NCBI RefSeq assembly: GCF_964204645.1
Contig: NC_134036.1
Span: forward strand, 9,341,859 to 9,405,858
DNA length: 64,000 bases
Direction: 5' to 3'
Source of the DNA: Tubulanus polymorphus
Taxonomy: Eukaryota > Animalia > Nemertea
Shown here: positions 1-64,000 of the stretch, one piece after another
How the letters are laid out: the number at the start of each line of letters is the position of its first letter
Position numbering within the stretch: the first letter of the stretch is position 1
Translations under genes and position numbers: made by a program
The notes under the pieces: model-generated
What the model was told of the DNA's origin: nothing
Database searches by the model: none
What the model saw: the letters and a program-made list of their open reading frames with translations, nothing else

Positions 1-862
1 ATGTTTAACCCTGATATAGCAACTTTTCCGTTTTGAGCTAAAGATATTGCTGGAGAACTCGTAAATTTTTAGCACCATCTGCTGCGTAGAATCAAATGAA
101 GAACCATTTTCTTAAATTATCTTTTGCATTTAATACATAATCTGGAACTATCTTTTCTTTTGTTGAAGTATTACTTTTCACTATTGCATGAATATAGAAT
201 TCATCATTATATTTTATAGCAAAATCTTTAGGATTATTTACAAGTATTCTATTAACTGCTGATGATTTCATAACATCCAGGATTCTAAATGTTTTATGTG
301 AATAAACTTCTTCACAGAATTTCTTAATTCTTTCTAATAATTTCAAGTCTTGATTGCATAAATACCAACAATATTTATTACCCCAAACATAATTATACAC
401 ACCTGCTGAACCATCTCCCATAAAAAATCCTTTGATAAAATATTCTTTTTCTTCTAATGTTTCGGGTTCTTTATTATAAATATTATCAATTATTTCATCA
501 AATGACATATGATTCATTCTTGGGAAAAATCTTTTATGTAATAATTCATCTCCAATTTTTATATCAGTTGGTTTTATTTCATCGCCATTTCGTTTAATTA
601 AACTATGATCTTCTGTAACATCTACAAACCCTAATTTAGTTCTAACTCTATAGATCTTCTTATTTGTTTTATGCCTAATAATATTCTTTAATTTTTTCCA
701 TCCATTTCTTGTCCAAACATCCATTAAACCATTTATTTATATCAATTCTTTTTCACCATATGAAATATAACATTCATTTTGTTTTGGAATTATTTCTGAA
801 ATTCTTCTTATCAATATTTTATCATTACATTTTAATAATATTGGGGTGTCAGCTGTTACAGA
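1..862 (-). mobile_element. Intein (Hint domain plus LAGLIDADG homing endonuclease) inserted in the PolB catalytic motif FFD|(TDS); C-terminus lies outside the window
   Basis: After FFD (Asp codon 863-865) the frame reads SVTADTPILL (block A). After a frameshift it gives VWTRNGW..IIRH and VDVTEDHSLI (block B TxxH), FIKGFFMGDGS (LAGLIDADG 1) and FFI*FYAADG (LAGLIDADG 2; TGA at 92-94 replaces Gly). Confidence 0.9.
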
Positions 863-3800
863 ATCAAAAAATAATATTTCAATATGCTTTTTCCCAAAAA
901 GCGGTTGTAAAACATTATAATAAAAATCATACATTAATAATTTTGATACTTCTAAAACAGTTGAACCAATGAATATAGGTTTATTAAATTTCATTGACGT
1001 TCTTTTTAATTTTACTGCTGTTAAATAATCTTCAAATCTTTTATTTCCTAAATGTCTAGGACTTGATTGTAAATGTCTTAATCTTTCAGAATTATTTACT
1101 AATTCAATATCATTTCTATTTCTAATATTTTCACATGTTTTACCATAAAAACTATCATTCATTAATTTGAAGAAATCTTTTTCAAAATCTGTTTTTGATA
1201 TGGTTCTCTGTTGAGTATTGAAATCTATATATTTTTCTAACCACTTCGATTGATTAAATTCAATATATCTATGTACTATCTTCAATTTCATTCCTTTTCT
1301 TCAATTTCATTCCTTGTTATAGATAAAATTTTAACATTCTATGATGAACGATATAATTGTATTTATTATTTTGAGTAAGTATTAATTTTTCTGTAAAAAC
1401 ATGATCTTTCGGTTTTATTTTCTTCTGGTATTCACTTAAATAACTATCATCTACGGTTAAATGTTCTCGGCAATAAGGTAAGTTTCTTGTTTTAAACTTT
1501 AAATCTTCAGGATATTCTAAATCAACTACAAAGAAATAACCAATTGGTGCTTCATCTTTTAAACTCGCAATTGCGCTTTCCCAATCAGTTTTATTATCAT
1601 TTTCAACTTCTGTCAATATAAAATGTTTATATGGTTGAGGTTGCATCATTGCCCAACCATATAAATTATTGGCGTCAATATATAATAATCTATATTCATC
1701 ATTTGCTTTAAAATATCTATCTCCCATAACACCACTAATTCCACCTCTAATTGATTTTTCAAATAATAAAACCATGTCTGGTTCTTTTAATAAATCTAAC
1801 TCTACATTTGTGTATTTTAAACCACATTGCCAGGTTAAACCAGGACTAGAGTAGCAATAACAAGGATCAACATTAAAATGATTCAAATTAACTTCTCTAA
1901 ATTTTTCAAATATGTCAGCCAATATCATAACATCTGATTTTAAATATAAATCAACTAATTCACCATGATTTTTCATCTTAAAATGGTTCCAAATATTTAA
2001 TGTTCTATTAAACACTTCATCTTTCACATACTCCTCTTTTAATTGATCATAAAATTGATCTTTTAATAATTCTGTTACATTAAAATCATTGTGTGTTTTA
2101 TAAAATGAATAAGGAATTGCACCTTTATATCTCAATAATTTAAAATCTTGTTCATTTGGATAATAATATCGAGTTATTATAAAATCATTATCAACTAAAC
2201 TTTTTGAGAAATTATCTTATGAACTTGCAAGAAATCTATAAGAATCTAAAAATCTAATGCAACCAAATTGAACTGAAATATAATTTACAGATGTTTTAGC
2301 TAATAGTTTAAAATCATATTTTCTTACATTTACCCCATTCATAGCATTATATTCTTCTATTTCTTGATTAATTGCACACAATTTTCCCGATAATTGTTTT
2401 ATAAATAGATGGGTATCATAACCTGATAAATTATGAAATAATATTGGTACGAAATTTACTTTTTTAGCTTGTAAATTACAATCTTCATGAGCAGCTCCAC
2501 GATATTTTGAATTTAAATGATCATGATCTCTAACTTTTTTATCAAATGAATAAAAACGTTTTTCACAATAACAACAATGAGTTGCATAATTAAAATTCAT
2601 CTTCAATCAATTTCATCTTCTTTTGTCATAACTATTCTTTTATTTTTGTTTAATAATTTTGCAAAATCACTTTCTAATTCAATTATTTTTGTAATAAAAT
2701 CATTAACTACATCTTCACCTCTAAAAGAAATATATTGACTTTCATATAATTCAGGATAATTTGATTTGATGTAAATTCCATAAGCAGCAGCTCTTTGATG
2801 AACTTTTTAAATTGTATTTATAATTGGTGGGTCTTGTATTGTGTCTTCATTTAATTCATTTCCTTTATCCATTGATTTTAATAATTGCTTTTTGTTATAT
2901 ATTTCTTTTCTATCTTGATCAGTTAATTCTTTATTCAACGATTCAAAACCCCCATAAATTAGTAATGGAACAATATTCTTAAATTTATGATTAGTAAATT
3001 TCAATTTATAATCTTTTTCTGTTGGCATTATTAATTTACAAAAATCTTTATTATCACATAATTCTTTATGTTTTAATAATGTATTCTCAGACATAAATTT
3101 AGATAAACATTTTCTACATAGATAAATTTTATGATGATGATCACTTTCTGTTCTAAAGAATAAATCAATTTGTTTTAACCACATATAATGTTCATTTTCA
3201 TCTTTTTTGTAATATAACAAATCTATAGCATTTTCATCATCATAATATTCTGTTAAATCTTATAATCTGTATAATCTTTAATATTTTCACCTTTTTGTCT
3301 TTGGTAATTGCATTAATTCAAATACATTTATTTTTTTAAATTATTAACTTTTTCTATTTTAGGAATCATTTTTATATAGTTACTGAATATTGATCAATTT
3401 TATATAATGTTTCATATTTCTAGTAATTTGTTATTCTAAAACTATGCGTTATATCTTCTGTTGGGTGTAAACAACTAATAATTGACCATAGAAAACATTT
3501 ATTATCTTCATTTTGAACATTTATTACTGCTTTTGTTGTGAATGGTAATTTAATTTAACTCGATGCTTTAATATCCTTTTCTGTAGTACAGTTTGAATCA
3601 TTTTTAAACATTGTTTTACTTTTTGATGTTTTATTCCTTTTTGTATTATAAACATTTAAATCTAAAAATATAATTCCATTCAATGTTAAACCAGAACCCT
3701 CAAAATATCTTTCTTCAATATGACGTTTCAATTCATTAAATATTTTTTCTAACTTCTCTTTTATTTGCGTTTTTGAAATTATTTCTTCAGAGAGTGTTTG

Positions 3801-4442
3801 AATATTATAATCTATTTTCTCTTCTGACTTTAAAAAACTTACTTTCCCAGAGATACTAATTTTTGGATATTCAACATCTGTTATCAAATCTAGTATTGTT
3901 TCTATTATTTCATTAAATTTACTATAATCTTGTATTGTTGTACCTTTAAAAAATCTAAATATAATAGCTGCATGACCAATTTTACTACGTAATGTTCCTA
4001 AAATTTCAATTGTATCTTTTATTTCTAGTGAATCAATATAATTTCTAACATTTTCCATGTAAGGTTTATTTGAAATGGATTTTGTTTTTGAGGTTGGTTT
4101 TTTTTACTTTTGAGGTTTATCATCGAAATAATCTTTTCCTAAAACATTATTACTCAAATTTTGATGGTGTTTTTGTGATTCGAGATGTCTATTATAATTC
4201 CTTTTTACTATAAATTCATTACAAACTTCACATTTTATTTCATCCACATTCATATTTTCTAATCGTTCTTTTCTTTCATTGGAATTTTCTGAAGTTTCAA
4301 AATCTATAACATTTTTTATATGATTTGAAGATTTTTCATGTTTAGATTTATTAGATTTATCGATGTATTTTTTACAATATGGGCAATAATATTGATTTTT
4401 ATTAACATTATTGTTTTCTGGTTGGTGTTCATTCTCCCCCAT
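1..4442 (-). pseudogene. polB: Polinton/Maverick (adintovirus-type) protein-primed DNA polymerase B, broken by stops and frameshifts, intein-containing; runs off the left edge
   Basis: Consecutive minus-strand ORFs give the pPolB motifs in order: N-terminal CxxC..H zinc fingers (4104-4442); INVQNEDNKCFLWSI (~3480-3530); EHYMW plus C2H2 (2807-3220); endonuclease VII-like RDHDH..YRGAAHEDCNL and Exo FHNLSGYD (2217-2606); YLKSDV..F, IRGG, LYIDANNLYGWAM (1317-2135); KLMNDSFYGK and ILFFD (737-1291). Very AT-rich and intronless. Confidence 0.93.
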
Positions 4443-4449
4443 TTATAAG

Positions 4450-5495
4450 GGAAAAAAATTACTTATGGTGATGAGAGCTAGTACTCTCGTACTATGGTAT
4501 GAAAGCCCACTTTTCCAATTACTCAGAGCTTGTCGTCACCGACATGCCGCAGGGCGATATAACCGTAAGTATTCTTTCGTAACCCGGTCGCTCGATTTTC
4601 TCCGCCCGTCGCTATTCGATCGCGTCGCTGGGATTATATAGCCATTTGTTTTCGTTTCGGTCTCCAGATCCTCAACTATCCCGCCGACGAGTCATCGGAA
4701 TACGATAGCGTCTGGATGCCTGCGGCGCAATCGACGGACAAATCCAATACATACGACGACGACCTGTTGCTGTTGCGCAAGTGTCCGCTCGGTGAAATAA
4801 ACGTAAGTATGCCGTGTTACCGTTCGTAAGGCAGGCGGGCGGGCGGGCGGTAATTGTCGTGTCGGTCGATCGAATAACGACGATTGTGCGCGAATTTCTT
4901 TCTTTTCCAGATCTAAACGTATCCATCCTCCAAATCGGACGACGACGACGACGATTTCGTAGCGAACGAAGACGATCTTCGCGCCGCCGATTATACCGAC
5001 TCCGACGACGACGACGCCGAAGACAACAACGATGAAGATTACCACCCGGGATCAGAAGCGGACGCCGACAGCGACGACGAAGACGAAGGCGAGAACGTCG
5101 GCCGAGGTAGCCGCAGCCGCTGCCGCAACCACGAACCCGTTCCTCAGCGGAGAAAGCGGATAAGTACGGCTCAAGTTCGGCAATGCCCGGTATGCGAAAT
5201 CGAGGCCGTGTCCGTTGTGCGGGAAGGATGTCACCAGGCTCGACGTACACCTGACGCGGCCGGGGACGCATGGCTGGGACAAAGTTTAAACTCGCCATGT
5301 GCGGGGACGGCAGCGGCCTGGAACCGTACGTAGAACCCGGTCTATTGGCGAGCGCCCTGCGGGCGTACGGCGAAAGCCAGAAAGATCGCGGTCACGGCCG
5401 TCCTTACACCGACGGTACGATCACGGTTCATTGCACCGGCGTGCGGTTAAAAACGCAGCCCTGAACATTTTCCTTATCGTTATTGTTGAATAATT
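4450..5495 (+). other. CpG/GC-rich island next to polB with a probable degraded spliced ORF (acidic tract plus CxxC/C2H2-like motif), likely a Polinton accessory gene
   Basis: Abrupt AT-to-GC switch at ~4450; acceptors ..TCTCCAG (4668) and TTTTCCAG (4910); donor GTAAGT (4803). One frame reads SDDDDDDFVANEDD..DSDDEDEG..CPVCE; another reads CPLCGKDVTRLDVHLTRPGTH. Confidence 0.45.
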
Positions 5496-7239
5496 TTCGA
5501 TATTTACGACGGGTCAGAATATTCATTCAACTCAAAATGTTCTTCAATTCGTCTAGCGCATGTCTAGATATTTCGCCGTTTCGTCAAATATTGTCGTGAG
5601 TTCGGGTTTTTTCGGGACTTGACATGACAGGTTCTGGAAACTCTGCAGACACACATTATTCGATGGCGGACGAATCAATTGCAATTTTTACTTGAAATAT
5701 TTAGAAGCTTCTCTGTCAACGCAGAACCGACAGAATGTCTTCAAACCATTTCAACATTGAAATACAGTAAGTAAATTTACTTATTAATCGAATACTTCTT
5801 TTGTACGGTTAAAGGTGATTCAAGATGGAAAGGTGTCGGAACACAGGGGGCTTGTCACAATTTGATGTGGTCCGTAACCTGACTGTGGTTAAGTTTCACG
5901 ATCGGATATTTTCACAAACCACAGTCAGGAATGGGAAGGTCATTTTTGGTTCGAAGAATGAGAACCTAAGCTATCGTCAAGTTGCAGTCATGAAGTCACG
6001 TGACAGGATCGGATGATTTTTTTTTCAGATTGCGTGATACGCCTCAATAAAATAGGTCCACAGACGTAATTCGCTTGTCTTAAGAATATTATAATTATCA
6101 TGATAAAGATATCTAAATAAATATTAATTTTGAAAGGATGCGTAATGAACGCCGATTTAGCGGTTAAAATTTCAATCATTTCATCTACTCGCGCATAAAT
6201 ACACCATCAATGATGCGCCTGTTGTAAGCGCCAGTACCCGGTACGTACAGCCTTACACACGACACCGGCCTCCACTTCAAAAGTTATGAACAAAATATTA
6301 GAAACATTTTGGATCCGATTAACACCAAATAAACCTTCAAAGCAAGGTATTTAGCATCGGATATTGTGCCGAAAATTCCAGATTGATACACAACATAGCT
6401 TTTCAAGTAACCGCATTTTTAGTGTAAACCAATTATGTTGATTGACAGGCAGGCTCAGCTGCGTGCCTCACTTGATCTCTGTACTGTTTATATTAGCCTG
6501 CACACGTCCCCTGTAAATAGACAGGGTGGGGATATCTCTGAAATCCTCGAAGAAGATATATCCAAATACTCACAATTGGGTGAGTGTATTGTCTCTGTTG
6601 ACTCCAACGTAAGGACTGCGATAAACCCTGATTATTGTATTGATGATAACTCACGCAATTAACTGTTCAGGATACATTTTTCAGTTCTTTTTTATTTTTT
6701 TTTGCAGTCCATCGAGGTTTTCATCGAAGTGGAAAATAATAAGAAAAACGAATTTCAAATAATTTTGTTTTGTTCCAATCCATGTTAAAATGCAATCAAA
6801 AAATATTTCAACCCACGTAAAGGAACTACGTGCGATCAATCAAAAGCCCATTCAAGAATATTCAATATATTCTAGTTTTAAAATTGTATATAGTTTCAGT
6901 TGTAATGTCAAAGGTGATCTGATATCGTGCAAAATGTCATGGCAATATGGTGTGCCGCAGAACCTGGAAAAGGCACAAGAGAAAATTTGAAGATGTTCTA
7001 ACTAACGAAAGTACAAAAGAATTAAAGGCAAGTCCTAATGGCTGGGACTCAAATAATAAGGAAATTTAGCAAAACCGTTTACTACCTCATTAATGACCTT
7101 GAAATAAATTTACTTACCAACTCGCCCAGAATTATCCTTTTTATCTGGCTAAATGTTATGTATATTAAGTTATAAGTTATTGCTTTATAAATCATGCTTA
7201 TTTACATAGATTAGCGTGTTATGTGGTATCAGTGAAAAT

Positions 7240-9910
7240 ACAGTTGAAGGTGCAGGAAATCATGCCGAATAAGACGGTGGAAATAACAATAGAAGATTTG
7301 AAGATGATGGAGGGGATGGTGATGGAGATGATCATAGAGAGGATGAAGATGGAGCGAATGGTGAGATGGAGCGATTGGAGATGGAGCAGATGGGGGAGAT
7401 GGACGGGATGATGATGGTGATGATAATGGTGATTATGACGGAGGGGAAGATGATGATGATGATGTAGGTAACTATGGTGACCACGAGATATTTCAACAAC
7501 CTATTTATAAGGGTTCCGATATCAATCTAATACAGTATATTGGAATTGTTACATCACTTTATGCGAGAGCAACCACCGGTATATCGAAAACAGAAATGAC
7601 AAGAACACTGAATATGATACACCACATTTTACCCCAACCGAATATAACACCACGCTCTGTAAAACAGCTAGAGACGTTAGAAAAATATATATTCGGGAAT
7701 ATGCGTAACGAAAAAGTGTGTACGAATGGTTGTATGATGTTTTGGAGGAACAATCGCCATCTCGAACGATGTGACAAATGTGGGTCTGCTGAGACTGCTA
7801 TATTCACGTGGATGCCACTAATCCCATATCTGAAAGGTAAACCATCTAAGATACATGATCTCTGCATAATGGTTAATTATTTGATTTCATCTAGGTATGA
7901 ATAAAACTAGATTCTGTTTAGAAGTGTTAAAATACATCTCTTTGATCTCTCTCTAGGACAATATGAACACTTCAACATGGTGCGCAGGGTCATTGAATAT
8001 TGGAGACCAAATGATGGTGAAAGGTAGGTAGCTACTATTCTACATAATGGGGTTGTGATGACGTCATCATCAGAACGATTGCAATAGCTTACTAAAATAT
8101 ATCTACACATTTTTATAGAATATTCAACCTACATTAAACGGAAACATGGCAACGTCTCTTTTCTGAAGATGGACTGTTTCCAGGAGATAGGCGATGCCTA
8201 GGATTGGCCCTAACGATGGACGGCACTAACAAATTCAGACACAAGAAATATATAGTGTGGCCGATGATGATCAACTTTTTAAATCTAAGGTACATGTAGT
8301 GAAATTGATGTCTCCGACATACGACATATCATGAAATTAATTGATAGAAGTCTGAGGAATAATAACAACTGGTTTTATCAATTTAAGACCATCAGAAGGG
8401 AAGGCATATGAAAATACGTTCATACATGGATTAATGAAAATGAACAAACGACAAAGCGTAAACGGCTTTTTAGAGCCATTAATTACTGAACTCAATGAAT
8501 TATTGCAAGGCGCAACAAACGAAAGACGGAAGTCGTTATCTTGAACACTTCGAATTAAAGGTAATTCATATCAGAATACCCCAGTCAAAATTATTTGTTC
8601 TCGACTCGAAAAATATGTACTCTAAAAATAAATGTAGTGCATTCACCATAAGTACATTTTATCAATCAGGGCAAGTTGATAATAGTCGGGGGTGATAACG
8701 AGAGTCACTGTTTGACATTAATGCATCAGACGGCAGCTGGCTTTGATGGGTGCATAAAATGCTGCCATCATGGTAACCCACAACTATTGAATAGAATGAT
8801 CTACCATCAGAATCGGAGGCAAGAAAAAATTCTACATTTGAATACCAATTGTATGTTAAGATATATTCTTAGAAACATTGCTTCTGATTTTTGTATCAGA
8901 TACTTACCAGTTAATCATGTGCAGCGAATTGAAGTAGATGCACCATTAATCAGCGATGATGGAAATTCAACAACTAGAAATATCGAGGTGCGACATCCAC
9001 CTGATGAAAAACCCATGGCATTATGCTGAGAAGTGCAAACAGAGTTAATAACGGTACATCAATAAAGAATTACCATCGACTAAAGAAAATTTATAAAATG
9101 CGTTATAATATGTTCATTTGAAATCTAAGGAACAGTTACGCTGGAACTCGGCTTCAAAGGGCGGTCGATTCTGTTCGATTTAGATGGAACAAATGTCAAT
9201 GATATCATTGCATTGGATCCTATGCATACCATTAGTGGTATGATAAAGAAATTTATCGAAGAATTCAATGGAAACGAAGTGAGAGATGGTGTAAGAGTAA
9301 GTCAGTACGAAGAAATTCTATTGCGAAATGAACAATTTTGGGTTTGTAGCACTATTACATTTTCTACAATAAATTTTCATTAACTAATTTCAGCTAATTT
9401 TAATAATTAGGGATCATTCATTTATTGCATAAAATTTTACTTTTTCAAACCCCTCCCCTTGTACACAAAATAAGCCATTTTTTCAATATACATTAAGCAT
9501 TACAGTACGCATTTACAGTTACCCCTCCCCTAGTGCGTACGTAAAATAAATAAATTAAAATAAAAAAAATTATCCCTTATTATAATAATTTATTTGTTTA
9601 TATAGCGCTATACTGTAAGATAATCATGGCACTTGAGTCTTAAGCTTATTTCATTAATTCTTTTTCAGCTCATTGATGAAAATCTGCCACCAGCTGAATG
9701 GAACCTATCAGCCCAAGAAAAAGAACTTATCAAAGAGAGATGGGCATGCATTAAGGCACCTTTAGGATGTTCATTCAGAACAGAGGGAAATCCATTCGAT
9801 CCTAGTAGCAACATGAAATCGTACGACTTCATTGAAGCACTTAATTGGGACTTAATTACCAGCTTTCGAAAGCACTGTGTGAGTTCGAAAGCCTACCTTA
9901 AAGGATGATT
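7240..9910 (+). pseudogene. CACTA/EnSpm (CMC) tnp2-type transposase relic, multi-exon
   Basis: PIYKGSDI..LPQPNITPRS..CTNGCMMF..CDKCG..WMPLIPYL (7500-7835); LALTMDG..VWPMMINFLNL (8204-8288); FLEPLITELNEL; GGDNES..GFDGCIKC (8690-8765); GFKGRS..DIIALDPMHTISG (9150-9240). Stops and frameshifts are present. Confidence 0.8.
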
Positions 9911-12463
9911 TCAACTCAGTTACAATGTCATATTACTATTACTACGTCTTCACAGCATGGCAATAATAATGTTGTTATAGCAATATTGATAATACAACCA
10001 GTTTGAATTTCATGACTGCAATTGACGACTTTTCCCATGAAGGCATTAATACTTTTTGAACTGATAGGATTTCACAACTCTAATTGATGAACACCTGCTG
10101 ATTTCTGCGGCAAAGCGGAGAGAGGAGTCTTTGCCTTCTGATTGGCTTTTTAAAACGAATATTTTTGCATTCAGATTTTCGCGAAATAGCTCATAAAATT
10201 TCAACGCGGACTTTTCTCAAAATTCAGCTCCATAGGGTTTGGAGAATGGATAATGGTCTAATGAATGATTTGTATGAATATATGCTCAGTAGCACAGACA
10301 ATGGGCCTTAGCTCTGGAATTATCAGCATCGCATCGACATCAGGCAATCCAAAACGGACGCGTACGAAAAAAAAACTGTGTCTGGTCTGAGCAGAGCGTA
10401 AACATAATATGCCCGGTATTTCCGCTTGAAACATACGCCAGACGATACAAATGCGAACGAATGAGGGACATGAAAAACGCAGTGTCGGGACATCAGAGGC
10501 GTTCAATTTGCTCGAAACTCGTCACGAGTTTGGATATTCACCTGACTCGACTAGGCTAGGGGCGCACGCTAGTAGCCCAGCAGTAGATGTTTAATTAAGT
10601 TTATAAAAGAAAACAGTATGGAATGGCTTCTTGCATAATGTTCTTTACTTGGCAAAATATAAACGTCAACAGAAGAGGAGATCGACATCCCAGGAATGAA
10701 GGAGAGTTTGGGCAAATATTTCACTTAGCTCAATCACCAATCTACCAAAAGTTTGCATACACGTGTGTAGGGTTTTTAGGGGGAGGTTCAAGAGAGGACA
10801 TGACCTCAAAAGGCACAGAACTAAGAGGCAGTGTGCAAGTACCCCACTTGCACATCGTAAGTTTGTATCAGTTTGAACATAATTAGTATCAGGCTTATAG
10901 TTGTTTCCAACGAAAGAAACATTAAAAAGGACAAGACAAGGGACAGAATTATTTTTTGCGAAATATGCAGGATGGCTCTCATGGGAATTAATCGCTAGGG
11001 TTATCCAAGCAGGGGCAACAGTGACAACCGATCATACCGATAACTAAGCATAGGCACATAACGAACAAACATGAGTGCTGATAATAATGCTTATGAAGAT
11101 AGAACAGGTCATACGGCGGGATTGGGCTCACTCCAACCAGGGAAATACACGCTTTTTCGTGCAGGAAATAACATTGCCGTCGGTCTGCAGGACGCGAGTC
11201 ACTGCTGCGTGGGCGACCATTCGTTACGCAGATGTTTTACTTAACACTTCTGCGTGGAACAGCAACTTCGCTCGAAATCATTCGTAGTGATTCTACGAGC
11301 TGAAATGTTGTCGATGATTGCGCGAACAAACGAGGAAACTGGAGTTATCGGACCCAACTCGGCGTAATGTTAGGAATTCATGCAATAATTTCAGGGTTAA
11401 AGTGGTAAAGGGAAGTTATTATTAACGGCGGATTCTATGAGCAGGTGCGAGTCAAATAATTTTCATTAGTATTATGATAGAAATTCCAAAAAATTTCATT
11501 ACAGTACCTCTAAAGTTTTATATTTCGTACGTTCGATAATATTCTTTCTCTAAATTTCCCGCCGGGTATAGTACATCAATGCAGTGGCTTATCGGATCAT
11601 TCTTAGCGCCTTCTTAGAGTCCGCCACGGCGCCACGGATACTGATACTAACATGGAAGATCGTCTTCGCAGTGTTATCTGATGCGTCGATCCCACCAAAG
11701 CAACAATCGCAACAGGCACGAACTACAGGGCGACCTAATCACCGTTTATAATGAAATTGCCAATATCGGTTCTCGTACCCCCCCAGTTGTACCTCGTGCC
11801 TCGTATCCAAAAACTCAGAAAAAAACTGAAAGAATTAAGAAGTGCTGCCCGGAAGGTATACGTGAACAATCGTCGATGCGGCAAGAATAATCGGAAGGAC
11901 CAAAAGGAAGTGCAAGGAGATATGATTAAAGGAACATTGCAATCAGTGTGTAAGGCGAGATGACTGAGGAGGGTCCAGTACAATCCGTCTTTAGGGGGAG
12001 ATGACTGAGGGTACAGTACAATCAGTCTGTAGGGGAGATGACTGAGGGAACAGTAAAAACAATTTGATGATTGATAATAGTAAGGTAGATAGAAATACAC
12101 GGAGCAATCAGTGCCAAATCTGTGTAAAGCGTTCTTGAAAATGAGTGATCTGACTGTCCATTGCAGAAGCCATAGTAATGAACGGTTATACACCTGTATA
12201 ATATATCAATTGATATTAACATCCTCATTTTACACATAAGTCATATTGTACATCCCATCTATCTTGTATAGTGGTTAGTATAATATGTATTAGTTAGTAG
12301 AACTCGTTGCTGTTCGGAAAAATGCCGTTGAAGTTGAAGAATACAGAAACAAACAAAGAAAGGTGAAAGAATCACGCTGTTACTTCATGATACTCCCGAC
12401 TACTTTCTATAAAAAGGAAAACGGAAGTATGGAGAGACATTGTTGTTTTGCTTTATCCCGTAT

Positions 12464-13352
12464 TGTAATCAAATTTATTTAGTATTACAGTTATAGAATG
12501 ATTTTAAGAAAGATAATGGATCATAATGAAGTTCCGACTCAAAAGTATTTATAATAATTCAAAAAGAAATAATCATTGGTACCGTAATTTGAGACAAATA
12601 CTAAAGTTTCGAAAATATATTTAGTTTGAATATCCTTGATGTTAATTGAGAACAAATTCTCTATAATCGCTAAAGTTTTAAGAAAATTAATTTGTGTTAA
12701 ATGATAATACTAGCTCTCTAAAGTTTATCTTGTTGTATACGTCTGTTGGTAACTCGAGAATAGCTGTTCTCTCAACGATGATAAGCAAGGAGTGAGTAAA
12801 TCATTTCACGTCATGACAGGAGGGTTGGAAGGAAAAAGTTAGTTCAGCAAATCAGTTTTGAAAATAATTTTAGATCAGCGAATCGTTAAGGCTAAATTCT
12901 ATATGACCAAAACAGTCATGACAGTTAGGTTGCTGTGGGAGAGTCGGTATTTTAAGAATGCCGAATCTTTCTATAAAAGGGACCCACATCTTGAGAGGGC
13001 AGACACTCAAGAGACACTCAAGAGACACTCAAGAGACACTCGATAGAGATTCGATAGTTACTTGTTAAAAGCTTGTTTGGGACATGATTCAGGACGGGTT
13101 ACCCGCAGGAGAGTGCAATAGGAATTTAGAGCTAGGATTTGGATTGTATTAAACTGGAGAGCTGTGTTTAAATATTAAGTTAAATAAATTCATCTTGTAT
13201 TGTTTTATCCATTCAAAATTCCCGGTATTCTAGTTTTACTTGGGTTTGTGCGCGGACACGTTCTCTCGCCAGGGACCGATTATTGCTTATATTATTATAC
13301 GACTAAGGAGAGGATTGTGACCAGCGTATCAATACTATGAAACTGTGTTACA
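12464..13352 (+). mobile_element. Possible solo LTR
   Basis: TGTAA...TTACA termini, TATAAAA at ~12972, AATAAA at ~13183, internal (GACACTCAAGA)n at ~13002-13040. Flanks GTAT/ATAT are only an imperfect TSD. Confidence 0.4.
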
Positions 13353-14790
13353 ATATTCCGTTATTCGATTACATACGATTTTTCCAGAATTCTGGAAAAG
13401 CAAGGCAGTACAGATATCGGTCTGTTATTATCAGAAGAGTCATTATTGCCTGCTTTGTAAAGTGGACGTACCCGCACAAACTTCAGTTCACTAGATGATA
13501 TACACTGTTAAAATATTGGCAGCAAAGTTGACAATTACAATGTTGTAAAATGTGCTAAAATACAATCGCAACAATCAATTTACAATACAATTAATGTTGC
13601 GAAAGTACAACAAAAAAATTGACTTTTACAAGCAAAACTGTCATATTCTTATACAAATTTAAACTGTAATTAGCACATTCTACAACATTGTAATTGTCAA
13701 CTTTGCTGCCAATATTTCTTTGTAAAAATACAATAAATGTTTTTAAAGATTATGGGAATAATTTTGCAATACAAGTGATAGAAGATTTGACTATGAAGAC
13801 TTGGAAGATTTCTATAATTGTTACAGATTATTTCCATAATTTCAAAAAACAACAATTTTGTTGAAGTGTAACTCCCAAGTGCTAGAAAAATGGACCACAG
13901 AATACACAAAACCATATCTATCTTATACCAAGTTACTTATTAGTGTGATTGAAATGAACAAAATAAATTCAATATACATATACATGTATACATTAAAATG
14001 CTTTCAATAATGTTTGAAAACAACACAATTTTTAAAAACTTTCAACAAAAGTAGTCTACAATCAAACTACAAAATTGTTCATGTTATTTAAATGTTTCAG
14101 CGTAAGCCTTATGGTCCCAGAACCAGTCACACACTGACTAATCAAACTATCATAACCATACCTGATGGCTCTTGTATTACTAAATAATGCTTTTAAACAA
14201 CACAATGTTCTGGAAATTAATAGCCTCGAAATTTTTGAAAATTTTCAGCAAATGTAGTCTTTTAACAAAATTAGTCTAAAATTAAACTACGAAATAAAAC
14301 CATGTCCTAGTACTTTAGATTCCTACACTAAATGTAACATAATTGTACATGTTATTTAAATGTTTCAGCATAAGCCTTATGGTCCCAGAATCAGTCACAC
14401 ACTGACTAATCAAACTATCATAACCATACCTGATGGCTCTTTATTACTAAATAACAACACAATTGCACTGAAAATGAATAGCCTCCAAACTTTTGAAAAC
14501 TTGCAACAATTGAGTCTTACAAAAACTTTTTTGAAAACTTTTAACAAAATAAACTGTACAATTGCACTGCAGTCCCCACATGAAAAAGTATTTAACTTGA
14601 ACTTTAGGTGTCCCAGGTTAAAGAGAAATGAATTATGATACCTTCAATCTGGAATGAATGAGTCTAGAAAGAATTATTATTAATGAAACCGGGGATAGTG
14701 AAATGTTAGGATACGTTTTTGTGGGACAGGCTGAATGAAACAAAACAATGTCCCGTCTAGAGTCCTACAGTAACATCGTGGTACGTGAAT

Positions 14791-17700
14791 TTAAATATTC
14801 CAATCTGACTCCCTCTCTTTCAACGAGTTGACAAATTTCATTATCTTCGGATTGACACTCCGTTTCTTCGACTTTTCTGGATTTATGTTCAAGATGCACC
14901 TAAAATAAAATTGGACAGCAAGACGAGTAGTTGAGTAGTGAAGATCACAGTCCTAAGAAGCAACAGAGTATTAGGAACATGGTTTCTTTTTCCCGATTTC
15001 TGGGATCTAACACTGTCATCACTAGGACTAACCTGATGATTTTGATTGACAAGACCGTATGTGAAAGACTGCCACCTAGAAGTTTTGGGCACTGCATCTA
15101 ACCTAACGGGCCAAATGATACAACAAGACACCCAGGGCACTCTGGCCAGCCTGTCTTTTTTCGTGGATGCAATGGATATGTGGTTTCTATGACTATTTAT
15201 TACATTATTGTAGGCTTACCTCTGAAGAAATTCCAGGGTGGTTTTTGTATCTTGACTATACTCGATGTTTAAAACGTAGTGAAGAGCGAACCAACATTCC
15301 ACGGCTTCGTTCCAGCTTTTCACTTCGATTCTCATTAAGCAATCAACAGCTATGAGACAAAAATCTGTGTGAAAGAAATCCTCACCTACAAAGAATTTCA
15401 AAACATGTTAGCAGGAGGAATACATTAAAGACAGCAATTGAATCGCTGCTTTTAGCCACCTTAAACAATGTCTTATTAGGGACAAGCCGATTACCCGTCC
15501 AATGGACGGCTTTCTCGCAGCATGGGGCATTGGTCGTGAGCAGTGATTTTTATCTGACATAAATAGTCTTATTTATCCTGAATACAAATATGTCAATACA
15601 GTCAACCCCCAATATACTGCGCCCATGAACGACTGCAGAACGACTTTGGGTGTATAGAGAGTATGGTGGTATATCGGGGGTGTTTTACTATGTATTTGTA
15701 TAGAGATGTACTTTCAGAAAAATCCTGGTGGTAGGTGGGGTGGCGGTATATTGGGGGTTGACTGTAGGCTGATGAGTAATCATCAATCAATAGTTCCAAC
15801 TTTGGCAAAAGGGTGGCGTGAGTGTGAGAAAGAATTAGAGTTATTCTAATTGACACAACTATTGAAATTTTGCTCCCTAACTTACCAATCACACAAATAA
15901 ATGGATACATGGATATACACCGTCTTTCTCAGCAGCGGTCTTGTTCTGAAAAAAGAAAAAAAAATCAATCATATGTCTCTTAACTGCCCGTGGTTAGTGC
16001 CAGAAAGACTTTCAGCATAAACGACGTTTGATAAACCTTTGATACCCCTTTTCAAGATAATGAACATCAAGGGCAATCCATAAACAAATGATGGTAAAAA
16101 ATGTCCCGTAGTCATTATAATGGGGGTATAATGTACAAGCCTATATTTAAAACTATAATAGAGTACTGTCTGTCACGTGAACTTCATTCATTCATGTAGT
16201 CTCAGTCACAACTTGTATGGACTAAACCATTATTGAAAATAGGGTAAACAGGAATGTCATTGACCTACTGTCTGGGTGATTACACTATGCTTTGTAGGGA
16301 AGGTACGTACGTATGGCCTATGTGTTGTTACTACTTCTCTACAACATCAGCGATCATTACATTGAAATAAACTCAAATGAGAACACTAAAACGTCTTTAG
16401 AGAACAAATTATCAATTTCATTTCACAATTCCTCGGAGGAATTTTTCAGATCTGGGGAAAATAGGACCACTTTTAGCTGGGGAAAAATGTCAGTTTAACG
16501 ATAAAAAGACAGCCACGCGGAAACCCTGATAAAGAACATACAGATAGTTAGACGTTAATAAAGTAAGCATCCCTATATATCGCGTAAAAGCATACACGGA
16601 AGCGGTCTGAAATTGACATTCTTGGAAGTACATCACACTGAGTAAAGTATGCAGTCAAAAATGTTTATTAACTTACCTCATAGACTTTGAACGCATTTTC
16701 GCTTTTTTCACCAAACACAGCCATAAGTAGGGGAATAACACCGTGCACTTGTGGTTCGACACATTTCATTTCATTGCACTGTTTTTCGATCACGGCAATC
16801 CAATCCTCCATTGCAGTGGATTTATTAGCGATTGACTTAACAAACGTCCAAATGCGATTAGCTTTGTTCCTGGCATAGAGCGCCTCATTAAATAAGTCCC
16901 TCGAATTGACCTGCATGAGCGTATCAAAATGGTCCATTAAAACTTCATAACGGAAAAGAAATGGGCATTCATCTACAACTGGCACAACCCCGCCCTGATT
17001 ACGGTTGATACATTTCCTTTGCGATGCGTACGTAGCATTCATAGTCTGCCTAATCGTTTGAAGATCAAATGTATCACCTTTTGAATACAGTTCCTTCAAA
17101 AAAGTTTGTTTATCAGCTTGCGATTCCGCGGTCTCGCTCTCTAGTAAACTGCATTCCCAGTTCACACAGCCATACTTATCAGTAGTATTTTTCTTCGATT
17201 TTCTGTTGCCAGCGTTTTCATCCACACTAGCCCCGGACCTATTGCAATTGACTATTCGCCAATGAATAGCCTTTAAAAGAGATTGAGACCCATCTCCCAA
17301 TGGTCTCCCCTGTAAATCCGTATCTTTTAAACACGGATACCGGCGTGTTACAGCTAACGCGATTCTCCTTAACGAAGGAAAGCCATTGTCGATTTTTTTG
17401 TCCATGATTTCGCTCGCGATTATGTTTTTAACAACTTGAATTGAGACGGATTTAATGTTTGATTACTTTCCAACGATTTACTAATATCTGACGGGAATTT
17501 CGGAATCGGCATCCGAAATTCAAATTCTGGCTCAGAATCCATTGACTCAGTGGACGCCAGCGAAAGTGGTATGGTGGATGATGGTGATAACGGCATAGCT
17601 GATCCTGGTGAAAGTAGTAACGTGGATGCTGGCGACAGCGGTACAGTCGAAACTGGTGAAGAGGGACACGCAGCAACCAGCTGTGTTTCTGCAAAGATAA

Positions 17701-18144
17701 AAAATTTATCAGTGTTCTTACACTTCAGGGCAACTGACAAGATAATATTGTCTTCACATATAAGATATACATCGTGGTAGCTTTATGCTCCTGACTGAGC
17801 TATACAGTGTAAGGAGGTCTATTTTTTAATCCCTATTTTCAAAATCTAAGCTAGCAAATTAACTTAAGCACACATCAGGAATACACTCGTAATACCCTGA
17901 AAATTATGTCAAATGGTCCAGAGACCTTCTTTGTACATCCTTAACAGAATGACTTACCTCTTGGTTTAAGAGAATCTAATAACTTTCTGCGTTTGATCAC
18001 ATGTAAACAGCTTATATCCTCTTCCATCAAATATTTCAAATCATCAACATGTTCAACCCCCATGTCAAAAAGGGATTTTATAAATCCATCATCAACAGTC
18101 CCACAAACTTCCTCTATATACGTCCTGATACTTCTATTGTCCAT
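14791..18144 (-). pseudogene. SAMD3-like (SAM-domain) transposon accessory gene, spliced, in-frame TAA at 17420
   Basis: Exon ~18144-17958 is SAM-like (LFDMGVEHVDDLKYLMEEDI..IKRRKLL); exon ~17688-16676 has YGCVNW and TYASQR..PFLF..HF; exon ~15387-15220 has AVECWFALHYVLNIEY..TLEFLQR; last exon reads CILNINP..SDWNI*. GT-AG boundaries are visible. Confidence 0.75.
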
Positions 18145-18336
18145 TGCTGAACCACCTAGCTGCCTGTTATCAAAATATAAAAAAATCTCATTAATCAATT
18201 GTATTCCATTTTAAGCATTATTGTTTGGGCTCATATTATCTAGAGGGGCCTAAATTTAGAATTCTGAAGTACCAGTTAAGTAAAATATTACAAATTAGAC
18301 CAAGCTTATCTATCATCTTTGAAAAAGCCTACCTAT

Positions 18337-20070
18337 TTATTTATAGAATTTAGCATGTTTCAGTGTCAAATATTTGTCCGCATCTATGTAATATGCAACA
18401 AGAGGTTGGTAGTCAGCAATACTGATGATACTTGTACAGGTATATTCAGATGATTCTTCGTTTATTTTGTAAAGTCCTAAGCCTGGCAGGTAAATCCCCT
18501 TGACTTTCCGCAGTAATAAGAATTTCTCATTTTTCTGTGAAATCACAAACTGTATTATCCCGAAATCAGTTTCATCTAACCCAAATTCCAAAACAACAAT
18601 TGCGTCCTGATGGTATGCTGTATTCCGGTAACTAAGTTTCGATGTCACAAAGCAGTTTGACAGTGAAATGTTATTTTTCTCTTTGTCAAGTATAGCACTT
18701 TTGATTTTATCATTGTACATATCCAATACAAGAGGCATACATTTTTCTTCGGATGATTCAGTAGCCATAAATAGAGACCCTTGCAGAAGATATGCTTGTA
18801 ATAATTCATGTCGTTCTGCAAGTGTTTTCGTGATGTTGATGAAATTTTTAACCTGCCTGACAGCATTTTTAAAGTACTTGTGCTTCTGTTCAAATCTCAT
18901 CGCCCACACGCGCATCAAGGGCCCAAAACACCTTATCAAGTATGGGTAATGCCACAAATAGTGATGTTTTGGTCGAAGTGCAGAATCAGGAAATAACTCA
19001 CGGCGGTCTTTCAAATATTCTGCTATCAAACGTTGTAAAGACAACAACATACCATCAGAGATACAAGGTGCACAAACTAACTCAACAATCTTTCTTAATG
19101 ACAGAATTAGCAACCAAACATTATCATTTTTATCTGAAATTTTTTCTCCAATTAGAAAAGGCAGCTTCCTAAGAAAATTCCATGTCTGAACAGCATGACC
19201 TCCTACTTTCAGGTTCTTTGCATCTAAGGTAGCTGGTCGATCGCGACTATCATAAGATTTGAAAGGAAACTTGTTGATTTTTCTATTCAATTGTTCATAA
19301 GTAAACCATTGTTTGGATGTCACAAAATACTTGATACACAGAGCTAGGTCATAGGTTACGACACCCTCAAAGAGGTCATGACCAAGACAAGGTGGTAATC
19401 TAGGGTCACACACATGGAAATCTGGTATACGGTTAAACGTGCTATTATGCTTTATACCCTCATATGAATCTAGATCTTCATCGACTATTTTTCGTACAGC
19501 ATCATCATAGTGATTTGGAGTTCTAAGTGGGGCATCATTTTTGCCATTTTTGAAGTCATCTATTGTTATAAGAAAGTACCTACAAAAGTAGTGTGCACTG
19601 AAACTTTCCAGAAAGCCACTGTTGTATGGCTACCTAGGTTGTCTCCAACTATATTAACAACACAACCAAACACTTTTTAACATTAACAAGCAAGCCATCA
19701 TTTCGGATTTCACATAGATCAGATATCAAGGTTTCAAATATTTTCTCTGAGCCAAATTCTTTCATATCATTCTCAGTGCACAGCAATACAAGTGGCATTT
19801 GCTCAGTTTTGGACCTGTTCCAAGGATGGAAATTAACAAGTGAAAAATAAACACCTAAAAGTTAGTGTTTCTTCTTAGCCGAGCCAAGAGGATTGACCAC
19901 CTCAAAGCCATCCTGGTACAAAATGATTTTGAATGATGGTTCTAACAGCTCTGAATTTTTATACACACTACCATCACAAATATCAGAATAAACACCATTT
20001 TTTCTTTCTTGTAGAGCATTATTAATCTTATCTCTGACTGACTGGTCAGATAAGAGGGCAATTAATTTAA
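18337..20070 (-). pseudogene. EnSpm/CMC transposase, N-terminally deleted, with a stop at 19862 and frameshifts
   Basis: YSDICDGS..LYQDGFEVVNPLGSAKKKH; GDNLGSH..GFLESFS..FCRY; LPPCLGHDLFEGVV; PKHHYLWHYP..FGPL..WAMRFEQKHKYFK. Confidence 0.9.
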
Positions 20071-23000
20071 GGGGGTTGTTCCATAAAAACTCGTTATGGA
20101 CACATGAATTCGTGCCCCTTGCGTCCTGCTTCCAAAGAACCATCAAACGATTTTGTTCGATGCGGTAGGCTCATGATAATGCCTTTTTTCAATGATGATG
20201 ACGATGTTGATGGTAGTGCGCTTAGCAAAGTGTTAACTTTGAGAGGGACTTCAGCTAATCCCGGTTTATCTCAAGTGATCGAAGATGATGTATTGATAAG
20301 AGAATTTGCTGTCTCAATGTTAGGTAGGCTTGGGACAACAGAGGAGCGTCGATTGAAAGATATTACTAATATACGCTCTAAAGTGCGTGTGATCGGAAGA
20401 TTGCTCTTCAAACTTAATGCTGATGCCAACCACGACATGAGCTTTTATGTTAGTGGAACTAATTTCAACAAAGTTGTGAAAGCTGTGAAATCATTGTCCG
20501 AAGAAGCGGATTCACCACAATTGGCTGTCGAACTTGGAAGTTACGTTAAACATCTGATAATTCTCAAAATAAGCTATGGAATCAAGATGAAAAATGAAAC
20601 CATTTAAAATGATGGTAAAGATTTCGAATACTTGTACATAGCTCATTGGAATAATTCGGTGTCATGTGTTACAAATCGGAGAAAAGGGATCAGAAAGATA
20701 AACAAGAAATCAGTCATACCTTTGACGAATGATCTAATCACATTAAAGACCTGGAGTCTCCAGGAAATGGAGCAATGTATGAAAATAAAATCACCTGATT
20801 CCAAACAATGGACATTCATGGCTCAATTAACACTCGTAAGAATAGCCATGTTTAATAAAAGAAGAGTTTCGGAAGTGGCCGAAATTTAAAGACACGAAAT
20901 AAATGAATGTCAGCAGACAGAAAATCGTGAAATTCTCCAGTCGTTAGATAAAGTAGAGCAGGCCCTAGTGAAAAGGTAAGAATTTACCCAGTAAACTCAG
21001 TATTTCAACATGTCAATTTATGTATAATGCACTTTTTCTTCACAATGATCATCATGGTTCATAGATAAGACCCAAAAAACCTACCAATATGCAGTTTTTG
21101 GTTAGATTTTACTGTGAAATGATTTTGAGAGCCAGATTGGACTAATTTAGCTTCATCAGGCTCGTCAACGGTACATAGTCAAATCTAGCTTAGAAAATTT
21201 TTAACCCTTTTGGTACTCATATCCCAGTGGGCTAGTGCATTGATTTTTAGCCCACTTGGGACTTTAGTCCCAGCGGGCTATTGCGTTCACTTTTCGTCCG
21301 TTCGTTCGTTCGTCCGTCCGTAGACGGAATCCAGTTATTTTCGGAAGACGCTTCAAGGTAATGTCTTGATATTTGGTTTATACATGTATCTACCCTAGAT
21401 ACATCTTCAGCCTAAAAACTGGCCCTGTCAGATTCAAGATGGCTGACTGGCAGCCATTGTTGTTCGCCAAAATCAGCACTTTTTACACATTTTTCAAGTT
21501 TTCGAGCGAAATTTTGAAGACGCTTTTATCAATAACCTTGATCATTCGTATATACTTGTATCCCCGAAGGGCCCATCAGCATGAGAAAAATTGGTTTTTG
21601 TATATGGCCGCCAGGGGGCGTGTAAAAGTAGAATAACTTATTATTTCCGTATTATATTATTACCGGTACCTTGGCATATTTTGTTACCATAATCAATTGC
21701 AAAATTGTAGCTCATGACATTTGCTATGATTGTGGTCAGTTTCAAGGTCATTGGTTTCAGTATAAGGTCACCAGGGGGCGTTGAATATTGAAATTGTTAG
21801 ATTGTTGAGCATTTGAAACCACTTTCCAAGTGGGCATGGTGTCCCTGGACCCCTAGTTTGTTTTTTGTCCATTCTACTATAGACAGAAGCCAGTAATACG
21901 ACAATTCGTTGAAAGGTCTTCAAAACCTCCAACTAGTTATTTCAAGTCGGTCAGAATCGAGATCAGCTATTTTACATATTTTTAAAATTTTTCGAGGGTT
22001 ATTTTGAAGACGCTTCAATCATCTTGATCTTTCACATACATTTAGATCCCCCAGGGCCCATTAGATTGAAAAGATTGGGTCGATGGACACGAAAGTGGAG
22101 ACCAATATTTCTATGAATCACGACTAGTGTTACAGTTTTTATCAGTTCAAGATGAACTTTTGTATGGTCTGTATGCCAAAGCTTTAAATAATATTTTCGG
22201 ATTTGACCTCCACGGGGTGCCCTAGGAGATCGAGGCCACATTTCTATGAATCGCTACCAGTCCTACACTTTTTAGCCACATTTTTGAAGTTTTCGAGGGA
22301 AATTTTGAAAATGTTTTCGATGGCTGTGCTTGTATTTCCTTTAAGATACCCTTAGTGATGGGGCCATTAGATAAATAAAAATAATGAAGTTTACAAAACA
22401 CCCCAGCTATATCAGCCGATAGGCTGCTGATTTCTGCTCCCCACCAGTGTATTGAAGTGAATACAAATTTTCCATTAATTGGTACCTAGGCATATTGGGT
22501 AACCACACGGTCAATTGCAAATTTGTAGCTCAACGCTGTTGTCTGTCTATCTTAGGGGCAGGCGTCCATCCATCAGTTGATACAATAGGTTGGATCTTCG
22601 TGATATTTGGTATATACATGTATCCACTATCGAAATTGTCAATAGTCAAGTATTTTGCCAGTTTCTAAGTCAGTCTTCATGCTGTTTATCTAGTTATGAT
22701 GCTGTGTTTCAATTCCTAGGATGAGCCTATTTGAGGTACGTGGAAAGAGCACCCGTGGTCTTAGGAAGGCATTTATTTTAATGACAACTGATATGGTCGA
22801 TTCCATTGAATACCTTTCAAACACCAACAGTAACAAGTTGAATCCTTACTTGTTTGCCCGGTAAGTTTCTCATGGTTTCTAATGGTATAAAACTCAAAAC
22901 AAGTAGTTTTATATTGTTGGTCTCCCACAATGTTTTTTCATTTTGCTTAAATTCCATAAATCTCTACCACATTTTTAATTCATTGTTGTTTATTTGAACG

Positions 23001-25498
23001 AAATAATATTCGATTGTCACTAGATCGTTTTCTTTACGAATATTTTTTTCATAAGTGAATATAATTTTTTTCCGAATGTCTGAAATGCCATATTCTTCAC
23101 ATTGTTATCCATTTATTTTCAATTGTCTATCAAAGGCTTTTTGTGCGTTACAGTATACCTCGCTTTACTCGGACATGGCCAACTTGGACTTTTTACTGAC
23201 TCGGAGAAAAACAAAATCACTGTCTTCTGACTTCCTAACGTATTTTCCTATCCTTATCTCGGATTTTGTTAGTTTGTCCAAGTTAGGTGAGGTTTACTGT
23301 AATACAGGTTACGATTCATGGTATCAGTGATTTTTCCTTTAAAAACTAAACACGTCGCAATTTGTGTTTTAGTCAGAGCAAATCTAGTCGAACGCCTCTC
23401 GATGGCTGTGAGGCATTCAGAGTGGTAACGAATGAATGCCCGAATATTTTGGAGCCAGGGTCTATCAGAACATCTGCTCTACGTCGATATCGGGCCACTA
23501 CTTCACAGGTTAATAGCCATTTCATAAGTTTTTAATTTCTCTGTTTTAATGATTATCAATAATCTAATCATGGTATCCCTTTAATTTTGTTCAGATTCTA
23601 GACATGAAGCCTGAGGAATTGAAAATGCTCTGTGACCATATGGGACACGATGTCAACATACATATAAACCATTATCGTCTTCAGTCATCACTATTGGAGA
23701 AATCAAAAGTAGCTCGGCTACTTATTGCAGTTGAAAATGGCCAAGTAAAGGATTTTAAAGGAAAGAACCTAGATGATATAGAAATCGACAGTAAGTCATT
23801 GTTACTATGTTACTATGTAGTCAATCAGCTATACATGAATCTGCTGTACCTGGCAAATGACTACACACAATAAGATATTAGAAGAATGGGGATAATCTGT
23901 CGCAGACATTGACATCTGCATCAATCTGTGTATAATTTTAAAACTTGCAGTAATGGGCTTTTGGAGACTTCTGGAAGTCCATTATTATACTGAGGGTTTA
24001 ACCGGGCCCTATAAACATTTTTTAGCTCTCGAGGAACGAGAGAGCTATTGCGAGCGTGTCGGCATTGTGTCGCGTATGTTTACCGTGAACCAAAGCACAC
24101 CATTTTTACAGTCATCGAATTAACGAAAGATCCGATAAATGGGGTTAGATACGCTGCAAAAATAGATCCGGCAACTTTGTATTCAATATTTCTAATTATG
24201 AATATGCGCGTTTTTCATACAGTGAAATAAGTATTTTGAATGAAGTAAACTTTATCATAGATTTTCATTGAAGTTGTCGTATTAAAAAGTCTTTGAATGT
24301 GATACACTTTGGTTTGTCGATCTTTTTGAACTTTTTAACCGGCCATATCTCACTCTCAAGTTTTTAAGGTAAAACAAATCGATCTGACGTATTTGTTCCT
24401 GCCTACCACTGTTTGAGGCTCCAGTCTCACCGTAGGGCCCAGGGCACCAGGTGAACAGATCTGCATATTTAAAAAGTAGTAGAATGAATAATGTAATATG
24501 TTTTCATTAATAGGCCCTATTATTAAAAAAACTGGACCTCGAGAGCACAGGACCTTTGGTCCTCTAGTTTGCATGAGCTTGCATGAACCACCCACCCAGT
24601 CGCGTAGTCGTTATTTTACGCCTAAATTTCAGACTGGCGCTCAGTCGGCGCTTTGACCGCTCAGTACTCAGCAACTACACATCAGGTTTCAATAAATAAA
24701 TTATACCTACACTGACCTTGTGCTTTTCAGTGTTTACACTTACAAGACTGTGTTTGAAGTTAAAGTGGCTAAAATTGCCTCCAAAAATATTTCAGTTCCT
24801 CTTTTGTATTACTCAAAAACGCTTCCTCGCGAGACTCACTTGCTTGAAAAAATCAATATCTTCTAAAAAAATCTATACCTTAGCAACCCAAAGCCATGCA
24901 AAGAAATACTCTTGTTTCTCATCAGCCCTTTTTGGAATAGTGACGAGGGCGGCAGGTTTTTATTTTTACAGTGCTCCATACTGACATAGATTGTCTAGAT
25001 ACATGTATTTGTATTTGTATTTGTTTTATTATCATTCTAATTTCCCTTCATTCTAATTTCAGCTCTGCCTTTGCATTCGGCTCAATTTGACGAAGCAGAA
25101 ACATCAGATACAACCTCTGGTAATGTTGAAAAGTTAGTGGATAGTGCAGTGAAACCTGTGTGTGCATCTACATCTACCATTTCTATCACAAATGAACCAA
25201 TAAGAAATGGTAAGTAAAATTAGAACGAACATAATAGAAATAGCTTTGAAATAAATATATTGATCGGGTTCTGGTTTGACTATTTGTTATTTTTTGTTCA
25301 GTTGTCATCAGAAAACGATGGTCAGATGAAGAAAATACAGTATTTTTCAACATTATGAAGGATTACATCGAATCGAAGAAGATGCCTCCCGCATCTAAAA
25401 TCAGGGAAGTTTGCGATAAACTAAAGGGAAGAACAACTGCCCAAATAAGATCACGGGTTCATAATTACATAACAGACAAACAAAAATTTGTAGTTTAG
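20070..25498 (+). pseudogene. Tyrosine recombinase plus C-terminal Myb/SANT-like domain (element A); exons ~20070-20975, 22720-22860, 23373-23508, 23595-23790, 25063-25209, 25302-25498
   Basis: FNKRRVSEV (R), VRGKSTR (K), RTSALRRY (xxxR), DHMGHDVNIHINHY (H, Y), RKRWSDEE..RTTAQIRSRVHN. Splice phases are consistent; TAA at 20605-20607 and a frameshift near 20887. Confidence 0.88.
21244..21858 (+). mobile_element. Helentron-associated non-autonomous element (HINE/DINE-1-like)
   Basis: T-rich start, 5' AGCCCACTTGGGAC..GTCCCAGCGGGCT hairpin, (GTYC)n microsatellite, 3' TGGGCATGGTGTCCCTGGACCCCTAGTT end; several copies in the window. Confidence 0.7.
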
Positions 25499-25673
25499 TG
25501 AAGTGAGTAATTGACATCTATTGTGTTGTACTGGTTTAGATTTTCCAACGAATTGCTATATTAGATCTTTGATCCAGGCAATGAACTACTAAGTACTGTT
25601 AGCTATCATCAGTCTTGATTTTTAGCGACTGCATCTGATGACTATGAATTTTTAATTTGTGTGAATAATCAAT

Positions 25674-28096
25674 TTTTGGCCCACTTGGGACTTTAGTCCC
25701 AGCGGGCTATTGCGTTCACTTTTCGTCCGTCGTCCGTTCATTCGTCCGTTCGTCCGTAGACGGAATCTAGTTATTTTAGGAAGTTTTGAAGACGCTTCAA
25801 TGGATTGACTTGATATTTGGGTTACACATGTATCTACCCTAGACACATCTTCAGCCCAAAAACTGGCCCTGTCAGATTCAAGATGGCCGACTGGCAGCCA
25901 TTGTTGTTCGCCAAAATCAGGACTTTTTACACTTTTTAGCCTATGTCAACGGTCTGGTCGATCGATAATCATTCGTATGCTTAATACACTACGCTCAAAG
26001 CTATTTTTAGCACACACAAACGCAATTTCAGTAGCCTGTAATTTCACTACTAATGGGCGAATTGAACGGATTAAGCAATAATATATTTCGTAATTTGTTT
26101 TTCTTTATGGTGCGCAAAGTTGAAAGCCGTGGGTTTCATATTTTTTGAGAAATTAACCAAAAAGTGTCAAAAATTCGATTTATCTGAGCACGTTTTTTTA
26201 TGCAGCATCTTTAATTGTTCAAAATAACACATGTGAAAATTCAATGCAATTTGCGTCGGAAGAACTTTATCTCGTCAAGATCCAACGTTTTGTTCGGTAG
26301 TTATGGGCTTTCAAAGACGAAACTCGGTTTCGTCAAAATCTCAAAATCTCGGTTATATAAAATTTGTGTTGACCCGGTTTGAACTCCATCATGGCGTCAT
26401 AGCATTCGTTGAATATGTAAATGAGGTGGCACAAAATGGCGGCGCAATTGAAGCGGTTCATATTCATCATTTATAGCGAAAATACTGATACTCAAGGCGT
26501 ATGATATAACGATTTATTGTGTGCGATGTGTTCAATGATTCGTCCAGTTTTGAAATCCTGTGCATAAGGTAACGTTGCATCAAGATATCTGACAAAATTC
26601 TGGTTTCAAATTGTGGAAATTTACTTCCGTGTTCGCCACACGGCTGATTCGATGTCGATGATACTAATCAGCTGATAGCATCGAATTTTTTTAAAGATGA
26701 GTGATATTAACACGACTGGAATAATTTGTTTATCATCATTAATTGATGTCATTTTATTGACGTTCGCATTAACGATCCGTTTTGGAGCCTGATTATTTGT
26801 ATTAGTTTGTTAATCGCGGCATAGTGATGAGCGTTCGCGTTGAAAACAGTCGCGTACAGTCGCGTAGACAATATAGCCTTATCTCGTGTCACTGTGTGTA
26901 TGTATCAGTTATAGATAAAAAGCGCCAATGTGCAGGTCGCACGTAACAACGATTCTGAGTGAAGATGTTGCTTGGCTGCCTAATTAAAGCAATCCTATCG
27001 TGAAATTATTAAAAACCATGTCAGTCGATAAACTTTATTTCGTTAGTACCCGCCACACTGGCCTCAAATTTTCATTGGGAGCTTCTGTCCTAATTAGGGC
27101 CGTATGATAATGAAAAACCTCCGATGAAACTCAGGCTCTCACTTTGCCGGGTCATTCATAGTTTTAGTTGTCATTCTACGTAGAATGCGTATATTTGCGT
27201 ATGGGGAGGGGGTTGCTTCAGACAATTTCGTACGTACGCATGCGATAGACCTGATTATACAAACAGAAGCTTGTTTACATCATACATGCATTAATAAAGT
27301 GTTATTAATAAAGCGGGTCAATTGCCTATAGTGTTGTTCTTATTGTTCCGTTTATTTCTGACACCCAACAATATTGGTTCCGAGACTCAAGGTCACTAGT
27401 ATCGCCGCGTAGTTTGATATATCTCAACACGTGGCATACTCAAAGGGGGTAGGTGTCAGTTTTAGTACAGCTCGTGTCACATTAGTGCGTACGTACTCAA
27501 AGGGGGGGGGGGGTGAGTCTCAGTTTTAGTACACTTGCGTACATAGGGGGAGGGGTAGAAAATCGGAGATTTTGTGCGTACGTACTTATTAAATGGTCCC
27601 TTATGCATATTTTGTAACCACAATCAATTGCAAAGTTGTAGCTCATAACATGTTCTATGATTCTAGTGAATTTCAAGGTCATTGGTTTTTGTATATGGCC
27701 TCCAGAGGGCGTTGAATAATACAATAACTTAGTATTTCTATATTATATTCATACCTATGCATATTTTGTTGCCACCATCCATTGCAAAGTTGTAGCTCAT
27801 GACATGGTCTATGATTGTGGTGAGCTTAAAGGTCATTAGTTTTTCTATATGGTCACCAGGGGCCGTTGAATAGTAGAATAACTTAGCATTTCCTTATTAT
27901 ATTGGTACCTAGGTATATTTTGTTACCATAATCGATTGCAAAATTGTAGGTTATGACCTGTTTTATCATTGTGGTGAGTTTCAAGGTCATTGGTTTTTGT
28001 ATACGGTCACAAGGAGGCGTTGAATATTGAAATTTAAGATTGTTGAGCATTTGAAACCACTTTCCAAGTGGCAATGGTGTCCCTGGACCCCTAGTT
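25674..28096 (+). mobile_element. Second HINE copy, interrupted by ~1.6 kb of nested insertions (~25940-27600)
   Basis: 25674-25940 is near-identical to 21244-21500; 27600-28096 matches the core repeats and 3' end of the first copy. Confidence 0.7.
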
Positions 28097-28235
28097 AGCA
28101 ACTGCATCTGATGACTTAACAAATTTTTGATTTGTGTGAATAATCAATTTTTAGCAACTGCATCTGATGACTTAACAAATTTTTGATTTGTGTGAATAAT
28201 CCATTTTTAGCGCTTGCATCAGATGACTTAACGAA
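28097..28235 (+). repeat. 56-bp tandem repeat (further unit at 25624-25678, on the other side of the HINE)
   Basis: AGCAACTGCATCTGATGACTTAACAAATTTTTGATTTGTGTGAATAATCAATTTTT units at 28097, 28153, 28209 (partial) and 25624. Confidence 0.8.
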
Positions 28236-28986
28236 TTATACTTCTACTTTTCAATCTAAATAGCCATTGGGTTCATGGAATACGTGGTGTTGCTGCCACA
28301 TTCTAGTTGTAGTTTAGTTTGCTGTATCATTTGAGCCGTTAATGTAGTCAAATTCAAAACTCGTTCTCTACATAGTATATATGTACCTTGTTCCATTTAT
28401 CTGAGCATATAAGAAATAAAATAAATGATGTGACATTGATAAGAGATCTTTTTAATTTTAATTCAGTTTTCCCTAAAGGCAGAGTCGCAAAGGAATGGAA
28501 ATCTACTTGTGTGAAATCTGCAGGCAAAGAGGTGGATTTAGAATCTAGGAAAATTTCCCCAGTCAACTGCCCCAATTTTTATTGCCTTGTCAAGAAAGCC
28601 AGCTCCATTTTTTACATGTGACCAAAGACAATTCATTCATTAAGTAATCGAAATGTGCAGCGGTCAATCTGCTGTCTGTATCCACCCACCTCAGATAATC
28701 GAGAGACTATTATCCCTATCCTATTAAAAACTGATCATCAAGACTTCGAGGTTAGCCAGGATATCACCAATACGCTGAGGATTTCAGGCACGACCATAGC
28801 CTATAACTTTTAAGATGATATTAACAACAAACATTGCCACCGTTGCAAAGCAAAACTGAATAATAAAGCACGGGTCTGGGAAGGCTATCTTTCATTATAA
28901 TACAAGTAGATTGGCCTCATAAAGTAATGATATTGTATTGCGTCCATCACAAGAAAGTTACTGTATCTCAAACATAGACAGCTCTC

Positions 28987-29099
28987 ATCTTTCATTATCT
29001 TCTCACTGTGAACGAAAGAGATCTCAGTCTAAGTGAGAAAGCTAATTTCTCACTTATACTGAGATTTCTTTCGTTCACGGTGAGAAGATAATGAAAGAT
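28987..29099. repeat. Near-perfect ~113-bp palindrome (hairpin)
   Basis: ATCTTTCATTATCTTCTCACTGTGAACGAAAGAGATCTCAGTCTAAGTGAGAAA / TTTCTCACTTATACTGAGATTTCTTTCGTTCACGGTGAGAAGATAATGAAAGAT. Confidence 0.9.
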
Positions 29100-29693
29100 C
29101 CTGTCTCTTGTATGTAACGGAGGACAGGTGGTAAAATGTGTAATTTCACAGTGGTGTCATATATTAGCACCGAAGTTGTAACGTATATTTACGGTTCGAA
29201 TCCTTTTTACAGTTAAAATTAAAAATTGTTATCGACACTAAATTATGAAATTTTAACGTCAAACATCGTCATTTCAATGGCAATATTTTCGACAGACATT
29301 CGCCTTCCTCTGCCCTCAGTTCGAAATGATACACAAGTGTTATTGACAGGCTTTCGCAAACCTGACAAAAACCTGTCAGGGGCGGATACCCCCTAAAATA
29401 AAGTAAAATGTTCGCAGAAGTGCTCAGAATGCACTAAAATGGCATTAAAATCCAAAAGAGCCCCCCCCCAAGACCCCATGCTTGCATGCGCCCAAAATGA
29501 TGGTTCCCTTATGGCCAACTAAGCGAGGTACAATTTTTCTTCCTCCCCCCCAAATTCAGACCCTAGATATGCCCTACCGATCGTCAGGATATCGAAAAGG
29601 TCGACGTCGATCGTCCAGGAACGGGTACAGATAGCAGATTGACAGCTGCATTATCAAATCTTAAATCAGTGTTGAAATTTAATTAGCAGTACT

Positions 29694-30001
29694 CAGGTCC
29701 GTATTTAGCCAGGGCCTTCCAGGGGGGGGGGAGCGATATAAACTACAAATGGACCTTAACCATGCCAGTAAAGTCAAGTGACGGCTCAAAGTTTTGATGC
29801 GAAGTCAGCTCTCATTTGGCTTTCAATATCTTTTAATATGTGGCACTCTGATAAAATATGAAAATGACATATGCAGAGTATAGCAAATAGATCGACCAGT
29901 TTTTCTTAGGGACAATTGTTTTCATTGGTTAAATTGCGGTCCTTTTCTTTCGTGGGGGACGGGTGTGTTCGTATCCGACGCACCCCCTGGCTACGGGCCT
30001 G
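29694..30001. mobile_element. MITE with CAGG(T/C)CCGTA..GCCAGGG terminal inverted repeats
   Basis: CAGGTCCGTATTTAGCCAGGG ... CCCTGGCTACGGGCCTG, flanked by GTACT on both sides. Confidence 0.6.
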
Positions 30002-30472
30002 GTACTAGTTAGCTAAAGTTTGTGCTCTAGTTAGCTTTGTCGAATTGATTGGGATTAGTACCCCGGCAGTTGCATTATCAACGGTGATTTGCTTTAATCC
30101 AAAGCTTGAAAAGGTTTTGATCAATAAGAAATGTACAATTACGTATCACAATTATCCCGATGTCGGATTTGTCTTCATCCAGAGGCTTGTTTGTGAATTA
30201 TGTAGCATCTTTGCAAGGCTAACCATGAACTCGGTGAATTAATCGCGTGTTTGTTAGCTGCAGTGGTTTATACATACGAATGTATATTTCATATTCACCT
30301 ATGGGTTGTGTACCAATTTACCTACGGGGTGTATATATTATGCAAATGTACAACCAATTTACCTACGGGGTGTATATATTATGCAAATGTACAATGTATA
30401 TGCCAGCTCATTGGTAGGTCCTAAAATTGGACCCCCTAAGTTGGTTTGATATCATCACCCCATAAACATACT

Positions 30473-30575
<103 letters not shown>

Positions 30576-32324
30576 TGAAAACATACTATTAACGGGGTTT
30601 GTGGGCTCAAACCCAATTGTGTGGTGCTATTTTAATACCCGTTTCTGGGGCATATATGTATAATTATATGCTAATGATATGCAAACCTCACAATTTATAT
30701 AGGCCTATATGCCCCATGAATTATATACGTTTCTGGGGCATATATGTATAATTATATGCTAATGATATGCAAACCTCACAATTTATATAGGCCTATATGC
30801 CCCATGAATTAAATACATGCACCTATACATGTAACATAACTGAAACTATGCCCTTCGTGTGGAATACCTGAGGCCAAACGCTTAGACATTACTAAACAGC
30901 GAATTATCTCACTGCCTATTCTATTGTAAGCGACCGGGCAACAGTCGGTTCTAACAGGTCTGGGTCGATTCATAACAATTGCGATAGGCTTTCCTACAGA
31001 GCTTCGTCCAAGTAAGATATACAACTTCCATATTTCTCCTTGCTTTGTCGGAATATTCTCTACTCTTCACTTCTATTCACATTTTTGAAATATGGCTCTA
31101 ATTGAGGGAATGAAAGTCCTTTCAAAGCTTTCAATATCCAGATACATCTGACAACAGAAACAAAACAAAATTTTCAATGAAAATTGGAAATCTCTTTATT
31201 AGGAAAAAAGCATTAGCAAATTTACAAACTCTACAAGATAATTCTGATATATTTATCAACCCTAGAATTGTAAACCACGAGGAAGTTGGATATTCTGCCA
31301 ATGGAATATTTTAATATTATTCATGTCATACATTCAAAATACAGTCGATACCTTCTGACTCAAATCATTTAGGACCAGTGATTTTCGTTATTTCAGTTAG
31401 GCGATAATTCAAGTTCCAATATGGAAATTCATGCTATGTTTCATAAGAATTGTGTAAAGATTAGCTGACCTGGAACTCGATGCGTTTACTATCCCAAATC
31501 AAATATGTTATACCGGTAGTCATTGGATTGTATGATATTTTGTCAACTGCAGATAAAACAGAAACTAATCACATTTTTTAATCATTATGTTCTCAACCTG
31601 AAATCAATGGCCTACAACAAATATACCTGATAGGAATGAGATTAGTCTACAAAAATACACCATTTACTTATGTTCACATCATTAAAAAAAAAACCTTCTC
31701 CACATTTTCTCCTGTAATCTAGTTCATTACATTTCTATAACAGGTGTAAGACTGGCATGAGGGAAATTCTAACATTTATTCAGATCGGTCATTTTTCATT
31801 TACTGCTTTAACAATTTATATACCGGTAATATATTTGATTTTGTTTAAACATTTTCTTCTAAACAGTAATCATTGCGCTTTAATAAAAGGAGAAATCGAT
31901 CAGAACAAAAACAAGCAATCATTGAAAGAAAACTCCACATACGGAATATCAATATATAGATATTATTTACATTGGGCACAGTGCTTAGTGGCAAAAACAA
32001 AGTTTCACATATCTTTAATTAGGACCATGGGTCCAGTACGACCAAATGAGTAAATTTTAGTTTTGAGCGAAAAAATGTATTTTTCTCGGATTTACGATCG
32101 CTATCTTGGTGCATTATATATGCATGTCCAACTTTCTCCAAAACTCACTCGCATGGCAAAACAATCAATACTATGTTCTATATGTACGTTCTTGCTACAG
32201 CTAAACAATAACGTAATTATTACAAAACATAAATAAAGTGAATTTGACGCATCGATTGACGCGTCAAAAATGCTATTTTAATTTTGACAGTATATTTACG
32301 CCATACATTTAGAGGTTCCCTATA

Positions 32325-35300
32325 TTATTTCGTTTTCTGCTTCTTCGAGATAATATTATGTAGCCTCGTTCGAACCTGAGGCAAAGTTCGGCTACCACCA
32401 AGTTCTTCAACTACTTTTCTCAAGTCTACTGCTGGTGCCATTCGCTTATTATTCAAATAGTTATGCAATATCTTACAAAAAATATCTGTTTCTCCCTTTG
32501 TCCAGGGTGCCCTCTTAATACGTGACTTCTCATCTGAAACAAAATCATATAAAAATGCTACACAAACCATTGCATCAAGACTACTGATAGGTTCTCACAA
32601 TAGGCCCCATTTCCCCTAGGATTGTTATACCGTCCATAAGGTGGTTTAATCACTATGGACCCTATCCATGAACTTACTTTGCGCTTCAGATTGGTTAGTT
32701 TCCATCTTTGGCGGAACTTCTGCATCGACCATGTCATTGTCATCACTGTCATCACTGTTTTCACTGTCTTCACACTCAGTCCACTTATCGGCATAATCCA
32801 AGGATAATGGGAGTGCTAAAACGTTATCAATGAATAAATGCACATGTACACATACACACACACGGGTGACTGCTGTCATAGCAGAGAATACTAAAATATT
32901 TAATCTATCAGTAAAGTCAGACTTACCATCGGGATCAATATCCTCCAATGACTTTCCTTTGAATCTTGCCATAATGCCATTTTCGGCAGCCAATAGCGCC
33001 TTCGCTACCTTCGCTTTTTCAACGAGTGAAGATTGGAGGCAATATACATCTGCGTGAATTTTCACATCGTGCCCCATATGATCAGCCACCATCTTCAACT
33101 CGTTGGGCTTCATAGACAAAATCTGAAGTTATAAACCCAAATACTGGCTTTAGGGCTTTCATCAATTTCAAATCACTTCACAATATAATTTCCATTCACA
33201 AGTATCATTATAGCCGATCATTGATTTATTATAATCATTGCTTGTTATGTCTTTCGAAGACCAGAGCTTTACCTTCTTTATAGATATTCTTGATGAATGA
33301 AGGTTCTATTTTATATTCTTAAAAATTTCATTCACTAATACATACAGGGCTGGAAATTAGGCTTGTATGATAGTACATGTAAAAGCACTTCATGATAAGG
33401 TATGTCCTGATACGGATGTTTTAGGCCTATACAGGATCCGATATCAGCACTTGTCTATTATCACTTGTCATCCTTTTATGATAGGTTTTATATACTGGTT
33501 AACTGAATGTAGAATTGTGGGACATACATAAATAGGAAAAATCACTTCATGGTCAGGTAGTGTCTTGATATGATGGGTTTTATATGTCACTTAACTGGAT
33601 GTAGAATTGTGGGACATACATAAATAGACACTTCATAAATAGGTAGTGTTCTGATATGATGGGTTTAATATGCTATTTTACTGCATGTAGAATTGTAGGA
33701 TATATATATAATGGGAAAATCCTTTCATGATCAAGTACTGTCTAGATGATTACATGACCTTAACGGTCACATGCCCTCTAAATTTCAGTAAGTAATTAAC
33801 CTAATGATTCTTTTGAATATAGATAACACCTGATATCAGGAAGACAGAAAAAAATCCCCCATATACATGTAGTCTTAAATTGTCAGGTTATTAATCAGGT
33901 AATATAAATATACAACATTTATAATTGTAATACTGTGGTTTGTATTTTAAAGAGGTTTGTAATGCTTGCAATAAGACTAATCCTAGTTCATTGGTAAATG
34001 ATAAACCTACTTGTAGTGTAGTTGCAAAGAAAGATCGGAGCTTCGTCGATCTAATTCGTTCAGGTGCATTCAGTCCGGGACACAATTTTGTCATTTCACG
34101 CATTGCAGTACAACCGTCAAGTGGTGTGTCAGCACGTTTCCTAAAATGAATGATGGATTTGCAATGCTTGCACAAAACCTGTCACGATATGAACTAAAAA
34201 AGGTTCAGATTGTATTGCTTTGTAAAGTATATACTGTATACAAAGACATTTTTCTAAAAAATGGCTGCATGGCCTGGTAAGCACTAACTTATTTGATTAT
34301 TCAGCATGTAGATGCCCACGAACAAAACTATATCAGTTGTGATGAGAGATTAAGATTTTTATCAGGACTATTAATCAATTGACATTCAAAAAGGGAATGA
34401 TTGTACCTTAATAATAATAAAATAAACCTTGCATTAATCGAATCCATTCAAGAAACATTCAAAATCCGTATTGCAATTGTTAATGGGTTAATGTTATTTG
34501 AATAGGAAAGTGCAAACACTGTATAAATCAGAAAATAGCATTCTTCCTAGAAAGACCCACATAGCTTTATCTGTGAAACTTTACACTGACATTTCAGATA
34601 GACTTCTATCCATCTTCAGAGTTATATAAAAACTCTTCTAAATCGCTGAAGATGGATAGAAGTAAAATCTATCCAAATTGTCAATGTCAACAGATATACG
34701 TTGTTGAATGTTCTTATTATACACGCTATATACACGTCTTTTATACACGTCTTTTATACATGCTAAATAGAATGCCACAAGTCTAATTGATTTCAGAATT
34801 GATGTTACCTAGCAAAAATGAAGTCACTTGTACTTTGTCTGGTATCGAGGATATGTTCGATAGCTTTAACCATCTTCTCAGTAAGCAGAATGTATACACC
34901 TCGAATACTGCGAGTGCTCTTCCCTCGGATTTCTATTACACGCATTCTACAAAAAACTCTCCAAAATCAACCCAACATATCTTGTAAATTAGATAAGAGC
35001 ATATGACTAAGACAATTTTAAAACAACAATTACCGTTTGACCAAAAGCTGCTCAGCTAGAGACAGTGATTGCAGGATCTCTTGATTCTGATCGGCATCCG
35101 GCACAATATTTTCGAAATCGCTCATGATCATTTCTTCCACTTCTGATATCCGCCTTCGGTTGAAAAGGACTATACGGACAAGAACAGCATAAGCAAGATG
35201 TTTCCACTGTTTTGAAGTAGGCTCATGTATCATCAACGCTTTATCAATTTCAGAGTCGAGCCAATCTTTAAAGACTACTAAGTCATCTGCCACTGGATGT

Positions 35301-36121
35301 GTATTGCCTTGATTGAGTTTCCTAAGTTTAATCCTTCGATTAGCAACACACGAAACAGTATTGTTCCAATGGGCCCGATAAACTACTTCGAAATCTCTTC
35401 CCTCTTCTTGCATAATTTTGTCTCCTTCAAAAATCCCCATGCTCATTTTGAGGACAATGCAATGTTTGATGTAAATCCCCAAATTTATTGCCACACTCGG
35501 GGAATCTTTTTCCAAAGCTAACTTCTTAACACATTTGACTATCTGATGGAAATGTGGCCCTCTCAGGTACGAGGAAAGCGATATCCAGTTTTCTTCGCCA
35601 TTGTTCTCGTTCAGGGCTTTCAGTAGCATACCGAGTAAACGGACCTTTGTTCTCAAGTTTGCTAGGTCTTTTCGGCGCTGCTCCTTTGCAGTGCCTAAAC
35701 GCGAGTACAATGACAAAGCAAATTCACCAATTAATTCGTCTTTTTCGCAAATGCCAGGAATGCCAGGGTTTGCAACTGTTTCTCGCATTCTGCTGAATAT
35801 CAAGTTTAATGCAACCGTATCCTCATCGATTCTTGGTACAAATGGTGATAGCATGTTTCGAGAGGTTCTTATGTAATTGATGTCTGGTTGTTTTGCCATT
35901 GGTTTGAAGTGGCAACGTGTCGCATGCTCGGAAAGGCATCCCTTGTAGAAAAAACCCTTACAAAATTCGCATGGTACGTAGTCCACTGCATTTGGTGGTT
36001 TATCCGTTTTATTGGGTCTACGGACAACGACCAACGTACCATGTCCTTCTTTTATCACTTTACAATTGTGCCGAAAGTTTCCTTCATTCTGAAGTAAGCG
36101 CATATGTTTTTTTTTTTTCAT
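32325..36121 (-). CDS. Tyrosine recombinase and C-terminal Myb/SANT-like domain of element B
   Basis: LFNRRRISEV, IRGKSTR, RSTKLRSF, DHMGHDVKIHADVY (R-K-xxxR-H-Y catalytic set intact); RAPWTKGE..RTLPQVRTRLHN. Confidence 0.92.
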
Positions 36122-39100
36122 TTGGATCGCGTATCAGATGGTACTTTATAATTTCTGGTTCAGACGCGTGAATACTGCACAAATGCGAGGATATTTTCGA
36201 AGTAAACACACGCTTACAATACAAACAATAATCTGCCTTTCGGTAGTCCCGCTTGCCATCTACTGACTGGTATGTCGGAACAGTAACATGTTTCAAATGA
36301 GCCGACAGTCTTGACAGATAATCTCCAAAGTCTTCTTCCTCAATATCGTTATCATTTGGATCAATTTCATGGAGATTATCATCATCACTATCACATAGAT
36401 CGTCATCAGGAATGTAATCATCTTCAGAATCTGATATACATTTTCTTTTTTTCCGCTTTTTTGGAATGTCAACATCAATTGACTGATCTTCAGAGTCAGA
36501 TGAGTCAATTTGCCTTTTTTTCTTTATAATTGCATCCTGTTGTGAAGAGGTTCCAGCTTTCGGTTCAAATACATCTTTTGGCAGTAAAGGGGCAAAATGA
36601 TCCGGATTCCAGTGTCCAGGTTTAAGTTCTGAATGTGTAGTCCACATTACGAGTAAAGGTGCTTGCCTCAATGTGCCAGTCAAATTTTTTCTTGGATTTA
36701 ATATATGGTTCATTATAGGCACACGATTATCCAATAACCCATTAACCGAGGGGTATACTGATCTTATCCTCCTATCAATAACTGTTGCGAGTGCCTGTAT
36801 TGTCAGCATCGAAGAATAACTGTTGTGTATTGCACAAGCAATACATGCATCTGCGAAGGATGGTGAAATCAAATCGAATCCAAATTCGATACTTCGAGTT
36901 TGATAGAAGTCAGAATTCTCAACCATTTCGATACAAGTGCGAACACGAAGTTCAGTTGCTAGATCTTCACACCCACAAAGACCGACTGATACTGCATTGA
37001 ACAAACAGTTACCATCACCAGATACATCTGCAGGCATGAGCACCCCATTTACCATATCACCACATTTCTGCATAATTTCTAATGACCTGCCATGTACCAT
37101 CAGTTTTCTGTCCAAACACTTATACTCAAGTTCCCGTATCCTACTTGCAAAATAGCCAACAGTAGTTTTCAGATTCTCATAGCTTTTCTGTGCACTCAGA
37201 GTGAGCATCTTCAGAATGTTTGAGTAATCAATAGTGGTAGTAGCTGAAGATAAAATAAAAGACATCTATCAAGTGTTAATGAATACCTAGGAAACTACCA
37301 CCAAAACTTAACATGTTTGGTGTTGCAGATCTATTCTTATGAATTTAAATCAAATCTGGTAGACCTAGCCATTTTACATGTACCCAATTCAATACAATCA
37401 AAAGTCAATTTTCCGGCTTCTCAATAAAAATCTTGTCAAAGTTGTATCTAAATCCAATATCTAAAAAACAAATATCCTACTGAACTGAATTTTTGACTTT
37501 TTGACCTCGTAGAAACTGTTGAATTAATATTCACATACATTGATAACATCTTTGCGTTATTTCATGTTATTTTTGAAGGCATCATTGGACTACAAGTTTT
37601 TATCACTCTAACCTCTGTCTAACAATACTTCAATGTTCAATTCCTGCTGGTGCGAATACACAAACTATTTTCCATGAAAATCAATGAAATGACAGAAAAT
37701 TTCATGTGCTTTTTCACTTTGCAATAGATAATAGGTACAAAACTGAATGGTTCCAAAGTAAATTTCAAATTTCCAAAGTAAATTTCAATGTTCAAATTAA
37801 TCCTAGTGGGGAGAACAATATCGGATAATTTCTATTCAACAAAACAAATTCAACATAAATAACAACAACATAAATAACAAGTTAAAATTGTTGGTACCCT
37901 CCTTAAAAAAAAAACCATTCCAACCATGAGCGAGGACTGGTGAGACTAAGATGACTCAAAATTTGCCTGATCCAAACATATCTAAAGATCTAGAAATTGA
38001 GACTACAGATTACAGAGACTACTACAGAGACTACGCCATTTTCCTCTGATTGATCCAATTTTTCCAGTAGTAATAGGCTCTGGGCAGAGATACATATATT
38101 ATATATACCAAACATCAAACAAGTTCTCCATGAAAACTTTTGTTGAACAAATACTGTTGGTCACATATCTTGAATCTGATAAGACCAGTTTTTGAGCTGC
38201 AGTTGTCTCAAAAGTACTAGATACATGTATTAAGACAATCCTTTAAAATATCTCCAAAGCTTCCTAAAATGCTTTGATTCTACCTATGGATGGACAATTG
38301 ACACTAGAACGCAATATGCCTAATACAACTTTAGAACAAGATTTTTCAGTTAATGTGTAAGATTTTTCAGTTAATATGCACCTTTTTAAGGTAGATAAGA
38401 TCATAACGTTCACTTACCGCAGGTTCCCTCCTTGTTTTCATAAAAAAATGGTAATTCTTCATCGCTATCATAGTCATGTGGCAGAAAACCTAAATAGATT
38501 AGTTTCAATTATTTCAATTATCCATACTGGCATAATTTTTCGGCATTGACCCTCCCCCTTAGTATCTACGTGTTAATGACACAAGCTATGCTCAACACTT
38601 TCAACGACCGAAGGATATTTTTTATGAAATAGGGAGTGTAAAGTAATATGGATTGCAATTTATTTTTATATCACAGTTTTTGATGCATTTTAGGACATGT
38701 CTTGTCCACAAAGTATGTGCTCCTTGAAAGACAAAAGTTCGTACAATGTGCTCTAATCCCCACCCACAAAAGAAGGGAAACCACTTTTACATGATTTCAC
38801 TCTCTGAAGACCGATTGCATTTTGACTTTCTTCTCGCAAGGCATTATCTTGCAAGTCGATCGTTTTCCTTACACTCACAAAATATGAATGTTTAGGATGA
38901 ACAAAAACCAGGTTTAAAGGTATAGTACACTTCAAATGTAACGTACTTATTATAGCTTGAGATATCGAAGATTCAAGTAATTCCTCGCCATCTGAAAATT
39001 CTAAAAGTAGAGAAAAGCCAAAACATCTCAAAAACTATTTGAAGAAAATATATATTTCAATTATCAGTGGGTAAGTAGTGTTAGCTAGTCCAATTTTGGG

Positions 39101-42100
39101 AATAAAACAAATTCCAAAGATAACTATATTGGCAGCTCATTGATGTTCAATCATTCAAATAGCTGATTATTGGAAATGTGCATCTTGTGAATAATAAAGC
39201 TATGTAACTATCAGTAACTGCATAAATACGGTAGATATCATCGATACAGCTATTAAATTGTGAACAACTATAACTGCTTATGCAAACAAGTGTTATCTTA
39301 CCAGAACAGGTGGATTCAGAATCATTGTCAACATCACCAGAAGGGCCACATGTCAATGCATCATCTTGAAAAATAAATGATATGGTGACAATTATTGCTG
39401 CATGTTACAAGTTAAAGAATTATGCAATACGTTAATTTACCAGAGCAGGTAAATTCAGAAACTTTCTTTATATCATCACATCAATACATTATCTTGAAAA
39501 TCAAATGACAGATATAATGATACAGCAACCTGACAATTATTGCAACATAACATAAGTAAAGCATGCAATGGTGATATAATGTATTAGATTATAATGTAAC
39601 ATAGAATTGTGATGCATAAAATTGTTCAAATTCTTCATGAACAGGAAAGGTCTATTTCAACTTGTTTGAAAAGGATATTGGGTTTGGGATAGTGTCCTGA
39701 TATGGGATTTATATGCTGAATGTAGAATTGTAAGATATGCATAGGTAGTAAAATCACTTCATCATTAGGCAGTATCCAGATATTGTGGGTTTTATATGCC
39801 ACCTAACTGAATGTAGAATTGTAGGACATATATGAATAGTAAAATCACTTCATCATTAGAGAGTGTCCCAATATGAAGGGTTTTATATGCCACCTAACTG
39901 AATGTAGAATTGTAGGACATATATAGACAGTAAAATCACTTCACAATTAGGTAGTGACCAGATATGATGGGTTATATATACTACTTAACCAAGTACAGAA
40001 TTGTAGGACATACATAAATAGTAAAATTATTTAATGATTAGATAGTGTCCTGATGTGAATGGTTTTATATGCCACTTAAGTAAATGGAGAATTGTAGGAC
40101 ATATGGTGAATCTTTTCTCATTAAGGTAGGATAGGTTTTATATGCCCCTTTACTAAATATAGAACTTTTAACACATATGAATAGAGAAATAGAGTTTATT
40201 TACCAGAAACTGTGAATTCAGAAATTTTCTTTTCACCAGAACACTCACGAATCAATGAAATATCTGTAAAATAAAATGACAGATACAATGATACAGCAAC
40301 CTGTTGACCACTATAACTGCATTATACAAGCTAAAAAGTTACATAATGAGTAAACTTACCAGAACACGTGAATTCAGAAACTTGTTTTGAATCATCACTG
40401 GAACATTTACTCGTCAATACATTATCTAGAAAATCAAATGACGGATACAATGATACAGCAACCTGTTGACCACTATTACTGCATTATACAAGCTAAAAAG
40501 TTACATAATGAGTAAACTTACCAGAACACGTGAATTCAGAAACTTGTTTTGAATCATCACTGGAACATTTACTCGTCAATTCATTATCTAGAAAATCTAA
40601 TGACGGATACAATGATACAGCAACCTGATGACCACTTTTACTGCATTATTCAAGCTAAAACGTTACATAATGAGTAAACTTACCAGAACACGTGAATTCA
40701 GAAACTTGTTTTGAATCATCACTGGAACATTTACTCGTCAATACATTATCTAGAAAATCAAATGACGGATACAATGATACAGCAACCTGCTGACCACTAT
40801 TACTGCATTATACAAGCTAAAAAGTTACATAATGAGTAAACTTACCAGAACACGTGAATTCAGAAACTTGTTTTGAATCATCACTGGAACATTTACTCGT
40901 CAATACATTATCTAGAAAATCAAATGACGGATACAATGATACAGCAACCTGTTGACCACTATTACTGCATTATACAAGCTAAAAAGTTACATAATGAGTA
41001 AACTTACCAGAACACGTGAATTCAGAAACTTGTTTTGAATCATCACTGGAACATTTACTCGTCAATACATTATCTAGAAAATCAAATGACGGATACAATG
41101 ATACAGCAACCTGTTGACCACTATTACTGCATTATACAAGCTAAAAAGTTACATAATGAGTAAACTTACCAGAACACGTGAATTCAGAAACTTGTTTTGA
41201 ATCATCACTGGAACATTTACTCGTCAATTCATTATCTAGAAAATCTAATGACGGATACAATGATACAGCAACCTGATGACCACTTTTACTGCATTATTCA
41301 AGCTAAAACGTTACATAATGAGTAAACTTACCAGAACACGTGAATTCAGAAACTTGTTTTGAATCATCACTGGAACATTTACTCGTCAATACATTATCTA
41401 GAAAATCAAATGACGGATACAATGATACAGCAACCTGCTGACCACTATTACTGCATTATACAAGCTAAAAAGTTACATAATGAGTAAACTTACCAGAACA
41501 CGTGAATTCAGAAACTTGTTTTGAATCATCACTGGAACATTTACTCGTCAATACATTATCTAGAAAATCAAATGACGGATACAATGATACAGCAACCTGT
41601 TGACCACTATTACTGCATTATACAAGCTAAAAAGTTACATAATGAGTAAACTTACCAGAACACGTGAATTCAGAAACTTGTTTTGAATCATCACTGGAAC
41701 ATTTACTCGTCAATTCATTATCTAGAAAATCTAATGACGGATACAATGATACAGCAACCTGTTGACCACTTTTACTGCATTATTCAAGCTAAAACGTTAC
41801 ATAATGAGTAAACTTACCAGAACACGTGAATTCAGAAACTTGTTTTGAATCATCACTGGAACATTTACTCGTCAATACATTATCTAGAAAATCAAATGAC
41901 GGATACAATGATACAGCAACCTGCTGACAACTATTACTGCATTATACAAGCTAAAAAGTTACATAATGAGTAAACTTACCAGAACACGTGAATTCAGAAA
42001 CTTGTTTTGAATCATCACTGGAACATTTACTCGTCAATACATTATCTAGAAAATCAAATGACGGATACAATGATACAGCAACCTGCTGACCACTATTACT

Positions 42101-45100
42101 GCATTATACAAGCTAAAAAGTTACATAATGAGTAAACTTACCAGAACACGTGAATTCAGAAACTTGTTTTGAATCATCACTGGAACATTTACTCGTCAAT
42201 ACATTATCTAGAAAATCAAATGACGGATACAATGATACAGCAACCTGTTGACCACTATTACTGCATTATACAAGCTAAAACGTTACATAATGAGTAAACT
42301 TACCAGAACACGTGAATTCAGAAACTTGTTTTGAATCATCACTGGAACATTTACTCGTCAATACATTATCTAGAAAATCAAATGACGGATACAATGATAC
42401 AGCAACCTGTTGACCACTATTACTGCATTATACAAGCTAAAAAGTTACATAATGAGTAAACTTACCAGAACACGTGAATTCAGAAACTTGTTTTGAATCA
42501 TCACTGGAACATTTACTCGTCAATACATTATCTAGAAAATCAAATGACGGATACAATGATACAGCAACCTGTTGACCACTATTACTGCATTATACAAGCT
42601 AAAAAGTTACATAATGAGTAAACTTACCAGAACACGTGAATTCAGAAACTTGTTTTGAATCATCACTGGAACATTTACTCGTCAATACATTATCTAGAAA
42701 ATCAAATGACGGATACAATGATACAGCAACCTGTTGACCACTATTACTGCATTATACAAGCTAAAAATTTACATAATGAGTAAACTTACCAGAACACGTG
42801 AATTCAGAAACTTGTTTTGAATCATCACTGGAACATTTACTCGTCAATACATTATCTAGAAAATCAAATGACAGATACAATGATACAGCAATCTGCTGCC
42901 AATTATTACTGCATTATACAAGCTTAAGTTATTTCATGAGTTTACTTACCAGAACAAGAATCATGATTTTTTTTTTCACCAGATTTGTGTTGACGAAAAG
43001 ACTTGGAAGTCAATACATTATCTTGAAAATGAAATTACAGGGTGTTAATACAATACCTAGAGTAGGTAATTTCCCAAAATATAGGCTTACATGTTGCCAG
43101 TAGACCATCTTGAATGTGATCCATGAAAATTACATGGTTTTATATCAACCTCATTTTGAGTGTGTCAAGAGAAAGTAAAAAATCGACAAAACATGTATGC
43201 CTGGTTACTGTCTTTTTTCCAATCCTACCGTTCAATTTGTAGGGAAAGAAATCAAATTACCTGCCAAGGGTAGAAATAGGAAAATTGCAAGGCGGGTTCA
43301 AAAAGTAAATACGAGGCATTTTCGGTTAAAGCAGCCATATCAAATTCGTTAAGGAGGGTCCCTCCATCTAGGGTTAGATACACTTTTGAATAAATCAACC
43401 CTTAAAGATGAAATTTCTGAGATGTTAAATTTATAGGTTTAAGTTATCTCTGTACGAAGGGCAACTTCAAAGGGAAGGCACGAGTCTAGACCTTCGAGAC
43501 CACCCGCTTGATACGCCCCTGCATGCATTTCAAAGATCATGTTTACTTCATGAGAATGGATTATTTCTAACATAAATAATAACCAATTTCATTGATGTTA
43601 AAAATATATTTTTATCAAACGATACATACTTAGACCATCAGGAAATTATAGCACTGTATAGTATTCACCTTAAAACAAAACATTTATCATGGTGGGTGGC
43701 CAATAGGACTGAACCTAAGTTTTTTTACACAAAGAATACATGCTTAACATTGCTCATTATCTAAAATATGCATTATGAGATAATTCAATGAAACAAAAGG
43801 GAACCATAAAAATTGAAAAGCATACAACAGATATATATATATAGAATATATATAAGGTTAGAATATATATAAGGTTAGGCCTATCACATGCAAAATGATT
43901 CAAATTCGTCTATTTCTGCTGTTCTGGTGGACGGCTCAACAAAGTATACCGGTAAATGTATAAACTGAGTTTATGGACATACAAATCTTATAGAGAAAAA
44001 GAGCAACATTTCTGAGGGGTGGATGCAAGCTGGATTTATATGTGCATAATAAAAGGCATAATTCAACTACCCGCCCTTGGTTGTGTTCCAACCTAATGCT
44101 TCTAAGCCAATACTGTATCATTCACTTATACAAATTGGGTAATGATAGTTTATGGTCGTTGGTGTATCAAAATGAATCATCTACCATCATAGGGCATACC
44201 TATAAGAAGCAAGTTGCATCTAACATAACCTATCTTATCTTCAAAGTCCAATGATATTTATTAACCGCAGAATTAACACATATTCCTGATAGACACCCTC
44301 AATTCAGATTCATGCACAGTTATCACACACAGTACATGAAGAAAATCTCATGGCGCAAATGTAGCCTGTATACAGCAAGTTTTTATGTAAGCCATGAAAT
44401 GCAAGGCAAATCTGAAATTTACATTTGAATATGATAGACTCATTTTGCTTTTATTCTCCATGCTTAAACCAAATTCCATCTACATAGGCCTAATGACAAT
44501 CGCAAGCTTCAGCATGCTGGGTGTACTTTGCAAGTTTGACTAAATCTAGAAAATTTTAATCCCAACAGGTTAACAAGCTTACCTGAGGCATTAAGTTCTT
44601 TTTTGTTAGAAGCCTATTTATATGTTGAATACAAAAATAATTTTCCAGAATGGCATAATGGAAGCAGTGAAGAAATCAGCAAATAAGCAAATGTAGCTCA
44701 TTCATGCAGCACAGAAATACAATATGGTACCCAAATGCATCAGTAGAAACAAAGATACTACACGGCGTATCTATAGTACAATGATTAGTTGTAGAGGAAC
44801 TTTTATCGTGATTAAGAAATTGATCAGTCGATGTTCTTAGGATCAGTACATACACACAGAGAAGGGTGAGGGGGTTTGAAAATTTGTATTAAAATGTCTA
44901 TGGTTGTGTATGAGAGGGGGTTTGCATTTATAAACTGCTGTATGCACCATACTCCATGTAGTATGATCATTGATGTTGGACCATCGTAACTCATAACCAA
45001 AGTTTAATTTTTTCAACACCAGCATAAATCATTTACTGATAATTCATTAATAAAGACAAGCGTTACGAATCATAAACTGCTTTCTTCTCGGGACCCGCTG

Positions 45101-48100
45101 TCAAGGATAATTGGAGATATTGAGGTTATGTTCACGATACTTTTTTTTCAATTGACAACTTCAGTCGTCATTCTGATAAAAATTACAAGCTTTGAACTTA
45201 GGGCTAATTCTTTGATGCACAAATGCTTGCATTAGAGGTTGTTACTATAAGGCACTAAAGCGTATACAAAAAGTATGGATGTATGGTGAAGGGGAGGGTA
45301 AGGTTCTAACTGAATGAGAGCTTCGCTGCAACAAAATTGGATGAAAATAAATCATCATAATTTACCTGTCTCCACCAATAATCAGTCACCCCGTAATCAT
45401 ACCGCAATTCTGTTTTGGGGGGTATGTCCTTAATAGCAAAAAATGCAATATGGGGCCTTCCTTCAGATATGACGGTTTTGGCTTTACAGTTTTCTTTGCC
45501 ACCCCACCCATCATTGATGAGCCGTCCCAAACTACCATCATCAATTGAGGCATCAATGCTGAAATGGTAAAAGTCATATTTAGAGTATTCAATTAGGCCT
45601 AATATACTTTAAGAAGATGGGTGGTATCAAATTATGATACAGGCCTACAGGTAACAGTTAGGCTTTGAATGACTTATTTTAGTTAAAGTGTAAACTAAGT
45701 AGCCTGATGGGCAATATCTGGTTAGAAAATCAATAGACCTACATACCACAGAGAACTGAACTTTTTGTCTTGAAATTCAAAGACATATGTATCGTCATCC
45801 CCGATTTCCTTCACATCACGGAGTAGCCCACGATATTCCACCAAAAAATCCCCTCTACAAACTGCTTTCTTTGTGAATAATCCATATCCTTAATCAGAAA
45901 AAAGTATTATCTTTGATTAAAAACCATTCCTTCAGGTCCTACATTAAAACCTAGGGTCCAGGGACACCATGCCCAGATGAGAAAAGGTTTGAAATGCTCA
46001 ACCATCTGGAAATGTTAATATTCAACGTCTGGTGAACTACAGAAACCATGACATAAATTTTGCATTGATTGTTTATTTATGTCTTTACTATGTATTGTGG
46101 TAACAAAATATGCCAATGTATTAATAGGTATGATATGGAAATACTCAGTTTCTGCTATTAAGTCAAGGAAGCTACCGATATAGGTTTTTGAGGATTTCAG
46201 ACTGAGATTTTTGAGCTATATGGGCACCAAAAAGGTCACAGGACGGACTTCTTGTGTCTGATCAACTCAATTGTTTTAATGCTGATGGGCCCCTGGGCAT
46301 TAAAAATATTATTTGAAAGATCAAGATAATTGAAGCGTCTTAAAAGATTTCCCTTGAAAACATCAAAATCTGTAAAAATGCTGATTTCGGCAAACAGAAA
46401 TCTGCCATCTTGATTCTGACAGGACCAGTCTTTGGGCTGTAGGTGTTTCAGGGTAATATATGTATAAACCAAACATCAATCCATGTGTTTTCTAAACTTC
46501 CCAAAATAACTGGATTCTGTCTACGGACTGACACAACAGATATTCTATAAAAAAGTGGATATCATACAGATGCAGCAGTAATTTAGTAAACTAGTGGTCC
46601 AGGGACACCACGCCCACTTGGGAAGTGGTTAGAAATGCTTAACAAACGGAATATTCAACGCCCCCTGGTGAACATATTAAGAAAGCAATGACCTTACAAC
46701 TCACCACAATCAATGATGGAACATGTCATGAGCTACAATTTTGTAATTGATTGTGGTTACAAAATATCCTTAGAGACCAATACAATATGAAAATACTAAT
46801 ATAATATAATAAAAGTTATTTAGCTCTTCAATGCCCCTGGTGGCCTAGGGCCGATTCTTTTATGCAGTACGGATAATCCGGACGCTCCATTTCCATTCTT
46901 TTATTGATCAGGTGACTATTTCTGGAGAGTTCGGAGAGTCCATTCTCTCCAATCTGTCGACCGGTGTGATTGCGGAGAGACCACGTGACAAAATGGCGAC
47001 GCATGAATTTTGCCTCCTAAAACTCAGAAAAGTTACGGAAGCCGCCATTTTGATTCTCAACAACTATTCCATTATGCACAAATCAGGATATTCAATCCGG
47101 AGAATACGGACTGCATAAAAGAATCGGCCCCATAATCATAGAATATGTCACAAGATACAATTTTGCCATTCATTGTGGTTACCATACCAATGACCTTGAA
47201 ACTCATACAAAATATCAATAGGTACCAATTCTGTAATTCTGTATGTAATTCTATATTCAACTCTCCCTGGTGGTGAGAACAAAAACCCGGGTAACCCCAA
47301 TTCCACGTGAGGAGATGAATACTATGACAGCGATACTATAGGCCTATATCAAATATCAAGACTATAAGTCAAAACTTGTCCATAGTTTCCTTCAAAAACC
47401 TTTTTCTGAGGACTGATGACACGAAGATGGTCACTGATTGCATCACGCTTGACTGATCAAAGTATCTGTCTGATAGGCCTGTGTAAGAGCCCTTCTCATA
47501 GTATAACCAGATCTCGGAATTCAGGCCAAAAATGACCTTGGGCATAAAAAAGGTCACATGATGGCCATGTTAAGTCTGATCTACACAATTTTTCTTATGC
47601 TGATGCACCGGGGATACAAACAGATGTGAATGATCAAGATAATTGATCAAAGGGTTTCAAAATTTCCCTTAATAACATCAAAAATATGTAAAAAGTGCTG
47701 ATTTTGCTGAACAACAATGGCAACCAGTCGGCCATCTTGATTCTGATCAGGCCAGTTTTCGGGCAGAAGATGTATCTAGATACATGTAAAAACTAAAGAT
47801 CAAGACAATCCATTGAAGCGACTTCAAAACTTCCCAAAAGAACTTGATTCCGTCTATGGACAAACGGACGACAGATGAAAAGTGAACGCAATAGTCCACT
47901 GGGACTTAAGTCCCAAGTGGGCTAAAGATTATGTTGTCCTCATTATATATCAAAAACACTTCTCGGCCTATAGGCCTCATTAGGTTTAGGATAGGGTTGG
48001 GGTCTAGAAGGTCAGGAGGGTTAGGGTTTGATAGGGTTAAAACATTCCATTTAGGTATAATTTAGCCTACCTATTTCGCTATTGACAACTTTTTTTTCGA

Positions 48101-48173
48101 ATGCCTCTTCTGGATCTTTGCCAAATTTAATAAATTCAAGAGCCACCTGACTTGGTGTCATGCGTCTCGGCAT
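32325..48173 (-). CDS. Predicted ~1620-aa SET, repeat array, OTU (vertnin-like), C2H2, tyrosine recombinase, Myb-like fusion protein. Exons: 48173-48071, 45888-45747, 45558-45366, 44613-44583, 43021-42950, sixteen 66-nt exons (42855-42790 down to 40425-40360), 40263-40204, 39364-39302, 38991-38947, 38489-38418, 37243-35034, 34946-34809, 34140-34011, 33122-32927, 32815-32678, 32533-32325
   Basis: All junctions are GT-AG with compatible phases. The summed length (4857 nt) is a multiple of 3 after removing one base from the T12 run at 36107-36118. Domain motifs are listed in the sub-features. Joining the SET exons to the YR exons in one transcript is inferred. Confidence 0.72.
33380..33745 (-). 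repeat. Diverged inverted copies of the 91-bp satellite unit in a YR intron
   Basis: ACTGAATGTAGAATTGTGGGACATACATAAATAG..AATCACTTCAT is the reverse complement of the 50.4-53.5 kb unit. Confidence 0.8.
36620..37060 (-). CDS. OTU-like cysteine protease domain (vertnin-like) within the element B gene
   Basis: VSGDGNCLFNAVS (catalytic Cys), ELRVRTCIEM, IQALATVIDRRIRSVYP, WNPDHFAPLL (catalytic His). Confidence 0.88.
39690..40185 (-). repeat. About 5 inverted copies of the 91-bp satellite unit in an intron next to the exon array
   Basis: Repeated TTTTATATGCCACCTAACTGAATGTAGAATTGTAGGACATATAT..GTAAAATCACTTCA. Confidence 0.85.
40351..42940 (-). repeat. 162-bp tandem array, 16 near-identical units; each unit is a 66-nt phase-1 exon plus a 96-nt intron
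   Basis: TAAACTTACC recurs every 162 bp from 40351 to 42781. The minus strand reads TTTTCTAG|66 nt|GTAAGT, encoding DNVLTSKCSSDDSKQVSEFTCS. Confidence 0.93.
45366..48173 (-). CDS. SET domain (KMT5A/PR-Set7-like) exons of element B
   Basis: MPRRMTPSQVAL..IG|YGLFTKKAVCRGDFLVEYRG..YVFEF..CIDAS..LGRLINDG..NC..PHIAFFAIKDI..ELRYDYG..WW. Confidence 0.9.
45950..47925 (-). mobile_element. Two inverted, diverged HINE copies (~45950-46530 and ~46590-47925) in the first SET intron
   Basis: Reverse complements of the 21244 element: CTAGGGTCCAGGGACACCATGCCCA (45951), CTAGTGGTCCAGGGACACCACGCCCA (46591), GTCCCAAGTGGGCTAAA (47910-47926). Confidence 0.7.
46848..47130. mobile_element. MITE (PIF/Harbinger-like) nested in a HINE
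   Basis: TIRs GGGCCGATTCTTTTATGCAGT / ACTGCATAAAAGAATCGGCCC. Confidence 0.7.
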
Positions 48174-49366
48174 CTCACCTGAAAAATACAACCAAGAATA
48201 AGGTGCTATGATAATGGGCAGGCTTATTTGTATCTTTGCCCTATTAACCGAGATATTAATACTGCAAATTGGGCAGAACACAAATCCTCACCTTGAAACA
48301 TAAAAAAAATAAAAAAGAATTAAGCGATTGATTTTTGCAAAAAAAAAACCATTTAGACCAACGGCCACGTCACTGCATATCATATCAATAGCAGTAGCAC
48401 TTGATATAAATTACAAAAATTGGCTGTCAAAAATATACAATAAAGAAAAAATTCATTGTGCAACACCGGTGCTTAGTTCCAAGCTTCAAGGCCTAAATAT
48501 GCTAGAATTCTGTATCTACTACTAGGGGGCCTAAATAAGTGAAACTAATTAGTAAGCAGGCATGGCTATAGGCCGGTCCATGTCCTACAATGAACCTGTA
48601 ACAATGACAGGTTGGTACCGGTATTTGGATTATAATCTAGGCTGATTCAGCAGGTTAGCTGTAGCCTACTGTGCAGTGGTAAAAGTATCAGCCTGTAGCG
48701 CGGAATATCAGTCAGCACATCAGGTTTGGTTTCTATGATGATCGGACTGTTTTACAAACCACGACAATTCCTATACCGGTAGGTATTTGTAGGCCTATTT
48801 GTATATACTCTAGGGCCTCTCTAAGTTCTGGATATTATCAACGTTAGCAGTAAAAGTACAAATTACAAGCCTATCTGAGATGACTCGGTCAAGACTAGAG
48901 ATAGGGCCTAATACTACTAGTAAGGTCAGATGTAGTCTAGTACCTAGCCGTTGTTTTCCAAACAGGTTGTAGGTAGGGAACCGTAACAACAACTGTTGAA
49001 CAGCAGTTGTTACAGTCTGTTCAGACTAGTACTAGGTCAGATGGTATTCAGGCCATCAGGGATTAGCTGGGAGGAGGCCTTTATTTTATTAGATAATAGC
49101 TTACCACCAACCGATTACTAAATACTAACAAGGACAGGTTACTCACATCCAATGTGCTAGTGCTGGTGTACTATAGGCCTATAAGTATAGTTGAATGTGT
49201 GTGTAAATGAATTTAGCGTTTTCTGCAATCCTGATTAGAAATGCGGTACAATGTATGTCAATATAAGAAATTTTGTAGCCAGAATTTTAATGAAACGGGC
49301 GTAAATGTAGTAATGAAAATATTGCACGTCCACCGGTTGTTTACAACGCAGCAACGACCTTCAACG

Positions 49367-49425
49367 TAGTCTGAATACCGGTCGTTGTTACCGGTTCCCT
49401 AGAACGACGGCTAGGTACTAGACTA
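49367..49425. mobile_element. 59-bp TAGTCT...AGACTA mini-element with a 9-bp TSD; related inverted copy at 48933-49028
   Basis: CCTTCAACG|TAGTCTGAATAC...GTACTAGACTA|CCTTCAACG. Confidence 0.65.
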
Positions 49426-50389
49426 CCTTCAACGCAGCAACGAACTAACCGGTAGCCCTAAATACCGAACAAAACCGTTAAATACCGACTTTATGTCACT
49501 AATCAATTTTAGATGCGGGCATAAGGCTAATTTATTTTCGTGTGAAATCGATCTTTTTGGGATATTTCGCTTAACTTTTTGAACACATACCCTAAATTGG
49601 TCTTAACGACCAGTGTACGGTAACTGTGCAGCCTGAATAAATCCTCGTTTTATAGCCATTTTAGACTGTATTGAATTATTGCCAAAGGGTTTTCATTTTC
49701 TCGTGTCGAAAACAGAAAAGATCAGCCATTTTTTGAAATTCTAAGATGTTTCTTGTGTTTCCGTGCCTACGAACCATGATTTTCTTTGAATAATTTGCAA
49801 ACATTTTCAAATGGCAAGGGCCTAGGCATAGAAAAATATTGTTAAAATTGATTTACGTAACGGTAGTTCATTAAATGGGGTCTATTTTCTCTAATTGAAA
49901 TGAGTTAAAGAAGACTTTTTTTTAGTAATCCTCCAATGCAAAACAGTTTAAAATGGATAAAACGATGATTTACTTACAGTTTCACTGGTCGTATTAAGAC
50001 CTAATTGAGGTACCCGGTATGTGTTGAAAAGTTTAGTTTATAGGGAACTCAAAAAATCGATGTCAGACCAAAAAAAAATTAGAATTTAGGAACGGACATG
50101 CAGATATGTCAGGCATACACTGCTAGTCTATTCACTTTTGTGTTTCATCAGTTTTCTCGAGATAATTTGTAACTTTTGTGAGCAAATACTTCAAACTAAT
50201 GCCATTCAAGCCAGAACTGTGCAGTCGGACATCGTTTTTGTATCCATCTTAAACACTGTATTGAAGGATTGTTAAAAAGTCTTCTTAAACTTATTTATGA
50301 CAGAGAAAAGAGACTTCACGAATCGCACCGGTTCTTGAAAGATCATAATTACATCAGGGCAATATCTAATCTTGCATTGATTGTACTAG

Positions 50390-53300
50390 TCATGTCCTAC
50401 AATTCTACATTCAGTTATGTGGCATATAAAACCCATCATATCTGGACACTACCTAATCATAAAATGATTTTACTATTTATGTCTATTACTACATATGTCC
50501 TACAATTCTATATATACAATTCTATATCGCTGGCATATAAAACCCTTCATATTGGCACATTTCGTAATGATGAAGTGATTTTACTATTTTTATATGTCCT
50601 ACAAATCTATAATTAGTTAGGCAGCATAGAAAACTCGACTCGTAAGAAACTACCTACGGTAATCATAAAGCATTTTACTATTTATATATGTCTTACAATA
50701 CTGCATCAGCTAAGTGCAGTACAAATTTATATTCAGTTAGGTGGCATATAAAACTATCATATCAGGGCGCTATTTGTGGATGTCTTACAATTCTACATTC
50801 AGTTGCGTGGCATATAAACCCACGGCATCAGGACACTGCCTGATAATTTTACTATTCGTATATTTCCTACAAATCTACATACATTTTAAGTGGCGTATAA
50901 AACCATTCATATTAGGACAATGGACACTCTCTAATTATGAAGTGATTTTACTATTTATATATGTCCTACAATTCTACCTTCAGTTAAGTGGCATATAAAA
51001 CCCTTTATATTGGGACACTCTCTAATGATGAAGTGATTTTACTATTTATATATGTCCTACAATTCTACCTTCAGTTAAGTGGAATATAAAACCCTTTATA
51101 TTGGGACACTCTCTAATGATGAAGTGATTTTACTATTTATATATGTCCTACAATTCTACCTTCAGTTAAGTGGAATATAAAACCCTTTATATTGGGACAC
51201 TCTCTAATTATGAAGTGATTTTACTATTCATATATGTCCTACAATTCTACATTCAGTTAAGTGGCATATAAAACCCTTTATATTGGGACACTCTCTAATG
51301 ATGAAGTGATTTTACTATTTATATATGTCCTACAATTCTACATTCAGTTAAGTGGAATATAAAACCCTTTATATTGGGACACTCTCTAATGATGAAGTGA
51401 TTTTACTATTTATATATGTCCTACAATTCTACCTTCAGTTAAGTGGCATATAAAGCCCTTTATATTGGGACACTCTCTAATGATGAAGTGATTTTACTAT
51501 TTATATATGTCCTACAATTCTACCTTCAGTTAAGTGGAATATAAAACCCTTTATATTGGGACACTCTCTAATGATGAAGTGATTTTACTATTTATATATG
51601 TCCTACAATTCTACCTTCAGTTAAGTGGAATATAAAACCCTTTATATTGGGACACTCTAATTATGAAGTGATTTTACTATTTATGTATGCCCTACAATTC
51701 TTTAATCAGTTTCGCAACATATAGAACTCATCATCAAATTTATATTCATTTAGGGGGTATTTAAAACTATTCATGTCAGGACACTACCGAATCCTGAAAT
51801 GATTTTACTATTTGTGTAGGTCCTACAATTGTACATGATCAGTTGCGTGGCATATAAAACCTACGGCATCAGGACACTGCCTAATGATTTTACTATTCGT
51901 ACATGTCCTACAAATCTACATACATTTTAAGTGGCGTATAAAACCATCCATATTAGGACAATGGATAATCATGCCATTATTTTACTATTTGATTATGTCC
52001 TGCAATTCTACATCCAATTAAGTGGCACATATATCGGGACACTGCCTAATCGTGAAGTGATTTCACTATTTATATATGTCTTACAATTCTACATCCAGTT
52101 AAATGTCATATGAAAAAAATCGTTCATACCTATTGGGACACTCTCTAATTATGAAGTGATTTTACTATTCGTATATGTCCTACAATTCTACATACATTTA
52201 AGTTGCGTATAAAACCATTAGTGTCAGGACACTAGATAATCATGGCGTTATTTCACTATTTAAATATGCCCTGCAATTCTACATTCAAGTAAGTGGCATA
52301 TAAAAACATTAAAATCCGGACACTACCCAATCATGCAGTAATATTATTTATCAAAAATCCATAGGAGCAAAAACAATACAAATCTCATTTTCTAATGAGT
52401 AATATATATTTATTATAGTAAACGTTTTCGGGAGTTACATTATCCCCTCTTCAGGCATAGCGCGCAAGTGATTAAATTTTCATATAATACGTTTTTAGAT
52501 AATTAACTACTAGTCAAATATATTCACTCAGTAATTTAGATTGTGTATAATTAATTATCTTTATATTGTAATCATCTTGTCACTCAGTTAATTGAAATTG
52601 TTTGTAATTAGCTTCGTCCTATTCTATATAAATACCAGTATGATATGAACATTTAATCACTTGCGCGCTATGCCTGAAGAGGGGATAATGTTACTCCGGA
52701 AAACGTTCGCTACAATAAATATATATTACTCATTACAAAATGCGATTTGTATGGTTTTTGCTCCTATGGATTTTTAATTATCTTGACCCTCTACCTAAGA
52801 ACTAATATTATTTATATATGTCCTGTAATTCTACATTACGCTGCGTGGCATACAAAAGCATATCAGGACACTGCCTAATCATGAAATGATTTTACTATTC
52901 ATATATGTCCTACAAATTTACATACATTTAAGTGGCGTATAAAAACCCTTCGTATCAGCCCACTAGATAATCGCGACGTTATTTTACTATTCATTATGTC
53001 CCGCAATTCTACATTCAGTAAAGTGGCATATAAAACCCACCATATCTGGACACTCCCTAATGATGAAGTGATTTTACTATTTATATATGTCCTACAATTC
53101 TACATGCAGTAAAATAGCATATAAAACCCATCATATCACACACTACCTAATTATGAAGTGATTTTACTAATTGTATCTACACATCTACATTCAGTTTATT
53201 GGCATATAAAACTATTCATATCTGGACACTACCTAATCATAGAGTTATTATAATATTCATATTACACACTACCTAATTATGAAGTGATTTTACTAATTGT

Positions 53301-53470
53301 ATCTACACATCTACATTCAGTTTATTGGCATATAAAACTATTCATATCTGGACACTACCTAGTCACAGAGTTATTATAATATTCATGTCCCCCAATTATG
53401 CATTCATTTAAGTGGCATATAAAATCAATTATATCAAGACACTACGTAATCATGACGTGATTTTACTACA
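50390..53470 (+). repeat. 91-bp satellite array inside element B; homogeneous core ~50920-51700 with diverged flanks
   Basis: TGGGACACTCTCTAATGATGAAGTGATTTTACTATTTATATATGTCCTACAATTCTACCTTCAGTTAAGTGG.ATATAAAACCCTTTATAT recurs at 51011, 51102, 51193 and onward. Confidence 0.93.
52352..52802 (+). mobile_element. Penelope-like inverted-repeat insertion with hammerhead-ribozyme core and 13-bp TSD
   Basis: Arms 52353-52484 and 52643-52775; CTGAAGA GGGG..CTCC GGAAAAC at 52674-52704; TAATATTATTTAT at 52339-52351 and 52803-52815. Confidence 0.7.
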
Positions 53471-55132
53471 GTCAATCTTGGTGTTTGCCTATCACTCAGG
53501 ACTCGGCTTTTTAGTATAGATTAGGTGATGTACGGATACAAGATAACCCATAGTTCTACTAATGAATTATCAACCATATAAACTGATTTAAGTGCATAAC
53601 CAGTACAATAGCCGGTTTACAGATGTTTAGATTGTCTACGTAAACTCTTGAACTTAAACTACTATCACACTTGAAAGCAATACGAAATACCAGCCATCAT
53701 TAAATGGAGAAGCTTTAGACTTAGACATTGAGCGATTACTTCTAAGTTACTCATATTTCCCACTGACCTCAATTACTAAATTAGTTGTTAATATTCTTTT
53801 CACTACAGATGTAGGTCTACGTTCCCGACAACTGATACGGGTTACATACATAGTCTAACATAGAAATGGAGAATGGGTCTACGAATTATTGAGTACAAAT
53901 TAGACACACAGGGAATGGAAGCAATATATTGTAAGAACAAGCACTTATAATGATAAAGCGGGGATGGCATAGCCGAGGTTGACTGTATTCTATTTGTTCC
54001 CTGGTACTAACTACAGATAAGGAAAAAACCTTCCTATCTGAATACTGCCTGATAACAAAATGATTTTCATGATTATGCAATATGGCCTACAATTCTATTA
54101 AGCATATCAAGCGTATTTGTTTGTATCATTAAATATCCCATAAATGGTTTCTGACAATGACAACTACTTTTGAGTTTATCAAGTCGGCAAACCATGGTTT
54201 TGATGATTTCAAAATATCAATGCAATACATACTTCGGACAATAAACAGTAATGATACACTTGTATTGATCTAATCAAAGAATGAAGTCCATCTCTATTCG
54301 ATTTACATAAAAAAGAATTCCTTCAATGCAGTGTATGTAAAACGAATAAAGAATCGACGGTTAAGTTCAAAGCACGTGCTGGTCGTTTTAAGGCATGTAC
54401 CTCTAAAGCAGAGTACATAATGGTACCCTTCGTCCATTTAAAAAAGTTGAAATATACTGCATTTGGCCTATGGATAAATGTCTCCAATGATGTTACATGT
54501 AAAAAGGACATGCAAGATCGGCAAACTAATAAAGAAAGCTTACCTTTTTCCTTTTTGGCTAGGCTTAGACTCAATGTTCTCGCATCACCGCGAATAGTAA
54601 CTGGACATGCGCATTGACCTATCGGTCGAGTTCATTGTTTGCTGTAGGAGATGAACCCTACCGAACCTCGAAGCAAAGGATTATTTTAATTGCCCAATGA
54701 ATTTCATATGAACAATGTGTTGAGAACACGCGTTTTTGGAAAAAAATATATCTTAATGTTCTTGAAGATTCTTGCAGTTTGTAAGTGTAAATCATATACA
54801 CACTACACAGCCGTACACCCTGCTCTGCTCTGTATGGGCTCTCCCGAACTTCCGGAGTTCTGCCAGGTGATGGTTTCTCCTAACTTCTGACGTAGAAAAA
54901 GGGGCGGAGCTTATCTGTTCTAACCGTCAGATGGGGCTGCTGTATTGCTTTATATATAAATATCTTTGTCAGACCCGATTACGCCTACGACTGCAAGTGG
55001 GTGATTGAACAATTTTCTGAGCGTTTGCAAGGTGTAACAATTACGGGACACTTTGTATGCCCCGTAATTTTTCACCACCCCGCAACAAGGAAATTAAAAA
55101 GACAAACGCCCCGTTAATCGTACATTATCTTA

Positions 55133-55133
<1 letters not shown>

Positions 55134-55215
<82 letters not shown>
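55134..55215. repeat. (TA)41 microsatellite at the 5' end of element B
   Basis: Directly visible. Confidence 0.98.
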
Positions 55216-55223
<8 letters not shown>

Positions 55224-55469
55224 ATAAGTCAACAAGGTGTAATGACGATATGACATATAATCTCATTAATTATTATTATAATCATGTATATTGAAATGTA
55301 TGAACTATGACTTTTAATATCTGTTATTCTGACTTTGGATTTCATCAAATGAACCCAATCTGCAATTAAAGATTCACACTCGTATTTTCATTGGATTTTC
55401 AGGAATTTCAGGATCACAAAACATAATTATAACCGCGGTGGTTCATCCCAAAAACCTCCGCATTAAATA

Positions 55470-55865
55470 GCCTCGTCATTCCACCAGCATCCCCATGCCA
55501 GGGTCTTACTTTTATATGAGACTTCCACACCGTGTATACATCCGCCATTTTGACCGAATAATCCGATTTACTTATCACTTATTTTTGTGCTGGCCGCTTC
55601 TGATATGATCATACATCCTTTACTATTACAATACGTCTTCTGCTGATATTCAATGCAATATAATATTTCGAAGTTCAAATATAGGTCATTATATAATCAC
55701 AGGATGACATTCTGCATCTTTCTCAATAACATTTTGCCAAATAGCTTGAATGTGCACACATAGACCTGTGACGTTCTGCACATTGATTTACGGTTGTGAT
55801 TTGACGCTAGATTGTTAACATTGCTTAGGATTCATAATGGTAACGTTTTATAAGGCGTCACAAAG
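55470..55865 (+). repeat. Dispersed ~400-bp repeat; second copy at ~62742-63137
   Basis: Shared TATACATCCGCCATTTT.ACCGAATAATCCGATTTACTTATCA..CTTCTGATATGATCATACATCCTTTTACTATTACAATACGTCTTCT..TTTTATAAGGCGTCA. Confidence 0.85.
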
Positions 55866-58144
55866 TGACCGTATTGGTGGATGTTTACCCAAGCTCACAA
55901 GAGTCTATTGCTGCAGGAGAGTAAGGTATTTAACATGGGCTACAGGGCACAGAATGTTTATTTGCGGTATGTGAGAGCGTCAGAAATTATAGTTACAACG
56001 GCATCAGTCACATTCTCCTATCACTTACTACTCCTTAATATAGATTTGCGATTCTACATTACTTATTAAGTACTGACTTTTGAGAAAATAACGTAGTTTA
56101 GAAACCATTGAAAAAGTAGCTGTATGTAGGTAGGGATAGTCGGATAAAGAATGCATACCTAAATCCTTTTGTTTGCATTTTTTCTACATCCGAGGCCACA
56201 AATCTATCGAGATCAGTCAGAAGAAAATACAATGAGAAGGGCCGCAGCAATTATCGACATCATGCACCCGTCTCAACCTGTGGTTCGATTCTTGCAGTAA
56301 CGCGTGACATTATTTACGAACTAATAATTACCTGATATGTATATAATGTAACTGGTCAGTGGATACTATAAATTTTTGAATTTTGCATTGTAAACTTTGT
56401 TTACGAATAAAATATATATAAACAGCTGAAATGATTGAAATTGTCAATATACAAAGTGTGGCCATGGTTATCATATCATAATATCACCTTCATATTTTTC
56501 TTTTCAATTTTCATATACTGAAATATCATCATTACCGCTTATACACTGATCTACATAACACAGGTTTACATGAATACATATTTCAGTACATGTGAATAGA
56601 TGAATATCAATAGATCACTAAATGTATTTATTTCACACCATGTGTAACATAAATAGAGTGGGTGGAACAGTAAAAAGCCGAAGCTTGTAAGACCCTAAAC
56701 CCTTCCCCAAGCCATGTTTTCACTGCCATACAACAATCACAAAACACAATCACACAACATATTCACGTTTGCGTTCTGCGACTTCGCGTAGGTCCCGCGC
56801 GGTTTCGCCATCGGAGTTTGGCCGATACATCCAGGAAGAAAGCCACTAAATATTTGGATGGATATATGAAAGCTGTGGGTACTGGAGTGTGTAATGGGTA
56901 GTGTAGTGTGATCTGTGTGCATTTGTGGCCAGCACACAGATCACATTGTTCATTGGGGTTTAGTCCAGGACTCGCGAGATTTTCAACAACACGGAAGTAA
57001 CGTGTAATAAATGATGACTTGAATTGCATGACTACCTACCACCCCTCATTATTGTTGGATAAGTAAACGTTCCGCACTGACTAAAAATTAGTAATAATAA
57101 TTAATAACATTTTAGAAATGGCCAGAATTTTAACTAAGGTTCTATCTCATTTTTTTATTTTACAATTGCGATTTTTTAAACGGCCGTTAAGGCTTCATGT
57201 TTCGTCTGCAATTCACTGCAAATAGTTACGCAACTACGCACATTTCAATGTTTTTGGCAGCTGTACACTCAATCGGCACCGTTCGTGACTAGCTTCACTG
57301 CGGAATTATCATTAATTAACATCGCCATACCACATCATCAACTTATATTGTGCCTTAAAACCCTAACAGCGGAAATAATTGAAATGCACACACGATTTCT
57401 ACCATTAAAAATTGAGAGAGTGGCCGAGTTTGTGTTCTGCTGCTTCGCGTAAATCCCGCGCGGTGGCGCAACCGCGCGGAGTGGGGCCGATATGTCCAGT
57501 GATAAAAATAGTTTACTGTGTTTTACAACAGAGATGACTGAAAGGCACTTGTAGTTATAGGCTAGGAGTAGATTATACCAATGTGGCTTCTTACATTGCG
57601 TAATGAAGTTCATATGTTTGTGATATCAGTTAGCTTGATCCGTTTAAAATCATGTATGTATTATCTATATACTCTGAAAGATAATAGACATGGCAAATGT
57701 CTTGGTATTTCTCGACAATCGGAATCTGACATTGTATTTTCTTATGAAATAATTCCTAAAATTACATCCTGGCTCCTGCAAGAAGTTCCAAAATATATTC
57801 TAACGAACAATTCATCTCAAATATTCTTTTTTTATCAATCATCATTCGAATGGTTAAAGCGTTCTGATTTCTATTCGGATTGTTTTCTCAGAATATCTCT
57901 GACAACCATGAACGAATTAATTTCATAGCAAAAGAAGTATCCGTGTGAAACGGCTGTTGGATGTTTCAGTAAAGTTTCCGGACCAACGAAAATTATGAAT
58001 GACGAAATTCTACATTCCTCACAAGGAAGAATAATTCGACGCTGATCGATTTTTGCATGAGATTTTATTTATTCACTCCATTTAACTTAACCATTGCTTA
58101 TGTTGCCATAACACATGATACAACTTCTGCATTTAATGATGTTT

Positions 58145-61100
58145 TTATCGGACGAATATTGCAATCTGCTCAGCTTCCTGCAAATCATCATTTGCTGAAA
58201 TCGATTCAACAGTTACCTAATCTTAATACATATTTGCAAATATTTTCAGACAAATGACTGGCTTTTATTGGATAAACCGAATTTAGATACTATCATGAGA
58301 TTCTAGTTGTGAAATGCTTACGTGACACTTCGGAATTTGGCGCGTAGTAGAAATTTGGCCTTCCGTTAGCCTGGTCGTATGAGCAACCGTCATTTGAATC
58401 ATCATGGACGTCGGCAACTACCATCCACAGACGATCATTCTCACACCCTCCGTAATTACGATTAATGAAAAATCGTCTATTCAAATATGTCCTAACACTG
58501 AAATACATAAATTTAGTTAAGTGTTTTATATAACTACACAGCCTATTACAAGACAACCTATCAGGGCTGTACAATATGTTTTATGATACCCCATGCTCCG
58601 TGAGAATAAAACACCGAACTAGGTTTGCAGCAAAATAAAGAAGATTGTGTGATTGATTGATGAAAGGTCATTTATTTACATAAATGACGGAAATGCGAAT
58701 ATTCCAGATTAAAACAAGATTTTGCAAAAAGGGTGGCCAAAAAGTGCCACATAATACAGAGAATAATAATACAGAGTCACAATAAATGTTATAGAATCCA
58801 CCGCGAAAGTCTCGGAAAGCAGTTTACACATCGAATTCCAAAAAAAGGATGGGACATAAGGGTGGGTTATTTAATAAAACATATGCGTCTAGGAAACTCA
58901 GACGGACTGAATCGCCACGAGGTTACTCAGTGGGCGGAGTTCAACAAGTGATAAGACACGTGTTAGATCACGTAATAGATAAACTACGCTGGCTCTCATA
59001 AAACATTTTATTTCCTAACGTAAATAAAATTCCTTTATGGAGTGTCCACTGTAACGACCTATGCACACCACCAACCGACAACAGCACCGACAGGAAACAC
59101 ACACAACCTGTAGATAAGGTAAACTAAAAACTTTATTGCTACAACGACAAATTATTTCCGTGGCCGTGACAATGCAACAATCCTACGATATAAATATGAG
59201 TAATGCATGTAAATACACAAATAGGCCTAAATATATACTACTAAACATTCACAATGCGTGCAATACTATAGTTTCAGAATATCATTTTCACATACAAATT
59301 CACCATTATTCCCTGCTATAACTCGCGAGTGAGGCGAGATGGAGATCACAACAGAAAAACATATGGTGACGAACATGTAGTGCAAATATAGTAATAAGCG
59401 TATTCATTGACAAGCAGGGAAATTACTCACTCTCCTCGAATCGAAAAATAATGAGTTGTTGATTCCTTTGTTAAATCGGTCCAACCACTTCCTATCAATC
59501 GCTCCTTGTTGAACCAATCGGTCATTGAGGAACCTGTTCCATTAAATCTGACATAGGCAACTGTTTTTCCAGCCTGATAGAATTCTACTTGTACCTAGAT
59601 AGATGTAGTTTTAGTGTAAGTATCATTGCAATCATTTAATAGTTTATTAATTGATGTTTATCTTATATATGTAAATCCAAATGGTGCTACAGAAATTTCA
59701 CCGACACCAAATAATGGAGTTGCTCACTTCATTAACAACCATTTTGTTCCATGCATCAACATCGGGACTTTTCCAAACACAGTTACATTTTATCCACGGC
59801 TCGGGTCTACTGGGAGGGCATTGTGCATTGTATGGTTCCACCCACGCATTATAAACACCTTTATTAGTGCCTTCACTGGCAACAAACACCAGTCTCCAAG
59901 GGTCATCACCGTACGTAGATTCGCCAATTAGTACAATTGGTTTAACTTAAACATAAGCATGTATATAGAGCCAGAAATACGGAATTTTACTAAACAAACA
60001 ATTTTGAAATAGTAATGTATTTTATTCTTACTTACCGCATGATGCTCGGGTCACTAAAATAATAAAGGTAACAACGGGTTATCGAATGACACACACTATC
60101 ATGCAACATGATATAAAGAGAATGTTACCATTAACGGGCACTATTATATAAATAACGTCGTAAAGGCTCAGACACACTGGGCGATTTATTCGGCCGACTC
60201 AATCGCCCGATGATTTCCTCACCGATGTGATTGCCTGGAGTAGCAGGCACACTAGGCGATTTCGTCATCAGCGACGAAATCTAACATGTTCGATTCCGGC
60301 GATTACCGCGATCGACTCAAGGTTGAGGTGATCATCAATCGCAGACACTGACACACAAGTGATTTTAACGGCGATTTCGCCACTCAGTGTGTGTCCCCCG
60401 TTTAAAAAAATGAATTGCTCTTGGAGCCATGCATCCATTTTTCGTGGACTAATGAAACGTATTTCACCTTAACCCATTAGCACACAGGAATTGCACTATG
60501 TAGTGTCAATTACTCCTTAGAAAATTCAAGGTAAAATCCAAATTCATCACGATACCGAATAGCTCATTTGCGGTTTATTTCCATGCAGTACAAGTTAGTG
60601 TAGTAAATAGTCGAGGCTTTCATATGATATAAGATTTGATGAGGTGGGCCACAAAAATCGTGTCCTTTTGGCCCCTTATGTTGATTTATGTTTGGTATTT
60701 CGATGGCATATGTGTAGTGTATCGTAAGCTATCGGGTTCGAATCCCACTATAACCGTTTCCGTGCAACGGACGAAAAAAAGTACCTTGGCAGATTCGGGG
60801 TGTTTGAGGAGTAAGCAGATCACGATTGATAGAACACTATATCCGTGTTGACGCGATGTAGAGAGAATCCCACAATGATAAGAAAAAGTCCGAAAATGTA
60901 TCTTCGAGATAGTAGCTTATTTCAACGTTTCGACTATATCCTAATAGTCATCTTCAGAAATAATGAGACCCCTCATTTCTACTAATTTCGTAGTATCTCA
61001 TTATTCCTGAAGATGACTTTTAGGATATAGTCGAAACGTTGAAATAAACTACTATCTCGAAGTAACATTTTCGGACTTTTTCTTATCATTGTGGGATTCT

Positions 61101-63939
61101 CTCTACAGTAATAAGCAGGGCGGATACGGGTGGCTTGAGTGCTAATGGGTTAATTTTATCCGCGCTAAAGCGAATTCCGACTGCCCTTACTCCCAAGGTA
61201 GCAATCGCTGACCGAAGCATTCACATCCGAGAAATATATTGTTCTCTTAAGTCATATTCCTTCGTCTATGAAGCACTACAGCAAACGCCCGGGTTCTACT
61301 TAAGTACGAACCGATGAAATTACGAAATAACGAAACGAAATAACGAAATTAAATAATGAATGGACATTTGCTACGAGTGTGGGTACGAAACAAAATAGCC
61401 ATATTTCACACACATACTACAACCTTAGCTCGTTATGATACCAGCCACGGAATGGACCGTCAACATTTTAGCGGCACATGTTTATGATCGTTTGAGAGTA
61501 TTTTTTCTGAAATTGAAGGGTTTTTAGAGTATCCTACAATTAGGCCGAGTAGAAACGTTTGTAGGATTTTCTCAGACCCAAATGACAAATACGCTGAGCC
61601 ATCTCTACGAACTCAGACGTGGTACAGCAAATTAACTGTTGACAAGGGTCAAATTCATGGACGGTTCCATTGTTTACATGATAAGAATTCGGAATCTGTA
61701 GTGGGTGGTTGTTATATTTCCACTCTTTTTGGGCTCAAACAACATGATTTGCTTAGAAACCTGAAGTGGCCTGGGTAGCATTAATTCAAAATGAGTGTAG
61801 GAAACCAATAGAAAAGCCTAAACACTGCAGGATATGTTTTAAAGCACAGTTTCTTCTGTAACCCGTAATTAATCAATTTGTCCCATCAAGTTGTATATAG
61901 GCATTCGCGGATCACTCCCCCCGATAGGGATTCGAGCCTGATGGCCATGGCACACTCGACCGGGTGCGCAGGTTTTAAGCCAGCTTTATCAGACCTCTAC
62001 AATGTGAAAACGACGAAATTGTCAACAAGAAAATTAATTTTGACGCCTGCGTAAAGATGTAGAATTTCTGGGATAATCTAATGTGGAATTGCAAATTTGA
62101 AATCGAATTTTAAGAAATTTGGGCAATTATGAGATTTGGCGATTGGGTAGATGATACAGGTCTTGGACTGTACTGAGTAGTGGTTTGATTTTTTTATTGA
62201 AAATTGTCAATACAACTTCATTGCCTCAATGGTTGAAGAAAGAGCTCTACTGATGTCTGCTTCATCATGACTTTGAGCATACCGTGTGGCCTAGCCAGCC
62301 GGCCCGGTCCCGCGGGCCCGGTTTGGCTGTCACTCGATATCTTATCTTGAGTCTGGGTTGAAGTAGACATTGTCATTTGAAATAAATTGTTTATGTTATT
62401 CTGTATGAATTACACGTGTGTCTTGTATGTTGTATTTTCTTATTTTAAAATTTGTAACTTTATTAAATTTGGGAATTTTATCCCGGAATTTCAATATAAT
62501 AAGGATCAATAAAGAATTGAATTGAATTGTCACCTAATACACATGCCATTAGAGGACGCGGGGCCGTATATGACAGCTATGCTATTATACATTGCTAATC
62601 TCATGAATCCTACATACCCCTAATATCGAACATATTTTCTAAAACATTTGAATATTTAAATTATATGTTTACACATTTTTATATAGACCGCTTGTAGCCG
62701 CTGATGAAATTCACGCCGGCTCTATACAGATTGTAGATAGCTTCATCATTCCAACAGCAACCCCATGTCAGGGTCTGACTTTTATATTAGACTCCCGTAT
62801 CGTATATACATCCGCCATTTAACCGAATAATCCGATTTACTTATCATTTCTATTTATGCCTGCCGCTTCTGATATGATCATACATCCTTTACTATTACAA
62901 TACGTCTTCTAATGATATTCAATGCAATATAACATTTCCACGTTCAAATAGAGCTCATTATATAATCACAGGAATCCATTCTACATCTGTGTCAATAATA
63001 TTTTGCCAGATAGCTTGTACGTGTACACATAGACCTGTGACGTTTTGCACATCGATTTACGGTTGTCGTTTGTAAAATGACGCTGAATGGTTAACATTGT
63101 TTAGGTTTTATAATGGTAATGTTTTATAAGGCGTCAAAAAATTGACAATTTCGTCGTATTTCAATTCAAACTTTAGCAGAAAGAATGGCCATTTCGTAAT
63201 TTCTTTACGTATTTCGTTTTGGACTTCACATACGTAATCTTAAAATGGTTAATGAAAGCCACAATAAATGGCTGTCGGAATCAAGTGATGTTTTTATTGA
63301 GTATTCGTGGTTTACTTCCAAAGCTATTGTAGATAAGAAAACATATGTGCAATATGCCAACGATAAGTTTATGAAACTGCCATCGGGGGACAATGAAAGC
63401 ACTATTTTTTCAGTACCCTCAAAGCAATTTTGACAATACTTGTTACATCACCACGTCTTACGTAGTAGCCCTTATGGCTCTACATATCCAAGATATGTTG
63501 ATACTACGTTGTGCTCCTTTTAAATAGCCATATGTTATCAACTGATGGGATTGATTTCGATGAAATCTTGTTACACTTTCCGGTGCAACATTGAAGCCAG
63601 TCAGGCAGTAACCCGTTATCGCTGCTTTGCAGCTACATTTTGTTAATTCATTTTTCTTTTTACCTAATTCAACATTCTGCTCCTCTGTGAAATAAATGCT
63701 GGATCCGCAGAAGCAAAAGTGCCAGATTTTTTAAAATTGAAAATTCGATTCAATTTTCAATTTCATTTTTGATGACTGGCACAATAACTCATAGATCATA
63801 TAGCAACAATTAAAACGAAATTGTTACAATGTGCGTTAGACACTGGCCCGGTAGATTAAAACTTACCGTCGTAAGTCTGCGCTGCCCTGCATAACATCAC
63901 TAACGGCAGAATGGCCACCAGCTTTATGAAATAATGCAT
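58145..63939 (-). CDS. Host gene: uncharacterised secreted protein, ~232 aa; exons 63939-63867, 60053-60036, 59945-59728, 59594-59431, 58497-58322, 58194-58145
   Basis: Signal peptide MHYFIKLVAILPLVMLCRA; domain WRLVF..G..VY.AW..KS..VD.W..V.VEFY..G..F NGTGS..WF..RL..SGW.DL..FSI.G..RRFFINRNYGGCEND..W.VV.D..AIF. GT-AG junctions; 699 nt open frame. Confidence 0.85.
60857..61107 (+). mobile_element. Penelope-like palindrome with hammerhead-ribozyme core in the host gene's first intron
   Basis: ~110-bp inverted arms; CTGAAGA TGACT..AGTC GAAACGTT at 61007-61040 and its reverse complement in the left arm. Confidence 0.75.
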
Positions 63940-64000
63940 CTGGAAGAGAACAAAATTAATAAGACTTTGGTTAAAACAATCAATCTTAACCTTTTGAATG

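Follow-up and report, generated by a model that had tools for sequence, protein, structure and literature searches.

An intein of giant-virus type in the polymerase of a Polinton-type element from a probable animal genome

The interrupted polymerase gene and its surroundings

The left edge of the window (the whole stretch of 64,000 nucleotides that was analysed) carries a gene for a DNA polymerase of family B that is protein-primed and of Polinton type (pPolB), inside which lies an intein of the LAGLIDADG type extending on the minus strand from position 862 to beyond position 1. The minus-strand frame from 1300 passes through polymerase motif B to LMYDFYYNVLQPLFGKKHIEILFFD, the D codon of which occupies 865-863, and then reads SVTADTPILL from 862. 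The features are as follows.

1..862, minus strand: intein (N-terminal part of Hint and a two-motif LAGLIDADG endonuclease), cut off by the left edge; 61-66% identity to the intact intein of the relative P0002
74..106, minus strand: second LAGLIDADG helix, with FYAADG at 91-74, broken by the stop at 92-94; its equivalent in intact relatives matches LAGLIDADG_3 above cut-off
410..439, minus strand: first LAGLIDADG helix, FIKGFFMGDG, located as a sequence motif
605..619, minus strand: block B, VTEDH (Thr and His), located as a sequence motif
842..862, minus strand: block A, SVTADTP, beginning with Ser1; the same block is found in six intact pPolB inteins and in mimivirus
863..865, minus strand: first catalytic Asp of motif C, with the insertion point directly after it, placed by the ends of intein-free DNA alignments
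863..4442, minus strand: N-extein, a protein-primed family B polymerase in pieces (N-terminal zinc fingers, EndoVII-like insert, exonuclease, motifs A and B); PF03175, 1.3e-9, and zf-U1, 3e-5
2469..2582, minus strand: insert in the polymerase resembling endonuclease VII (HNH-type) and bearing no relation to the intein; PF02945, E 0.018, below cut-off here and above it in L082 and P0399
4493..4523, minus strand: probable element terminus, reading AGT.. inward, 81 bases from the polymerase start; aligns to the region before pPolB in L087

In profile searches the window intein matched TIGR01445 (intein_Nterm) with 30.1 bits against a cut-off of 24.5, and Pfam Intein_splicing weakly and below its cut-off (E 5.7e-4). 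Among the relatives described below, LAGLIDADG_3 passed its cut-off in five, and Intein_splicing fell below its own in four of the five scanned. The Ser1 of block A and the Thr and His of block B that define a class 1 intein are found in the window, together with two LAGLIDADG helices carrying an acidic catalytic residue, the second of which is interrupted by a stop. A Hedgehog-type Hint domain was considered and rejected, as the insert has an endonuclease and splits motif C. A preliminary description of this DNA had reported a pPolB frame entering SVTADTPILL, followed by VTEDH and two LAGLIDADG motifs; all of this was seen again, and the presence of a real, canonical intein of giant-virus type within the Polinton-type pPolB of the window is confirmed. 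The description made no mention of the broken frame. In the window copy the intein is interrupted by stops at 737-739 and at 92-94, and its frame changes near 68. The polymerase, which starts at 4442, contains stops as well and changes frame at least three times; with these lesions in both intein and polymerase, the copy is dead. It covers residues 1-286 of the 354-aa P0002 intein. About 68 of some 350 residues of the intein, blocks F and G among them, fall to the left of the window, and for this reason the intein end and the TDS that follows are not visible in this copy.

The PF03175 match of the polymerase exceeds the cut-off of that profile and comes from the upstream piece, 1320-2216. No match to PF00136, the profile of RNA-primed PolB, was found on the polymerase pieces, and the mimivirus extein gave no score against a profile of the pPolB group to which the window belongs. 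A giant-virus extein was rejected on these grounds and because the polymerase groups with pPolBs (at 71-73%), in agreement with the earlier assignment to the Polinton type. The pieces gave no match to the Pfam OTU domain; the PolB of adintoviruses has an N-terminal OTU domain according to the available text of PMC8502044.

The insertion point was located by comparison with intein-free metagenome loci. Over 3.4-3.6 kb these are identical to the window DNA at 79.8% (L087, 3608 alignment columns), 73.9% (L084) and 71.7% (L085 and L083) of positions. The alignments of L083, L085 and L087 stop at 863 and that of L084 at 859, and motif C in these loci goes on as D-T-D, from which it follows that the insert divides the two catalytic Asp residues of motif C. 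The proteins closest by extein (P0141-P0143, 71-72%) read HIEIMYFD-TDS without an insert. The insertion thus lies at D/TDS of motif C, which we take to be the pol-c site.

Beyond position 4523 the GC content changes from 0.235 to 0.405 and read depth drops about 20-fold. Polintons end in AGT-type terminal inverted repeats and are flanked by a 6-bp target duplication. No genes for an rve integrase, packaging ATPase, protease or capsid were found within the window, and the rest of the element lies to the left of base 1. An rve integrase is present in L083, the nearest relative; L097, a more distant one, has an integrase, an A32 ATPase, a C5 protease and a double jelly-roll capsid protein.

The host of the window is a eukaryote rich in repeats, among them satellites and microsatellites of TA. 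A spliced SET gene in the window has KMT5A/SETD8 as its best solved matches, and a transposase-like ORF falls into Atlas clusters that are eukaryotic, Arthropoda being commonest. From the SET gene, the satellites and the transposons, the host is very probably an animal, as had been proposed. One unitig (4497-5076) crosses the presumed terminus with 0 differences and has 27 letters on the element side, below the required minimum of 31; the run from which it comes is possibly the source of the assembly.

Intact relatives and the probable origin of the intein

A search with the window intein passed 512 proteins. Among the 120 listed, four were pPolBs with a full intein and the other 116 were RNA-primed PolBs with PF00136, including that of mimivirus. 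Intein identity to the window was 63% for P0002, 48% for P0003 and 47% for both P0004 and P0006. P0399 and P0404 came from a further search, with the intein of P0006, in which five of the 120 proteins listed (of 1466) were pPolBs. L082, a near-intact pPolB with an intein and two stops, was obtained by scanning metagenomes. The six intact proteins have inteins of 337-354 aa in the arrangement D/S...N/TDS. In all of them the Ser start, VTEDH, the two endonuclease helices and the Asp of block F are retained, and a terminal (H/K/S)N is followed by TDS. Thus the intein end and polymerase C-terminus anticipated in the preliminary description, which in the window copy lie outside the window, were located in the intact relatives: the sequence reads N/TDS and the polymerase C-terminus continues. 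The block F Asp, the terminal Asn and the +1 Thr are present in all six and in L082, although outside the window in the window copy (residues of blocks A, B and F, terminal Asn and +1 defined as in the available text of PMC7765530). The penultimate His is missing in three of the six, which end in SN or KN; the mimivirus intein likewise ends in KN.

A model of P0004, of low confidence (pLDDT 47.6, 6-row alignment) and used for fold class only, appeared closest in Foldseek to endonuclease-bearing inteins, namely TliVMA (7e-14), PI-PfuI and PI-SceI. The sole match in a PDB sequence search was PI-PkoII (E 4e-4). Other searches yielded less. A first metagenome scan with P0002 gave 597 pattern matches, none of them confirmed, and a first viral scan gave one weak locus from seven matches. 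No full-length pPolB was found among the best 150 of 1896 matches to 50% representatives, where four fragments matched pPolB inteins best. An Atlas search with positions 900-1537 of P0003 gave matches all below 0.9, to be taken as a lead to PolB inteins of Nucleocytoviricota.

In the main intein tree, built from 47 inteins picked from about 240, the eight pPolB inteins come together in a single clade (100/99) with a long stem, within a 29-row group (92/96) of inteins from RNA-primed PolBs. When a tree of 49 rows was rooted by a quick method on three distant archaeal pol-c inteins, the pPolB inteins were still nested, in a 25-row group (98), and their clade was sister (SH-aLRT 91) to 11 rows including ChoanoV1 and four GVMAG contigs. 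A shortened C-terminal block, FNxG(F/Y/T/S)xLIVxN, is common to the group containing ChoanoV1 and to all complete pPolB inteins; its strict GF form occurs in 41 of 210 inteins of RNA-primed PolBs. Two quick trees placed two rows without this signature as the sister of the pPolB inteins, the main tree leaves the fork unsettled, and the grouping by signature was merely not rejected by the AU test (p 0.393). Most of the RNA-primed PolB rows are without taxonomy.

Among 81 viral loci, 79 were RNA-primed PolBs with an intein and none was a pPolB, and 11 of the first 12 viral-contig matches were named GVMAG. Phage records gave two weak partial matches among 50,697, so that no phage donor is indicated. 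Ten loci were found in prokaryote genomes; two of these, in archaeal MAGs, have inteins of the same broad family at 39-40% identity, outside the 25-row group and without the signature; their existence counts against a giant-virus donor. Taken together, the nested trees, the viral loci and the phage and prokaryote scans make a giant virus the likely donor of the intein. It is plausible that the donor came from a mimivirus-like subgroup, and the sequences suggest that the capture was a single and old event.

The window intein, at 61-66% to that of P0002, is at most about 43% identical to any intein of an RNA-primed PolB, and mutual identities among the first seven pPolB inteins are 38-76%. As the eight pPolB inteins form one clade of deep divergence, the nearest donor was most likely another Polinton, with the giant-virus step being old. 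The earlier proposal that an intein of the giant-virus pol-c family had been captured therefore stands as to the family (same site, nested in the family tree), is likely as to the giant-virus origin, and does not stand as to a recent event in the lineage of the window.

Likely homing and spread among Polintons

Four runs of one study contained about half of the sampled words of the element, and a raw-read run of a second study, with the same species label, also matched (12% of the run read, at 85% likeness). Copy number was taken from the depth of these raw reads; the summed contig depths of run X3 and the scattered pieces of run X5 were left out. Depth was about 200-310 over 201-1050 against 10-15 over the flank 4601-5400, a ratio of about 20-fold if the flank is single-copy. 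It stayed level across the junction (252 at 801-850, 303 at 851-900, 251-308 at 901-1050), and a pile of loose read ends at 863 was absent from the six strongest piles (38 reads or more; best 6, with 126 rows beyond). Level depth and the absence of a strong pile indicate that most close copies carry the intein. No RNA runs carrying the element were found among the runs listed.

Reads differed from the window at three stops that were checked, in 200 of 204, 141 of 144 and 279 of 282 cases, and since nearly all reads differ there these stops are private to the window copy. Among the best-supported variants (40 of 127 and 40 of 702 rows), listed sites that segregate were synonymous in 8 of 11 cases for the intein (binomial p 0.0012 vs 0.25) and in 6 of 8 for the extein, and near-fixed listed differences in 2 of 8. 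As most segregating sites are synonymous and the near-fixed ones mostly are not, the intein appears to be under purifying selection across the family and to be decaying in the window copy.

The intein is patchily distributed. Of 120 listed relatives of the P0002 extein, the intein is present in P0002 and P0003 alone, 114 have a contiguous motif and four are without coverage of the site. On an extein tree of 48 rows chosen from 127 aligned, the six intein-bearers require five changes. Starred branches force every one of these, and shuffled labels require no more. The P0006 polymerase has no BLAST match to the P0002 and P0003 exteins and no overall score on the profile of their group, on which it gives weak domain matches. 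Its intein is 44-49% identical to those of the others and nested among them. Related inteins in exteins of different classes argue for a transfer between polymerase classes. The intein tree nevertheless broadly tracks the extein tree, with similar identity in both for most pairs, and the history therefore includes a long residence accompanied by losses.

Signs of homing come from the P0003 cluster of 136 members. Among the 15 listed, on contigs of 57 kb-1.0 Mb, seven are filled, six are empty and two lack coverage of the site. The seven listed filled copies are full-length, with inteins 95-99.7% alike. The comparison was made at the protein level with 13 of the 136 members. The exteins of filled and empty members share 94-99% identity, yet the difference between them reaches 40.8% within the 20 residues at the site. 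It is 16.9% and 11.7% in the next two downstream windows, and at most 6.1% outside the tract from -10 to +50. At the site the filled copies are identical, whereas the empty copies differ by 17.3% among themselves and read TDA or CDS instead of TDS. This peak is the pattern expected if homing had co-converted the flanks and the surviving empty alleles were those that escape cutting.

The preliminary description did not know inteins as a regular feature of Polinton pPolB. The intein is no isolated case: it occurs in six more pPolB lineages, and its family is multi-copy in the organism with this sequence. Intein-free relatives, which it had proposed to look for, are represented by the four metagenome loci with alignments ending at 859-863, and the separate trees of intein and extein gave a pPolB clade inside the giant-virus group and scattered bearers, respectively.

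Competing explanations and known systems

Our reading, which we consider likely as a whole, is one old capture from a giant virus followed by spread among Polintons, with no fresh capture in the window lineage. The window would hold the end of a decayed, integrated Polinton-type element, the polymerase gene of which has an intein in motif C. An intact intein is predicted to splice out and so give an active polymerase, presumably by the class 1 route, judging from Ser1, the block B Thr and His, the block F Asp, the terminal Asn and Thr+1. Its endonuclease would cut the intein-free site, and repair would likely copy the intein in. Capture from a mimivirus-like giant virus would have been enabled by motif C, a stretch common to both polymerase types, and later homing would have carried the intein between Polintons and once across polymerase classes. 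It may have been kept in the nucleus since a multi-copy family keeps supplying empty sites.

It is alternatively possible to suppose an old and mostly vertical resident, with one entry into the ancestor of the pPolB group, many precise losses and homing that is now rare or absent. The sister pairs of inteins do match extein neighbourhoods (window/P0002, P0003/P0004, P0399/P0404), most pairs have exteins about as similar as their inteins (46.2 vs 47.7, 67.7 vs 62.3), and change counts cannot separate gain from loss. Yet none of the 118 other listed P0002 relatives shows an intein (114 contiguous, four without coverage), so that many exact losses would be needed; P0006 calls for a transfer, identity between the window and P0002 is higher in the inteins than in the exteins (63.5% vs 56.2%), none of the six intact lineages has lost either endonuclease helix, and divergence peaks at the site in the P0003 family. 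We therefore consider this history unlikely. That the lineage of the window element took its intein recently and directly from a co-infecting giant virus is hardly credible, and this was rejected: the nearest relatives outside Polintons are indeed giant-virus pol-c inteins, but the window intein lies inside the long-stemmed clade of eight pPolB inteins and is far closer to that of P0002 (61-66%) than to those of RNA-primed PolBs (at most about 43%).

Two further explanations, each very improbable, concern the nature of the DNA and of the insert. The element could belong to a contaminant, a chimeric join or another eukaryotic host. The unitig crossing the terminus has only 27 letters on the element side, in a run that may be the source of the assembly, and what is known of the host is indirect, but the element occurs in many variants in two studies with one species label at about 20 times the flank depth, the break in composition falls on a terminus-like motif common to L087, the copy is decayed as integrated copies are, and the window has a spliced KMT5A/SETD8-like gene, satellites and transposons in eukaryotic Atlas clusters with Arthropoda commonest. 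The insert could also be a dead Hint-like or nuclease insertion that does not splice, comparable to the HNH and VSR domains in pPolBs. Such a view would fit the broken window copy, the Intein_splicing scores below cut-off in the window and four of five relatives, and the absence of the penultimate His in three intact relatives. Against it stand the seven full-length P0003-family copies with inteins 95-99.7% alike, when an unspliced polymerase should be inactive, the insert separating the two catalytic Asp residues of motif C; moreover mimivirus ends in KN too, and all other class 1 residues are kept.

The preferred reading, old capture with later spread, can be set beside several known systems. 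The pol-c inteins of Nucleocytoviricota (mimivirus P0062, ChoanoV1 P0413, GVMAG) share with that of the window the D/TDS site, the Ser start, VTEDH, two LAGLIDADG helices and a length of about 350 aa, at 36-46% identity, and one subgroup has the shortened FNxG(F/Y/T/S)xLIVxN block too. They sit in RNA-primed PolB, whereas the window intein belongs to a clade of its own and sits in the protein-primed PolB of a small integrating element that resides on a chromosome of a eukaryote. Polintons/Mavericks and adintoviruses have a PF03175-type pPolB beside an AGT-type end, as the window probably does. The main text of PMC8502044, which treats these elements, does not contain the word intein. Homing-type nuclease domains inside Polinton pPolBs are likewise known as HNH and VSR insertions (available text of bioRxiv 10.1101/2023.08.22.554363 and PMC11071308). 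These are described without a Hint domain, while the window polymerase has an EndoVII-like insert and a separate intein. The terms 'intein', 'LAGLIDADG' and 'homing' are absent from the main text of that preprint; the nearest statement, in the available text of PMC11071308, is one sentence guessing that nuclease inserts of pPolB came from intein invasions. Viral PolB inteins on nuclear scaffolds, with viruses as donors, are known from giant-virus polymerases endogenous to algae and to a labyrinthulomycete, and from nuclear inteins of Anaeramoeba (available text of PMC10710043), but these hosts are not animals, and the main text is without the words 'Polinton', 'animal' and 'metazoa'.

An intein with Hint and LAGLIDADG in a Polinton polymerase or an animal genome was not found described in the open literature, subscription papers, Repbase and supplements lying outside this scope, nor in the available text of PMC12220804, PMC3671162, PMC5718144, PMC13768754 and PMC5871332. 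The supplementary sequence files of PMC8502044 and of the pPolB preprint could hold unremarked intein-bearing sequences. What appears to be new is a full intein family in Polinton polymerases, in a probable animal genome and with signs of homing in its sequences. Surveys place eukaryotic inteins in fungi, protists, plastids, algae and giant viruses (available text of PMC5784728, PMC7765530 and PMC10710043), a rule that an intein family in animal-genome Polintons would break. A suggested reason is that homing needs empty sites, which a multi-copy element supplies. The family also offers sequence evidence for exchange of DNA between giant viruses and Polintons, and a concrete case for the guess in PMC11071308 that inteins invaded pPolB.

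More tentatively, and just short of what we would call probable, animal germlines may carry actively homing canonical inteins in multi-copy Polinton families. These would sweep, jump between polymerase classes and leave empty copies altered to escape cutting (TDA, CDS), amounting to a natural protein-level gene drive of giant-virus origin. Filled and empty alleles within one family provide material for testing homing, co-conversion and escape, and the set of natural inteins and endonucleases is enlarged by members that probably work in animal cells.

An OTU element is also present in the window. The sequence TAGGCCTA occurs there 10 times against 0.35 expected; we take this repeat to be typical of echinoderms and treat it as a lead only.

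Giant-virus-type inteins in other loci and proteins

Analysis of two archaeal MAG loci, L162 (760-4749) and L163 (700-4698), revealed pol-c inteins of the giant-virus family, each 336 aa long. One of these loci is labelled Promethearchaeota, and the upstream ORFs of the two loci look similar. The inteins themselves are 67% alike and fall nested among viral inteins. One possibility raised by these loci is that Asgard archaea and giant viruses have exchanged inteins. Giant-virus-like PolB inteins were also found in three bacterial MAG contigs (L164, L165 and L166), which are probably misbinned viral contigs.

The family is not confined to polymerases: three topoisomerase II-like proteins (P0415, P0318 and P0384) carry its inteins at non-polymerase sites, and P0415 contains two of them together with a third intein.

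Motif C in intein-free polymerases

Motif C was unusually variable among the intein-free pPolBs of the window polymerase's group (P0136-P0253), with YMDCDS present in 22, YIDTDG in seven and YIDTDA in six of 118. This variability could possibly be explained by an old escape from homing.

Other features of the window

16668-19629, minus strand: transposase-like ORFs
32646-37265, minus strand: OTU-domain ORF (PF02338) and adjoining ORFs; a decayed paralogue lies at 20 kb (20071-20607, plus strand)
45366-48178, minus strand: SET-domain gene of KMT5A/SETD8-like type, spliced, with exons placed by eye at approximately 48178-48072, 45887-45752 and 45560-45366
40233-42962, 39716-40112 and 50351-53468: 162-bp and 91-bp satellites

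The Atlas neighbours of the transposase-like ORFs include Transposase_21 and Plavaka clusters. The ORFs beside the OTU-domain ORF resemble a split tyrosine recombinase but gave no Pfam match. The 162-bp satellite is present in about 16 copies and the 91-bp satellite occurs in both orientations. The word TAGGCCTA was found 10 times in the whole window, against 0.35 expected.

What the first reader, a model, noticed from the sequence alone, without database searches (positions are those of the whole stretch)
32325..48173. One polypeptide predicted to join a histone methyltransferase, a deubiquitinase-type protease and an integrase
Seen: a phase-consistent splice path links SET (KMT5A-like), repeat linker, OTU (DGNC...DHF intact), acidic/NLS tract (PKKRKKRK), C2H2 finger (CLYC..HLCSIH), YR and Myb-like domain. 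Known: SET plus YR occurs in an uncharacterised animal family, KMT5A methylates H4K20, and OTU domains remove ubiquitin; I do not know a description of all of them fused. Inference: a transposon that edits chromatin at its own locus or target (anti-silencing or target opening). The OTU might instead process the polyprotein.
Basis: partly seen in the sequence, partly recalled or inferred. Interest (0 to 1): 0.87.

Follow-up and report, generated by a model that had tools for sequence, protein, structure and literature searches.

The report
Recombinase transposon carrying chromatin-modifying enzymes
This is one of five near-identical copies of a recently active 24.6-kb jumping gene of a ribbon worm that inserts into (TA)n repeats with its own tyrosine recombinase and carries a histone-methyltransferase and a deubiquitinase-type module; the single fused protein depends on a 31-base exon that the one available RNA skips, and this copy also has a frameshift.

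Summary
All named domains are real and lie in a 24,559-bp element (30575-55133) of Tubulanus polymorphus. Five copies, ~99.9% identical over the coding exon, sit in (TA)n arrays at unrelated loci: a CryptonV-like tyrosine-recombinase (YR) DNA transposon. SET shares the transcript, but the one spliced RNA contig and RefSeq join SET exon 3 to the linker out of frame, giving a 149-aa SET-only protein. The ~1,620-aa fusion needs a 31-nt microexon (44613-44583) not seen in RNA. Similar 3n+1 microexons follow SET in Dreissena and in an unrelated SET-OTU-YR contig, and urchin has SET and YR in one exon, so a regulated fusion is likely (~55%), not shown. Among 203 YR-bearing database proteins, 19 carry SET, 5 OTU, none both. 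The SET-YR family includes members of the embryo-activated 'KMT5A expansions' of Hydractinia and urchin (PMC10368294), not recognised there as transposons. The scan reported this element before from other copies (s1-513897, s1-527008). Enzyme activities untested.

The parts
30575..55133 (-). Whole element, 24,559 bp, YR DNA transposon; gene runs on the minus strand
   Evidence: identical ends in 5 copies with unrelated flanks
30475..30574 (.). (TA)50 target array, left; shared with a decayed sister element
55134..55215 (.). (TA)41 target array, right
30575..30597 (+). Left end, CT...TTAACGGGG; probable recombinase binding arm (inferred)
   Evidence: same motif at both ends read inward, offset by 2 nt
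55109..55133 (-). Right end, CT...TTAACGGGG
   Evidence: donor at 54544; RNA contig holds ~243 nt upstream of SET exon 1
48071..48178 (-). SET exon 1 (ATG at 48173)
   Evidence: RefSeq P0214 start; RNA depth fits
45747..45888 (-). SET exon 2
   Evidence: spliced RNA contig
45366..45558 (-). SET exon 3, ends in phase 0
   Evidence: Pfam SET; spliced RNA contig
44583..44613 (-). Candidate 31-nt bridging microexon (phase 0 to 1); strongest donor of the intron, weak acceptor; not seen in RNA
42950..43021 (-). Linker exon A (phase 1/1); read in the SET frame it gives IMY-stop
   Evidence: RNA depth 7.03 = 24.5 x 54/188; RefSeq SET ends IMY
40360..42855 (-). 16 tandem 66-nt phase-1/1 exons in a 162-bp repeat; other copies have 4-5 fewer units
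38418..40263 (-). Four more linker exons: 40263-40204, 39364-39302, 39000-38947, 38489-38418
   Evidence: phase check; RefSeq P0001
35034..37243 (-). Large exon: OTU, acidic/NLS tract, two zinc fingers, YR N-terminal part
   Evidence: Pfam OTU; 744-aa frame in four copies
36107..36118 (-). A12 run; frameshift in this copy (A11 elsewhere); mutation or assembly slip
   Evidence: RefSeq splits this copy into P0015 and P0017
32927..34946 (-). YR catalytic exons 34946-34809, 34140-34011, 33122-32927 (K, R, H, Y intact)
32325..32815 (-). Acidic exon 32815-32678 and Myb/SANT-like last exon 32533-32325

Best explanation
A recently active, autonomous Crypton-type (CryptonV-like) DNA transposon. SHOWN: a 24.6-kb unit with fixed ends, five copies, always inside (TA)n arrays, carrying SET, OTU, zinc fingers, YR and a Myb-like tail on one strand; SET and the linker are on one spliced transcript. 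FROM YR BIOLOGY (inferred here): the recombinase binds the two inward-facing end motifs, excises a circle through the TA overlap and integrates into another (TA)n array. INFERRED SWITCH: skipping the 31-nt microexon gives a 149-aa SET-only protein (the form seen in RNA); including it gives the ~1,620-aa SET-linker-OTU-ZnF-YR-Myb protein, the likely mobilising enzyme, probably in germline or early embryo. INFERRED ROLE: SET (KMT5A-like, H4K20me1) and OTU (deubiquitinase) act on chromatin at the element or target, or OTU protects the recombinase from ubiquitin-driven decay. This copy cannot make the full protein as assembled and would be moved by sister copies. Odds: transposon 0.93; fused isoform exists 0.55; SET active on chromatin 0.5.
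For: Ends, flanks, TA arrays; TA arrays are 0.23% of sampled DNA. Copy identity 99.8-99.95% over ~4 kb, one copy with a 24-nt gap. 744-aa OTU-YR frame in four copies. Catalytic R871, K919, R991, H1017, Y1026 invariant in 11 relatives. Spliced RNA contig and its arithmetic, RefSeq 149-aa SET. With the microexon every join is GT-AG and in phase. Fusion-compatible structure in relatives: urchin SET and YR in one exon; Tubulanus family 3 SET donor in phase 1; Dreissena 22-nt bridge, 2/200 shuffles; contig L061 SET, 31-nt bridge, linker, OTU-YR all in phase; second Tubulanus family with the same SET-linker-OTU-YR order. In the skipped transcript the first in-frame ATG lies 1,400 nt past the SET stop behind 59 out-of-frame ATGs, so that form is unlikely to yield YR.
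Against: No RNA shows the microexon. Its acceptor scores -11.7 against a median of about 10 for used acceptors. On the combined acceptor-plus-donor score it does not stand out from chance; only a donor-centred test designed after seeing the data does (12/500). No database protein carries SET, OTU and YR together. Lineus relatives have no SET within 10 kb, so SET is dispensable. SET has Asp where SETD8 has the SAM-binding His (RLIND against RLINH) and a shorter insert region. No empty site or circle was found.
Confidence: 0.55

Rival explanations
1. Same transposon, two separate products: a 149-aa SET protein, and an OTU-ZnF-YR-Myb protein from its own downstream promoter or start (e.g. the Met early in the OTU exon). 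The microexon is a chance or decayed site in this family.
For: The only RNA contig and RefSeq give SET alone; RefSeq models OTU-YR separately in every copy; weak acceptor; Dreissena YR is also annotated apart from SET; Lineus YR stands alone.
Against: The SET transcript runs on into the linker exons; the 21 linker exons are stop-free only in the OTU frame and have no ATG in it; RefSeq starts lie in intronic repeat sequence and differ between copies; bridges recur in distant relatives.
Confidence: 0.33
2. The fused protein is the main, constitutive product, with OTU cutting it as a polyprotein protease.
For: A complete in-phase path exists; OTU lies between SET and YR; self-cleavage was suggested for Helentron OTU (PMC4067079).
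Against: The dominant spliced form skips the bridge; most SET-YR relatives lack OTU, so cutting is not required.
Confidence: 0.07
3. Not a transposon: a host gene cluster multiplied by segmental duplication or mis-assembly, SET being a chance neighbour.
For: Near-identity of copies can arise from recent duplication or assembly; no empty site seen.
Against: Similarity stops at the same base at both ends in all five copies, on five contigs, each time at a (TA)n array; copies differ in repeat number; divergent families keep the order.
Confidence: 0.03

Closest known systems
CryptonV (Kapitonov and Jurka 2012, as cited in PMC8869645) and Crypton in general (PMC3212892)
   Same: YR-encoding DNA transposon without reverse transcriptase; some CryptonV families insert specifically in microsatellites; some CryptonF/S carry an accessory C48 (Ulp1) peptidase.
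   Different: 24.6 kb; KMT5A-like SET and OTU modules, tandem exon linker, Myb-like tail. I found no paper giving SET or OTU for a Crypton. The Repbase entries were not available, so they may already note this.
Uncharacterised animal SET-ZnF-YR proteins (RefSeq models in fish, frogs, urchin, Hydractinia; PANTHER PTHR33480 from memory, untested)
   Same: N-terminal KMT5A-like SET, low-complexity linker, C2H2 finger, homologous YR, Myb-like tail.
   Different: OTU inserted before the finger; SET join rests on a skippable microexon; here shown to be mobile with defined ends and target.
Helentrons (PMC4067079) and Ginger elements (PMC2836005, listed only)
   Same: Transposons that carry OTU; some oomycete Helentrons also carry a SET gene.
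   Different: Rolling-circle or DDE chemistry; Helentron SET is Clr4-like and a separate ORF.
Expanded N-terminal-SET 'KMT5A-like' genes of Hydractinia and sea urchin (PMC10368294)
   Same: N-terminal SETD8-type SET with a shared C-terminal region; table S8 lists DNA_BRE_C in three genes active at 4 hpf; RefSeq members P0069 and P0132 are SET+YR homologs of this protein.
   Different: The paper reads them as host methyltransferases and its main text never mentions recombinase or integrase; no OTU hit in its tables; their mobility was not tested here.

Membership tests
Crypton | YR is the only transposition enzyme; no reverse transcriptase or DDE transposase | tested here: met
   ORF list and Pfam give only SET, OTU, integrase, Myb in the element
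Crypton | Catalytic tetrad R-H-R-Y | tested here: inconclusive
   R, K, R, H, Y invariant; the His of HxxR is Lys here and variable in the family; fold matches XerH
Crypton | 4-6-bp terminal direct repeats, no TIR | tested here: inconclusive
   both ends abut (TA)n, so a short direct repeat cannot be told from the target; ends share a short imperfect inverted motif
Crypton | Circular excision intermediate | not testable with these tools
CryptonV | Insertion into microsatellites | tested here: met
   5 of 5 copies flanked by (TA)n on both sides
CryptonV | YR groups with Repbase CryptonV proteins | not testable with these tools
   no CryptonV sequence available
DIRS/Ngaro YR retrotransposon | Reverse transcriptase-RNase H and long terminal repeats | tested here: not met
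   none in the element; gene has introns
Helentron | Rep/Helicase | tested here: not met
   absent
KMT5A/SETD8 | SET most similar to SETD8, with EYxG and ELxYDY tyrosines | tested here: met
   top PDB hits are all KMT5A
KMT5A/SETD8 | RLINH cofactor motif; C-terminal position of SET | tested here: not met
   RLIND; SET is N-terminal or alone
KMT5A/SETD8 | H4K20 monomethylation | not testable with these tools
   needs an assay
OTU protease | Asp-x-x-Cys and His catalytic motifs | tested here: met
   GDGNC and DHF; Pfam above cutoff
OTU protease | Ubiquitin cleavage | not testable with these tools
   needs an assay

The most novel reading that the evidence does not exclude
A widespread animal transposon group carries its own H4K20-type writer, and in some lineages a deubiquitinase, tethered to the recombinase; a frame-switching microexon chooses between a free SET enzyme and the mobilising fusion; and these elements are what the embryo-activated 'KMT5A expansions' of Hydractinia and sea urchin really are.
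Probability: 0.3. Interest if true: 0.86.

Novelty: new variant of a known kind. Interest (0 to 1): 0.68.

Why it matters
It gives a young, intact, target-specific example of a family that annotation treats as host 'KMT5A-like' or uncharacterised genes. If the enzymes are active, an animal DNA transposon writes and erases chromatin marks itself, a direct counter-silencing route. It offers a testable explanation for the lineage-patchy expansions of embryo-activated SETD8-like genes (65 in Hydractinia, 61 in urchin, one in Nematostella; PMC10368294). A 24-kb (TA)n-specific eukaryotic recombinase element is also of interest as a large-cargo integration system.

Tried and rejected
NDD-stop acceptor at 45172: no cover in the RNA run, rejected as the main form. 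Runs X2 and X3 cover introns and carry ligation-type loose ends, X1 is genomic; only X4 showed splicing. Search for an empty site through the 99% copy of the neighbouring element at C12:10.23 Mb: other side unrelated. No SET or OTU within 10 kb of Lineus, Lottia or Tegillarca YR genes. Full splice-score test of the bridge: significant only for Dreissena; L061 scored separately (acceptor 3.0, donor 9.8, tied as top donor). Gene structures for fish, frog and Hydractinia fusions were not on record. Literature searches for Crypton with SET or OTU found no description. The YR tree is the quick version only. Some pairwise counts were misaligned and are replaced.

Full report
Observation. Pfam finds SET on exon 3 (E 8e-8) and OTU above cutoff, and Myb weakly; the RefSeq protein of a sister copy passes the phage-integrase cutoff. 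A model of the catalytic region has XerH, XerA, Flp and Tn1549 integrase as best fold matches (top E 1.6e-3, probability 1.0). Arg871, Lys919, Arg991, His1017 and Tyr1026 (numbering of P0001) are invariant across 11 relatives; the His of the HxxR motif is Lys. RefSeq names identify the animal as the ribbon worm Tubulanus polymorphus.

The OTU and YR frames in this window are separated at an A12 run (36107-36118). Four other copies have A11 and a single 744-aa frame from OTU through the zinc fingers into YR. RefSeq splits this copy accordingly. Whether the extra A is real or an assembly slip was not tested.

It is a transposon. The unit runs from 30575 to 55133 (24,559 bp). Copies on contigs C1, C2, C6 and C7 begin and end at the same bases, each between (TA)n arrays with unrelated DNA beyond. 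Such arrays are 0.23% of the sampled DNA. Identity over about 4 kb of the coding region is 99.8-99.95%, with one 24-nt gap in the C1 copy; copies differ by four or five units of the 162-bp repeat. Both ends read inward as CT...TTAACGGGG. SET exons are identical in all five copies at matching distances, so SET is cargo of the element, not a neighbour. Microsatellite targeting by a YR DNA transposon is the published mark of some CryptonV families (PMC8869645); circular excision is the model proposed for Cryptons (PMC3212892). Neither a circle nor an empty site was observed here.

The SET join. SET exon 3 ends in phase 0; all 21 linker exons are phase 1/1. Run X4 has one 781-nt contig (depth 24.5) that joins exon 2 to exon 3 without the intron, so it is spliced RNA. 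The 95 nt after exon 3 are not listed directly, but four numbers agree. Depth in the bin of exon A is 7.03, equal to 24.5 x 54/188. Depth over the candidate microexon is zero. The match does not extend by the G with which the microexon would begin. And 72 nt of exon A plus the 23 nt that a k=31 contig must run into the first repeat give exactly 95 (the same rule fits the DNA contig starting at 42843). So exon 3 joins exon A directly, reads IMY-stop and yields 149 aa. RefSeq XP_074653171.1 is that protein. This is one sample, contigs drop minor forms, and RefSeq may rest on the same reads.

The case for a fused isoform. With the 31-nt exon at 44613-44583 every join is GT-AG and in phase, giving about 1,620 aa in an A11 frame. 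Its donor is the best in the intron; its acceptor is poor but follows an 81-nt AG-free, pyrimidine-rich stretch. Relatives favour fusion. In urchin, SET and YR lie in one exon. A third Tubulanus family has the SET donor in phase 1 and needs no bridge. Dreissena has a strong 22-nt bridge followed by tandem 66-nt phase-1/1 exons. Metagenome contig L061, from another branch of the YR tree, has SET exon, 31-nt bridge, linker exon and OTU-YR exon all in phase. A second Tubulanus family keeps the order SET, tandem linker exons, OTU, YR with a 16-nt candidate. A donor-centred shuffle test gave 12, 55, 19 and 84 of 500 for four introns and a tie for L061, but it was designed after the fact; the stricter test supports only Dreissena. 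The skipped transcript is a poor YR template: 59 out-of-frame ATGs precede the first in-frame one. Since the element has moved recently, YR is made either through the bridge or from an unseen downstream promoter. I put the fusion at 0.55.

Mechanism. Most likely the bridge is a splice switch, like the tissue-specific intron of the P element (own knowledge): skipping gives a free SET enzyme, inclusion gives the recombinase with SET and OTU attached. SET is closest to KMT5A/SETD8 and keeps its catalytic tyrosines, but has RLIND for RLINH, as do several fused relatives. Against the nearest sister family, 40 of 60 residues of exon 3 are identical and 24 of those use a changed codon, which points to selection on the protein. 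OTU keeps its Cys and His motifs. Action on chromatin at the donor or the target is inference; OTU as a polyprotein protease is less likely because most SET-YR relatives lack it.

Comparison with what is known. Of 203 YR-bearing proteins retrieved, 19 carry SET, 5 carry OTU (four Tubulanus models and P0111) and none both. OTU and SET are known cargo of Helentrons (PMC4067079) and Ulp1 proteases of some Cryptons (PMC3212892); I found no paper with SET or OTU on a YR transposon. Ayers et al. (PMC10368294) report 65 KMT5A-like genes in Hydractinia and 61 in urchin, mostly with N-terminal SET and switched on in early embryos, and read them as host enzymes. Their table S8 lists DNA_BRE_C in three such genes, and RefSeq proteins of both species are SET+YR homologs of this element. 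That these expansions are transposons is my inference; their ends were not mapped.

Verdict. A real, young, target-specific YR transposon with chromatin-enzyme cargo: a new variant of the Crypton kind. The triple fusion is likely but unshown, and this copy is frameshifted as assembled. Earlier scan notes on other copies reached the same basic reading; they are not independent support. The joined spliced model was not sent to any search tool.

Noticed in passing
window 20089-30474 (+): Decayed sister YR-Myb element (about 44% identical, in-frame stops) that appears to end at the same (TA)50 array, tail to tail with the finding; its 22971-30574 part has a 99% copy at C12:10234604-10242200.
   Followed up: partly
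window 92-4442 (-): Fragmented protein-primed DNA polymerase B with an intein-like insert; Polinton/Maverick-like remnant. Observed only.
   Followed up: partly
window 16668-19413 (-): Three ORFs resembling EnSpm/CACTA-type transposase proteins by motif (from memory); no Pfam match.
   Followed up: no
window about 35545-35631 (-): RefSeq model of the C2 copy (P0016) ends in DSQMC, which fits a cryptic intron inside the YR exon and would give an OTU-ZnF product without recombinase; possible second splice control.
   Followed up: no
window 30843-31149 (-): Further exon-like stretch inside the element's 3' end, used as an alternative last exon in RefSeq model P0013.
   Followed up: no
window 33477-33747, 39716-40104 and 50922-53386: 91-bp minisatellite inside the element, in opposite orientations in the gene body and the 5' region.
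   Followed up: no
G000:C2:9606968-9615626: Divergent SET-linker-OTU-YR family lying about 2-3 kb from the C2 copy of the element.
   Followed up: partly
L058:20522-20639 and window 30444-30474: Dreissena relative also has a long (TA)n array 3.5 kb past its gene; it and the neighbouring element show GGGG 12-20 nt inside the array, like this element's ends.
   Followed up: partly
L061:3903-5466: In the unrelated SET-OTU-YR contig the linker exon carries a zf-DBF finger; a crinoid relative (P0047) carries BRCT domains instead. The family swaps accessory domains.
   Followed up: no

What the first reader, a model, noticed from the sequence alone, without database searches (positions are those of the whole stretch)
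39302..43021. A satellite that is really an amplified exon-intron cassette: sixteen or more symmetric 22-codon exons inside a transposon gene
Seen: each 162-bp unit has TTTTCTAG|exon|GTAAGT on the gene strand. The exon is 66 nt, phase 1-1 and stop-free (DNVLTSKCSSDDSKQVSEFTCS). Older diverged homologues keep frame at 72, 60 and 63 nt (43021-42950, 40263-40204, 39364-39302), which suggests selection; one 52-nt copy (39492-39441) is dead. A V>E variant recurs at 40581, 41229 and 41715, showing multi-unit duplications. Inference: a length-tunable Ser/Cys/acidic linker (~350 aa) between SET and OTU/YR, adjustable by unequal crossover or exon skipping.
Basis: partly seen in the sequence, partly recalled or inferred. 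Interest (0 to 1): 0.82.

Follow-up and report, generated by a model that had tools for sequence, protein, structure and literature searches.

The report
Amplified exon-intron cassette in a transposon gene

Summary
Window 40360-42855 (minus strand) carries 16 units of 162 bp. Each unit is ttttctag|66 nt|gtaagt plus a 96-nt intron. The exon is open in one frame only (DNVLTSKCSSDDSKQVSEFTCS), phase 1-1. Diverged homologues of 72, 60 and 63 nt keep frame and splice sites; a 52-nt copy is dead.

The array lies in a 24.7-kb tyrosine-recombinase (Crypton-like) element of Tubulanus polymorphus. The element has five 99.6%-identical copies carrying 16, 12, 12, 12 and 11 units, so the length is unstable.

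RefSeq models splice the last 3-5 units in frame into the OTU/recombinase protein. Their start codons are contrived, and I had no RNA data.

A 50%-diverged paralogous element has its own 434-bp cassette x3 at the same place. Its 153-nt phase 1-1 exon is far better conserved than its intron. This is the best evidence that such cassettes are real exons.

"Linker between SET and OTU" is not supported. The SET exon ends in phase 0, and splicing it onto an array exon reads IMY-stop. That is exactly the C-terminus of RefSeq's 149-aa KMT5A-like protein.

Most likely the array is a variable N-terminal repeat of the OTU-recombinase protein, started from a small exon at 43124-43091.

The scan has noted two other exon-intron-like arrays in this genome, called non-coding.

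The parts
30475..55206 (-). The whole mobile element (about 24.7 kb), bounded by (TA)n tracts. Genes run on the minus strand.
   Evidence: 99.59% identity to the C7 copy over exactly this span, with unrelated flanks. Five copies exist in the genome.
45366..45558 (-). Third SET-domain exon (KMT5A-like). It ends ...WWRQ with a phase-0 donor, gt at 45365-45364.
   Evidence: Pfam SET E = 3.6e-8. Matches RefSeq XP_074653171.1 residues IDAS...WWRQ. The paralog has its donor at the same place.
43091..43124 (-). Candidate first coding exon of the repeat-OTU-YR protein (ATG..., 34 nt, MDHIQDGLLAT plus 1 base, donor gtaagc). A 69-nt intron separates it from the 72-nt exon. Inferred only.
   Evidence: It is the only ATG-started segment with a strong phase-1 donor between SET and the array. 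Downstream of the array there is only one weak alternative.
42950..43021 (-). U0, an old diverged cassette exon of 72 nt, phase 1-1 (DNVLTSKSFRQHKSGEKKNHDSCS). Read in phase 0 it gives IMY-stop.
40360..42855 (-). Core array of 16 cassette exons: 15 complete 162-bp units (66-nt exon plus 96-nt intron) followed by the 16th exon, whose own 96-nt intron (40359-40264) lies just outside this span. Exons start at 42855, 42693, ... 40425.
40204..40263 (-). U17, an old diverged cassette exon of 60 nt, phase 1-1 (DISLIRECSGEKKISEFTVS).
   Evidence: Included in all RefSeq models. Splice sites shown.
39716..40104 (.). 91-bp satellite (4.3 copies) lying in the 711-nt intron between U17 and U18.
39441..39492 (-). 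U18, a 52-nt cassette copy. It keeps ag/gtaaat but has stops in the array frame and shifts the frame. RefSeq models skip it.
39302..39364 (-). U19, an old diverged cassette exon of 63 nt, phase 1-1 (DDALTCGPSGDVDNDSESTCS).
38947..39000 (-). 54-nt phase 1-1 exon (EFSDGEELLESSISQAII) of the RefSeq models.
38418..38489 (-). 72-nt phase 1-1 acidic exon (FLPHDYDSDEELPFFYENKEGT). The paralog has a similar exon at the same place.
35033..37243 (-). Large exon with the OTU protease domain and the zinc-finger/N-terminal recombinase part, entered in phase 1. In this copy it is split into 393 + 363 aa by a one-base length difference in an A-run near 36105-36116.
   Evidence: Pfam OTU. The ORF is 744 aa and open in the other four copies. 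A12 here versus A11 there.

Best explanation
The 162-bp satellite is a recent tandem amplification of one exon-plus-intron cassette. It arose by unequal recombination or replication slippage between units. The cassette belongs to an older run of short, symmetric phase 1-1 exons: U0, core, U17, U18 (dead), U19, and then two unrelated acidic exons. This run forms the 5' part of the OTU-protease/tyrosine-recombinase gene of a 24.7-kb Crypton-like DNA transposon of Tubulanus polymorphus. Every exon in the run, and the acceptor of the OTU exon, is phase 1, so any number of units can be spliced in or skipped without breaking the frame. Shown: the anatomy, the gene context, and unit gain and loss between element copies. 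Inferred: the units are spliced and translated as a Ser/Asp/Cys-rich, probably disordered N-terminal repeat of 22 aa per unit. Also inferred: translation starts in a small exon at 43124-43091. The SET (KMT5A-like) reading frame upstream is a separate product. Its last donor is phase 0, so when spliced onto a cassette exon it stops after three codons. The two products may share downstream exons through alternative 5' modules.
For: Anatomy and chance. The introns of 96 nt and the signals gtaagt and ttttctag resemble the other introns of the same gene (84-147 nt). RefSeq (Gnomon) models of all five copies splice 3-5 core exons, then U17, U19 and two more phase-1 exons, in frame into the OTU/YR ORF, and skip the dead U18. 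The 'IMY-stop' end of RefSeq KMT5A-like XP_074653171.1 can only come from an array-type acceptor: all 15 sites in the element downstream of the SET donor (window 45363-30475) that could encode it are array-type exons. The paralogous element L027 (OTU 49-51% identical) has the same layout: SET with a phase-0 donor, then a 434-bp cassette x3 with a 153-nt phase 1-1 exon, then an acidic phase-1 exon, then the OTU exon entered in phase 1. Its cassette exons are 96-97% identical with no indel, while its introns are 79-87% identical with 22-34 gapped columns (Fisher p = 5e-6, 5e-8 and 3e-3). A clam homologue (Tegillarca KUTeg_002150) also has an N-terminal protein repeat encoded by duplicated exons. 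Unit counts and unit-type strings differ between copies that are otherwise 99.6% identical.
Against: I had no RNA or peptide data. The RefSeq models include only 3-5 of the 11-16 units. They obtain their start codons by contrivances: a 5-nt ATGCA first exon, or a 5-nt ATAAT micro-exon. Their 5' parts therefore look ab initio. The array frame has no ATG anywhere. On a SET-to-U0 spliced RNA it opens just after a stop, and its first AUG is in the OTU exon. The proposed start exon rests on one ATG in a weak context. The core units are too young to show selection. Between the old copies the exons are not clearly better conserved than the 3' intron ends. No processed retrocopy carrying an exon-exon junction exists in the genome. 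The scan reports other splice-signal-bearing but non-coding arrays in this genome.
Confidence: 0.5

Rival explanations
1. The cassette exons are spliced into RNA but not translated. They form a long multi-exon 3' untranslated tail of the SET message, or a 5' leader of the OTU/YR message whose translation starts at the first AUG in the OTU exon (MLTLSAQK...). The open frame is a relic of the exon from which the unit arose.
For: The SET frame stops 3 codons into the first cassette exon, and RefSeq ends its KMT5A-like protein there. The array frame has no ATG and is closed 5 codons upstream of the SET junction. RefSeq had to invent start exons. Relatives of the OTU domain carry only about 45-190 aa before it. 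The scan has noted other spliced-looking non-coding arrays in the same genome (unchecked).
Against: About 140 codons stay open across non-identical exons (U0, core, U17, U19 and two unrelated exons), all in the phase needed by the OTU exon. The paralog's cassette exons have no indels and are much better conserved than their introns. A SET message with some 20 exon junctions after its stop should be degraded by nonsense-mediated decay (general knowledge).
Confidence: 0.2
2. The array is an intronic satellite. One exon with its flanks was duplicated and then amplified neutrally. The spliceosome jumps over the whole array, or all of it apart from the old copies U17 and U19, so the core units never reach mature RNA.
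For: The core units are 97-100% identical and too young for selection to have acted. The unit length of 162 bp is typical of ordinary satellites (my own knowledge). RefSeq includes only the last few units. Other satellites (91 bp) also sit in introns of this element.
Against: Sixteen perfect gtaagt donors and pyrimidine-rich ag acceptors at short-intron spacing are hard for the splicing machinery to ignore (inference). The array was carried through a transposition burst in all five copies. The same kind of cassette amplification is found independently in the paralog, with exon-specific conservation.
Confidence: 0.2
3. One reading: one polypeptide, SET then a roughly 350-aa tunable linker then OTU then recombinase.
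For: SET, the array and OTU/YR lie in the same order and on the same strand in this element and in its closest paralog. Both SET domains end at a conserved splice donor rather than at an obvious terminal exon.
Against: There is a phase mismatch (0 versus 1) in both paralogs, and a direct splice gives a stop. No strong exon converts phase 0 to phase 1 in the 2.3-kb gap. RefSeq annotates SET as a separate 149-aa protein. No database protein of 312-2126 aa joins them. The long SET relatives carry MYM zinc fingers, not OTU or YR.
Confidence: 0.07

Closest known systems
Coding exon-intron copy-number repeats such as the kringle IV-2 repeat of human LPA (from my own knowledge, not tested here)
   Same: A head-to-tail repeat whose unit holds complete exon(s) plus intron. 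The exons are frame-neutral, so unit number changes protein length. Copy number varies by unequal recombination.
   Different: The LPA unit is 5.5 kb with two exons encoding a folded kringle, in a host gene, with expression proven. Here the unit is 162 bp with one 22-codon low-complexity exon, inside a transposon. It varies between transposon copies rather than between alleles, and expression is unproven.
Runs of short symmetric exons encoding disordered repeats, for example titin PEVK exons or collagen 54-bp exons; tandem exon duplication in general (from my own knowledge; tools for cataloguing it exist, e.g. Exonize, PMC12343006, seen but not read)
   Same: There is one short repeat per exon, all of the same phase, so exons can be added or skipped freely. 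The product is an extended, low-complexity segment.
   Different: Those arrays are old, with diverged introns. Here exon and intron are homogenised together at 97-100% identity, so the array also registers as a satellite.
Crypton DNA transposons (tyrosine recombinase elements); some carry a cysteine protease next to the recombinase, e.g. CryptonF-2_PS with a C48/Ulp1 peptidase (PMC3212892)
   Same: The gene has a tyrosine-recombinase domain and introns, and a cysteine-protease domain in the same protein. There are several near-identical copies at different loci.
   Different: The protease here is OTU, not C48. The element is very large (24.7 kb), carries a SET gene and internal satellites, and sits in (TA)n tracts. 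No exon-cassette array is described in that paper. Membership of a named Crypton group was not tested.
Ordinary non-coding satellite DNA
   Same: A tandem, homogenised monomer of 162 bp with a higher-order pattern of unit variants.
   Different: Each monomer has a perfect acceptor, one open frame of 3n length and a perfect donor. It is homologous to neighbouring exons of an annotated gene. It occurs only inside the five element copies.

Membership tests
Exon-intron cassette repeat (tandem exon amplification) | The repeat unit contains a complete exon with acceptor and donor plus a complete intron. | tested here: met
   16 units of ttttctag|66 nt|gtaagt plus a 96-nt intron.
Exon-intron cassette repeat (tandem exon amplification) | Exon length is a multiple of 3 with the same phase at both ends, and is open in that frame. 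| tested here: met
   66 nt, phase 1-1, and only one frame open. The old copies are 72, 60 and 63 nt.
Exon-intron cassette repeat (tandem exon amplification) | The units are actually spliced into mature mRNA. | not testable with these tools
   No RNA data were available. RefSeq models include 3-5 units, but their 5' ends are contrived. No retrocopy with a junction exists.
Exon-intron cassette repeat (tandem exon amplification) | Copy number changes by whole units. | tested here: met
   16/12/12/12/11 units in the five element copies, with matching unit-type strings apart from +4 and -1 units.
Exon-intron cassette repeat (tandem exon amplification) | The exon part is under more constraint than the intron part. 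| tested here: inconclusive
   Core array: 1/66 against 12/96 variable sites, p = 0.016, or 0.14 without the edge unit. This is clear only in the paralog's own cassette (p down to 5e-8).
Crypton-type tyrosine-recombinase transposon | Encodes a tyrosine recombinase domain. | tested here: met
   Pfam Phage_integrase PF00589, E = 6.8e-7, above the cut-off, in RefSeq model P0014. The catalytic residues were not inspected.
Crypton-type tyrosine-recombinase transposon | Multiple copies with defined ends at unrelated loci. | tested here: met
   Five copies on five contigs. The window and C7 copies, compared over their whole length, are 99.6% identical, and the homology stops at (TA)n on both sides.
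Crypton-type tyrosine-recombinase transposon | No reverse transcriptase (which would make it DIRS/Ngaro) and no long terminal repeats. | not tested
Single SET-OTU-YR fusion protein | An open reading frame continuous from the SET domain into the repeat. | tested here: not met
   Phase 0 donor against phase 1 exons. A direct splice gives IMY-stop. The array frame is closed 5 codons before the junction. No strong bridging exon was found.
Non-coding satellite DNA | No gene structure in the monomer. | tested here: not met
   Splice signals, an open frame, homology to annotated exons, and restriction to the element.

The most novel reading that the evidence does not exclude
One transcription unit makes two proteins by choice of 5' module. 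Either the three SET exons (phase-0 donor) or a tiny ATG exon at 43124-43091 (phase-1 donor) is spliced onto the same run of symmetric cassette exons. The second reads through a copy-number-variable 22-aa repeat into the OTU protease and recombinase. Each copy of the transposon in one genome would then encode a transposase with an N-terminal repeat of different length (11-16 units), and exon skipping would add isoforms.
Probability: 0.25. Interest if true: 0.65.

Novelty: new member of a known kind. Interest (0 to 1): 0.45.

Why it matters
If the units are spliced and translated, this is a clean, very young example of how a coding repeat is born. Exon and intron are amplified together as a satellite, the phase symmetry makes every unit frame-neutral, and length changes are visible between transposon copies only 0.4% diverged. 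It would also show that a eukaryotic DNA transposon can carry a rapidly length-variable segment in its own transposase. The same tendency appears in a paralog and in a clam relative, which hints at a property of this element lineage. For annotation, it warns that such arrays mislead gene predictors: here they produced five different truncated models with invented start exons. If the units are not translated, it is an ordinary intronic or UTR satellite derived from an exon.

Tried and rejected
(1) I searched the protein collection with the repeat-bearing N-terminus of the RefSeq models, in two length ranges (668-2126 aa; 312-992 aa). Only the models' own cluster came back, so there is no longer isoform and no relative with this repeat.
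(2) I looked up the window's own RefSeq model on its contig. Records of this genome are withheld, so no gene coordinates were obtained.
(3) I searched the genome for a processed retrocopy carrying the exon-exon junction. There was none. This is uninformative.
(4) tblastn of the repeat and linker exons against 11 diverged paralog loci and tblastx of the element against the paralog detected only SET and OTU. The linker exons are too short or too diverged.
(5) I enumerated bridging exons (phase 0 to 1) and ATG start exons in this element and in the paralog. There is one good start candidate here, none in the paralog, and no strong bridge.
(6) Pfam scans of long SET relatives and of OTU relatives found no SET-OTU-YR architecture.
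(7) Rfam and tRNA scans of the window found nothing.
(8) A literature search found no genome paper for this species and no description of this element.
(9) I rejected programmed frameshifting between the SET frame and the array frame, because there is no slippery site at the junction. This was judged from the sequence (inference).
Exons were handled one at a time by reference, and the only spliced proteins used were database entries.
Full report
WHAT IS THERE. Tandem Repeats Finder reports one array at 40261-42956 with period 162, 16.7 copies, 97% matches and score 5091. Read on the minus strand, the region holds 16 core units. Each unit consists of the acceptor ttttctag, a 66-nt segment, the donor gtaagt and a 96-nt intron-like remainder. 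Thirteen of the 66-nt segments are identical. Three carry one T>A change (Val to Glu), in the exons starting at 40587, 41235 and 41721.

Only one frame of the 66 nt is open, and it reads DNVLTSKCSSDDSKQVSEFTCS with one base borrowed from the preceding exon (phase 1-1). The other two frames stop within four codons. No frame on either strand of the core array runs more than 50 codons, so the peptide can only arise by splicing.

Flanking the core are diverged homologues of the whole cassette:
- U0 at 43021-42950 (72 nt).
- U17 at 40263-40204 (60 nt).
- U19 at 39364-39302 (63 nt).
- U18 at 39492-39441 (52 nt).

U0, U17 and U19 are all open in phase 1-1 with ag/gt kept. U18 keeps its splice signals but has stops in that frame and would shift it.

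CONTEXT. The genome is Tubulanus polymorphus, a ribbon worm, according to the source names of the matching RefSeq proteins. The array lies inside a 24.7-kb element spanning window 30475-55206. This element is 99.59% identical to a copy on another contig over exactly that span, and both ends lie in (TA)n tracts with unrelated flanks.

Five copies exist, on contigs C12 (the window), C7, C6, C2 and C1. The minus strand carries, in order:
- SET-domain exons (48173-48069, about 45887-45749, and 45558-45366).
- The array.
- Two short acidic exons.
- A large exon with an OTU cysteine-protease domain.
- Exons with a tyrosine-recombinase (Phage_integrase) domain and a Myb-like tail.

I call the element Crypton-like. 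A recombinase next to a cysteine protease is known in some Cryptons (PMC3212892), but I did not test subgroup membership or the absence of reverse transcriptase. I only saw that both ends of two copies lie in (TA)n.

LENGTH INSTABILITY. The five copies carry 16, 12, 11, 12 and 12 core units (C12, C7, C6, C2 and C1). Typing each unit by its variants gives these strings:
- ABBCDEFGDHGBDHGI for the window copy.
- ABBCDDFGDHGJ for C7, C2 and C1.
- ABBCDDBDHGJ for C6.

The 12-unit array was therefore already in the common ancestor of the burst. The window copy has since gained four units (BDHG) and C6 has lost one. This happened while the rest of the element diverged by only 0.4%. This supports "adjustable by unequal crossover". 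All scored genomic matches to the unit lie in these five loci.

ARE THE UNITS EXONS? Four lines of evidence point that way.

(a) The signals are canonical, and the 96-nt intron matches other introns of the same gene, which are 84, 111 and 147 nt with gtaag-type donors.

(b) RefSeq (Gnomon) models for all five copies are XP_074652770, XP_074654519, XP_074662711, XP_074661107 and XP_074643935. They contain 3-5 copies of the 22-aa peptide, followed by the U17 and U19 peptides and two further short exons (39000-38947 and 38489-38418), joined in frame to the OTU exon at 37243. They skip U18. All these exons, and the OTU acceptor, are phase 1.

(c) The closest diverged relative in the genome is L027 (C2:9609000-9618900), whose OTU domain is 49-51% identical. 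It has the same layout: a SET exon ending at a phase-0 donor at the homologous codon, then a tandem repeat of 434-442 bp x3, then an acidic phase-1 exon, then the OTU exon entered at the homologous codon in phase 1. Each 434-bp unit contains tttctag|153 nt|gtaatt, open only in phase 1-1 (ENVTATSAALIEKPSEKQDF...). One of the three copies has a weakened donor. The three exons differ at 4-6 of 153 positions with no indel. The 284 nt upstream of each differ at 35-55 positions plus 22-34 gapped columns (Fisher p = 5e-6, 5e-8 and 3e-3). So an independent cassette amplification exists at the same place in a sister element, with clear exon-specific constraint.

(d) A clam homologue, Tegillarca granosa KUTeg_002150, is 42% identical over the recombinase half. 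It has an N-terminal protein repeat encoded by alternating duplicated exons of about 190-200 nt. This is an ab initio model, so it is weak evidence.

LIMITS OF THAT EVIDENCE. I had no RNA data. The RefSeq models begin inside the array and manufacture a start codon. In four models the start is a 5-nt first exon, ATGCA|gtaata, joined to an acceptor inside the next unit's intron. In the C6 model it is an ATG in the tail of U0 plus a 5-nt ATAAT micro-exon. This is what a predictor does when a frame is open upstream but has no ATG, so the 5' parts of these models are not evidence of real splicing.

The core units are too young to test selection. Variable sites are 1 of 66 in the exon and 12 of 96 in the intron (p = 0.016). 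That falls to p = 0.14 when the edge unit is left out, and the sites are not independent events. Among the old copies, four of five length changes are multiples of three (p = 0.045). The exons are not clearly better conserved than the last 40 nt of their introns. There is no processed retrocopy carrying an exon-exon junction. The scan has also noted two other tandem arrays with splice signals but no reading frame in this genome (s1-509269 and s1-518590; unchecked by me). This cautions against reading splice-like arrays here as coding by default.

RELATION TO SET. The last SET exon ends ...WWRQ, with the donor gt at 45365-45364 in phase 0. The cassette exons are open only in phase 1. Read in phase 0, U0 and the core exon both give IMY-stop.

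A full HMMER search with the SET exon found RefSeq XP_074653171.1, "N-lysine methyltransferase KMT5A-like", 149 aa, from the C6 copy. Its sequence is the three SET exons followed by exactly IMY. Within the element downstream of the SET donor, the only ag-preceded sites that can encode IMY-stop are U0, the 13 Val-type core exons and U18. So RefSeq splices SET straight onto a cassette acceptor and the protein ends there. A three-codon terminal exon 2.3 kb away is an unlikely ab initio choice, so I infer that this junction has read support. I could not verify this.

Further points against a single polypeptide:
- Read in the array frame, SET exon 3 has a stop five codons before the junction.
- No exon with a strong donor converts phase 0 to phase 1 in the 2.3-kb gap, either here or in the paralog.
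- No database protein of 312-2126 aa joins SET with the repeat.
- The long proteins among the SET relatives carry MYM-type zinc fingers, not OTU or recombinase.
- OTU relatives fused to other transposases carry no SET.

WHERE COULD THE REPEAT FRAME START? The array frame contains no ATG in U0, the core, U17, U19 or the two acidic exons. The first in-frame Met is in the OTU exon. Between SET and the array, the only ATG-started segment ending at a strong donor in phase 1 is 43124-43091 (MDHIQDGLLAT plus 1 base, donor gtaagc), 69 nt upstream of U0. Downstream of the array there is only one weak candidate, and it would skip the acidic exon shared with the paralog.

My working model is therefore two products with alternative 5' modules feeding the same run of symmetric exons. 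The SET exons in phase 0 give a stop and a 149-aa protein. The small ATG exon in phase 1 gives the repeat-OTU-recombinase protein, which would carry about 350 aa of repeat in this copy. This model is inference.

MECHANISM AND FUNCTION. The following are shown:
- A cassette of exon plus intron was amplified in tandem.
- Units are gained and lost in blocks.
- Symmetric phase 1-1 throughout makes any unit count frame-neutral.

It is inferred that the product is a Ser-rich (6 of 22), acidic (net charge -2 per unit), two-Cys low-complexity N-terminal repeat. It has no Pfam match and is probably disordered. I have no evidence for a particular role. Neutral expansion of a tolerated segment is as likely as a tuned function.

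VERDICT. My estimates are:
- Splice-competent, translated cassette exons of the OTU/recombinase gene: 0.5.
- Spliced but untranslated: 0.2.
- Purely intronic satellite: 0.2.
- A SET-linker-OTU single polypeptide: 0.07.

This is another example of tandem exon amplification, a known kind, in an unusual host: a transposon's own gene, varying between element copies.

SCOPE NOTES. The window copy itself differs from the other four by one base in an A-run, which splits its 744-aa OTU ORF. This may be a real defect or a homopolymer error. Nothing in the window looked human. The Polinton-like region at the window start, noted by others, was not touched.

Noticed in passing
window 48173-48069, about 45887-45749, 45558-45366 (minus): A KMT5A/SET8-like SET-domain gene is carried inside the transposon. 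RefSeq XP_074653171.1 (149 aa, C6 copy) ends with IMY-stop, read from a cassette exon in another frame.
   Followed up: yes
window 36105-36116: This copy has A12 where the four other copies have A11. This splits the 744-aa OTU/recombinase ORF into 393 + 363 aa. It is either a real defect of this copy or a homopolymer sequencing error.
   Followed up: partly
window 33446-33713, 39716-40104, 50831-53468: A 91-bp satellite occurs at three places in the element: twice in introns of the OTU/YR gene and once as a long array in inverted orientation (86% complementary arms 10.9 kb apart). All scored genomic matches lie in the five element copies.
   Followed up: partly
window 39441-39492: The 52-nt cassette copy keeps ag and gtaaat but has stops in the array frame and shifts it. 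If used, it would act as a poison exon.
   Followed up: partly
L027:2360-3563 and L027:1364-1948 (G000:C2:9609000-9618900): A paralogous element lies 20 kb from the C2 copy. It has its own 434-bp exon-intron cassette x3 (153-nt phase 1-1 exon; the middle copy has a weakened donor) and a 34-bp x17 minisatellite in the next intron.
   Followed up: yes
L038:22101-26277 (Tegillarca granosa CM056597.1): The clam homologue KUTeg_002150 has an N-terminal protein repeat of about 127 aa encoded by alternating duplicated exons of about 190-200 nt. It lacks a detectable OTU domain.
   Followed up: partly
window 30590-30610 and 55102-55120: A short inverted motif (TTAACGGGG.GTTTGT) lies just inside the (TA)n tracts at both ends of the element.
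   Followed up: no
L029:8356-8766 and L030:8340-8768: Two more distant OTU paralogs share a 209-bp x2 repeat a few hundred bases upstream of their OTU exon. I did not examine it for exon structure.
   Followed up: no
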